46,070 nt of DNA, taken from contig CANQOJ010000001.1 in NCBI GenBank assembly GCA_947625455.1, positions 1 to 46,070 on the forward strand, read 5' to 3'. The notes under the pieces are model-generated. The model worked only from the letters and a program-made list of their open reading frames with translations. It was not told the origin of the DNA and did not search any database. The DNA comes from an uncultured Clostridia bacterium. GTDB lineage: Bacteria > Bacillota > Clostridia > Oscillospirales > Ruminococcaceae. Positions 1 to 46,070 of the stretch are shown here, piece by piece. Position numbers and translations under genes: made by a program. Position 1 is the first letter of the stretch; each line of letters starts with the position of its first letter.

Positions 1-912
1 AAGGAACAAGGCGGACATGCTTCGGTCGAACCTGTTGTAAAACGATTGGGGATTATTACATATAACGCACCATATGATTTGGATAGGAATGATATTGATT
101 ATGAGGCTCTTAACCTTATGGTTGAAAAAGAAGGTATAAAATTTATACTTCTTGCACCATCCGATATTATAAAACCTATGGAAGTAAGCAGAATTAACAC
201 TGAACACACTGTACTTCTTTACGACTGCAGTCAAATAATGGGACTAATTGCTGCAGGCATTACGCCGAATCCGTTAAAAACAATGAATAATATTATTATG
301 TTTGGCGGAACTCATAAAACATTTCCGGGTCCAGCATCAGGTCTGATAATGACAAACGATAAGTATCTTCATGATAAAATGGAAACTACCATAAATCCAA
401 TTTATTTGAGACATTCTCAAATGCACCAGAAAATAAGCCTTTTATTTGCTATGCTCGAATTTGAAAAGTATGGTGCTGAATATATGAGCCATGTTGTACA
501 TTGCTCAAACTATCTTGGGCAAAGACTTCGCAAGTTAGGGTATGACGTGGCTGATGTCGGAGGTAAAATCTCCGAAACGCATCAAATATTTATAAGATGC
601 AGCAAAGAAGTAATGGACACTATCTATGATAATGCATATAAGTGCGAGGTTACGTTAAATAAGAAACACAAAGAGTTATTCCAGGGTTACGGAATTCGGC
701 TTGGAACGCAGGAGATAGCAAGATATGATTGGAATGATGAATCGCTTGATAAAGTCGCCGAAATAGTGGCTGCGCTATCTAAAAAGGATCCGGACATTGA
801 AAAAATCAAAAAAGAGGTAAGCAAGCTTCCTAAAAAAACAGTGCATTATACGTTTTCAAACAATGATATTGAGCCGTTTTGCAATCTTCTCGAAAATTCC
901 CGGGAATTTTAA
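1..912 (+). CDS. Divergent serine hydroxymethyltransferase-like / L-threonine transaldolase-like PLP enzyme (5' truncated by window)
   Basis: Frame is open from base 1 (KEQGGHASVEPVV...). Has the GGH motif, the PLP-lysine motif GGTHKTFPGP and C-terminal GIRLGTQEIAR typical of the SHMT fold. Confidence 0.8.
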   Translation, partial: KEQGGHASVEPVVKRLGIITYNAPYDLDRNDIDYEALNLMVEKEGIKFILLAPSDIIKPMEVSRINTEHTVLLYDCSQIMGLIAAGITPNPLKTMNNIIMFGGTHKTFPGPASGLIMTNDKYLHDKMETTINPIYLRHSQMHQKISLLFAMLEFEKYGAEYMSHVVHCSNYLGQRLRKLGYDVADVGGKISETHQIFIRCSKEVMDTIYDNAYKCEVTLNKKHKELFQGYGIRLGTQEIARYDWNDESLDKVAEIVAALSKKDPDIEKIKKEVSKLPKKTVHYTFSNNDIEPFCNLLENSREF

Positions 913-930
913 AGATGTTCGGAGAACATA

Positions 931-1986
931 ATGAAGAACAATTCAATTAGTAAATTGAAGGCATTAGCCTGCTATCTGGTTGTTTTAAACCATTTCAATC
1001 CAGTTCGGGGGGGTATAACGACCTATACTCTTTCTCATTGCGGAGTTCCGATATTCTTTTTGGTTAGCGGTTACTATTTTCTTGACAAAGACGGCAATTT
1101 GCCGTTAAGCAGACTGACCAAAAAAATAAAGCATATATGTTATCTGTTTATATGCCACATCATTTTATATTCTTTGTATCAGATTATCATTGAGGTGAGT
1201 GGTGGCAATTCTATTGTTGGAGCGTTTGGCAACCTTTTACCATATTTCAGTGTTAAAGCTTTTGCAAAGGCAATAATAATTGGCACGGGATTCATGGGCG
1301 GCGGAGAATGGTTTTTAGCATCTCTGATAGATGCCTATATAGTTATAGGGTTGTTTTTTCAAAATGAAAAAATAAGGAATATTATAAATAAGTTTTCGGC
1401 GTTGATTGCTGTTCTATTGTTATTTACACACATTTTTCTTAGAGCAGTCATTGTTAAAATCGGAATTACCGGAATTGGGGCATTTTCGTTTCTTGAAACA
1501 TATTCAGTACGTAATACATGGTTTGATGCTATTCCGTTTATGCTGATAGGAATGACTATCAGAAATAATAACTCTATTGTTATAAAACACCCTAAGATAG
1601 ATATAGCAATTGCTGTTATTATCAGTATTGGTGAAGGATATGCAAAAGATTATATTTTTGACCTTTCGGAAATGGGAATGGTATTATATACTGGCACTAT
1701 ATTTGCAGTTGTTTTTTTAATGATATGGTGCATTAACAATAATAGTAGCGAGAATATATTTTCGTATATTGGAGAAAAGCTTTCAATGTTGATATATTTT
1801 TTGCATCCAATAGTAGGATGGACAATGCAAGATATGGTAGAAATCTTTGTAACACAATCCTCTGGGTTTACCCAAAACTTTTTGTTTACAATCAGCATTA
1901 TGTTAGTAACAACTTTAATATCAATGGGAATTGTTTATGTAAAATCAAAAATAGATAATATAGTTTTGAGAAGAAATAGTACCTGA
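931..1986 (+). CDS. Acyltransferase family 3 (integral-membrane polysaccharide O-acyltransferase)
   Basis: N-terminal LKALACYLVVLNH, VPIFFLVSGY, WFL and SMLIYFLHP motifs; about 10 hydrophobic segments; GGAG RBS. Confidence 0.85.
   Translation: MKNNSISKLKALACYLVVLNHFNPVRGGITTYTLSHCGVPIFFLVSGYYFLDKDGNLPLSRLTKKIKHICYLFICHIILYSLYQIIIEVSGGNSIVGAFGNLLPYFSVKAFAKAIIIGTGFMGGGEWFLASLIDAYIVIGLFFQNEKIRNIINKFSALIAVLLLFTHIFLRAVIVKIGITGIGAFSFLETYSVRNTWFDAIPFMLIGMTIRNNNSIVIKHPKIDIAIAVIISIGEGYAKDYIFDLSEMGMVLYTGTIFAVVFLMIWCINNNSSENIFSYIGEKLSMLIYFLHPIVGWTMQDMVEIFVTQSSGFTQNFLFTISIMLVTTLISMGIVYVKSKIDNIVLRRNST
1007..1013 (+). repeat. G7 homopolymer near the 5' end of the acyltransferase (in frame)
   Basis: ccagttcGGGGGGGtataacg encodes PVRGGI inside a very AT-rich gene. 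Confidence 0.9.
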
Positions 1987-2023
1987 TAAAGAAAAAAATA
2001 CAAATGTATAAGAAGGTTAAATT

Positions 2024-3025
2024 ATGAGCATAGGTCTTATAAGCGTTATAATCCCGGTATACAATACCTCAAAAGATAAATTGGCACACTGTATGGATAG
2101 TGTTATGAATCAGACATACAGTGACCTAGAGATTATTATTGTAGACGATGGCTCAGAAAAGTATATTGCCGATGAAACTGACAGATATGAAGAAAAAGAT
2201 AAAAGAATCATAGTCATTCATACCATAAATTCCGGATTATCTCTTGCAAGAGCGAAAGGAATATCAGTCAGTACAGGAGAGTATATCTTCTTTTTGGATA
2301 GCGATGATGTTATATCTTTGAATGCAATTGAATGCTTAGTTGAGGCAATTCAAAATACCAATTCGGACTTAGCATTAGGCAGGTTATCAGTAATTTCGGA
2401 ATATCCGAAACTTGCCACCATTAAAGCAGACTACAATAATTTTAAAACATATAACAGCGTTGAGGCATTGGAGCATTTAATCACCTGCAATGGAATCGGT
2501 TCAACGGCTTGTTGTCGACTAGCAAAAAAAGAAGTATGGGGAGAGCAGCCTTTTTTGCCAGGAAGATTGCATGAAGATCTGGCATCAATGTGGGAAGTAT
2601 TCGAACGATGTAATAAAATAGCTGTTTATGACAAGGAATTGTATTTTTATTATCACGGAGACCAGTCAAGCATCCACAGTAAAAAGAACTCAAAAAAATT
2701 TTGTGTTGATTTTTGGAAAGCGTTTTATGAACGACATGAAAACCTGTTGCAACGGTATCCGAATATGAAGCAGGCGGATTGTTTCTCTTGTTTGATATAT
2801 TGCCCTCAGATATGGTCAGCAATCTATGATTCAAACAGCAGAGCGGAATTAAAAGGCATTAGTACAGAGTGTATAAATCTATTTAAAAGTTCATGGATTG
2901 TTGGGAAGAAATATGCAATAATGCATAACCTGAAATGGAGAAAATATATTCTGTTTCACTTTTCGCCTAGAATATATCATTTTATATATTCGGTGAGGAG
3001 AAAAATAAAAGGTATGAGGAAGTAG
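2024..3025 (+). CDS. Glycosyltransferase family 2
   Basis: ISVIIPVYN, IIVDDGS, NSGLSLAR, FFLDSDD and ED motifs. Confidence 0.95.
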   Translation: MSIGLISVIIPVYNTSKDKLAHCMDSVMNQTYSDLEIIIVDDGSEKYIADETDRYEEKDKRIIVIHTINSGLSLARAKGISVSTGEYIFFLDSDDVISLNAIECLVEAIQNTNSDLALGRLSVISEYPKLATIKADYNNFKTYNSVEALEHLITCNGIGSTACCRLAKKEVWGEQPFLPGRLHEDLASMWEVFERCNKIAVYDKELYFYYHGDQSSIHSKKNSKKFCVDFWKAFYERHENLLQRYPNMKQADCFSCLIYCPQIWSAIYDSNSRAELKGISTECINLFKSSWIVGKKYAIMHNLKWRKYILFHFSPRIYHFIYSVRRKIKGMRK

Positions 3026-3046
3026 GGAAATAACGAAATAATACAT

Positions 3047-4219
3047 ATGAAATTTGCATTGATATTAAGTTTTGTTTATATTATAATATTCAATTTAATT
3101 ATCATATTCTCTTCAAGATTAAAGATAACTGAATTTCAGTCAAAAGCGATGTTTGCTTTATTTTCTATTGCTTTATCAGCAATAGCGCTCAACATTAAAG
3201 GTTCTATAGGACTGGATTTGGATGTTCATTTCATGCTGATGAACGATATTAGAAATGCAGACATATCGTTTTTTGACTTTATGTTTGTCAACACAAATTA
3301 TGTTGGTGGAATACAATACTCTCAGTTATTAACCTTTAATATGTTAAGATGGTTTGTGGTTACTTTTTTTGATGATAATATGGTTTTGCCATGGATATGC
3401 GTAATTATAGATTATACAATTATAGGATATATTTATACAGATTGGTATGCAACAACAATCGGAAAAAATAAATATAGTATCACTCCTTTGGTAGTTTCAT
3501 TTTCTTTTTTGCCATTTGTGAATTGTTGCTCCGGAATGAGAAATGGATTATGTGCTTGTCTGTTAGCTTTGGGAATATATCTTTATCTTTATAAAAAGAA
3601 GAGATTTTTAATTTTTGCTTTATTGGCATTCCTGGCAGCAACGGTTCATCCTGCTGCAATTATCACTATACCGTTTGTTCTGATTTCTAAAATCAACATT
3701 GGAATATGGGGTTATATAGGAGTTTTTGTGCTGTCCATTTCTGCCCAAAATGTTGCAAAATGGATGTCTCAGTCGGGAAACCTCTATTTGAGTATCATAG
3801 GAAGTAAATATTATACTTATACTTCAGAATCCCAATACCGCGCCTCACGCGCTCCTCTTTATACAGTATTAATTCTTATAATAATATTTCTTGTTATTTA
3901 TTTTGTTGTTCATTTCAAAAATAAATATGATTTTTCTGCCAATGGTCGTGACTTTATATATAGTTTTTTGGCGGTGTATATGGTTTACATACTTGGAAAT
4001 ATTGGAAATTATGATATGGTACTTCGCCCAGCATATGTACTTGGTCCACTATCTCCTGTGTTATGTTCTATGATATTAGATAAGACGCTTTGGATACAAA
4101 GCAAGCTAAACTCACGGGTGCAAAATGTTATTCGTATAATTTGCATTGCAGGTTGCTTTATTTGTGGCACATACTTGCAAATTAAACTTGCTTCAGTTCA
4201 GGCAAAATACTTTATATAA
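3047..4219 (+). CDS. EpsG-family polysaccharide polymerase (Wzy)
   Basis: Multi-TM 390 aa protein with EpsG-like motifs GMRNGLCACL and LAATVHPAA; locus context. Confidence 0.75.
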   Translation: MKFALILSFVYIIIFNLIIIFSSRLKITEFQSKAMFALFSIALSAIALNIKGSIGLDLDVHFMLMNDIRNADISFFDFMFVNTNYVGGIQYSQLLTFNMLRWFVVTFFDDNMVLPWICVIIDYTIIGYIYTDWYATTIGKNKYSITPLVVSFSFLPFVNCCSGMRNGLCACLLALGIYLYLYKKKRFLIFALLAFLAATVHPAAIITIPFVLISKINIGIWGYIGVFVLSISAQNVAKWMSQSGNLYLSIIGSKYYTYTSESQYRASRAPLYTVLILIIIFLVIYFVVHFKNKYDFSANGRDFIYSFLAVYMVYILGNIGNYDMVLRPAYVLGPLSPVLCSMILDKTLWIQSKLNSRVQNVIRIICIAGCFICGTYLQIKLASVQAKYFI

Positions 4220-4233
4220 GATAATAAGGTCGG

Positions 4234-4622
4234 ATAAAAACGAGTACATCAAGAAAACAATCAAATATTGAACTTCTTCGTGTCATTGCCATGCTCATGG
4301 TTACAATGCTGTATGCTCTCGGTCATGGCGGTGTACTTGAACAATATGATTTCGGTACATTTGGATATGTGTTTTTTGGTTTATCGAAACATTTTGCTAT
4401 GTTGCAGTAAACGTTTTTGTTTTGATAACCGGTTATTTTATGATTCAATCGGAATTTAAAATATCACGGGTGATAAAAACATTTTTTCAGGTAGAATTTT
4501 TTTCAATATTGTGTTTGATAGCGGCTAAATATATTTTTCATTCATCAATTGGTCTGAAAGAATTCGTATCTGAGATTTTCCGTAAAATATTTGTTAGATG
4601 GTGTAGACTTACAATTATTTAA
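4234..4622 (+). pseudogene. Acyltransferase-3 remnant
   Basis: Frame 1 reads RKQSNIELLRVIAMLMVTML...; a -1 shift at T6 (4372-4377) continues WFIETFCYVAVNVFVLITGYF. ATA stands where a start codon is expected after TAAGGT. Truncated at about 130 codons. Confidence 0.8.
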
Positions 4623-4758
4623 GATAAAACGTTGTAATTTCACAAACAAAGTAAGCCTCAAAATATAGTTGATATTCTGTAATTACGGCATTAGAGCCAT
4701 AAATTATTGTTTTGCTTTTAAATAAAGCTAAACTAAAATGAAAGGTGATAAAATCAAC

Positions 4759-5604
4759 ATGAATGATTTGCAGAAAAAAATTTTTGAAATCTTTTTGGAA
4801 GTAAAGCGGATATGCGAAAAGCACAATCTTAGATACTGGGCAGTATCAGGAACTTGTCTTGGTGCTGTTCGCCATAAAGGATTTATCCCTTGGGATGATG
4901 ATTTGGATATAGCTATGCCAGATGATGATTATTTAAGCTTTTTAGAAATTGCCCCCAAGGAATTGAATTATCCTTTTCGGCTTATTACTGAGTGCGAAGC
5001 TAAACATTCTACTTGCTTATTTGCCAAAGTTCATAATATTGAAACTACTATGGTAGAGACTTTAGAAGTAAACTACACTGACACTTATAAAGGCATATTT
5101 ATTGACATATTTCCATTTAATGGTCTGCCAAAAAATAAATTTATAAGAACATTATATATATGGAAATTAATAACAATTGAAACCATGAACATTAAACAAA
5201 GATGGCCAATATACGCATCAAAGACTTTGAAGGGAAAGCTTTTGTATTTGGTTTTAAAGCCGATAAATACTCTGCTCCCTTATGGATATTGGGTGAATAT
5301 TTGGAAAAGAAATGCATTTAAATATAGTTTTGATAAATCTTGTTATTCTACATTTGCCAATGATAGAGAGGCGTTTAAATTAGTTTTTTCCCATGAATGT
5401 TTAAATGGCTTTGTAGAAGTGCCCTTTGAAAGTTCAACAATAAAGATACCGCAAGGATGGGATGAGATGTTACAAAAATTGTATGGGAACTATATGGAAT
5501 TACCACCTAAAGATGAAAGGCAGTCTCGTCATTCAGGCGGTATAGTGGATTTGGAAAGATCTTATAAGTCTTATTGTACTGAAAGCAAAAATAATACAGA
5601 TTAA
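4759..5604 (+). CDS. licD: LicD-family phosphotransferase
   Basis: GTCLGAVRHKGFIPWDDDLDI, GIFIDIFP and YGNYMELPP motifs; AAAGGTG RBS before ATG 4759. Confidence 0.92.
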   Translation: MNDLQKKIFEIFLEVKRICEKHNLRYWAVSGTCLGAVRHKGFIPWDDDLDIAMPDDDYLSFLEIAPKELNYPFRLITECEAKHSTCLFAKVHNIETTMVETLEVNYTDTYKGIFIDIFPFNGLPKNKFIRTLYIWKLITIETMNIKQRWPIYASKTLKGKLLYLVLKPINTLLPYGYWVNIWKRNAFKYSFDKSCYSTFANDREAFKLVFSHECLNGFVEVPFESSTIKIPQGWDEMLQKLYGNYMELPPKDERQSRHSGGIVDLERSYKSYCTESKNNTD

Positions 5605-5609
5605 ATTAA

Positions 5610-7076
5610 TTGATTATGATAATTTTGAAAAATTTTACAGAAAAATACAATAAACTTCCGCTTCATATCCGTGCCTCTGTATGGTATTTCATCTGTTCGT
5701 TTCTTCAAAAGGGCATTTCTGTATTATCTACCCCAATTTTTACACGTCTTTTGACAACGGAAGAATACGGTGAATACAATGTTTTCAATTCATGGTTAGG
5801 TATAGTTTCCATTTTCATTACTCTTAGACTTTATTACGGAGTATACGAACAGGGACTTATCAAATTTGAAGATGAGAGAGAGGCATTCACTTCATCGCTT
5901 CAAGGACTCACGCTTACCATGATTTCGGCGTGGACGGCAATATATTTAATTTTCAGAAGTTTTTGGAACAGTTTGTTATCGCTTACTACTGTTCAGATGT
6001 TGTCAATGCTTGTGATGACGTGGACGACGGCGGTTTATAATTTTTGGGCTACGGAACAAAGAGTCAAGCTGAACTATCAAAAGCTTGTTATTATTACCTG
6101 TTTGGTGACAATCTCCAAACCAGTAATAGGGATTATATTTGTTATAAATGCAGAAGATAAGGTGACTGCAAGGATCCTCGGCCTTGTGCTTGTTGAACTT
6201 ATAGCATATTCTTGGATGTTTGTGGCGCAGATGAAACGTGGCAAGAAGTTTTTCTCAGGAAAAATTTGGAAATATGTTATTGGATTTAACCTTCCTCTTG
6301 TTCCGCACTACCTTTCTCAAGTGATTCTTAGCAGTTCGGATAGAATAATGATAAGTAAAATGATCAGCGAAGATGTGGCAGGAATTTACAGTCTTGCCTA
6401 TTCCATCTCAATGATAATGGGCCTCTTTAATACGGCTTTGTCGCAGACATTAAGTCCATGGATACTGCAGAAAATAAAAGTCGGAAAAGTTAAGGAAACG
6501 GAGTCGATTGGATATATATCCTTGTCAATAATTGCAGGAGTAAATTTAGTTCTTATCGCATTTGCCCCAGAAGCTGTAGCACTTTTTGCGCCAATAGCTT
6601 ATCACGATGCAATATGGGTTATACCTCCTGTTGCTATGAGTGTATACTTTATGTATGCATATGATTTGTTTTCAAATATCGAGTTTTACTACGAAAAAAC
6701 AAAATTCATAATGGTTGCAAGCATGCTGGCTGCAATTTTAAATGTTATATTAAATTATGTTTTTATTGGAATGTTCAGCTATTATGCTGCAGGATATACA
6801 ACCTTGTTTTGTTATATGGTGTATGCGATTTCTCACTATTTGTTTATGAGGCATATAAGTAAAATACAGATGCATTGTGAGGCAGTTTATAAAGCCAAAA
6901 AACTTTTTTGCATTTCTGGTATTTTTTTGTTGCTCGGCTTTCTCTTCACATTTACTTATAATTTTATGATTTTGAGATATTTAATTTGTGCGTTTATTCT
7001 AGCCATATTGTTGATTAAACATAAAACTATAATTAGATTGATTGTAGAAGTAATATCTAAGAAAAAAGAAGTATAA
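5610..7076 (+). CDS. Polysaccharide flippase (Wzx)
   Basis: PIFTRLLTTEEYG, PLVPHYLS, SDRIMI and AGIYSLAY motifs; 12-14 TM segments. Confidence 0.9.
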   Translation: MIMIILKNFTEKYNKLPLHIRASVWYFICSFLQKGISVLSTPIFTRLLTTEEYGEYNVFNSWLGIVSIFITLRLYYGVYEQGLIKFEDEREAFTSSLQGLTLTMISAWTAIYLIFRSFWNSLLSLTTVQMLSMLVMTWTTAVYNFWATEQRVKLNYQKLVIITCLVTISKPVIGIIFVINAEDKVTARILGLVLVELIAYSWMFVAQMKRGKKFFSGKIWKYVIGFNLPLVPHYLSQVILSSSDRIMISKMISEDVAGIYSLAYSISMIMGLFNTALSQTLSPWILQKIKVGKVKETESIGYISLSIIAGVNLVLIAFAPEAVALFAPIAYHDAIWVIPPVAMSVYFMYAYDLFSNIEFYYEKTKFIMVASMLAAILNVILNYVFIGMFSYYAAGYTTLFCYMVYAISHYLFMRHISKIQMHCEAVYKAKKLFCISGIFLLLGFLFTFTYNFMILRYLICAFILAILLIKHKTIIRLIVEVISKKKEV

Positions 7077-7352
7077 ATTTTATATTTCGCTGTGATGATT
7101 TATGTATATAATCTTATTTGTTGCTAGCTCTATTAAGGGAACAAAATAAAAATTTTGTTATATAGTTATTATGTAATATGGTTTATATTTTATTTTGGTT
7201 ATTATGCCATAGTGAATGACAATGGAGATTCGCTCCCTTATGTATGGATTTTTTCACATTAACGATTTTAAGTAAAAGCAGTTTATATTGTTAATTTTTT
7301 TGGTTAGTTGAAAGCATATTAAAATAATAAAAATATTATAAGGAGAAGTAAA

Positions 7353-8411
7353 ATGTTTTATGTTAATGAATTGGTAAAAAACACTATTCGTGTACCTCAG
7401 CCCGAGGGTCGAGGCGCATACATCCGTTTGGATCAAAATGAGAATCCCGACGGGCTGCCAAAATGGTTGTTTGATTCCGTTATGGAAAAAGTAACGCCTG
7501 AATTTCTGGCTATTTATCCCGAAGAAACTGTTCCAACCGAAAAGTATGCAAAGATGCTCGGACTTAAAAAGGAAAACGTCACATTAACCGATGGCAGCAC
7601 CGTGGGAATGGGATATGTTATTAAAATCTTCGGACAGTCGGGCAAAGACATTCTATGTGTAACTCCATCTTTTGCAATGTATGAGGTATATGCTGAGATG
7701 ATAGGCATGAAGGTCAAAAATCTTAAGTATGAAAACGATTTTTCCTACAGAATAGAAAATACTCTGAATGCCATAAACGAAGATACAGGCATTGTTGTTC
7801 TTGTCAATCCCAATATGCCGGTGGGCAATGTTTACAGCAAAGAAGATATAATCAGTATCATTAACAAAGCAAAACAGCATAATGCTATTGTTATCATTGA
7901 TGAAGCGTACTATTATTTCTACGACAAGACCTCTATTGATTTGATAAAGGAATATGACAATGTATTTGTGCTCAGAACATTTTCAAAAATGTTGTCAATT
8001 CCATCTCTTAGGTTGGGAGTTATAATGTCATCTGAGGAAAATATAAAGTACATAAATAATTACAAGCCTCATTATACCGTTAATTCAATTGCGCTGCTTT
8101 TTGCGGAAGCAATTGTTGACAATCACGACAAATTACTTGCTGAATTGAATGAACAGTATCTTGAGGGCAAGGATTATATCACTAAAGCCCTTAACGACAA
8201 CGAATATGAAACAATTCCGTCTGAAGGCTGTTATGTATGCATAAAGCCTAAACATAAGACTTCAAGAGAAATTACAGATTTACTTAAAGAGAACGGCATT
8301 CTGATACTTTGCGGGAAAGGCGGACTTACAGGCTGGTTGAGGCTTACTATTGCACATAAGAAATACATGGAATTATTTATAAATACTTTGCTTAAAATTG
8401 ATAAGGAATAA
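7353..8411 (+). CDS. HisC/CobD-like class I/II PLP enzyme (aminotransferase or decarboxylase)
   Basis: IRLDQNENP, VNPNMPVG, IIDEAYY and RTFSK(PLP Lys)...LRLG motifs; TAAGGAG RBS; no his genes nearby. Confidence 0.85.
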   Translation: MFYVNELVKNTIRVPQPEGRGAYIRLDQNENPDGLPKWLFDSVMEKVTPEFLAIYPEETVPTEKYAKMLGLKKENVTLTDGSTVGMGYVIKIFGQSGKDILCVTPSFAMYEVYAEMIGMKVKNLKYENDFSYRIENTLNAINEDTGIVVLVNPNMPVGNVYSKEDIISIINKAKQHNAIVIIDEAYYYFYDKTSIDLIKEYDNVFVLRTFSKMLSIPSLRLGVIMSSEENIKYINNYKPHYTVNSIALLFAEAIVDNHDKLLAELNEQYLEGKDYITKALNDNEYETIPSEGCYVCIKPKHKTSREITDLLKENGILILCGKGGLTGWLRLTIAHKKYMELFINTLLKIDKE

Positions 8412-8422
8412 TCAAACAGGCT

Positions 8423-9136
8423 ATGCAAAATTACGTTATATTATTAGCAGGCGGCGTAGGAAAAAGAATGGGTTCTGTTATACCAAAGCAGTTTATTGAG
8501 GTCAATGGGAAACCCATAATTGCATATTCTATCGAAAACTTTCAGCGCAATCCGCAGATTGATAAAATTGTTGTAGTATGTGTGAAGAACTGGACAGATA
8601 AGCTTAAAGAAATTGTTACGAAATATTCTCTTTCCAAAGTTGAATGGATAATCGAAGGTGGAAATACCGGTCACGACTCTATCAGAAATGGCGTGTTTTT
8701 CCTTAAGGACAAGCTTAAACCTGACGATTATATCATCGTTCACGATGCCGTCAGACCGATTTTGCCGCAAAAGGCTATTGATGAGGTAATTCGGGTCGCA
8801 CATGAAAAAGGCAATGCTTCATCGTCAATTGCCTGCCACCCGCCTATCGTTTATACTGACAATTTTAAATCAGGTATAAAGGATATTGACAGGGAACACA
8901 TAATGCTCACTGCTTCACCGCAGGCATTTCAATATTCTCTTGCGCTAAAATGCTATGAGAAAGCAGAGCAGGAAAACAAGCACGATTTTACTTTTACAAG
9001 TTCACTGCTTATTCATTGCAAAGAAAGAGTGTATTTTGCCAAAGGTACAACGTGTAATATCAAAATCACAACAAAAGCGGATATAGCTTTGTTTGAAGCA
9101 TTGCTTCAAGTGCCGGAAGAATTACTATATGACTAA
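8423..9136 (+). CDS. IspD/TarI-family polyol-phosphate cytidylyltransferase
   Basis: LLAGGVGKRMG..PKQF, HDAVRP and NIKITT motifs. Confidence 0.9.
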   Translation: MQNYVILLAGGVGKRMGSVIPKQFIEVNGKPIIAYSIENFQRNPQIDKIVVVCVKNWTDKLKEIVTKYSLSKVEWIIEGGNTGHDSIRNGVFFLKDKLKPDDYIIVHDAVRPILPQKAIDEVIRVAHEKGNASSSIACHPPIVYTDNFKSGIKDIDREHIMLTASPQAFQYSLALKCYEKAEQENKHDFTFTSSLLIHCKERVYFAKGTTCNIKITTKADIALFEALLQVPEELLYD

Positions 9137-9160
9137 AAATCCAACGCAAAAGGAATCTCA

Positions 9161-10778
9161 TTGATGAATTGTTCAGAGTATTTAGTTGATTTTCTAATAA
9201 ATCACGGTGTTACCGATGTATTCGGCTATGCAGGCGGATATATTGTTCCGTTTATGGACGCTCTTTATCTGCGCAATGATGAAATAAAGACACACGTCTG
9301 CTATAACGAGCAGGGCTGCGCTCTTGCGGCTGACGGATATGCAAGGACAAGCGGTAAAATAGGAGTTTATTTTACAACCTCAGGTCCCGGTGCTGTAAAC
9401 GGGCTTGGCGGTCTTGCAGACGCTTGGTTTGACGGATTTCCTGTTATGGGTATTTGCGGAAATGTTCCTACAAATGAAATGAAGGGGTTTTCGGGAATCA
9501 GGCAAAATGGTTTTCAAGAGATGGATATTGTTTCCATGACAAGAAACATCACAAAATATTCTGTAACAGCGAACAGCAGCGAGGGCTTTCAGGACGTTGT
9601 AAGCCGTGCGTATAACATGGCATTGCTTGGAAGAAAGGGAGGTGTGATAATTGATTTTCCGCTCGACATACAGCAAGCCGATATTGCTTGCGGGTAACGG
9701 CGTGAGAAGCGCCGGAGATGAAGCGGTAAATATGCTTCACGAGTTTGCAAGAAAAACAAATATCCCTGTCCTAACGACAATGAACGGTGTTGACCTCGCT
9801 CAGGACGATTTACATATAGGCTTTATAGGAACACATGGAAACCGCATTGCAAATATGATTTTAAACGAGTGTGATTTTGTTGTGTCAATCGGCGCGCGTC
9901 TCGGAATTCGTCAGGTAGGCAGAACCGCAAAAAAGTTCGCACCCAAAGCGGATCTGGTGCGGTGCGATATTGACGAATACGAACTCAGCCGTGATATAAA
10001 ACCGAACGAGAAAAAATATCACACGGACGCGCGCGACTTTTTGAGAAAGATTTTAAACGAAGATGTCGGAGATTATTCCGCTTGGCGAAATCAATGCCTT
10101 GAAGCAAAAAAGATTTTGTCAGAACATGACTTACAGCCCGGAAACAGGGCAATTGAGAAGATAGCATCTTTTCTTCCCGAAAGCCCAATTGTAGCAGTAG
10201 ATGTAGGTATGAATCAGTGCTGGTGTGCGCAGTCTTTAGTACTGAAAGGCAATAACGGTCGTATTCATCTCAGCGGCGGATACGGAACAATGGGCTGCGG
10301 TTTGCCTTACGCGATAGGTTCCTGCATAGCTGCAGATAAAAAGCCCGTTTATTGTATTACAGGCGACGGTGGATTTCAGATGAACATTCAGGAACTTGAA
10401 ACAGTAAAGCGCGAAAATCTGCCAATTAAGATATTTATTCTTAATAACCGAGTACTTGGGAAGATAAGTGAAACCCAACATTTCGACCTTTGCGACCGCT
10501 TTGCTAATACGGCAATATCCGGCGGATATACCGTTCCTAATTTTTGCGCAATATCCGAAGCATACGGAATTCGCGCAGCAAAGCTTGGTTCGTATGATGA
10601 ACTTAATAACTTCAAGGAGTGGTTTACGGACAACAGTCCCTGTCTCTTTGATATATCGCTTCCGGAAAACAGTTTTCTTACTCCGAAGATTGAGTTTGAA
10701 AGTCAGAGCATCAGACCGGAGATTGATGAAAAAATTATAAGTTATGTAAAAAAAATTTTAAGACAGAATTCAAAGTGA
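9161..10778 (+). pseudogene. Acetolactate-synthase-like ThDP-dependent enzyme, split into ORFs 9161-9697 and 9651-10778
   Basis: N-terminal PYR domain (NEQGC, TTSGPG, GFQEMDI) and a central/PP domain with GDGGFQMNIQEL...NN. The frame switches at about 9672-9690 and the inter-domain linker is missing. Confidence 0.85.
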
Positions 10779-11143
10779 ATCTTATTAGAAATAAAGAATA
10801 TTTGTAAGATATAAAATCTATTTACGATATTAATCAATTAGACAAGAATTATTTACGATATATTGACTGCAACAAGTTGCGCATAGGTTACGTCTAGAGA
10901 AAATGTTCTGTTAGGCATACAAATAGATGTCAGTCTGGGACAAGTAAAACAATTCAAGTGACGAAAGGAAGATGGATCAGCAGATGGTCAAAAATTATGG
11001 AGATGTTCTGGCATTTGTCAGCGCGACTTTACCATTGAAAATACATGAAGAAATTTGTCGAATGCCGCAGTCACTAAAAACAGTAGAATAACGCTCGGAA
11101 ATTAAAAAAAGCTATATAAAATTCGCTCTTAAATCAACAAAAC

Positions 11144-11173
11144 ACCCTCTCCAAAACATTGCTTGGAGAGGGT
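11144..11173 (-). terminator. Intrinsic terminator hairpin
   Basis: ACCCTCTCCAA (11144-11154) pairs with TTGGAGAGGGT (11163-11173); U-rich tail on the - strand, downstream of 11222-11764. Confidence 0.75.
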
Positions 11174-11221
11174 ATTCATGTTAATCGTCAAACATCCGAA
11201 ACATCAATTCAATTGTAATTG

Positions 11222-11764
11222 TCATATTCGCGTGATGATTGTTTTATTCTTCTTTGCGATAAGATAAGCGTCCTTAAATGCAGCAGCTGAGTTTTTATCA
11301 AACCGAACCGGAAATGTCGACACCAGTCCGTCAGAAATAATAACATCCCGAAACGGAAGCAATGCCGTATTTACGATTATCGGTGTTGGTATGCCTGAAA
11401 ACATTTCTTCCCAACTGCTAGTAATACCTTTCACCAAATATATAAAATTATTATCGGAAGAAATGAAAATTGAACCTTTTTTCAGATGGCGCTCGATGAT
11501 AAACGTTCCCGGAATGCATCTTTTCCAGCTTAACATAATTTCTTTCTGTTCTTTCGGCAATACGGTTTCTAAAAGATAATCATCTATGATGTTAGTGCGT
11601 TCCCATAAAAATTGTGCCACCTCTGCCGCATCTTCGGTATTAATACTTTCTCCCATGAAATGAACAGGTTTCGCCGTAACATGGTACTTCTTGTTCACAT
11701 AATCGAGAAGCGGCAGAAACATCTGAAAAAATAAACCGGCTTCTTCAGGTTGCAGTCTCATCAT
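11222..11764 (-). CDS. Hypothetical protein (180 aa)
   Basis: GGAGG RBS before ATG at 11764; globular composition; no motif recognised. Confidence 0.7.
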   Translation of the reverse strand: MMRLQPEEAGLFFQMFLPLLDYVNKKYHVTAKPVHFMGESINTEDAAEVAQFLWERTNIIDDYLLETVLPKEQKEIMLSWKRCIPGTFIIERHLKKGSIFISSDNNFIYLVKGITSSWEEMFSGIPTPIIVNTALLPFRDVIISDGLVSTFPVRFDKNSAAAFKDAYLIAKKNKTIITRI

Positions 11765-11850
11765 TTTTCCTCCAGCGGAAAAGATATTATGCTGTATGTA
11801 CAAGTGCAACGCAAAATAAAATCAAGTGAGCGCACCGTACCCACAATCAA

Positions 11851-12657
11851 TTATCCCTTACGTCCCTTTTTCTTCCTCAACTCCTTATTCACCCAATCAA
11901 AATACCCCGGAGTTTGCCTGAATAAGAAGTAATTTTCCTCAACCTCAGCTAATATTTCCTCGGCAGTTCCCAGTTCATAGCTATTCAAATCCATGTCGGA
12001 AATGACCATTTTAAACATGTTTTCGTTTCTCAAAAAATGAACAATATCTTTGAATTCTTTATTGCTTTGCCTCAGTTGTTCAAGATACTTCGACGCAGTC
12101 TCCAAATCAAGCTTTTTATAGTACAATACCGACAGCGGAAACAGTACCATTGAACTGTCTTCCTCGTATTTCTCGTAAAGTTTCAACAGCGCGTCCTCGT
12201 CCTCAAAAAACGCGTAAATGTGCATAAGTGTGTATCTCAATCCAAGGTTGTCGCATTCGCACAACTCAAGCATTTCCTCACAGTTTTGCCTTGCAAGTTT
12301 CATCATGCCCAAATCTATATAGCATTTTATAAGTTCGTATCTCGCGCGCATATACGGTCTTGTCTCGGTTAAGCCCCAAAAATCGCCGACACAATCCTTA
12401 AAATAGTTGTCTTTTTCAAGTTCCGCCCGTGCAAATTCAACTATACTTTCAAATTCTTTAAGGCGCGTCAAATCGTCTTTTGACGTCAATTCTGCTTTCA
12501 TCATAAGCGCGTCAATGTTCTTCGGCTCAAGTTCAAGCGCCTTTTCAGTATACTCCAATTTCTGCTTTTTGGTGCGGGCATTATCTGCCATATCAAGATA
12601 GTCAAAAACATCAAACTCATAATCTTCATCTTCGGGAATGTTAATAATCTGAGCCAT
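11851..12657 (-). CDS. TPR-like / ST7-like helical protein
   Basis: KALELEPKNIDA TPR-like helix and FWGLTETRPYMRAR...DNLGLRY segment; GAAAGGA RBS. Confidence 0.65.
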   Translation of the reverse strand: MAQIINIPEDEDYEFDVFDYLDMADNARTKKQKLEYTEKALELEPKNIDALMMKAELTSKDDLTRLKEFESIVEFARAELEKDNYFKDCVGDFWGLTETRPYMRARYELIKCYIDLGMMKLARQNCEEMLELCECDNLGLRYTLMHIYAFFEDEDALLKLYEKYEEDSSMVLFPLSVLYYKKLDLETASKYLEQLRQSNKEFKDIVHFLRNENMFKMVISDMDLNSYELGTAEEILAEVEENYFLFRQTPGYFDWVNKELRKKKGRKG

Positions 12658-12806
12658 TTCAATATCCTTTCAGTTTTGTAATTGTAAAAACACGCACGGT
12701 ATTTTGGGGGAAGCGTGTTGCGAAATTTGATAACAATTACGTTGCTTGTTTCTTGCGCTTTGCCATAACATTACTGTTTATTTTTATCGCTCACCCACGC
12801 AATTTT

Positions 12807-12835
12807 ATTATACCAGATTTTTGATGAAAAGTCAA
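12807..12835 (-). promoter_or_regulatory. Sigma-A promoter for the TPR-like gene
   Basis: - strand TTGACT-17 bp-TATAAT with extended TG. Confidence 0.75.
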
Positions 12836-12866
12836 GTGGGGAAAGGAAAATTGTGTGATATTATGC

Positions 12867-12910
12867 AAACGGCTTTTAGTCAGCCATGAAAGCCAATCTA
12901 AAAGCCGTTT
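12867..12910 (-). terminator. Hairpin terminator downstream of rmlC
   Basis: 13-bp perfect inverted repeat AAACGGCTTTTAG / CTAAAAGCCGTTT; the inner stem extends through G-U pairs only on the - strand. Confidence 0.7.
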
Positions 12911-12990
12911 CAGTATATTATCGAAAAGACGATGCAAAACTTATGGATCCTCTACAGTGTGAAATTTGATTTTATAAAGCTGAATATCTG

Positions 12991-13587
12991 TCAGTCAGTC
13001 CAGATTCCTCCCCACTTCTGATCCTTATCACTGACAACAAGTTTCGTGCCATCTATAAGCGAATAATTTGCTACGCTTGCTGTACCGTCATATTCTCCGA
13101 CAACACCCCACTTAATACCTATTTGAGGATCATTCCATGCAATCCCGCCCTCATCATTCGGGTGATAAAAATCATCGCATTTGTAACAAAATTCAGCTGT
13201 ATCACTGAGAACAAGAAATCCGTGCGCAAAGCCTTTGGGGATGAAAAATTGCTTCTTGTTTTCCTCGCTTAACTCCATACCGAACCATTTTCCAAATGTT
13301 TCAGAGCTTTTGCGGATATCAACTGCCACGTCAAAAACCGTTCCTTTTATCACTCGCACAAGTTTTGTCTGCGGATAGTTTATTTGAAAATGAAGCCCGC
13401 GGAGAACGCCCTTGACAGAACAAGATTGGTTGTCCTGAACGAAATTGCAGTTTAATCCCGCCTCTTCCATATCCTGCTGTGAGTAAGTTTCCATAAAATA
13501 TCCGCGGTTGTCGCCGTGAACATCGGGAGTAATAATACATAATCCCTTTATTCCACCGACATTTTTTTCAACTTTGATTTGTCCCAT
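12991..13587 (-). CDS. rmlC: dTDP-4-dehydrorhamnose 3,5-epimerase
   Basis: DNRGYFMETY, VQDNQS, GVLRGLHFQ and GFAHGF motifs. Confidence 0.96.
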   Translation of the reverse strand: MGQIKVEKNVGGIKGLCIITPDVHGDNRGYFMETYSQQDMEEAGLNCNFVQDNQSCSVKGVLRGLHFQINYPQTKLVRVIKGTVFDVAVDIRKSSETFGKWFGMELSEENKKQFFIPKGFAHGFLVLSDTAEFCYKCDDFYHPNDEGGIAWNDPQIGIKWGVVGEYDGTASVANYSLIDGTKLVVSDKDQKWGGIWTD

Positions 13588-14482
13588 TTTCCTGAATCTC
13601 CTTCAAATATCTTGCAAGCGCATCTTTCCAGTCTGGTAGCGGCTGAAATCCATTTGCAATTAATTTCGATTTGTCAAGCCTTGAATTAAATGGTCGTTTT
13701 GCCTTAGAAACGCCATATTCTTTTGTAAAAACCGGAATCACTTTTGTATCTTTTCTGGCTTGCATAAATATTTCAACAGCAAAATCATACCAAGAAATAT
13801 AGCCACCTTCATTGGTTGCATGGTAAAATCCGTATTTTTCAGTTTCTGCCATATCCACTAATAAACGTGCTAAATCATATGTATATGTCGGTGTGCCAAT
13901 CTGGTCATTTACCACACGGATTTCTGGATATTTTTTCGATAATTTCAGCATAGTTCTGATGAAATTATTTCCATTCTTGCCGAACACCCATGCGATTCTG
14001 ACAATGAAATATTTATCAAGTATATTTGCAACCGCAAGTTCACCGTCAAGCTTTGATTGACCATACACATTAAGTGGTGCAAAATTTTTGTCATCGGCTT
14101 GCCATGGTTCTGAACCTTGCCCATTGAATACATAATCCGTAGAAATATATATCATTTTGCAACCAATTTTCTTGCAGATTTCTGCAATATTTCTTGTGCC
14201 GTTTACGTTGATATTCCGTATCTTTTCAAAGTTATCCGAATCTTCAGCAGCATCAACGGCAGTCCATGCTGCGCAATGAATGACAACATCCGGAGCATCT
14301 TTTTCAATTGCAGAAAATACCGCATTTTTATCCGTGATATCTAATTTTATATATTCACAATCTACAGAACATTCATCAGAAATATCACTGCCGATAACGG
14401 AATATTTTCTTGAAATGATCTCATTGACAACATCATAGCCAAGCTGTCCGCAGATGCCTGTTACAAAAAAATTCACATTCAA
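13568..14482 (-). CDS. rmlD: dTDP-4-dehydrorhamnose reductase
   Basis: GQLG, HCAAWTAVD, ISTDYVF, YGQSK and DQIGTPT motifs. Confidence 0.96.
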   Translation of the reverse strand: MNVNFFVTGICGQLGYDVVNEIISRKYSVIGSDISDECSVDCEYIKLDITDKNAVFSAIEKDAPDVVIHCAAWTAVDAAEDSDNFEKIRNINVNGTRNIAEICKKIGCKMIYISTDYVFNGQGSEPWQADDKNFAPLNVYGQSKLDGELAVANILDKYFIVRIAWVFGKNGNNFIRTMLKLSKKYPEIRVVNDQIGTPTYTYDLARLLVDMAETEKYGFYHATNEGGYISWYDFAVEIFMQARKDTKVIPVFTKEYGVSKAKRPFNSRLDKSKLIANGFQPLPDWKDALARYLKEIQENGTNQS

Positions 14483-15507
14483 ACCTCCGCACGATTACCG
14501 TACATTTTTTCATAGTAATTCTGATATTCGCCAGAGATGATTTCCTCCCACCACTCCTTATTGTCGAGATACCATTTTATTGTCTTTTTGATGCCGTCTG
14601 CAAATTTTGTTTCCGGTAGCCACCCAAGTTCATTATGAATTTTTGTCGGGTCGATCGCATAACGCATATCGTGACCTTTTCTGTCCTCAACATGAACAAT
14701 TAAATTTTCCGGCTTTCCTAATTCCTTGCAGATCAATTTCACGATGTCAATATTTTGCATTTCATTGTGACCGCCGACATTGTAAACCTCACCGATTCTG
14801 CCTTTGTGAATGATTAGGTCTATTGCACGGCAATGATCCTCAACATACAGCCAGTCACGGACATTTTTTCCTTCACCGTAAATAGGCAGCGGCTTGTCAT
14901 TCAGTGCATTAGCAATCATCAGCGGGATTAACTTTTCAGGGAAGTGATACGGTCCATAATTGTTGGAACACCTTGAAATTGTCACCGGCAAACCATATGT
15001 CCTATGATAAGCAAGCACCAATAAATCTGCACCAGCTTTAGAACTGGAATAGGGGGAACTTGTATGAATTGGTGTTTTCTCTGTAAAGAACAGATCTGGG
15101 CGGTCAAGCGGCAGATCGCCATAGACCTCATCGGTCGATACCTGATGATACCGCTGAATGCCATATTTCCGGCAAGCATCTATTAAAGTTGCCGTTCCGA
15201 TAATATTCGTTTGTAGGAAAATTTCCGGATTTTCAATACTGCGGTCAACATGGGACTCCGCTGCGAAATTCACAACAATGTCCGGATGCTCCTCTTCAAA
15301 TAATTTGTAAACCCCCTCACGGTCACAGATATCCAACTTGACAAAACGTAAATTAGAATTTTCCATGACAGGTGCAAGTGTAGACAAATTGCCTGCGTAA
15401 GTGAGCTTGTCTAAACAAATAATACGGTAATCCGGATATGTATTCAGCATATGAAAAATAAAATTTGAACCAATAAATCCAGCACCGCCAGTTACGATAA
15501 TTGTCAT
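14479..15507 (-). CDS. rmlB: dTDP-glucose 4,6-dehydratase
   Basis: TGGAGFIG, AAESHVDRS, STDEVYG and YSSSK motifs. Confidence 0.97.
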   Translation of the reverse strand: MTIIVTGGAGFIGSNFIFHMLNTYPDYRIICLDKLTYAGNLSTLAPVMENSNLRFVKLDICDREGVYKLFEEEHPDIVVNFAAESHVDRSIENPEIFLQTNIIGTATLIDACRKYGIQRYHQVSTDEVYGDLPLDRPDLFFTEKTPIHTSSPYSSSKAGADLLVLAYHRTYGLPVTISRCSNNYGPYHFPEKLIPLMIANALNDKPLPIYGEGKNVRDWLYVEDHCRAIDLIIHKGRIGEVYNVGGHNEMQNIDIVKLICKELGKPENLIVHVEDRKGHDMRYAIDPTKIHNELGWLPETKFADGIKKTIKWYLDNKEWWEEIISGEYQNYYEKMYGNRAEV

Positions 15508-15518
15508 AATTTTTCTCC

Positions 15519-16406
15519 TTAATACTTGATTTTTCCTTCCGCAACCTGTTTTAAATGCGAGCCATATGACGATTTACCATATTTTTTAGCAGACTTCATC
15601 AGTCCAGCATTATCGATCCAGCCATTAATAAAAGCAATTTCCTCTGGAGCAGAAATTTCAATGCCTTGCCGATTCTGCAACATCTGTACAAAATTTGTAG
15701 CTTCTGCAAGGCTGTCCATTGTACCGGTATCCAACCATGCAAAGCCACGCCCTAAAAGTTGAACATCAAGCGATTTTTCGCATAAATACATTTCATTTAA
15801 TGTAGTGATCTCCAATTCACCACGAGCAGAGGGTTTGACCTGATTCGCTTTTACAGAAACTCCTGCCGGATAAAAATACAGGCCTGTCACAGCGTAATTA
15901 CTTTTCGGATTTTCCGGCTTTTCCTCAATAGAAAGCACATGACCGTCCTGATTAAAATCAACAACGCCGAAACGCTCCGGATCTGGAACATAATACCCGA
16001 AAACAGTGGCACGATGATTTTTTTCTGCATTCTTTTTTGCATTGCGAAGAATTGTTCCGAAGCCATTACCATAGAAAATATTATCACCGAGCACCATAGC
16101 ACAAGCATCACCGCCGATAAATTCCTCGCCGAGAATAAATGCCTGTGCAAGCCCATCAGGGCTGGGCTGAATTTTGTAGCTCAGGTTAATTCCGTACTGT
16201 GATCCATCACCAAGCAATTTCTCAAAATTCGGTAAATCTGTAGGTGTCGAAATAATGAGAATATCCCTAATTCCAGCAAGCATAAGCGTTGATAGAGGAT
16301 AATACACCATTGGTTTATCATAAACCGGAAGCAATTGTTTTGATGTGACCATTGTTAATGGATACAGCCTTGTGCCGGAGCCTCCGGCGAGAATGATGCC
16401 TTTCAT
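15519..16406 (-). CDS. rmlA: Glucose-1-phosphate thymidylyltransferase
   Basis: [26 protein letters not shown] and SARGELEIT motifs. Confidence 0.97.
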
Positions 16407-16418
16407 GATACTCCTCCC

Positions 16419-16850
16419 TTACTTTTTTATTTTTTTCTTCAGATCCGTTGTTGATATACCCTGTGTATAAGGGAGGTACTCGATCTTGACACCGAGAGGT
16501 TTAAATTGTTCCTCGGTTCTTATGTAGCGTTCAGAGCCCTTCCAATCGTCACCGGAAAACAGCACATCAAAATGGAATCGTTCATATGCCAGCACCTTGT
16601 CATCTATTGTTGCAATATCCACCAATTCTGCACGGTCAACGCACTTGAGCGCATTGATGATTCGAACACGATCATTCTCATTGATTATGGGTTTCTTCAT
16701 TTTGATATTGCACACATATGTATCATCACATACGCCAACAATCAGGACATCACACATTTTCTTGCATCTTTCAAGAAGATTCAGATGTCCGACATGGAAT
16801 AAATCAAAGACACCGCAGGTATAACCTACCTTATATTTTTTTTCGTTCAT
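16419..16850 (-). CDS. tagD: Glycerol-3-phosphate cytidylyltransferase-like (TagD/Gct)
   Basis: GVFDLFHVGH (HxGH), GDDWKG and YTQGISTT motifs; GAGGTG RBS before ATG 16850. Confidence 0.85.
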   Translation of the reverse strand: MNEKKYKVGYTCGVFDLFHVGHLNLLERCKKMCDVLIVGVCDDTYVCNIKMKKPIINENDRVRIINALKCVDRAELVDIATIDDKVLAYERFHFDVLFSGDDWKGSERYIRTEEQFKPLGVKIEYLPYTQGISTTDLKKKIKK

Positions 16851-16878
16851 CAAAAACACCTCTTTCGACATATTTAAT

Positions 16879-17700
16879 TTACTTTTTATAAGCAGAATAG
16901 TCATGATGGGGAACACGCTTATCTTTCGAAGGGAGTTGCATATAATCACCGTACGCCATCCGCAGAATTGAATCGTAGTTTTTAGGAATCCACACCTCCG
17001 TATCTTCAAAAGGAACACGAATCACCTCTTCAAAATCCTTTTTCCTAAAAATATCCCTGATCCAGCAGGGCGTACCGATATACTCACTCTCCTCCCAAGT
17101 AAAGCACTTATGTTGATTAAATTTGTTGATAAAGTACTGCTTTCCAACAAGACGCGAGAATAACATATAAGGCAAATTCAGGACTTTCTTAAGGGTTGTT
17201 TTTCCAAACCACAGATTCTTAGTACAATTCATGAACACGCCTCGCTGTAACATGGGGTATTTCTTGAAGCGCTTTTTCCAGTAATCCAGGTCACTTTCTT
17301 TTCCCATTCCCTCCAGTGGGTACACATCAACGAATGTCCCAGAGGTATATTTAAAGCCATCAAACTCCAGATGATATGTATTATCCACTACTCTTGAAAT
17401 ATTATAGAAGCAATCCTTGTTCGTCTTCTGGTTATGAATCTCCAAAGGCGAAAGTTTTGCTTGATTTTTGATAAAGTAATCTACAAATTTCTCGTAGTCA
17501 CATTTCCTCATCCCGATGTCAATATCATCATCCCAGGGAATATACCCCTTATGCCGGATCGTTCCAATCAGCGTGCCAAACATAATGTAATACTGAATAT
17601 CAAGTTCCCCACAGATTTGGTCAATTCGTTTAAGTAGCTCCAGTGTCACCAGCTGGGTGTCTCTGAATGACAGCTTTTCATAATTACCGTCCATATTCAC
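16879..17700 (-). CDS. licD: LicD-family phosphotransferase
   Basis: GTLIGTIRHKGYIPWDDDIDI and YGDYMQLP motifs. Confidence 0.92.
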   Translation of the reverse strand: MNMDGNYEKLSFRDTQLVTLELLKRIDQICGELDIQYYIMFGTLIGTIRHKGYIPWDDDIDIGMRKCDYEKFVDYFIKNQAKLSPLEIHNQKTNKDCFYNISRVVDNTYHLEFDGFKYTSGTFVDVYPLEGMGKESDLDYWKKRFKKYPMLQRGVFMNCTKNLWFGKTTLKKVLNLPYMLFSRLVGKQYFINKFNQHKCFTWEESEYIGTPCWIRDIFRKKDFEEVIRVPFEDTEVWIPKNYDSILRMAYGDYMQLPSKDKRVPHHDYSAYKK

Positions 17701-19128
17701 TCATTCTCCTTTTCTCAATTTTTTAATGAAACCAATATTTTTTTCCTCCACAATGACCAGAACACAGAACAGAACCAGCGCAATTGCCCAGCGAAGCAAC
17801 CATTGGTCAATCAGTATCATAATCGAAAAATTACCCAGGATCACAACTACAGAGACAGTCACTACAGTCTTGAGGGAAATGTGGAATTCCGGCATAATCT
17901 TCTTTGCAGTAAGGATATGAAATAAAAAATACAACACATAGGTTACCAAAGTTGTATAGGCAGCCGAAACATAACCGTAGGCGTTGATGAAAAAGGCGTT
18001 CAACGAGATATTGATGACAGCTGCTACCACTGTGCTAAGCGCCATATATCCAGTTTTTTCTGTATAATACTCAACTGTTGCAGGAATCGTATACAGAAAC
18101 GAAAAGTAGCCAGCGGTGATTATGGGCAGTACGATATACTTTGCATCCGCATATTTTTCACCACCCAGAATCGTAATCAGTTCCGGACTGACCATCATCA
18201 CCAGCAATGAGAAGACAAGCATTCCTAGCATATAGTAGGTGGAATACCTTTTCACAGAATCATAATCCTTGGCATTCAGCCTGCTGTACACCCATGTGCT
18301 CCACACATTATCCAGAGAACTGTACGTCACACTGATGATCATAAAGATATTATAGGCGAAACTATAAATACCAGCAGCAGATGAACCGATCATATTCTTA
18401 ATCATGATTCTGTCGAACTGTCCCAGAATTACCTGGCTTATTCCGTGAAAGATGATTGGACTGCTGTAAACTAATCCCCATTTCAGATATTCCTTGAAAT
18501 TTCGGGGTTTTTCCTTCGTCAGATACCTTGTAGCAATCACAATAGAGAGGATCAGAGAAGGAACAACTGTTCCAATTATTCTGCCCATATATCTATTTTG
18601 GTTCAACGCCGTAACGATCAGCAAAATGGACAGAATAGTGTTCCCCACAGCATTGATACCTGATATCCACAGATAGCTGTCATACTTATAGCTCAAGCTT
18701 GCATCCGCATTGAAACAGGTGATGACAGCCGTAGAATAGCTGAACAGCACCAGCAGATTCATGCTCAGTCGATCAATCCCCAAGTATCCGGAAGCCACTG
18801 AATAGATGAGATTCGCAATCAAAAGCCATACCCCAGCACTGATCATCAGTAGCACCATGGTGACTGAAATATACTGTGAATAGGACAATTCCTCCCGCGA
18901 ATTATCACTGTCATACCGATACTTCGCACTTTTAAAGCTACTATGAATTGCAAACCCAAGGATAATAAACAGGATTGTCTCATAGGAAAGAAAAACACTG
19001 TAATCACCGAAATCCTCTGTGGATAAGAGGCGTGAGTAAATGGGAAGTGTCAAAAATGCCAAACCCTTGAACAGATAATTTCCTATTGTATAGCCGATTC
19101 CGGCTTTGATTGCTTTTGAAGAACTCAT
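17701..19128 (-). CDS. Polysaccharide flippase (Wzx)
   Basis: PIYSRLLSTEDFG, FDRIMI and AGIYSFAY motifs; multi-TM. Confidence 0.9.
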   Translation of the reverse strand: MSSSKAIKAGIGYTIGNYLFKGLAFLTLPIYSRLLSTEDFGDYSVFLSYETILFIILGFAIHSSFKSAKYRYDSDNSREELSYSQYISVTMVLLMISAGVWLLIANLIYSVASGYLGIDRLSMNLLVLFSYSTAVITCFNADASLSYKYDSYLWISGINAVGNTILSILLIVTALNQNRYMGRIIGTVVPSLILSIVIATRYLTKEKPRNFKEYLKWGLVYSSPIIFHGISQVILGQFDRIMIKNMIGSSAAGIYSFAYNIFMIISVTYSSLDNVWSTWVYSRLNAKDYDSVKRYSTYYMLGMLVFSLLVMMVSPELITILGGEKYADAKYIVLPIITAGYFSFLYTIPATVEYYTEKTGYMALSTVVAAVINISLNAFFINAYGYVSAAYTTLVTYVLYFLFHILTAKKIMPEFHISLKTVVTVSVVVILGNFSIMILIDQWLLRWAIALVLFCVLVIVEEKNIGFIKKLRKGE

Positions 19129-19155
19129 AAAACTGTAGTGTCACCTCTCAACAGC

Positions 19156-19688
19156 TCAACATTTTCTTTTATAAATTGGTTTGGCTGGACTTCCTCCAAC
19201 TGTTGTATTACAGGGGACATCATGACTAACGAAAGAGTTAGCACCAATATTACAATTATCGCCCAAAATGATATCACCAACTACTACACTATTTGTGAAA
19301 ACTGTTACATGATTTCTAACTGTAGGCACACCACTTTCGCCATTCACACCTAGTGTCACTCCTTGATATACTGTAAACATTTCACCAATTTCTTTACAAT
19401 TTAAATATATACCCCCCCATGTACAATTTTAAGACCCTTACCAACTTGAATATTAGTGTTTAGATGAATACCATATTTAAATTCATAATGTCTGAAAACC
19501 AGATAAACAGGAAATCCAAATAGTATCTTTATTATGTTGTGCTGCTTTACATAGCACATGATTCGAAACCAAAATACGTATCTAAACATATTCCCTCTTG
19601 GAAAAAAATATTGAATTAGTAAGCCTTTCAACGTGGGATCACACAGTCTAGCTAAATCCTCTTTGAGTATTGTAAATAAATTGTTCAT
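19156..19688 (-). pseudogene. CysE/LbH-type O-acetyltransferase, frameshifted at a G7 tract (possible phase-OFF allele)
   Basis: ORFs 19401-19688 and 19156-19380 join as ...IVHGGGIYLNCKEIGEMFTVYQGVTLG... if the tract at 19412-19418 is G8; ends with IGANSFVSHDVP...GGSPAK. Confidence 0.88.
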
Positions 19689-19782
19689 ACAGTGCTCACC
19701 CTTCTTCAATTCAAAAATTTTATACTAGGCATATTGTTGCGGATGCCTCTCTGCTTTAATATATTAAGCGAAAATCAATATA

Positions 19783-20970
19783 TCATTGCTTCCTTTTTAT
19801 ACATATATATTGCTTTATTAATATTATATAGCACAGAATAAAAGTTAAAGATGTTTCAGTATACCAAAAAGTATTTTGAAAGAAATTAATAATCCACATA
19901 AGATTTAAAAATGATAAACAAACAACTCTATCGGTATTTTCTTTTCTTTTTCGATTTAAAGCAATAAATAGCAATGAGTTTACAACAAAATAAGCAAAGA
20001 ACAAATACATTCCTATAATACCACCATAAATATACGAATCGCAATAACCTGTTGAAACTGTAAAATAATCCTTCACCAACATAGCATTCATATTATTTTT
20101 ATATCCATATACAAATCTATTTGTAAGACTCTCCGGTAAAAATTGTGCAAGAAAATACCTAATATTAAAATTAGTATTATGATTGACTATATTATAATTT
20201 AAATTTGATAAGGGAGATATTGCATAAGAATATAGCCACTTATACTGTCCAGGAATAAAACTGGGATATTTTCTATATCTTCCAAGTAAATCTATAAATG
20301 AATTATCATTCCATCTATATCCTTCTCGAATGTTTCCAATAACGCCAAATAAATACGCAGCACTCAAAAACGCAACTATTGCTATAATGATATTCTTGCG
20401 ATTAAATAGTTTTCGTTGCTCTAAAAGCATCTGTAAAACAATAAGAGATATCGCTATCATTACAAGCATCATTTGGCTTCTTGAGAATTTCAAAATAATA
20501 TTAGAGAAAATAATTATAAATCCCGCAAGATATCTTTTATTTATAGTAATACAAAATAAATAAAAGTATTTTACTGAATAAAAAAGCGCAAGAATAACCA
20601 TAACAACGGAAACGTGAGGTATAGATTGAATCTCATTGCCATAGGTAAATTGACCTGTTAAATATCCAAGAAAAGGTATGGTACCCGCATATAGAAAATT
20701 CATAAAATATAACACTGTCACTATATATGCAGGCAATAGTGAAATTTTTTCTTTTTGCTGCAATAAACGATCCCTTATAATTTTATTTTGTGTTTTAATT
20801 TTAAAATCTCCTCTAAATGTATATCCAAGAAACCAAGATATACATGATGTTATAACAATAAAAATGAGCAAATGAATAGATAATGGCATGGAAAAGTCGC
20901 TAAGTTTCAATGAATATAGAAACAGAATAACTCCCCACAATATTGAATACCAATAAAAACAATTAAGCAT
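19783..20970 (-). CDS. Putative polysaccharide polymerase (Wzy)
   Basis: Very AT-rich multi-TM 395 aa protein with GNIR and WLYSYAISPLSNL loop features; locus context. Confidence 0.75.
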   Translation of the reverse strand: MLNCFYWYSILWGVILFLYSLKLSDFSMPLSIHLLIFIVITSCISWFLGYTFRGDFKIKTQNKIIRDRLLQQKEKISLLPAYIVTVLYFMNFLYAGTIPFLGYLTGQFTYGNEIQSIPHVSVVMVILALFYSVKYFYLFCITINKRYLAGFIIIFSNIILKFSRSQMMLVMIAISLIVLQMLLEQRKLFNRKNIIIAIVAFLSAAYLFGVIGNIREGYRWNDNSFIDLLGRYRKYPSFIPGQYKWLYSYAISPLSNLNYNIVNHNTNFNIRYFLAQFLPESLTNRFVYGYKNNMNAMLVKDYFTVSTGYCDSYIYGGIIGMYLFFAYFVVNSLLFIALNRKRKENTDRVVCLSFLNLMWIINFFQNTFWYTETSLTFILCYIILIKQYICIKRKQ

Positions 20971-20986
20971 TTATTCACACCATATC

Positions 20987-21901
20987 TTATGTATTTTTAA
21001 AATCAAATTTTGTAATTCCAAGCACCAATAAAGCACGCATTGTTGCAATCGGATTATCAAGTTTATAGCCATGAAGCATTGCATAAATTCCTCTGTATAA
21101 CCTTGTTTTTTCCATAATACGATTATATTTTTGAGCAATACAGTTATTTTCAGATATCGTTTTACAATACATATAATTTTGTATGATGGCTTTCTTAATA
21201 TTATTGTTCGTTTTCTTCCAATTTTTTATTTTTGCTTTGAGTGAAAAATTATTAACGCCGCCCGTCACATTACCGTCGTGCTGCCGATAATAGATGCTTT
21301 CATACCGGATGTGCACGACGACTCCTTTGGAGGATGCAACAAGTGCCGACCAATAGTCGTGGCACACGACATATTCTGGAAAAGGAATTATCAATTCTTT
21401 CAACTGCCAGTTCAGCATTGCCGTGCAACCGTAGACTGGGTTTTGGCAAAGAATTGAAAACAAGTCATGCTTCAAATCCTTGTCTGGAATTCCCATTGGC
21501 TTTAGATTCTGATTTACAAAGGTTTTATCTGTATAAACCAAAACCGGGACATTAGGGTTATTTTGTTCTGTATTCAACATTGTGATCAATGTCTTTTCAA
21601 TCTTATTCTTCTTCCAAACATCATCCTGATCGCTGAACATGACGTAATGCTTTCCTGTTTCCTCTTTCAGAAGCTCTTCAAAATTTCTGACCTGTCCTAC
21701 ATTGGAAAAACCCTGGATTAGTTTGATACGGCTATCCTTTCTCATGTATTCCTGAATGATTACTATTGTCTGATCCTTGGATTGATCGTCCCGAATGATT
21801 AGCTCCCAATTTTGATAAGTCTGTGCCAGAATGCTATCGAGCTGTTCTGCAATGAAACGCTCACCGTTATAAGTTCCCATCAAAATGATCACCTTATACA
21901 T
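20987..21901 (-). CDS. Glycosyltransferase family 2 (rhamnosyltransferase-like)
   Basis: MGTYNGERFIAEQLDSIL, RDDQS, FSDQDDVW, HDYW and YRQHDGN motifs; start set at ATG 21901 after GAAAGG. Confidence 0.9.
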   Translation of the reverse strand: MYKVIILMGTYNGERFIAEQLDSILAQTYQNWELIIRDDQSKDQTIVIIQEYMRKDSRIKLIQGFSNVGQVRNFEELLKEETGKHYVMFSDQDDVWKKNKIEKTLITMLNTEQNNPNVPVLVYTDKTFVNQNLKPMGIPDKDLKHDLFSILCQNPVYGCTAMLNWQLKELIIPFPEYVVCHDYWSALVASSKGVVVHIRYESIYYRQHDGNVTGGVNNFSLKAKIKNWKKTNNNIKKAIIQNYMYCKTISENNCIAQKYNRIMEKTRLYRGIYAMLHGYKLDNPIATMRALLVLGITKFDFKNT

Positions 21902-21920
21902 AAAAAAGTCCCTTTCTATT

Positions 21921-23024
21921 TTACAATATGTATTGAAGCAACTCCTGCCATGAATAATAGCAAGGATCCTTAACAGGTTTTGCATGCACTGAAGAAAATA
22001 CGCCACTTTCTCCGTTGATTGCTCTTTCCATGATTGATTCAAGCTGATTTGGAGCATCCATATCAAAAAACACAACATCATGGTATGTTCCTACGGTCTC
22101 ATGTGCATAGGGAAGATCAGCGCATATGATTGGCTTGTCAAAAGCCTCATACTCTGTAATAGGCAGTCCCCATGTCTCAAGTCTTGACGGAAAAATCAAG
22201 AAATCAGATTCACTGTATTTCTGCATCATCTCATCTCTGCTGATAATTCCCATCCAACGAATGGTTTTTAGATCCCGATACTTGTCCAGCAGCATCTTGG
22301 AATACGGATTCTCTGTTCCGTTGATTGTAATCCACACCTCAAAATCTGTGCGTTTGCTTTCCAGTCTCTTTGCCGCCTCGCAAATAATCTCAAAATTTTT
22401 GAAGGGACGAGGATATGCAGAGTAAATAAACACTTTCTTCCTGTTATGTCCGTAGGAGCTCCCTTTCATCTGCGGAATCTCAATATGAATATCTGGTCTG
22501 GCAACTATGATATTATTAATGTGAAACATCTTCTCAAATTCAGTTCTAATCCAATCTTGCTGTACGATGACATTGGTATTCTTCTTAATGTTAATCTGGT
22601 AGATATACTTATAAAAAAGCGACATTAGATAATTTTTTTTGCTGATTCTCCAAATCATCGGTGTCCGTTTAAGAAAAGGAGTCGGATTGTGGCAATACAC
22701 ATAGCGCTTCTCCGCTTTGACATTAGGTGTTATATCATGGAGAGAAAGCCATACATCCACGTGCTGTTTTCGGGAGTAGTTTCTAAAATATAAGTATTCA
22801 TAATACAACCGGAACGCATAGCTCTTTCTGGAATTCGGAAGTTCGATAAACGTAAACACATCGCCAAATTCCTTGAACAACTCCTTCTTATGTACAAATG
22901 CGATCACATGATGCTGTTTATCATGACAAATGCTCATTAGTGCCCGCAAACAGTCCTTATAGACAGAAAGCGGTCCGCCGTTATAAAGGTTGATACCAGA
23001 AATCACTATAGTTTTTTTACCCAT
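21921..23024 (-). CDS. Glycosyltransferase family 4 (WbbK-like)
   Basis: GGPLSV at the N-terminus; FPSRLETWGLPITE GT4 motif. Confidence 0.88.
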   Translation of the reverse strand: MGKKTIVISGINLYNGGPLSVYKDCLRALMSICHDKQHHVIAFVHKKELFKEFGDVFTFIELPNSRKSYAFRLYYEYLYFRNYSRKQHVDVWLSLHDITPNVKAEKRYVYCHNPTPFLKRTPMIWRISKKNYLMSLFYKYIYQINIKKNTNVIVQQDWIRTEFEKMFHINNIIVARPDIHIEIPQMKGSSYGHNRKKVFIYSAYPRPFKNFEIICEAAKRLESKRTDFEVWITINGTENPYSKMLLDKYRDLKTIRWMGIISRDEMMQKYSESDFLIFPSRLETWGLPITEYEAFDKPIICADLPYAHETVGTYHDVVFFDMDAPNQLESIMERAINGESGVFSSVHAKPVKDPCYYSWQELLQYIL

Positions 23025-23026
23025 CC

Positions 23027-23608
23027 TTACACCACTCTAACCCACTTCTTTTCTATACAAGACCAACACTTGATTGGCTTTGCTGGGGAGCCAACAGCAA
23101 TTGTGTTTTCCGGGATATCCCTCGTCACCACACTATTGGCACCAATAATGCACCCAGCTCCAATGGTAACACCGCTTAGTATTACAACATTCTCACCAAT
23201 CCATACTCGATCACCGATACTGACTGGCGCTGTCACAAGCTTTCTCTGATTTGGAATTGTGTCTGGTGCACTAGGTTCATCCGCCCCATAGTTACCATGA
23301 CTTGTATCACTGATGAAACATTTGGAAGCAATCAAGACGTGATTTCCAATCGTGACTTTCTCATGAGCAACAATATGTGTCATATCTCCCATTTCACAAT
23401 TCTCACCAATAAACAACGTTTTCTTACATTTCTCAAGATCAAAGCGACAAAATCTTCCTGTTGTCAACCCCTTTCCTCCACTTAGGGAAGATCGTCCGCG
23501 TAGGTAGATGGGTCTACGCACGAGTCTTGCCTGGCGAAAAAACAGTTTTGTTATAACAAGAGAATACGTTGTTTTAATAAATTCAGATAGAGAATATATA
23601 TTATTCAT
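23027..23608 (-). CDS. Hexapeptide-repeat O-acetyltransferase (WbbJ-like)
   Basis: LTTGRFCR, ISDTSHG and VWIGENVVILSGVTIG..IGANSVVTRDIP motifs. Confidence 0.88.
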   Translation of the reverse strand: MNNIYSLSEFIKTTYSLVITKLFFRQARLVRRPIYLRGRSSLSGGKGLTTGRFCRFDLEKCKKTLFIGENCEMGDMTHIVAHEKVTIGNHVLIASKCFISDTSHGNYGADEPSAPDTIPNQRKLVTAPVSIGDRVWIGENVVILSGVTIGAGCIIGANSVVTRDIPENTIAVGSPAKPIKCWSCIEKKWVRVV

Positions 23609-24603
23609 AAACCAAGTACCTCATAGATCCATGCATCCAAGGAATATTTTCGATAGATGTCATCTGGCAGTGGTTGATAAGATTTCTGAGTGTCCAGAGC
23701 CAGGATAACCTGTGTTCTATCGATTATTGTTATATTTTCCGGGTCATAAAAATCATAATTTTGGATATCTGCATTTGTTGTAATCAATTTTTTGTTCATA
23801 CCAATCATTTCAATCGTCCGGATAGTTAGTCCGGTCTGCTTAGGATGTTGAATATCAATCACACATTTTGATCGTCTAACCACATCACTGATCTCCTTGC
23901 TGGATATCTTATCGAAACGAAAGTCTGAAGGATTAGTTTTGCGGAATTCTTTTCTGAAAGCTCTATAGAAATAAAAAATAAACTTACTTTGCAAATAAGG
24001 GTATGTATACATCCGCAGTCCCATTTTATTCGCATACTCCTGAATTGCGCACAGTATCCGATAACGGTCGGAATGTAATGTACCGATGAAGCATAAATCA
24101 TAATCAAATTCTGCATCTGCTTTCAGTGGAACGCAGTAATCATCGCAATAATAAAGTGGGCGAAAATGCAGCACATCATATTGCTTACAATCTATTCTAT
24201 CAAAGCTACTTATCAAATCGAAATATCGGAATTTTTTTTCAACATGAGGGATATTCTTTACGGAATCCCACATATACAGACAAAAACAACTGTCTGGAAA
24301 TGCTTTCCTGTAGATTTTAAGGATATGCTCTGTGGGCATATCACATTTGATGAACAACACATAGTCATAGTGGTTCTGCTTGCTTTGCTCCAGAATTCTC
24401 AGATAATACGACTCAGTTCGGCGCTTGAAAATATCTGGATCGATTTTTAATAACGCCCGTTCTAACGACCTGCTTACAGATCGTTCATCATAAAAGTCAA
24501 CAGTTGCACCCAACTGTTGCATTTTATCCTTGATCTTCTGCTCATAGCCAAAAAAAGCAGGAGAAAAAAACAAAATTCGTTTGTCCTTCAATGCATCACT
24601 CAT
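23605..24603 (-). CDS. Capsular/LPS biosynthesis protein, probable GT-B glycosyltransferase
   Basis: YMWDS, FIGTLHSDR and DIQHPKQTGLTIRTIE..KKLITTN motifs of EPS-locus glycosyltransferases. Confidence 0.65.
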   Translation of the reverse strand: MSDALKDKRILFFSPAFFGYEQKIKDKMQQLGATVDFYDERSVSRSLERALLKIDPDIFKRRTESYYLRILEQSKQNHYDYVLFIKCDMPTEHILKIYRKAFPDSCFCLYMWDSVKNIPHVEKKFRYFDLISSFDRIDCKQYDVLHFRPLYYCDDYCVPLKADAEFDYDLCFIGTLHSDRYRILCAIQEYANKMGLRMYTYPYLQSKFIFYFYRAFRKEFRKTNPSDFRFDKISSKEISDVVRRSKCVIDIQHPKQTGLTIRTIEMIGMNKKLITTNADIQNYDFYDPENITIIDRTQVILALDTQKSYQPLPDDIYRKYSLDAWIYEVLGL

Positions 24604-25438
24604 TCTGATCGCTCATTTCCAGTATTTTTTCAATTTTCTCACTGTTTCCCCAGATTGCCTTGGAATCATACGGACGATCTGGGAATGCACCATACTTCAG
24701 CTTCATATCAAAATGATTATCACGGATGAAACGCTCCACTCTGTCAGAGAGCATCTCCGGTCTGCCAGAGCAGATATTGATAATGCCATTGATTTTCACC
24801 TGTAGAATACTTGCAGCCGTTCTGATGCAGAAATCATCGTAATTCAAGAAATCAAACTGGTTAAGTCCCATCGTAAAAGGAAACACAGTTTCACCCCTAT
24901 GCACTGCCTGAACGATTTTAGAAAAAATGGAGCAGCCATTCTCTGTATTGCCCACAATATAAAATCCACGCAACCATTGAAAGATAGTATCTGTATTTTT
25001 ACATTTTAATTCAAGCGCTTCGCGCAAAGCATTCTTACTGATCCCATAGAGGCTCTGCGGATTACAAGGCGTGTTTTCACAAATGCTCCCTTCGAAAAAG
25101 CCAATCTCGTGCATACTTCCGAGTACAGCAACCTGCTTGATGCCAGCATCCACCATTTTGGAAACAAACGCATAATGCTTTGGTAAATCGTTAATATGAT
25201 TCATGGAATTATGTACGAAGCCATCACGCCAAGCCATATGTAGAAGAATATCTGGATTACCAAAATAGGCAAAAGGATCATCGATTGTAAAAATATCTCC
25301 GCAAACTACTTCTGCACGCTTATCTATATACCTGTCAGAAATATCTGTAGCTATAACACTGTGACCCATATCCAAAAGCGTTTTTAATACGCCCTTCCCA
25401 AGATAACCATTTGCACCTGTCAATAATATTCTCTTCAT
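24596..25438 (-). CDS. tll: dTDP-6-deoxy-L-lyxo-4-hexulose reductase (Tll-like, dTDP-6-deoxy-L-talose synthesis)
   Basis: SDR with TGANGYLG, HMAWRDGFVHN, GSMHEIG, YGISKN and FPDRPYDS.AIWG, recalled as matching Aggregatibacter Tll. Confidence 0.7.
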   Translation of the reverse strand: MKRILLTGANGYLGKGVLKTLLDMGHSVIATDISDRYIDKRAEVVCGDIFTIDDPFAYFGNPDILLHMAWRDGFVHNSMNHINDLPKHYAFVSKMVDAGIKQVAVLGSMHEIGFFEGSICENTPCNPQSLYGISKNALREALELKCKNTDTIFQWLRGFYIVGNTENGCSIFSKIVQAVHRGETVFPFTMGLNQFDFLNYDDFCIRTAASILQVKINGIINICSGRPEMLSDRVERFIRDNHFDMKLKYGAFPDRPYDSKAIWGNSEKIEKILEMSDQNE

Positions 25439-26085
25439 TTTATAGACATCTTTTCCTGTTCTTCCTTCTTTTTTAATTCCCCAATTCCACCCTCAACAAC
25501 ACCATCATGCTTAAGCACTGATATAATTGTACCGAAGAAACATTTTATATCCATCGAAAATGCTATCAGTCCACCCTTTCTCAGCTTCTTAGCATAGTAA
25601 CCGTCAAGCCTTGCCTTATCATCGATTTCAATAGCATCACGACCATTGATTTGAGCCCACCCAGTCAAACCAGGCTTTATATCATTTGCACCGTATTTAT
25701 CACGTTCAGCGATCAGATCATCCTGATTCCAAAGCGCCGGACGTGGTCCAATAACTGACATTTCCCCTAAAAATATATTAAATATCTGAGGCAGTTCATC
25801 AAGACTATACATACGCAGAAATCCGCCAACCCTTGTTATGTACTGCTCCGGATTCATAAGCAAATGCGTAGGCGTATCGTGTGGCGTACACATTTTCATG
25901 CTACGAAACTTATATAGGTTAAATGTTTTTTTGTGAAGTCCAACTCTTTTCTGAGTAAAGAATATTGGACCAGGATCGTCAATAAATATTAGAACTGAAA
26001 GTATAAACATTGGAATTGCAAGGATAATGATTCCCAATCCTGAAAGAGTAAAATCAAAGAATCTCTTGACACATTTTTTGTACAC
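25435..26085 (-). CDS. Priming phosphoglycosyltransferase (bacterial sugar transferase)
   Basis: KRFFD, KFRSM, SLDELPQ, MSVIGPRP and KPGLTGWAQINGRD motifs; GTG start after AAGGAG. Confidence 0.93.
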   Translation of the reverse strand: MYKKCVKRFFDFTLSGLGIIILAIPMFILSVLIFIDDPGPIFFTQKRVGLHKKTFNLYKFRSMKMCTPHDTPTHLLMNPEQYITRVGGFLRMYSLDELPQIFNIFLGEMSVIGPRPALWNQDDLIAERDKYGANDIKPGLTGWAQINGRDAIEIDDKARLDGYYAKKLRKGGLIAFSMDIKCFFGTIISVLKHDGVVEGGIGELKKKEEQEKMSIK

Positions 26086-26109
26086 GCAAAACTCTCCTTT
26101 ATCTCAATT

Positions 26110-26626
26110 TTAGTCTGTAATATGTTCATATTCGACCTTAGTGCAGTTTTTTAGAACAATATTAGACTTAACAACTGCATGGCAGTCTATATGACATCCT
26201 TTACCTACGATCGAATTATGATTGATAATCGAGCCAGCAGAAATAAAACAACATTCATTTATTTCAGAACCAGTATTCACAACAGCCATTGCCTCAACTA
26301 TACAACCCTCATGAATGATTGCTGATGGACTGACATAAGCCATTGGACTGATAATCGTAGCAATCTTGTATCCTGCATTTTGTAGCTTTTCTGTCAATTC
26401 AAGTCTTAGCATTGAATTACCGATAGCAACTATTCCATGATCATATCCATTTTAAAATTTCTCGTATTGAGCTATCTTTCCAATAGCAATCGAATTTGTT
26501 ATCATCAAGAAAATCAATTCTACCAAAGCAGTTCATAGCATCAGAAATTTCCTTTGCTACCATTCCATATTGTCCTGCTCCAATTATCAGTAAATTTTCC
26601 TTAGAAGAAAACTTTATCAACTTCAT
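26110..26626 (-). pseudogene. PglD/NeuD-like sugar N-acetyltransferase remnant
   Basis: LLIIGAGQYG...FLDD, then a +1 frameshift (~26496) and in-frame TAA (26452-26454), then VAIGNS..RL and hexapeptide repeats. Confidence 0.8.
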
Positions 26627-27112
26627 CTTCTCCAATCCAACCAATACTATTGATCTGCTCATCCACTCCCATAACAAGAATGACTTTATCATTTCTTACA
26701 GATATGGAATCCACAAGCCGATTTTTATTAAAACATCTCCCAAAAATTCTTGACTGTCTGCATATTCAATCTCCTTATCGCTGAAAACTCATACAATCGG
26801 TGTTTTTATATTTTCAACAAAGGAATCTAATTTATAAAATTAGATTTCGCCCATTAACAGCAGATGTAAAACTACAGTATTACAGAAAAGTGCAGTCTGC
26901 TGTCGTGCTACAGATCTTATTTTTGAATGGTACTATATTATTCATTTTATCACTCATACATTAGACTCTATTCGTATATTTATAATCGAGCCGATATATT
27001 TGACTGTGGAATACTATTTTAAGTTCTTATATTAAAACCAGTAATATCAAATGTCATGCCGATACTTAACAAGAGCATTACACGCTCATCAGACAACAGC
27101 CACGCACGATAA

Positions 27113-27664
27113 TTTTTCTTCCGTCATACCGTGCGCCCATTGCCTCGGCAGCGTCTTCAACAATCAATGCATTATGTTCCCTGCAAATCTTCACGATCTC
27201 GTCTATTTTAGCGGGAACACCGTACAAATGCGCCAACACAACCAGTTCACATCGGGATACATCTCGAAAGCCTTTTCCAAAGCCACGGGGTCCATATTCC
27301 AGGTTTCGCGTTCGGTATCTATAAAAATCGGCTCCCCACCCTCGTAAACAACGGGATTAACGCTTGCGTCAAACGTCATATCCGAACAGAAAACGCGCTT
27401 GCCCAACAAGCTGTTTCCGGGCTTTGCGTTGGGGTTTATCCTCTCGCCCGCCAATTTCATGCACATATGTAGTGCCGCCGTGCCGCATGACAAAGCCACT
27501 GCGTACTTCATTCCGAGGTAATTTGCGGTCAGCTTTTCGAGTTCGTTTATATTTTCACCGACCGTGCTTACCCAGTTGCTTTCGATTGCCTCTTTCACAT
27601 ATTCAAGTTCCTCGCCGTGCATTGTCGGCGACGAAAGCCACACTTTCCTCTCAAACGCTTTCAC
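27113..27664 (-). pseudogene. DegT/DnrJ/EryC1 (EpsN/PglE-like) aminotransferase, frameshifted and 3'-truncated
   Basis: WLSSPTMHG, SCGTAALH and MDP..LEKA; a 1-bp loss at ~27246 restores KLVVLAHLYGVPAK...EDAAEAMGARYDGRK. Similarity then ends before the PLP lysine. Confidence 0.88.
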
Positions 27665-28008
27665 TTTTCCTCTTCCTTTTTCTTGTTTATACTAACTTTT
27701 ACCAGCAACAACCGCAATCCCAACACTCTCCGAAATCCCGCTTTCCTATGCGTAAAACCGACTTTCGAGCTTTTTCGTCTCTTTGCGCATAACGCATATT
27801 ATACGCATTAAATCTCCTATTTTTGGTAATGTTGCATATTTTTAATGCGATATTTTCGTTAATTTCAGCCAACAGAAAGTTGTGGAATTTACAAAAAAAG
27901 GATTCCGTGGAGAATTTCTCCATTCGGAATCCCTGATGTATTATTTCACAAATTGCCGTATATGCCGAGCATAACGGGTTTAATATTCTATGTACAGCTG
28001 ACAAACAA

Positions 28009-28804
28009 TTATGTTATATATTTTTCATATCTGCATTGTTCCTGAACCTTTTCCCCGATAAGCGTTATGGCTTGTTTGGGACACAAACTGATACAGCGAT
28101 AGCACATTGTGCATCTGCCGCCCGCTGTTGCTTTATTATCTTCAATCTTTATATTTCCCATAGGACAATTTTGACTGCACAGCCCGCACCCAACGCACAA
28201 ATCACTGATTTTCAACTTGTCGGAGTAGCTTGCCGTTTTATTGTAAAACCACAATCTTTGCCCGAACAGACCTTTTATATGCGCTATAAAACTCAATCCC
28301 TCGCGCGGATATTTTCCTGCTTTAATTTGCATTGCCGTTTGTTCAATGCGCTCGTCAGCTGACTTCACTATCTGTTTTTTTCTTCAATACTCTTTTTTAA
28401 CAGCTTGCTGTAGCACACCGAATCGGGCATTTTTATCTGTAAACCGCCGAGTATCACCGCGCCGCATTTCTTTAAAATCCGTGCAGTACACCCTGTACCG
28501 TCGCCGCTGAAAAGTCCCATGTTTTTCAGACTGTATAAAAAGTCCAACCTCAGGCTTTATCGACAGCCTGACTTTTTTGCCGTTCCAGAGTGAAGCGTTG
28601 GCTTTTATAAAATCACGCACCATAATCGGGGCATTTGAAAACTGCGTCGGATATCCGAGTACAATTATGTCGTGTTTTTTTCAATATCTGAACAATATCG
28701 GTGTGTTCCAACGGAAAGCACTGCGCGGACGCGTCCAACATTTTAACCAGCTTTTTAACACAATGTTCGGTGTTGCCCGTACCACTAAAATATACTCCTA
28801 CCAT
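28009..28804 (-). pseudogene. EFR1-family flavodoxin-fold/4Fe-4S ferredoxin, multiply disrupted
   Basis: YFSGTGNT start, MGLFSGDG and two CxxCxxCxxxCP motifs. Lesions: A7 at 28675-28681, an insertion at 28526-28571 and A7 at 28375-28381. Confidence 0.85.
28526..28571. mobile_element. 46-bp MITE-like element inside the EFR1 gene
   Basis: Imperfect terminal inverted repeats TCAGACTGTATAAAAAG / CTTTATCGACAGCCTGA, related to the 28881-28987 element. Confidence 0.65.
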
Positions 28805-28880
28805 TTGCTTGTTACCTTTCAAAAATTGAAATATCTTGAAATGACAATAATCTTATTCAGCTTGTATAAAAAGCCAAATT

Positions 28881-28987
28881 TCAGACTGTATAGAAAGCCC
28901 CAGATGCTAGGAAGCGGTGCTGCGGCTAGGCTTTGTGCCTGCCGCAGTGCCGCTGACGACGCAGATGGGGCTTTATATACAGTCTGA
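28881..28987. mobile_element. 107-bp MITE-like palindromic element
   Basis: 21-bp terminal inverted repeats (20/21 match) TCAGACTGTATAGAAAGCCCC / GGGGCTTTATATACAGTCTGA enclose a nested GC-rich hairpin; a solo end lies at 28857-28875. Confidence 0.72.
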
Positions 28988-28988
28988 C

Positions 28989-30746
28989 TTATATTTCAGC
29001 CGTTGCGCTCTTTAACCACTCCGCTTCTTCACTGTTCAAAAACGGCGAGAGTTTTTCATAAACCCGCTTGTGATAAGCGTTCAGCAGTTCAAGCTGCGGT
29101 GATGTGAGATACCTCTTGTCGATCCCCTCGCGGTCAAACGGCACAAGCGTTAACGGCGAAAACCGCAGAAATCCCGCGTTGCAGTCCTTTTCGCACAACA
29201 ACAGGCTTTCGTGACGAATACCGAATTTCCCCGCTATATAAAGCCCGGGTTCATCTGATGTTATCATTCCCGCCTGCATAGGCGCGTCATCTTTCGCACG
29301 GCAGCTTATGCGCTGAGGTTCCTCGTGTACGTTAAGCAAAAAACCTACTCCATGACCTGTGCCGTGCAGGAAATCAAGTCCGTTTTTCCATAACGGTTCA
29401 CGCGCGGCATAATCAAGGCAGCTTCCGCGTATCCCCTCCGGGAATTTTGCCGAAAGCAAGTTTAAATGCCCCGCAAGCACCAGCGTAAACGCGCGTTTTT
29501 CTTCTTCGGTGACAGCGCCGAGAACAAATGTTCTTGTAATGTCCGTTGTGCCGTCAAGATAATGCCCGCCCGTGTCCGACAGCAGCATTCCGCGCGGCTC
29601 TAAAACAGCGTTTGTTGTTTCGTCAGCCGAATAATGAACGACGGCGCCGTGTTCTTTGTACGCCATAATCGGCGCAAAACTTTGCCCTAAATAGTTTTCG
29701 CCAAGCTTTCTAAATTCCTCCAGCTTTTCCGCAGCGGATATTTCGGTTATTTTCTCCGATTTTACGGCAGTCTTAAGCCACTTCATAAATCGCGTTACGG
29801 CAACTCCGTCGCGGATATGCGCGTTTATTTCGCACTGTATCTCTGTCGGGTTTTTTACTGCTTTCATAAGTTCAATCGGACTTTTTTTGTCAATGATGTT
29901 GCTGATTGACGAAACAAGATACGCATTTGACGCGCGGGTGTCTGTCATTACTTTTCCGCTGAAATTCCGAAGCGCGGAATATATGCCGTCATAATCGAAA
30001 AGTTCTACGTTGTCCTGCTTTAATTCGGCGGTTATATTGCTGTCAAATGCCGTTTTATTCGCAAACAGCGCTGTTTTCCCGCCCTCGCGGTATACTATCA
30101 TAAACGCCAAAAATACGGGGCAGTATTCAATGTCGCTCCCGCGCAGATTGAGCGTCCATGCTATTTCATCAAGCGCGGATACGACAAGGCAGTCCGCATT
30201 TTCTTCGCCCAGCTTCTGCCGTATTCTTTCCAGTTTTTGAGCGCGGGTTTCACCGCAATATTTCTCCGACAGCCTGTACACGGGATTTGCAGACAAAGGC
30301 GGGCGGTTTTTCCAGATAATATCACCGAAATCAATATCGGCGTTAAATCCGATATTCTTAACTGAAAGCGTTTTTTGAAGCTTGCTTTCAAATTCCTTAG
30401 TGAGCGTCCTGCCGTCGTACCCCAACTTTGAATTTTCGGGCATTTCCCGAAGCAGATATTGTTCAACAGACGGCGTTTGTTTTTCGCCTGCTTTCATAAG
30501 GTCAATGCCGCTGTTTTCGAGCTGTCGTTCAGCCTGCAAAAAATAGCGTCCGTCCGTCCAAAGCGCCGATTTATCCTCCGTTACAACAAGCGTACCCGCA
30601 GAGCCCGTAAAACCGCTCAAATACTCGCGCAGTTTGAAATGCGCGCTGACATATTCGGAATTGTGGTAATCGCTCGTTGTTATGACTGCGGCATAAATAC
30701 CGTTGTCTTTCATTGCCTTTCGTAAATCTTCTATTTCTTGTTTCAA
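28989..30746 (-). CDS. Aminopeptidase P family (Xaa-Pro aminopeptidase)
   Basis: SGFTGSAG, WTDGRYFLQA, DGTTDITRT, HGTGHGVG..VHE, SDEPG and GIRHE motifs; likely TTG start at 30746 after GAGGTG. Confidence 0.93.
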   Translation of the reverse strand: MKQEIEDLRKAMKDNGIYAAVITTSDYHNSEYVSAHFKLREYLSGFTGSAGTLVVTEDKSALWTDGRYFLQAERQLENSGIDLMKAGEKQTPSVEQYLLREMPENSKLGYDGRTLTKEFESKLQKTLSVKNIGFNADIDFGDIIWKNRPPLSANPVYRLSEKYCGETRAQKLERIRQKLGEENADCLVVSALDEIAWTLNLRGSDIEYCPVFLAFMIVYREGGKTALFANKTAFDSNITAELKQDNVELFDYDGIYSALRNFSGKVMTDTRASNAYLVSSISNIIDKKSPIELMKAVKNPTEIQCEINAHIRDGVAVTRFMKWLKTAVKSEKITEISAAEKLEEFRKLGENYLGQSFAPIMAYKEHGAVVHYSADETTNAVLEPRGMLLSDTGGHYLDGTTDITRTFVLGAVTEEEKRAFTLVLAGHLNLLSAKFPEGIRGSCLDYAAREPLWKNGLDFLHGTGHGVGFLLNVHEEPQRISCRAKDDAPMQAGMITSDEPGLYIAGKFGIRHESLLLCEKDCNAGFLRFSPLTLVPFDREGIDKRYLTSPQLELLNAYHKRVYEKLSPFLNSEEAEWLKSATAEI

Positions 30747-30747
30747 G

Positions 30748-32496
30748 TTATATGCACCTCGCAATTAAAACGCTGAATTTCGCACAGCAAAGCCGTTTTA
30801 CGGCATAAAGCGGACTGTCCTGCGCTTTTGTATCATCAATAAAAACCTCGTATTCCCGATTTTCTTTGAGGATTATATCTTTATTCGTGGGGTTTATCAT
30901 AAACAGAAAACCGTTGTTTTTCAAAATAAGCCTGCCTTTTATTTCGGAAAACGCACCGCCGTTGAAAATGCCGTAATACCGCTTTCTGAACGCTGTTAAG
31001 CCTCGGTAATACTCGCAGAGTTCTTTATTTTCGGAAATCAGTTCCCATTTTATTGAGTTCACGCTGTCGGGGAGATTATAGCTGTCAGAACTGAAATTTT
31101 TTGTGCGGAGAAATTCCTGTCCCAACTGAAAAAACGCAATTCCCTCCGACAGCATGACAAATGCCGCAGCCATTTTCTCAACGCGCATTATTTTGTCAAG
31201 CCGCGCGCCTTTAAGAGAAAGCCGCAGTCTGTCATACAGCGTGTGATTATCGTGACATTCGGCGTAGTTTATGGTCTGAGAGGGATTTGAAATGCCCGTT
31301 ATCGCCTGCTTTATCGGTTCAAGCCTAGAAAGTTCGCCGCTCATAAAACCTTTGTCGCTTATGTCAAACACATTTCCGCGTATCGCGTCACGGAAACTGT
31401 CGCTGAAAAATGCGGTTTTCGGGAGTTTACGCGCGTTTTTGCCGACAGCGCGGTATTTTTCATTAAGCGCACTTTTGCCGCCTGTCCAGCCCTCTCCGTA
31501 AACAAGAGCGTGAGGGTTTATTTTCATCAGCTTGTTTCTGACGGCTTGCATTGTCTTTATATCAATAAGCCCCATAAGGTCAAAGCGAAAGCCGTCCAGA
31601 TGATATTCACGGGCTAAAAACTCAACGCTGTCGACAATGAACTTCCGCGCCATTTTTCTCTCGCTTGCAAACTCGTTTCCGCAGCCGGAGCCGTTTGAAA
31701 ACGCGCCGTTTTCTTCTCTGAAAAAATATCCCGCAATTTGCCGCTCAAACGTAGATTTTCCCGCGTCATAAACGTGATTATACACCACGTCCGCTATCAC
31801 GCCTATCCCCATTTTATGCGCGGACATTACAAGCTCCCGAAGTTCAAGAATGGGGTTATTTACTGCGTAATTTCTGCTCGGTGCATTGAAAAAACGCGGA
31901 TTATAACCCCAGTTGTAACAACTGCCGTCGCTGTCGAAATCGAAAACGGGCATAAGCTGAATATGCGTTGCGCCGAGGGATTTTATATATTCAAGCCCGC
32001 ATATATATCCGTATTTGTTTTTTACATTCTTCTCGCAGAATGCCCCGAACTTACCGCGGTTAGTAAAATCGGCGCTTTTGTCCATAGAAAAGTCGCGGAC
32101 GGAAAGTTCTGTTATGACGGGATTTTGCGCTGTTATGGGCTTGTCGTTTTCCCAGCCTGCGGGCGCGTTTTTCTGCATATCTGTGACAATGCCGCGCGTT
32201 GCGTCTTTATTCACAAGCCTTGAATAACAGTCGGCGAAAACCGTTGTTTTGCCGTTTTCGCAAACCTCGAACTCGTACTCTTTGCCCTCTAAATCGCCTT
32301 TTACCGAAAGTTCAAATATGCTTTCCCTGCGCTTCATTTCTGAACAGGAAACAGCTTGTGCGCTGTCGTAAAGCCTTAGAAACGCTTTTTCGGCAAACGG
32401 CTGCCAAAATCTGAAAATCGTTTTTTCTCTTGAATACAGCGCACCAAGCTGACCTCTGAAACAATTTTTTTCGGCAGCTTCAATTCTTCTCGTCAT
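30748..32496 (-). CDS. pulA: Type I pullulanase (GH13)
   Basis: YNWGYNP, DVVYNH, DGFRFDLMG, YGEGW and ECHDN motifs; no signal peptide. Confidence 0.9.
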   Translation of the reverse strand: MTRRIEAAEKNCFRGQLGALYSREKTIFRFWQPFAEKAFLRLYDSAQAVSCSEMKRRESIFELSVKGDLEGKEYEFEVCENGKTTVFADCYSRLVNKDATRGIVTDMQKNAPAGWENDKPITAQNPVITELSVRDFSMDKSADFTNRGKFGAFCEKNVKNKYGYICGLEYIKSLGATHIQLMPVFDFDSDGSCYNWGYNPRFFNAPSRNYAVNNPILELRELVMSAHKMGIGVIADVVYNHVYDAGKSTFERQIAGYFFREENGAFSNGSGCGNEFASERKMARKFIVDSVEFLAREYHLDGFRFDLMGLIDIKTMQAVRNKLMKINPHALVYGEGWTGGKSALNEKYRAVGKNARKLPKTAFFSDSFRDAIRGNVFDISDKGFMSGELSRLEPIKQAITGISNPSQTINYAECHDNHTLYDRLRLSLKGARLDKIMRVEKMAAAFVMLSEGIAFFQLGQEFLRTKNFSSDSYNLPDSVNSIKWELISENKELCEYYRGLTAFRKRYYGIFNGGAFSEIKGRLILKNNGFLFMINPTNKDIILKENREYEVFIDDTKAQDSPLYAVKRLCCAKFSVLIARCI

Positions 32497-33295
32497 AATC
32501 TTTAAACCTATCCAGAAAACTGTGAACACCGCTTTCGTCCTTATAGGACATAATGCGGTCAAGGCGGACATTCTGAACGCTTCGGAAAATATTCATTTCC
32601 ACCTGCGGATTTTCCTCGCTTAAGTTTGCTATAAGCTGTTTTACAAACGCGCGCTTAGAGCCGTCCTCACGGTCTTTCAGTGCGCAGTCGCAGCCGATTT
32701 TCTCAATATTGCAGCTGTCTGCCCATTCCGAAACGCACTTTTCCCTTATAAAGTACATAGGTCGTATAAGCTCCATGCCCTCGAAATTCTGCGCCTTAAC
32801 GCGCGGGAGCATTGTCTGAGCCTGACCGCCGTACAGCATTCCCATGAGTATGCTTTCGATAACGTCGTCGAAATGATGCCCCAGCGCAATTTTACTGCAG
32901 CCAAGTTCCTTTGCCTTTTTATACAGCAATCCCCTGCGCATTTTTGAACACAGGAAGCACGGATTTTTCTCGTTTTCCACAAGTTTAAATACGTCTGTTT
33001 TGAACGTTATAAGGTCAATTCCGAGAATTTCTGCGTTTTGATTTATTATACGCAGGCTGTTTTCGGAAAATCCCGCGTCCATTGTCAGATATTTTACGGA
33101 TATGGGCGTTTTTCCGTGACGTTCATATTCGCGGAAAAGCGCAGAAAGAAGCATGGAATCCTTACCGCCCGATATGCACACGCATATGCTGTCGTTGTCA
33201 TTAAACAGCCTGTACTCCTCAACTGCCTTATAAAACGGCTTTGCAAGCGTGCGGGCATATTCACGGTTTAATTTATTAAAAATATCTTCGCTCAT
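32480..33295 (-). CDS. ttcA: tRNA 2-thiocytidine biosynthesis TtcA-family protein
   Basis: PP-loop SGGKDS, PCFLCSKMRRG, LGHHFDD and LIRPM motifs. Confidence 0.88.
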   Translation of the reverse strand: MSEDIFNKLNREYARTLAKPFYKAVEEYRLFNDNDSICVCISGGKDSMLLSALFREYERHGKTPISVKYLTMDAGFSENSLRIINQNAEILGIDLITFKTDVFKLVENEKNPCFLCSKMRRGLLYKKAKELGCSKIALGHHFDDVIESILMGMLYGGQAQTMLPRVKAQNFEGMELIRPMYFIREKCVSEWADSCNIEKIGCDCALKDREDGSKRAFVKQLIANLSEENPQVEMNIFRSVQNVRLDRIMSYKDESGVHSFLDRFKDYDEKN

Positions 33296-33296
33296 G

Positions 33297-34775
33297 TTAT
33301 AATCTCATATATGTTTCGGCAAGCTGACGAAGCATTTTCGCATGCCTTTTCTTCATGTCCTTTTTCTTCATGCGCCAGCTCCAGTTCCCTCCAAGCGTTG
33401 AGGGAACGTTCATTCTTCCCTTTTTGCCTAAGCCTAAAACGTCCTGCATGGGTATCACGGCAAGTTCTGACGGTGATGAATAGGCGGTGCGGATTGCACA
33501 GCGGTTTAACGGGAATGAAAACAGCTTTCCTATATACTTTCTGCACATTGCCTTTGTTTTAATGTCAGCCTCGGAATACCATTGTTTAAAGGTGGCGTTG
33601 TCGTGAGTTCCCGTATAGCAGACGCTGTTTTTCGGATAATTGTGAGGGAGGTGGTCATTGTCGGCGTTTTCGGGATTGAAACCGAACTGCAGTACCCGCA
33701 TGCCCGGAAAACCGCTGTCCGCAAGCAATTGTTTTACGCTGTCGAAAATATCTCCCAAGTCCTCCGCGATTATGTCGGCATTCGGAACTTCGTCTGCTAT
33801 CGCCTTAAACAAATTCATTCCCGGACCTTTTTCCCAGTTTCCGTGTTCGGCTGTTTTTTCGCCGTAGGGAATGGCGTAATAGGTGTCGAATGCGCGGAAA
33901 TGGTCAATTCTCAGCATATCGAAAAACTCCGCCGACTTTTTGACTCTTGCAACCCACCAGGCGTAATTGTCGGTTTTCATTGTCGTCCAGTCGTACAGCG
34001 GATTTCCCCAAAGCTGACCGGTTTTTGAGAAATAATCGGGCGGTACTCCCGCAACGCGCTTCGGACAAAGTTTTTCGTCAAGTTCAAACAGCCTCGGCGA
34101 CGCCCAGACGTCAGAACTGTCGGGAGAAACATATATCGGAATATCGCCGATTATCTTTATTCCCTTTTGAGAACAGAAGTTGTGAAACCTCGTCCACTGA
34201 CGGAAAAAGATGTACTGGCAGAACTTGTGGTAGCGGATTTCATTTGAAAGCTTTTCGGTATACTGTTCAACAGCTTCAAGCCTGCGGAACTTTATTCCGT
34301 TTTCCCACTGCGTCCACGGTATCCCGCCGAACTCGTTCTTTAATGCCATAAACAATGCGTAATCATCAAGCCAGAACTTCTGTTCCAGCATAAATCCCGT
34401 AAATCCCACATCATCAGTAAAACCCGCAAACGCCTTGTGCAGAAGTTCAGAGCGCGTTTTTGAAACTTTGTCATAGTCGACAATGCGCGGATCCGCCCCG
34501 AAATCAGCGTTCTCGCAGTCGCTTTTCGACAGCAAACCCTGTTCGCAAAGTTCGTCAAGGTCGATAAGCAGCGGATTTCCCGCGAATGACGAAAACGGCT
34601 GATACGGCGAATCACCGTATCCCGTAGGTCCTATCGGCAATACCTGCCAGTATGTCTGACCTGCGCTTTTCAGCCACTCCGCAAACCTCTCCGCTTCTTC
34701 TCCAAGTGTTCCTATGCCGTATTTTGACGGCAATGATGTTATGTGCAGCAATACGCCGCAGCTTCTTTTATCCAT
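33297..34775 (-). CDS. malQ: 4-alpha-glucanotransferase (GH77)
   Basis: GVLLHITSLP, GVPPDYFSKTGQLWGNP, RIDHFR, AEDLG and YTGTHDN motifs. Confidence 0.96.
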   Translation of the reverse strand: MDKRSCGVLLHITSLPSKYGIGTLGEEAERFAEWLKSAGQTYWQVLPIGPTGYGDSPYQPFSSFAGNPLLIDLDELCEQGLLSKSDCENADFGADPRIVDYDKVSKTRSELLHKAFAGFTDDVGFTGFMLEQKFWLDDYALFMALKNEFGGIPWTQWENGIKFRRLEAVEQYTEKLSNEIRYHKFCQYIFFRQWTRFHNFCSQKGIKIIGDIPIYVSPDSSDVWASPRLFELDEKLCPKRVAGVPPDYFSKTGQLWGNPLYDWTTMKTDNYAWWVARVKKSAEFFDMLRIDHFRAFDTYYAIPYGEKTAEHGNWEKGPGMNLFKAIADEVPNADIIAEDLGDIFDSVKQLLADSGFPGMRVLQFGFNPENADNDHLPHNYPKNSVCYTGTHDNATFKQWYSEADIKTKAMCRKYIGKLFSFPLNRCAIRTAYSSPSELAVIPMQDVLGLGKKGRMNVPSTLGGNWSWRMKKKDMKKRHAKMLRQLAETYMRL

Positions 34776-34805
34776 TTTTTCACTCCTAAAGTTTTTTACA
34801 TCTAT

Positions 34806-36332
34806 TTATCTGTTCCAATATTTTCTGTCCAAATTTCTGAAACTTATCGCCTGAGTTATGCAGGACTTGTTTATGTCCTTTATTCCCGCAAGGTCGGCGC
34901 ATGTTCTTGCTACTTTCAGTATCCTGTCATACGCGCGCGCGGAAAGTCCCAGACCGTCAAACGCCGATTTCAACAATGCGTCAGCGTCAGGCGTAAGACG
35001 GCAGACATCGCCTATAATGTCCGAAGTTATACGGCTGTTGGATTTAATTCCCGTGCCTTTAAAACGTTCGGCTTGTATATCGCGGGCGCGCTGTACCCTT
35101 TCGGCTATCTGCGCCGAGGTTTCCTGCGCCTTTCTTGTTGACAAATCGTCATATTCAACGGGCTTCACCTCGATTTGAATATCTATTCTGTCAAGCACGG
35201 GCTGTGATATTCTGTTAAGATATGCCGTCACCATTTTCTCGGTGCAGGTGCATTTTTTCTTCGGATTGCCGAAATTTCCGCAAGGGCAGGGGTTCATTGC
35301 CGCGACAAGCATAACTTCGCATGGATAGCTTACAGAGCCGCTTGCCCTTGAAATCAATATCTCGCCGTTTTCAAGCGGCTGGCGCAAGGTTTCAAGCGTT
35401 CTCCTGTCAAATTCGGGCAGTTCGTCCAGAAACAATACGCCGTTGTGCGCAAGCGAAATCTCCCCCGGTCTCGGAATTGTTCCCCCGCCGACAAGCCCCG
35501 CGCCGCTTATCGTATGGCTTACGGCACGGAACGGGCGAGTTGTTACAAGCGGTTCTTTGGGATTTATAAGCCCCGCTATGGAATGTATCTGCGTGGTTTC
35601 AATGCTTTCAGCAAAGGTTATCTTAGGCAGAATTGACGGTATTCTCTTGGCAAGCATTGATTTTCCCGAACCCGGCGGTCCTACCATAAGGATATTGTGC
35701 GAACCTGCCGCCGCAACTTCAATAGCCTTTTTAGCTGACGTCTGCCCCATTACGTCCGCGAAATCCTCACGGTACACAAGCCTTTCTGCGCTCGGTATAT
35801 AGCGCGGTTCGGGAGTTAATAACGTTCGGTTTTGCAGGAAGTTTACTATCTCGGTTATATGTTCAATGCCGTATATTTCAATGTTGTCCGCGGCTGACGC
35901 TTCTTTTGCGTTGGCTTTCGGCAAAAACAGGCGCTTTATGCCGTTTTGCTCTGCGGTTATGGTCATACTCAGAGCGCCGTTTATAGGGGCAATCTGCCCG
36001 TCAAGCGACATTTCCCCTATAAACGCCGTGTCGGAAAGTTCGCAGTCAATAACCCCGCCGAGCTTCATAAGTGCAATCATTATAGGCAAATCGAACATTG
36101 AGCCTATCTTCTTTACGCTTGCGGGCGCAAGATTTACGGTAACGCGCCCGTTTAACAGCTTAAGACCGAGCTGCCCCGTAACGGCGCGTATTCTAGCCTT
36201 GCTTTCCTGCACGGCGGTATCGGGAAGACCGACAACGTCAAAATTCGGCTGTCCCGCGGTTATGCTCGCCTCGACAGTCACGGGAAAAGCGTTCAGTCCG
36301 AAAAGACCGACGCTGTTTATTTTACTGAACAT
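34806..36332 (-). CDS. comM: YifB/ComM Mg-chelatase-like AAA+ ATPase
   Basis: GLPDTAVQES, GPPGSGKSM, GEISLAHNGVLFLDE, AMNPCPCG and SARAYDRILKVART motifs. Confidence 0.93.
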   Translation of the reverse strand: MFSKINSVGLFGLNAFPVTVEASITAGQPNFDVVGLPDTAVQESKARIRAVTGQLGLKLLNGRVTVNLAPASVKKIGSMFDLPIMIALMKLGGVIDCELSDTAFIGEMSLDGQIAPINGALSMTITAEQNGIKRLFLPKANAKEASAADNIEIYGIEHITEIVNFLQNRTLLTPEPRYIPSAERLVYREDFADVMGQTSAKKAIEVAAAGSHNILMVGPPGSGKSMLAKRIPSILPKITFAESIETTQIHSIAGLINPKEPLVTTRPFRAVSHTISGAGLVGGGTIPRPGEISLAHNGVLFLDELPEFDRRTLETLRQPLENGEILISRASGSVSYPCEVMLVAAMNPCPCGNFGNPKKKCTCTEKMVTAYLNRISQPVLDRIDIQIEVKPVEYDDLSTRKAQETSAQIAERVQRARDIQAERFKGTGIKSNSRITSDIIGDVCRLTPDADALLKSAFDGLGLSARAYDRILKVARTCADLAGIKDINKSCITQAISFRNLDRKYWNR

Positions 36333-36371
36333 AATTTACCCCTTATTTTACAAAATTCGTCTTTAAATTAT

Positions 36372-36400
36372 ATTTTACCATAATTTTGTATAAATTGCAA
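36372..36400 (-). promoter_or_regulatory. Sigma-A promoter for the comM operon
   Basis: - strand TTGCAA-17 bp-TAAAAT with extended TG. Confidence 0.55.
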
Positions 36401-36454
36401 CGGTTATGCCTGCATTTTTTTGAGAAATTTTATAGTTCTGTTCAGTTTTTGTTA

Positions 36455-36483
36455 TTGAAAAAAATTTATATTTGTGTTATAAT
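36455..36483 (+). promoter_or_regulatory. Sigma-A promoter for the rlmB operon
   Basis: TTGAAA-17 bp-TATAAT with extended TG. Confidence 0.65.
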
Positions 36484-36525
36484 AAATAATGTATTGTTGT
36501 ATATCAATAAACATAGAGGGAAAAT

Positions 36526-37248
36526 ATGGAAAATGATATAATTTATGGGAGAAACGCGGTTATTGAAGCGCTGCGTTCCGAAAAGGAAATCGACACGGTT
36601 TTTGTTCAAAAGGACTTGAAGATTGACGGTGTGGCGGCAATGGCAAAAGAGCGCGGCGCTGTCGTAAAGATAGTCGGCGCGGAGAAAATAACGTCGCTTG
36701 CGGGTACGCCTAAACACGGCGGTGTGTGCGCACAGCTGTGCGCTGTTCAATATGCGCAGCTTACGGACATTCTCGCTGTTTCGGAAAGCAAGGGCAAACC
36801 GCCGTTTATCATAATCGCCGACGAAATAGCCGATCCGCATAACCTCGGCGCAATCATTAGAACAGCCGAAGCGGCGGGCGCGGACGGCGTCATTATACCG
36901 AAAAGGCGCTCGGCGGGGCTTAACTCAACGGTTTTCAAAACCTCTGCAGGCGCGGCGGCTTGGATAAAGGTTGCGAGAGTGGCTAATCTTGTGGACACGA
37001 TAAAAACTCTCAAGAAGAAAAACATATGGGTGTACGGAATGGAGGCAGACGGAGAGCCGTATGACAGGATTGATTTTTCGGGCGGCGCGGCAGTTGTCGT
37101 GGGCTCGGAGGGTTTCGGTCTTTCAAGGCTTGTAAGAGAAAACTGCGATGTTATAGTGTCGCTGCCTATGTACGGAAAGGTAAATTCACTGAATGCTTCG
37201 GTTTCAGCAGGAATTTTGATGTACGAAATAGTAAAGCATAGAAAATAA
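36526..37248 (+). CDS. rlmB: 23S rRNA Gm2251 methyltransferase
   Basis: GRNAVIEAL, DPHNLGAIIRTA, GSEGFG and SLNASVSAG SPOUT motifs. Confidence 0.95.
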   Translation: MENDIIYGRNAVIEALRSEKEIDTVFVQKDLKIDGVAAMAKERGAVVKIVGAEKITSLAGTPKHGGVCAQLCAVQYAQLTDILAVSESKGKPPFIIIADEIADPHNLGAIIRTAEAAGADGVIIPKRRSAGLNSTVFKTSAGAAAWIKVARVANLVDTIKTLKKKNIWVYGMEADGEPYDRIDFSGGAAVVVGSEGFGLSRLVRENCDVIVSLPMYGKVNSLNASVSAGILMYEIVKHRK

Positions 37249-37266
37249 TTTAAAGGAAGTGTATTT

Positions 37267-40140
37267 ATGCCAAGAAAAAACTACGATATTGACAATATTT
37301 TAAAAGAAGTCGATGATTTGCGGACTGACGAGCAAACTCCCGCGTACAAAGGGAGCGTTACGGAGATTATCGGAGGAAGCGACTATGAAATGCTTGCGGG
37401 TTCGCAGAAAAAGCCTAAAACAGGTCAGCAAAAGCCCGATTTAAGCGTTACACAGCTGATAAACGAATACTCCGACAAGCGTGATGACGGCGCGGCTAAA
37501 CAGTTCACCGAACAGCAGACTGACGAAAGGCGCTCTAAAGAGGTTTCCGAAGCAATCGAGCAGGAAAGGAGACGCAGGCTGTTTGACGACAATGAGCTGG
37601 AATTTGTTCCCAACAACTATAACCAGAAAATGACTTTCCAGACAAACACCCTGGTTATGGGCAAAAACGGCGCGCCTCCTGCCGAAAACAATGCAAATCC
37701 GACGGTTTCGGGCGAAAATGACGACATAATTTTCCATACAAGCAGTGACCTTGTTACCACAGAAACCATGCAAATGCGCAAGCAGCAGCGCATTGACGAA
37801 ATAAACCGCGCGCTTCTGAAAGCAGACAGCGAAGCGCAAAGTTCGGACGAAATGCTGGATATGCTTAATCCTGCGGAAAAGCGCGAAAAGGTTGCGGATA
37901 TGCTGAAAGCCGACGATACCGCGACAGATACGCTTGCGGTTGCGGGAAACGATTTTAAGAAAATCAGCAGAGAAGAACATGTCACCGAGTATAAACCCAC
38001 TACCCGCAAAAAAGAAAACAGCGCGCCCGTATCTTCGGGAAAGCAGATAAACATGCGAAATCTTCATCTCGGAGAGACTCTGGCTGACGCGCTTGACAAG
38101 AAAATTGCGGGAGATAACGAACAGCAAGGCTATGACATACAAACTCCCGACGATATGGAATATCCCGCGGATTCGGGGAAAATTGACATTATCGGAGAAA
38201 CCGGAGAACAAAATGACGAGGAAGCGGAGAGAGTTCGCGTTGCAAATGAACTTGCACGAAAGCGCAAGCGCAAAATCGCGAACTTTATCCTTGAAAATCC
38301 GAGCGGCGAGGAAGATGAGTTCAAGCCCGAAAACAACGATTATGACGGCGACGAAGATGATGATGAACCCATTGACCTTGATGATGAAGAGGTTATCCGC
38401 GACCGTTTAAACCGCTCGTCAAAGGGACTTTTCTGGCGTCTTGTGATTACGGGGATTATGTTTATAGCTACCCTTATAATCGGCATTTTAAACACCGCGA
38501 ATTACGAAAATCTCGGCTTTCTGGGCGAAGTTATAAATTACCGCTCGTTTACGGAAAACTATCTGTACTGCATGCTGACAATAGGCGTGCTGTCGTTCAG
38601 TACTTGTTCGTCTGTTATTGCAAACGGCTTTTCAAGGCTGTTCAAAGGTCACCCCGATGGCGATACCTTATGCGCGTTTGCGCATATATCGGCAATAGTT
38701 GCGACTATCCCTTATCTTTTCAGAATTGAATACGTTCAGCGTTCAATGTCGCACGTTTATCTTATGGTGTCGCTCGGATTGCTGTGCTTTAACACACTGT
38801 CAAAGCTTATTGCAGTGAAAACCGCGCAGAAGAACTTTGCGTTCGTTTCTGCGGATAAGCCGAAATATTTTGCCGAGATATGCGACAAGGGCAGCGCCGA
38901 GCAACTCTCAAAGGGCGCGGTTTCGGGCGTTCCCGTAACTGCCGCAACGAGAAAAACAGAGATGCTGAAAGATTTCATTGTTTCGACATACTGCGAGGAC
39001 GCGTCTGACAGAATTTCGGGGAAACTGACGATTGTGACGATTATCGCGGCTGTTCTCGGAGGAATTATTGCATTCCTTACAAACGGCGACGAGTTATGGG
39101 AAAACAACCTTTCATGGGCGTTTACCGTACTTTCGGCAATATTCTGCCTTGGCGCGGCGTTATCATGTTCTATGACGGTTACAATTCCGCTTATGCTTGC
39201 GGCGGTAAAGGGCAAGAAGAACGACTTTGCTATCTTAGGTTATGAAGCCGTTGAGAATTTCAGCGAAACGAACTCTGTTCTTGTTGACGCGTCGGCGTTG
39301 TTTCCTCCAAAATCCGTTGTAATAGACAACATCTGCGGTTATGACAAACCCTCAAACCGCGGCGACGGCAAAGTCAACATTGACGAAGCGATTATACTCG
39401 GCGCAAGCCTTGCATATGCTACGGGAAGCATACTGTCCGACGCGCTGTTCAATATGCTCGACTACAAAAAAGAACTTCTGAAAAACGTAAACGGGATAGT
39501 ATATGAAAACAATCTCGGCGTTATGGGCTGGATAGACAGAAGAAGAGTTTTGCTGGGCACAAGAGAACACATGATGGCGCACGACATTTCCGTCCCCAGC
39601 GTCAAAAAGGAAACCGCCGCAAATCCGAAAAACGACAACGTTATTTATCTTGCGGTAGGAGGAGAAGTCTGCCTGCTGTTCTTCGTTTCGGTTTCCGCTG
39701 ACAAGCAGGTAAGCGAAAAAGTGAACAAGCTTGTATCGGAGGGCGTTTCGATTATAGTTAAATCAGTGGACGGAATGATTTCAAGCGGCACGGTGGCAAG
39801 CGCGTTTAATATTGAAGATGAAGCAGTGAGAGTGATACCGTTTGACTGCTTTGAAAGCTTCAACGACTGCACCAAGTTTGTTTCAAGCGGAAGCGCGGGG
39901 TTATCTCTGGGCGGTTCGTTCAACTCGCTTGCGGAGGGCATATCAACAGCCAAAAGCCTGCGCACGAAGATTTCAATAGGCTCAATGATACAGATATTCT
40001 CTGTCGCAGTAGGAATTTTGCTTGCGGTTATATTCATGCTGTTTAAAATGTACGATATGTTCAACGGACTTTGGATATTGCTGTACGGCGTTGTTACGGC
40101 GGCGATTACGGTAGGCGTTCCGTTTATAAAGCGCTTATGA
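37267..40140 (+). CDS. Large membrane protein: acidic low-complexity N-terminus plus a degenerate P1B-type ATPase-like body
   Basis: TM bundle; ILGYEAVENFSETNSVLVDASALFP in place of the DKTGT motif; GVMGWIDRRRVLLGTREHM N-domain-like segment. Confidence 0.6.
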   Translation: MPRKNYDIDNILKEVDDLRTDEQTPAYKGSVTEIIGGSDYEMLAGSQKKPKTGQQKPDLSVTQLINEYSDKRDDGAAKQFTEQQTDERRSKEVSEAIEQERRRRLFDDNELEFVPNNYNQKMTFQTNTLVMGKNGAPPAENNANPTVSGENDDIIFHTSSDLVTTETMQMRKQQRIDEINRALLKADSEAQSSDEMLDMLNPAEKREKVADMLKADDTATDTLAVAGNDFKKISREEHVTEYKPTTRKKENSAPVSSGKQINMRNLHLGETLADALDKKIAGDNEQQGYDIQTPDDMEYPADSGKIDIIGETGEQNDEEAERVRVANELARKRKRKIANFILENPSGEEDEFKPENNDYDGDEDDDEPIDLDDEEVIRDRLNRSSKGLFWRLVITGIMFIATLIIGILNTANYENLGFLGEVINYRSFTENYLYCMLTIGVLSFSTCSSVIANGFSRLFKGHPDGDTLCAFAHISAIVATIPYLFRIEYVQRSMSHVYLMVSLGLLCFNTLSKLIAVKTAQKNFAFVSADKPKYFAEICDKGSAEQLSKGAVSGVPVTAATRKTEMLKDFIVSTYCEDASDRISGKLTIVTIIAAVLGGIIAFLTNGDELWENNLSWAFTVLSAIFCLGAALSCSMTVTIPLMLAAVKGKKNDFAILGYEAVENFSETNSVLVDASALFPPKSVVIDNICGYDKPSNRGDGKVNIDEAIILGASLAYATGSILSDALFNMLDYKKELLKNVNGIVYENNLGVMGWIDRRRVLLGTREHMMAHDISVPSVKKETAANPKNDNVIYLAVGGEVCLLFFVSVSADKQVSEKVNKLVSEGVSIIVKSVDGMISSGTVASAFNIEDEAVRVIPFDCFESFNDCTKFVSSGSAGLSLGGSFNSLAEGISTAKSLRTKISIGSMIQIFSVAVGILLAVIFMLFKMYDMFNGLWILLYGVVTAAITVGVPFIKRL

Positions 40141-40598
40141 TATTAACGGACGAGGAATATATGGAAAAGGCTCTTGCGCTTGCGGGAAAAGCTGCCGAAA
40201 TGGGGGAAATTCCCGTGGGCGCAATAGTTGTAAATTGTGACGGCGAGATTGTTGCCGAAGCTTACAACGAACGCGAAACGCTTAATTCTCCTACAGCGCA
40301 CGCGGAAATGCTCGCAATTGAACGCGCGGCAAAAGCCTTAAACAACAGACGGCTGTCGGACTGCACGCTATATGTAACGCTTGAACCCTGCCCTATGTGC
40401 GCGGGGGCGGTTATAAACGCGCAGATGAAAAGGGTTGTTTACGGGGCATTTGACGAGAAAAACGGCGCATGCGCGTCGGTAACGGCGCTGTTTGACGAGA
40501 AATTTACGCATATTCCGAGAGTGAGAAGCAGAGTGCTTGAAGAACGGTGCGGGAAAGTGCTTTCGGACTTTTTTAAACAATTGCGGGACAGACATTGA
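40137..40598 (+). CDS. tadA: tRNA adenosine(34) deaminase
   Basis: GEIPVGA, HAE and TLEPCPMC motifs; ATG overlaps the upstream stop (ATGA). Confidence 0.92.
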   Translation: MILTDEEYMEKALALAGKAAEMGEIPVGAIVVNCDGEIVAEAYNERETLNSPTAHAEMLAIERAAKALNNRRLSDCTLYVTLEPCPMCAGAVINAQMKRVVYGAFDEKNGACASVTALFDEKFTHIPRVRSRVLEERCGKVLSDFFKQLRDRH

Positions 40599-40623
40599 TT
40601 ATCTAAAGGAAAAAACACAAAGA

Positions 40624-42078
40624 ATGAGTGACAAGCCTAATTCACAGAACAGATACCGAACTCTTGCGGGAAACATAATCATACTCGGCATAGGTCAGTT
40701 CAGTTCAAAGCTTCTTGTGTATGTAATGCTGAAATTCTACACAAGTATGCTCGGAACAGCGGGCTACGGCGATATGACGAACATAATAAACGCAGGTTCG
40801 CTTCTCATATCCGTTTTTTCGCTGTCGATTGCAGAGGGCGTGCTTAGATTTGCCCTCGAAAAAAACAACAACGGGAAAATGGTGTTTTCGATAGGCATAA
40901 ACATAGCGTTTTGCGGGTGCGTTGTATTCGGCGCGTTTGTGCCGCTTGTCGGGCTTATACCCATGCTTAAGGGGTATGAGTGGATGCTGTTTATTTATGT
41001 TCTGGCGGGCGCGCTTAAAGAGGTTTGCGGAATTTATGTGAGGGCGAGGATTTCTGTAAAGCTGTTTGCGGTTGACGGGATATTGACGACAGTTTCCATG
41101 ATTATCTTCAATCTCGTGCTTCTCGGAATTTTCAAGTTCGGCATAAACGGCTACATCTGGTCGGTTGTTCTAAGCAACCTTGCCTCAATCATTTTCCTAA
41201 ACATCACCGCGCGTCTTTACAAGCAGTACAGACCGTTCAGAAACGACAAACAGCTGTACATTTCGATGATGCGCTACAGCATACCGCTTATGCCGACAAC
41301 GATAATGTGGTGGATAATCAACATGTCGGACGGATTTATGGTGACTTCGTTTATCGACAGCGACGCAAACGGAATTTACGGGTTTGCGTATAAATTTCCG
41401 AACCTTGCGGCTGTCGTGGTAGGCATTTTCGCGCAGGCATGGCATATGTCCGCCATAACCGAAAGAAACTCGCGCACCGTGTCGAAATTCTACTCGAACA
41501 TATTCAGCATGATGCAGACGGTGGTGTTTATTGCGTGCGCGGGGATAATGCTGATTTTAAGACCTGTGATAATGCCGTTTTTCGGAACGGAAGAATTTGC
41601 ACCCGCGTATTTTTATGTTCCCATTTTGCTGGGCGCGGTTATATTTCAATGCTTCAACAACTTCCTTTCAAGCATTTACGAGGCTTCGCGCAAAACCACT
41701 CACGCGCTTATTTCTTCCGCTGTCGGCGCGGCGTCAAATATAGCGATGAACTTTCTGATGATACCGAAAATGGGGATTTCAGGCGCGGCGCTTGCAACTC
41801 TGTTCAGCTATCTTATCGTGTTTATCTACAGAGTGATTGATACGAGAAAGCTGTTGTATATGACGATATACTGGCTGAAAGTTGTCGTAAACATAACGCT
41901 TCTGGCGGGAATGTCGCTTTCTATTATGTTTCTGCCGTTCGGACTTTTGCAGAACGTTATAAACGCAGTGATTTTCATAATCGTTGTCGCTTTGAATTTT
42001 AAGACCTGTGTTCAGGCAGTAAAGCTTATATTAAACAAGAAAAAGAAAAAGGAAAAGAAAGATGAAACAGTTTCTTGA
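40624..42078 (+). CDS. Polysaccharide/teichoic-acid flippase (MATE-like Wzx)
   Basis: GQFSSKLL, YSIPLMP..WWIINMSD, NGIY and FAQAW motifs; multi-TM. Confidence 0.85.
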   Translation: MSDKPNSQNRYRTLAGNIIILGIGQFSSKLLVYVMLKFYTSMLGTAGYGDMTNIINAGSLLISVFSLSIAEGVLRFALEKNNNGKMVFSIGINIAFCGCVVFGAFVPLVGLIPMLKGYEWMLFIYVLAGALKEVCGIYVRARISVKLFAVDGILTTVSMIIFNLVLLGIFKFGINGYIWSVVLSNLASIIFLNITARLYKQYRPFRNDKQLYISMMRYSIPLMPTTIMWWIINMSDGFMVTSFIDSDANGIYGFAYKFPNLAAVVVGIFAQAWHMSAITERNSRTVSKFYSNIFSMMQTVVFIACAGIMLILRPVIMPFFGTEEFAPAYFYVPILLGAVIFQCFNNFLSSIYEASRKTTHALISSAVGAASNIAMNFLMIPKMGISGAALATLFSYLIVFIYRVIDTRKLLYMTIYWLKVVVNITLLAGMSLSIMFLPFGLLQNVINAVIFIIVVALNFKTCVQAVKLILNKKKKKEKKDETVS

Positions 42079-42571
42079 AATCGCGAAAATAACGGCAACG
42101 CACGGGATACGCGGAGAAGTGAGATGTCAGTATTACTGCGATTCTCCGGATATACTCTGCGGATTTGAAACGCTGTATCTCGACAAGGGTAAAACGTCTG
42201 TTGAGATAGAGAGGGCGTATGTTCACAAAAACGTTGTCATTTTGAAGATAAAGGGCGTTGATTTGATAGAAAACGCGCAGAAGTATATCGGGAAAATGCT
42301 GTATATGGACAGAAACGACGCTGAACTTCCCGACGGTGTGTATTTCATTCAGGATATAATCGGACTGACCGTTAAAGACGCGCAGACGGGAGAGATATAC
42401 GGCAAAATATCGGACGTTTACCAAAACGGCGCGACAGATGTTTACTCGATAAAAAAAGAAAACGGCAGAGAACTTATGTTCCCGTATATAGATGATGTAG
42501 TAAAGAAAATTGACTTAGAAGCGGGAGAAATGCTGATAATACCGCTTGAGGGGCTGTTTGATGAGGATTGA
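42062..42571 (+). CDS. rimM: Ribosome maturation factor RimM
   Basis: HGIRGEV, YFIQDIIGL and GATDVY motifs. Confidence 0.95.
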   Translation: MKQFLEIAKITATHGIRGEVRCQYYCDSPDILCGFETLYLDKGKTSVEIERAYVHKNVVILKIKGVDLIENAQKYIGKMLYMDRNDAELPDGVYFIQDIIGLTVKDAQTGEIYGKISDVYQNGATDVYSIKKENGRELMFPYIDDVVKKIDLEAGEMLIIPLEGLFDED

Positions 42572-43523
42572 CATAGCGACGTTGTTTCCCGAAATGTGCG
42601 AAAAGGTGTTTAATGAAAGCATTGTGGGGCGCGGCATAAGAAACGGTTATATCGAAATTTACGCTCACAATATCCGAGATTACACGTTAAACAAGCACAA
42701 AAATGTTGACGACAAGCCATTTGGCGGCGGCACGGGCATGGTAATGCAGGCGCAGCCGATATATGACTGCGTAAAAGCTATAATGTCAATGCACAAAACG
42801 CCCCCGCGCGTTATATATCTTTCTCCGCAGGGAAAAACGCTGACGCAGGAAAAGGTGCGCGAACTCGCAAAGGAAAGCGGACTTGTTCTTATCTGCGGGC
42901 ATTACGAGGGCATTGACGAGAGGGTTATAGAAGAACTTGGCGCGGAGGAAATTTCAATAGGCGACTATGTGCTGACAGGCGGGGAATTGCCCGCGCTTAT
43001 TCTGACTGACGCTGTGGCAAGACTGCAGGAGGGCGTGCTGCCTAACGAGGACGCGTACAGCATTGAAAGTCATTATGACGGACTGCTCGAATACCCGCAA
43101 TATTCGCGGCCGGAAATATGGAAAGAGCGGAAAGTTCCCGAAATACTGCTTTCGGGCGACCATAGGCAGGTAGTTGAATGGCAGAGGAAAAAATCGCTTG
43201 AAGTCACGAGAAAAAAGCGCCCCGATTTATACGAGGCGTATATTAAAAGGCTTACGGAATGTTTTATAGGCGAATTTAAGGCAGGATATGACGTTACCGA
43301 AAACGCAAAGTTTAAGTTCTGCGCTCTTTCAGACGAGGATTTGAAGCTTGTGAAGCGCGGGAAAAAGCGGGAAATTGAACTCGACGGCAAAGAGGGAGAA
43401 TACGTTATACTGACGGACGATACGGACATTCCGAAGTTTGTTGTAATTATAACGGGAAAAAACGGACAAAACGTAAAATTCAGACTTATCTACAAATCGA
43501 AAAAGGAAGAAAACAATGACTAA
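42561..43523 (+). CDS. trmD: tRNA (guanine-N1)-methyltransferase with ~90-aa C-terminal extension
   Basis: TLFPEM, VDDKPFGGG, CGHYEGIDERV, SIGDYVLTGGE and LEYPQYSRP motifs. Confidence 0.96.
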   Translation: MRIDIATLFPEMCEKVFNESIVGRGIRNGYIEIYAHNIRDYTLNKHKNVDDKPFGGGTGMVMQAQPIYDCVKAIMSMHKTPPRVIYLSPQGKTLTQEKVRELAKESGLVLICGHYEGIDERVIEELGAEEISIGDYVLTGGELPALILTDAVARLQEGVLPNEDAYSIESHYDGLLEYPQYSRPEIWKERKVPEILLSGDHRQVVEWQRKKSLEVTRKKRPDLYEAYIKRLTECFIGEFKAGYDVTENAKFKFCALSDEDLKLVKRGKKREIELDGKEGEYVILTDDTDIPKFVVIITGKNGQNVKFRLIYKSKKEENND

Positions 43524-44418
43524 AAACGCATTTATAGCAATTACGGGCAGACCTAACGCGGGAAAATCCTCGCTTACAAATCTGCTTGTGGGAGAGAAAA
43601 TTTCAATCGTCAGCGAAAAGCCCCAGACAACGCGAAACCGCATAAACGGCGTGCTTACAAAGGGCGAAGTGCAGTATGTGTTTATTGACACTCCGGGGTT
43701 TCTGAAACCGCGCACAAAGCTTGGCGAGCATATGGCAAGGTCGGTCAGGACAAGCGTTGATGATGTTGACTGTGCGATACTTATGGCTGACGCAACGAAA
43801 AAGGTTTCAGCTGTTGAACATGAACTTATAAGGTCGTTTAAGTCGCACGGAACGCAGGTTGTTCTACTGCTCAACAAAATTGACCTTGTGAAATCAAAAG
43901 AGGATTTACTTCCGCTTATCAGCGAATACAGCAAGCTGTACGATTTCGCGGAGGTTATTCCGATAAGCGTAAAAAGGCGCATAAACACGGAGCTTATTAT
44001 GCCCGCGCTCGAAAAATACGCAGTCGAGGGAGAACATTTTTTCCCCGACGATATTGCAACCGACCGCACCGAGAGATTTTTATGCGGAGAGATAATCCGC
44101 GAGAAGCTGCTGTGGACAATGCAGCAGGAAATCCCGCACGGGACAGCCGTTGACATTGAGAGCTTTACTTCTCACTTAAACAAAAGCGGCGCCGAAATAA
44201 CTGACATCGGCGCGGTTATAATATGTGAAAAGCAGTCGCACAAGGGCATGATTATAGGGAAAAACGGAGAACGGCTTAAACAGATAGGTTCTCTTGCAAG
44301 AAAGGATATTGAAGAGTTGCTTGATACAAAGGTAAATCTTCAGATATTTGTAAAAGTAAAGGAAAACTGGCGCGACAACGAGCATTTCATCATTGACAAC
44401 AAGATTGCAGATGAATAA
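43516..44418 (+). CDS. era: GTPase Era
   Basis: GRPNAGKS, QTTR, DTPG, NKID and KH-domain IIGKNG motifs. Confidence 0.97.
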   Translation: MTKNAFIAITGRPNAGKSSLTNLLVGEKISIVSEKPQTTRNRINGVLTKGEVQYVFIDTPGFLKPRTKLGEHMARSVRTSVDDVDCAILMADATKKVSAVEHELIRSFKSHGTQVVLLLNKIDLVKSKEDLLPLISEYSKLYDFAEVIPISVKRRINTELIMPALEKYAVEGEHFFPDDIATDRTERFLCGEIIREKLLWTMQQEIPHGTAVDIESFTSHLNKSGAEITDIGAVIICEKQSHKGMIIGKNGERLKQIGSLARKDIEELLDTKVNLQIFVKVKENWRDNEHFIIDNKIADE

Positions 44419-44436
44419 AAGCCTGCAAATACGCTG

Positions 44437-45099
44437 TTAAAGTTTCTTAAGTTCTTTTTCAACATTGGTGATGACGGAGAAAAGCGCCGCGCTTTGCTTG
44501 GGATAATCGTGTTCAATGCGCGAGTTTGTTATCTTCTCGTCGGCTGTTCCCTCTTTTTCAGCGCTTTTGGACGCAACGTCCTCAAGGCTTAGTTCAGCAA
44601 CGGTAATGCCCGAAAGGCTTTCGCGGGGAATTGAAAACAAGTTCTCGTCATTTTCACCGCCCGCGCTGTACACCATTCTGAACGCGCGGTAAACGGCGGT
44701 GAGCATATAATTTCCGACAGATTTTGCAAGCTTCTGGTTTTTGGTCTTTATAAGCAGCGAGAACACAACTTCAGCGGCATTTGTGACAAGTTTTTTCCTT
44801 AAAAGCGTACTCGTTGAGGCAATATTTTCGCTTGCGGCATCATAGGCGGTGCTTTCATCAAGTTCGTTTTCCGTTACGACAACGCCGCTGCGAGAACTGC
44901 TTCTGCCAAGTATGTAATCCACGGAAACGTTGTAGAAATCGGCGGCTTGAACCAGAAAATCCAGTCCGCACTCGCGTTTTCCGTTTTCATAATGCGACAA
45001 AAGCGCCTGGGCAACGCCAAGCTTGTCAGCCGCTTCCTTTTGTCTTAAACCGCGTTCCTTACGCAGAAGCTTTAATATTCTTGGAAAGTCTTTGTTCAT
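44437..45099 (-). CDS. XRE-family HTH transcriptional regulator
   Basis: LRKERGLRQKEAADKLGVAQALLSHYENGKRE...VSVDYILGRS. Confidence 0.9.
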   Translation of the reverse strand: MNKDFPRILKLLRKERGLRQKEAADKLGVAQALLSHYENGKRECGLDFLVQAADFYNVSVDYILGRSSSRSGVVVTENELDESTAYDAASENIASTSTLLRKKLVTNAAEVVFSLLIKTKNQKLAKSVGNYMLTAVYRAFRMVYSAGGENDENLFSIPRESLSGITVAELSLEDVASKSAEKEGTADEKITNSRIEHDYPKQSAALFSVITNVEKELKKL

Positions 45100-45145
45100 C
45101 TATTTATCTCCAAATTACCCAAATATATTTTTTATCACAAAGTAT

Positions 45146-45174
45146 ATTATATTACATTTATGTCGATATGTAAA
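45146..45174 (-). promoter_or_regulatory. Sigma-A promoter of the XRE gene with an overlapping TTACAT-N10-ATGTAA palindrome
   Basis: - strand TTTACA-17 bp-TATAAT; palindrome at 45152-45173. Confidence 0.55.
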
Positions 45175-45248
45175 CCGTCATAATTACCAAAATTTCGACA
45201 TTTCTGTAGGTCAATATTCCTAATCATACAATATATAGGAGGCAATTC

Positions 45249-45878
45249 ATGCGAAACTACTATTTATACCTTATCCGTCACGGAATAACACAAGGAAATC
45301 TTGACGGAAAATATATCGGACAGACAAATCTGTCGCTTTGTCCTGAGGGGAGGAAGATGATAGAAAATTTCTGTGAATGTGAACTTTATCCCGAAGTTGA
45401 AAAAGTGTATTCGTCACCGCTTGAAAGATGTCTTGAAACTGCGGAGATAATTTATCCCGACCAGAGGCTTATGATAATAGATGAACTTTGCGAGATGAAT
45501 TTCGGGGATTTTGAAAACAAAAGCGCTGAACAGCTTAAAGATTTGCGGGAATATAAGGACTGGCTGAAAGGCGGGGTTGAGTCTGCGCCGCCTAACGGCG
45601 AGAAATACGGTGATTTCATTCTCCGCTGCATCAGCGGTCTTGACAGCGTATTCAGCGATATGATGAAGAATGACCTGCAATACGGTGCGGTTATCACTCA
45701 CGGCGGTGTTATCACAAATCTGCTGTGCGGTTATGGGTTGCCGAAAGGCAAGCCCGCGCAGTATATGTGCGCACCGGGCGAGGGATTTGAAATTGCGCTT
45801 TCTCCCTTTTTATGGCAGAAAGGTCCGACATTTGAGGTTTTGGGCAAAATGACGCTTACGGGGAACATAAACCCTTGA
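45249..45878 (+). CDS. Histidine phosphatase family protein (CobC/PGM-like)
   Basis: LIRHG, SSPLERC, EMNFGDFE and ITHGGVI motifs; GGAGG RBS. Confidence 0.9.
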   Translation: MRNYYLYLIRHGITQGNLDGKYIGQTNLSLCPEGRKMIENFCECELYPEVEKVYSSPLERCLETAEIIYPDQRLMIIDELCEMNFGDFENKSAEQLKDLREYKDWLKGGVESAPPNGEKYGDFILRCISGLDSVFSDMMKNDLQYGAVITHGGVITNLLCGYGLPKGKPAQYMCAPGEGFEIALSPFLWQKGPTFEVLGKMTLTGNINP

Positions 45879-45916
45879 TAACGGGAAACGTTACAGAGGC
45901 AGCAAGGGGGAAACTT

Positions 45917-45963
45917 TTGAAAAAGCCTTATTCCGGATAAGTAAGCGTATAAGGCTTTTTCAA
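45917..45963. terminator. Bidirectional terminator between convergent genes
   Basis: 15-bp inverted repeat TTGAAAAAGCCTTAT / ATAAGGCTTTTTCAA. Confidence 0.75.
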
Positions 45964-45973
45964 TAATCATCAA

Positions 45974-46070
45974 TTACGCTTTCAGCCCTGTTTTCTCCTC
46001 AAATTCGGCAACGGTCATGTGCGCTTCTTCAGCAGCTTGTGCAAGTGTAAGAATACCTTTTTTCACAAGA
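45974..46070 (-). CDS. 3' end of a gene entering from the right, possibly Rpn/PD-(D/E)XK-type
   Basis: Reads LVKKGILTLAQAAEEAHMTVAEFEEKTGLKA*, resembling the short C-terminal HTH of Rpn-like proteins. Confidence 0.45.
   Translation of the reverse strand, partial: LVKKGILTLAQAAEEAHMTVAEFEEKTGLKA

Follow-up and report, generated by a model that had tools for sequence, protein, structure and literature searches.

A mobile four-gene cassette in the window, the whole 46,070-nucleotide stretch from an uncultured Clostridia bacterium that was analyzed here, probably produces an amino-polyol phosphate in CDP-activated form, destined for surface polysaccharide, as judged from its genes and their relatives. 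A literature search found no description of this putative product. The cassette comprises a HisC-fold PLP enzyme (7353-8411, PF00155), predicted to transaminate a (CDP-)ketol phosphate, an IspD/TarI-like cytidylyltransferase (8423-9136, PF01128), and the two chains of a ThDP enzyme. The N-chain (9164-9697, PF02776; ATG start, 177 aa) carries the PYR domain and catalytic Glu49, and the C-chain (9651-10778, PF00205 and PF02775; TTG start, 375 aa) carries the middle and PP domains. A Shine-Dalgarno-like GGAGGT (9638-9643, + strand) is embedded in the N-chain gene and precedes the TTG of the C-chain by 7 nt. Upstream are genes for an EpsG-family Wzy polymerase (3047-4219; PF14897, E 8.5e-14), a LicD-family phosphotransferase that is the candidate acceptor-side enzyme (4759-5604; PF04991, E 1.5e-40), and a Wzx flippase (5610-7076; PF01943), 61% identical to the Wzx preceding the PLP gene in locus L009. 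All genes from 3047 to 10778 are tightly spaced on the + strand; the upstream portion of this polysaccharide locus is missing at the contig end. The preliminary description correctly reported a Wzy locus containing LicD and no reductase adjoining the IspD-like gene of the window. Its three tightly spaced genes at 7353-10778 keep their position and spacing but are in fact four ORFs, the ThDP gene being 9164-9697 plus 9651-10778.

The ALS-like ThDP sequence (9164-10778) consists of two overlapping ORFs, with the C-chain in the +1 frame, and lacks ~30 linker residues between the N- and C-chain. This N/C split is found in 103 of 103 classifiable loci, 82 of which have the overlap geometry of the window. 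In the other 21, the C-chain has its own separate ATG and the same N-terminus; relative frames 0, 1, and 2 are all represented, and a programmed frameshift gene was rejected on these grounds. For the N-chain, 16 pairwise comparisons gave pN of 0.03-0.14 versus pS of 0.64-0.90, and for the C-chain pN was 0.06-0.30 versus pS of 0.64-0.94; dN/dS is 0.01-0.05 where computable, with synonymous sites near saturation. By these ratios, both chains are under strong purifying selection. In C. symbiosum, Faecalicatena contorta, and Faecalibacillus intestinalis, the N-chain has been deposited as a 177-aa protein of its own. The ThDP motifs are intact, with the catalytic Glu in the N-chain and GDG...NN in the C-chain. 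The junction is spanned with zero differences by one contig (X4 9580-10057), from a sample that is possibly the window's own source and so not independent. Taken across the loci, the split is, by sequence comparison, a natural two-gene enzyme and not damage.

Among solved structures, the closest sequence kin of this enzyme are YerE-like ThDP lyases. The top PDB match of the C-chain is 5AHK (E 1.6e-44), followed by 8RPH, which we take to be PpYerE and JanthE, respectively; in the N-chain ranking, the fungal ALS 6DEK stands marginally above 5AHK. Against TIGR00118 (acetolactate synthase), the chains score 155 and 212 bits versus a cut-off of 538. The split chains form a monophyletic clade (support 1.00) outside the ilvB clade, LGKISE, with a conserved Lys, replaces LGMVRQW, and no regulatory subunit is found beside the ThDP genes. 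Being sub-cut-off, two-chained, without a regulatory subunit, and in a separate clade, the enzyme was rejected as the biosynthetic acetolactate synthase IlvB, of which two true copies lie elsewhere in the host genome. In one divergent case, L173, the split enzyme is accompanied instead by genes for a CMP-ulosonate synthetase, a KdsC-like phosphatase, and an aldolase, which counts against the pathway proposed below.

The PLP enzyme scores 225.6 bits against TIGR01141, under the 276.55 cut-off, and the host genome's separate hisC (on C97) scores 284 bits, above it. A role as the cell's HisC was thus rejected, and the window enzyme is not the only hisC-like copy. K212, D183, Y186, N152, R220, Y55, and R330 are invariant in 35 sequences, and the enzyme has a fold type I PLP site (Lys, Asp, Tyr, Asn, and Arg). 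The best folds for its structure model (pLDDT 92.5) are HisC/CobD, at 19-25% identity. In HisC, an Arg of the C-terminal 'vR' strand binds the substrate phosphate; both 3HDO and the HisC encoded by the host genome have this residue, which is missing from the 12 IspD-linked sequences compared. The ThDP-linked PLP clade (24 rows, support 99) is nested inside an IspD-linked clade (58 rows, support 100). The IspD-like protein is marginal against NF001183 (166.8 versus a cut-off of 166) and below cut-off for TIGR00453 (156 versus 181.3 bits); its top PDB matches are TarI structures (E 1e-30 to 1e-36). Under the TIGR00453 cut-off and unlinked to ispF, it was rejected as the MEP-pathway IspD, and a genuine housekeeping ispD-ispF on C208 passes that cut-off. 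In all, the host genome holds its own hisC, ispD-ispF, two ilvB, and dxs, all above cut-off.

The PLP-IspD-N-C order recurs in 22 of the 24 genome loci with a PLP enzyme at least 72% identical. Of the two exceptions, one is cut by a contig end, and in L009 the IspD is truncated and the ThDP genes are missing. A LicD or TagF-type gene is present in 20 of the 22 complete close loci (LicD in 12), which bears out the co-occurrence anticipated earlier; the loci include near-duplicates and related hosts and are not independent. In nine Saccharofermentans/Oscillospiraceae-type loci, the cassette and two LicDs are not accompanied by genes of a Wzy locus, and most of these loci have a housekeeping neighborhood. 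Judged by this gene order, PLP-IspD-N-C is one conserved module, and its family is spread over many gut and rumen microbes. None of the sequence findings named in the preliminary description as counting against it (no co-occurrence elsewhere, a cognate reductase upstream, a sole hisC copy) was encountered.

A reciprocal scan was anchored on the ThDP chain, and the best 80 of 278 confirmed loci were examined. In these 80, the slot upstream of the ThDP genes holds an extended SDR plus IspD in 29, PLP plus IspD in 17 (one PLP partial), a short SDR in 28 (24 with a short IspD-like gene, a pair that we take to resemble Bcs1), an NTP-transferase/HisC-like fusion in 3, and IspD only in 3; a reductase or aminotransferase lies directly upstream in 77/80. 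The PLP enzyme and extended SDR occur together in none of the fetched loci, and the best match to the extended SDR in the host genome (G000) is 26%. Because an SDR fills the PLP slot in 29 of the best 80 of 278 loci, the PLP enzyme is, by gene position, a stand-in for the reductase, as previously proposed. The window IspD-like protein is 73-83% identical to those of SDR-bearing loci without the PLP enzyme. The AU test does not reject a single origin for the IspDs linked to an SDR (p-AU 0.288), and so repeated PLP/SDR swapping is not established.

In the older remainder of the IspD-linked PLP clade, outside the ThDP-linked group, all 34 loci have an IspD-like gene and none has the ThDP enzyme. 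Rpi is found in 24 of these 34 (RpiB in 18, the non-homologous RpiA in 6) and in 1 of 102 ThDP loci, L017, which has both ThDP genes and RpiB. This exchange of Rpi and ThDP genes points to a 2-keto-pentose-5-P-like substrate with an exchanged supplier. As three Firmicute PLP+IspD loci (L031, L036, and L066) have neither Rpi nor the ThDP enzyme, Rpi loss is only moderate evidence.

We regard the overall logic of the following pathway, drawn from gene content, as likely. The two chains would assemble as a YerE-like carboligase that takes an acetyl unit from pyruvate and joins it to an aldose phosphate, with glyceraldehyde 3-phosphate (G3P) the likeliest acceptor, to give a 1-deoxy-pentulose 5-phosphate. 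This product is probably not D-xylulo DXP, because the host Dxs already makes DXP; 1-deoxy-ribulose-5-P is a guess. YerE-like enzymes are mostly (R)-selective according to the available part of PMC12247030. The IspD-like enzyme would then use CTP to form a CDP-ketol, and the PLP enzyme would transaminate C2 to CDP-2-amino-1,2-dideoxy-pentitol, with CDP-1-deoxy-pentitol made instead in SDR loci; this exact C5 product is named only tentatively. Finally, LicD (elsewhere a TagF-type enzyme) would transfer the amino-polyol phosphate, leaving a zwitterionic phosphodiester. Amination had earlier been placed before CTP activation. Given the overall logic, we favor the reverse order, because the nearest match of the SDR that replaces the PLP enzyme is HS5.17, whose substrate is CDP-fructose; the partner of HS5.17 activates fructose-6-P and not glucitol-6-P in the accessible portion of PMC10918830. 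From the SDR that accompanies this IspD clade, the cytidylyltransferase would likewise be expected to prefer a ketose phosphate over an alditol phosphate. DHAP and serine-P, suggested as substrates by analogy with Cj1437 and Cj1436, both presumably HisC-like, fit poorly with IspD-type activation and the Rpi partners. It is quite possible that gut and rumen bacteria and methanogens more widely decorate surface glycans with amino-polyol phosphates from transaminated CDP-ketoses, the two-chain YerE-like carboligase building the 1-deoxy skeleton of CDP-2-amino-1,2-dideoxy-pentitol in one branch. If so, exchanging this one gene, aminotransferase for reductase, would turn a zwitterionic surface group into an anionic one or the reverse.

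The nearest parallels are C. jejuni HS5.18/HS5.17 (CDP-6-D-glucitol), S. pneumoniae Mnp1/Mnp2 (CDP-mannitol), and the CDP-xylulose to CDP-arabinitol route, in which, in the partial accounts available, activation of a ketose phosphate by a PF01128 enzyme precedes conversion of the carbonyl. CDP-D-xylulose is named as the precursor of pneumococcal CDP-arabinitol in the available part of bioRxiv 10.64898/2026.05.22.727167. The C. jejuni HS5.17 enzyme (8V4G/8V4H, E 5e-39) is the best PDB match of the extended SDR in the 29 sister loci among the best 80 of 278. Unlike HS5.18/HS5.17 and Mnp1/Mnp2, the cassette has a PLP enzyme in the reductase slot and a ThDP enzyme that apparently builds the ketose phosphate. 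CDP-ribitol synthesis by TarI/TarJ and by H. influenzae Bcs1 is similar in that TarI is the top PDB match and the same LicD/TagF-type families flank, but the cassette has no TarJ-type Zn-dehydrogenase. YerE/YerF (yersiniose A), ErwE, and JanthE include the closest solved relatives and share, as far as the partial sources describe, a surface-glycan context with a reductase or transaminase following, whereas the cassette carboligase comes as two chains and its LGKISE motif carries a conserved Lys. C. jejuni Cj1437 (DHAP to serinol-P) and Cj1436 (serine-P to ethanolamine-P) are also capsule-locus PLP enzymes making amino-alcohol phosphates; compared by description, their products are amide-linked by an ATP-dependent ligase without CDP activation (PMC11800397, in part). 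In anisomycin biosynthesis (AniP/AniQ), a ThDP enzyme couples a keto acid with G3P before transamination to an aminopentitol, and amination of xylulose-5-P is proposed for DAB-1 (GabT1-type); unlike the cassette, these are natural products made with a transketolase-type enzyme and, in the portion of PMC9092360 available, without CDP activation or glycan transfer.

Other roles for the ThDP enzyme have to be weighed against carboligation to G3P. The IspD-like enzyme could activate a ketose phosphate (Ru5P, Xu5P, or DHAP) whose ketone the ThDP enzyme then acetylates, the PLP enzyme or SDR yielding a 1-aminoethyl or 1-hydroxyethyl branch. The resulting branched CDP-amino-polyol, another skeleton in the same outcome class, is counted within the probability given to our main model, and we consider it unlikely. 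It would suit the C-chain matches to 5AHK and 8RPH, the retention of RpiB in L017, and L175, where a full-length ThDP relative lies within a cluster resembling a CDP-dideoxysugar pathway. The closest solved relatives take ketones, natively CDP-4-keto sugars, and YerE acts on a CDP-4-keto sugar; the branch so formed undergoes reduction next, with transamination taking that place in other pathways (PMC9306805, in part). However, three unrelated cytidylyltransferase types partner the same ThDP enzyme, which is simpler if its substrate is a free metabolite, Rpi is in 1/102 ThDP loci versus 24/34 others, and the ancestral clade of the PLP enzyme has no carboligase. CDP-3,6-dideoxy-4-keto-hexose pathway genes are absent from the window and from recurring cassette neighbors, singleton neighbors being partly annotated. 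In aminoethylphosphonate (AEP) pathways, the ThDP-dependent phosphonopyruvate decarboxylase supplies an aldehyde. A plain acetolactate synthase or decarboxylase here, supplying an aldehyde in like manner or removing the transaminase's keto-acid co-product, would agree with the ALS family matches and with the ThDP, PLP, and cytidylyltransferase gene logic of AEP pathways (PMC6697681, in part). We find this quite improbable: the co-product sink fails for 57 of the best 80 of 278 ThDP loci, in which a reductase takes the place of this transaminase, and the enzyme's clade, its LGKISE motif, and the lack of an adjacent regulatory subunit argue against it. The ThDP enzyme could conceivably be a decarboxylase making an aldose phosphate. 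That the ThDP gene is a pseudogene, a misassembled acetolactate synthase, or frameshift-joined, with PLP and IspD alone turning ribulose-5-P into CDP-amino-pentitol, is hardly credible. The frame change, the ~30 missing residues, a TTT-C site within the invariant N/C junction, and the PLP+IspD+Rpi loci that manage without the ThDP enzyme favor it; the universal split and separate ATGs in all three frames already contradict it, as do the low dN/dS, the monophyly of the split clade, and a search of longer proteins that found no unsplit relative above 51%.

How the cassette is used in this host is a separate matter. Between wzx and the PLP gene, the final 41 codons of a wzy of the EpsG type persist (7137-7259, +). 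They share 64-71% identity with the terminal part of the wzy directly upstream of the PLP gene in L013, L015, L021, L093, L097, L099, L106, L115, and L122; contigs X1 (6852-7270) and X3 (6797-7302) span the wzx-remnant junction. Both this wzy end and the two-gene nature of the ThDP enzyme were overlooked in the earlier reading. By its matches, the remnant is a scar of cassette splicing from a TagF-type donor locus. Since no TagF-type gene was found in the host genome (93% complete), the window cassette may be an orphan, working elsewhere but here without its transferase, while the window LicD uses CDP-choline, CDP-glycerol, or CDP-ribitol. We find this rather doubtful. In its favor, the window LicD shares no more than 36% identity with any LicD from the fetched loci and has no relative at E 1e-55 in 401 Lachnospiraceae genomes; the genome makes other CDP-alcohols (TagD is encoded in the window, and a TarI plus Zn-dehydrogenase pair, TarI/TarJ-type and 29% identical, lies on C103 with another LicD); and the cassette has decayed in L009, its nearest relative. 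The earlier claim that the product feeds LicD therefore stands for the family, with LicD or a TagF-type enzyme, and is weak for the window LicD, where adjacency is the link. Against the orphan reading, the four genes are intact with no excess amino-acid change, LicD serves in 12 of 22 close loci, and the contig end truncates the locus on its upstream side. Of the three LicDs in the genome, the other two each lie beside their own CDP-alcohol genes, which leaves this one next to the cassette, and we lean slightly toward the window's own LicD as the user of its product.

A low-GC, Wzy-dependent polysaccharide locus occupies the left end of the window, on the + strand. A truncated SHMT-like gene opens it, and acyltransferase, GT2 and EpsG-type Wzy genes, LicD (4759-5604) and Wzx come next. 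They are followed by genes for a HisC-fold PLP enzyme (7353-8411) and an IspD/TarI-like enzyme (8423-9136) and by two ORFs of a ThDP enzyme, an N-chain with the PYR domain (9164-9697) and, in the +1 frame, a C-chain with the middle and PP domains (9651-10778), all on the + strand. The preliminary description had recognized the PLP and IspD-like genes but took the ThDP enzyme for a single gene; its observation that the IspD-like gene has no neighboring reductase is borne out, as none adjoins the PLP, IspD-like or ThDP genes. The genome (G000; 2.3 Mb, 93% complete) carries separate hisC, ispD-ispF, two ilvB and dxs, each above its cut-off. The three enzymes are therefore extra, specialized copies, and the concern raised earlier that the PLP enzyme might be the sole hisC falls away. 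The cassette enzymes fall outside HisC, IspD, IlvB and TarI/TarJ. The sequencing runs that best hold the window are listed as rabbit gut metagenome, with no RNA run among the listed holders, and promoter and terminator counts are at chance level.

The two-ORF arrangement of the ThDP enzyme recurs. The overlap seen in the window is found in 82 N-chain loci (counting the window itself and a duplicate, L176 = L041), with a TTG start for the C-chain in the +1 frame and an SD-like sequence within the K-G-G codons. In 21 further loci the N-chain has its own stop and the C-chain an ATG start of its own; the C-chain terminus, M-I-F...K-P, stays unchanged (one locus has M-I-L). Because these separate starts occur in all three relative frames, programmed frameshifting is excluded, and the invariant junction is explained as dual coding. 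A pseudogene reading was also rejected, since pN is far below near-saturated pS for both halves (16 comparisons; dN/dS of 0.01 to 0.05 where computable). No N-chain locus has a fused N+C enzyme, two loci being cut or unclear, and a search of longer proteins (141 matches from 581 candidates) found no full-length relative above 51%, an absence that is weak evidence. Together the chains are ~30 linker residues short of full-length relatives. The split enzymes form a single clade outside ilvB (FastTree, 184 rows), and the closest solved relatives of the C-chain are 5AHK and 8RPH, which we take to be PpYerE and JanthE. Judged from sequence, the split is natural.

The loci in which the overlap is resolved into two genes (L113, L118, L128 and 18 more) fall into at least two regions of the C-chain tree; strong SD sequences mark one group, and AT-rich, SD-less leaders, presumably Bacteroidota-like, the other. 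In locus L173 (9000-14300; genome G374), a divergent split ThDP enzyme (78%/57%) adjoins a class II pyruvate aldolase, a KdsC-like phosphatase and a CMP-ulosonate synthetase; together they may form an ulosonic acid pathway of an unusual kind. Two proteins with GT2- or LicD-N-chain fusions (P0121, P0122) and two loci with unrelated neighbors (L117, L168) look like chimeric assemblies or deletions.

Neighborhoods anchored on the PLP enzyme were surveyed in 79 loci (the best of 82; one is partial). The co-occurrence of HisC-like, IspD and ALS-like genes that the preliminary description proposed as a check is evident, with PLP-IspD-N-C present in 22 of 24 loci at ≥72% identity; of the remaining two, one is cut and one decayed. 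A LicD (12) or TagF-type gene (9) accompanies 20 of the 22. All 34 loci at 54 to 68% identity, from Fibrobacter, Treponema, Methanomassiliicoccales and some Firmicutes, have an IspD-like gene and none has a ThDP enzyme; RpiB is found in 18, RpiA in 6, and LicD or TagF-type genes in 29. In the PLP tree the IspD-linked clade (100) encloses the ThDP-linked group (99), which suggests that the ThDP enzyme took over later from Rpi as the supplier of the carbonyl.

The loci with PLP enzyme, IspD and RpiB (Fibrobacter, Treponema) or RpiA (Methanomassiliicoccales) (L031-L067, L087; 34 loci) are predicted to encode a simpler CDP-amino-pentitol pathway, which may be linked to the aminopentanetetrol head group of archaeal lipids. 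PLP-IspD fusions suggested by ORF calling in archaeal loci proved an artifact. Two loci recorded as Bifidobacteriaceae (L058) and Ruminococcus (L064) go with Methanomassiliicoccales in PLP tree and gene content and are likely mis-binned contigs. At 32 to 45% identity, 15 of 20 loci (within L062-L082) pair the distant HisC-like enzyme instead with a fusion of a TagD-like cytidylyltransferase and a Gfo/Idh/MocA oxidoreductase; LicD is often present too, and the set is a candidate route from CDP-glycerol through oxidation and transamination to CDP-serinol.

Anchoring on the ThDP enzyme (best 80 of 278 metagenome loci, near-duplicates included) reveals a swap. Directly upstream of the ThDP genes lie an extended SDR reductase with the same IspD in 29 loci, a short SDR in 28 (24 with a short IspD-like gene), the PLP enzyme with IspD in 17, an NTP-transferase/HisC-like fusion in 3 and IspD only in 3; among these 80 loci, the PLP enzyme and the extended SDR never occur together. 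HisC's strand Arg, which binds the substrate phosphate, is lost in the IspD-linked clades, and this would fit a different phosphate position. A tree test (52 rows, leaving out L176, L157, L117 and near-identical rows) gave no support for more than one swap. The best PDB match of the extended SDR is C. jejuni HS5.17, whose partner, according to PMC10918830, activates fructose-6-P and not glucitol-6-P, with reduction coming afterwards. The swap and this likeness are the strongest evidence of the analysis. As the same cytidylyltransferase pairs with a reductase or an aminotransferase, the simplest reading is that the IspD substrate is a ketol phosphate and that of the PLP enzyme the CDP-ketol. 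Thus, the earlier idea that the PLP enzyme replaces a reductase stands, whereas its order, amination and then CTP, probably gives way to activation first.

The sequences establish the gene content, its conservation, the swap and the two-gene ThDP architecture. In the pathway we propose, the split ThDP enzyme would form a ketol phosphate by carboligation, the IspD-like enzyme would activate it with CTP, the PLP enzyme would then transaminate it, and a LicD or TagF-type enzyme would transfer the product. The favored skeleton would be 1-deoxy-pentulose-5-P, from pyruvate and G3P; a 2-keto-pentose-5-P substrate is implied by the Rpi linkage of the PLP relatives. Plain DXP as the ThDP product would be redundant, since G000 and 4/4 bacterial hosts checked have Dxs. 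The split enzyme has a conserved Lys in LGKISE, and our guess is that it binds a phosphate. YerE-like enzymes are mostly (R)-selective (PMC12247030). The main rival to carboligation ahead of activation is YerE-style branching of a CDP-ketose by the ThDP enzyme, for which YerE itself, branching a CDP-4-keto sugar, offers precedent (PMC9306805).

The cassette is a real, conserved and apparently undescribed variant of CDP-polyol pathways. By analogy, its logic would be that of the C. jejuni CDP-6-D-glucitol pair HS5.18/HS5.17 and the S. pneumoniae CDP-mannitol pair Mnp1/Mnp2, except that transamination would replace reduction and a YerE-like step would come first. To our knowledge, every CDP-alcohol donor used by LicD and TagF enzymes carries a neutral polyol, choline, ethanolamine or a phosphonate. 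If the prediction is true, the amino-polyol phosphate would give gut commensals, C. symbiosum among them, a zwitterionic surface group of a new kind, with possible consequences for phage binding, for cationic peptides and for immune recognition. Given the natural swap, four or five soluble enzymes would suffice for a direct test of the pathway. A two-chain member of the ALS/YerE family, frequently annotated as fragments, would also provide a new carboligation scaffold that takes phosphorylated acceptors. Anisomycin and DAB-1 synthesis (PMC9092360) and C. jejuni Cj1437 (PMC11800397) involve related chemistry but lack the CDP activation proposed for the cassette. The "aminoalditol" of PMC10671486 is an analytical derivative. 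In the open-access literature, with subscription carbohydrate-structure papers outside its scope, we found no description of the pathway, product or split enzyme, and nothing on the polysaccharide structure of C. symbiosum.

Window positions 7137-7259 match the end of a wzy gene that lies just ahead of the PLP gene in nine TagF-type loci, so the cassette came by recombination from such a locus; same-sample contigs bridge this remnant to wzx. The preliminary description had the cassette feed the window's LicD. Adjacency favors this, and the other two LicDs of G000 each have their own donor genes. Against it stand the wzy scar, the ≤36% identity of the window's LicD to the cassette LicDs of fetched loci, and the lack of any detected TagF-type gene in G000. 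This LicD is a plausible candidate user of the cassette product. LicD identities of 40 to 50% belonged to the other two LicDs, and 401 Lachnospiraceae genomes held no close match to that of the window. Searched at the DNA level, 40 relatives yielded no copy of the cassette, and of the 399 class-level genomes that were scored, 2 besides G000 carry the split C-chain. Plasmid and phage collections gave distant matches only, and the ESM Atlas, queried via the homologue P0057, generic aminotransferase clusters only. In a same-sample run (X1), loose ends at window 7142 and 7299 appear as though another contig shared only that stretch; a donor-like locus may exist in the same gut community.

The SHMT/threonine-transaldolase-like PLP gene at the cut contig end (46-912, +) scores below cut-off with NF000586 (117 bits) and TIGR04506 (94 bits), is 26% identical to the genome's own SHMT and has no homologue in any fetched locus; its product may supply a beta-hydroxy amino acid substituent. 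No contig, C103 included, was found to overlap the window's left end. Contig C103 (7872 bp) may nevertheless represent what is missing upstream of the + locus; this polysaccharide locus piece encodes a DegT aminotransferase, initiating transferase, LicD, TarI, Zn-dehydrogenase and ribulose-phosphate epimerase and ends in a cut GT2. A frameshifted remnant between wzy and licD (4252-4568, +), resembling a gene of locus L069, reads as a putative acyltransferase. Another Wzy locus (12991-26085, -), which converges on the first, has its own initiating transferase, a LicD with a TagD-like cytidylyltransferase, and rmlABDC; remnants of broken genes lie at approximately 19170-19420 and 26100-27650.
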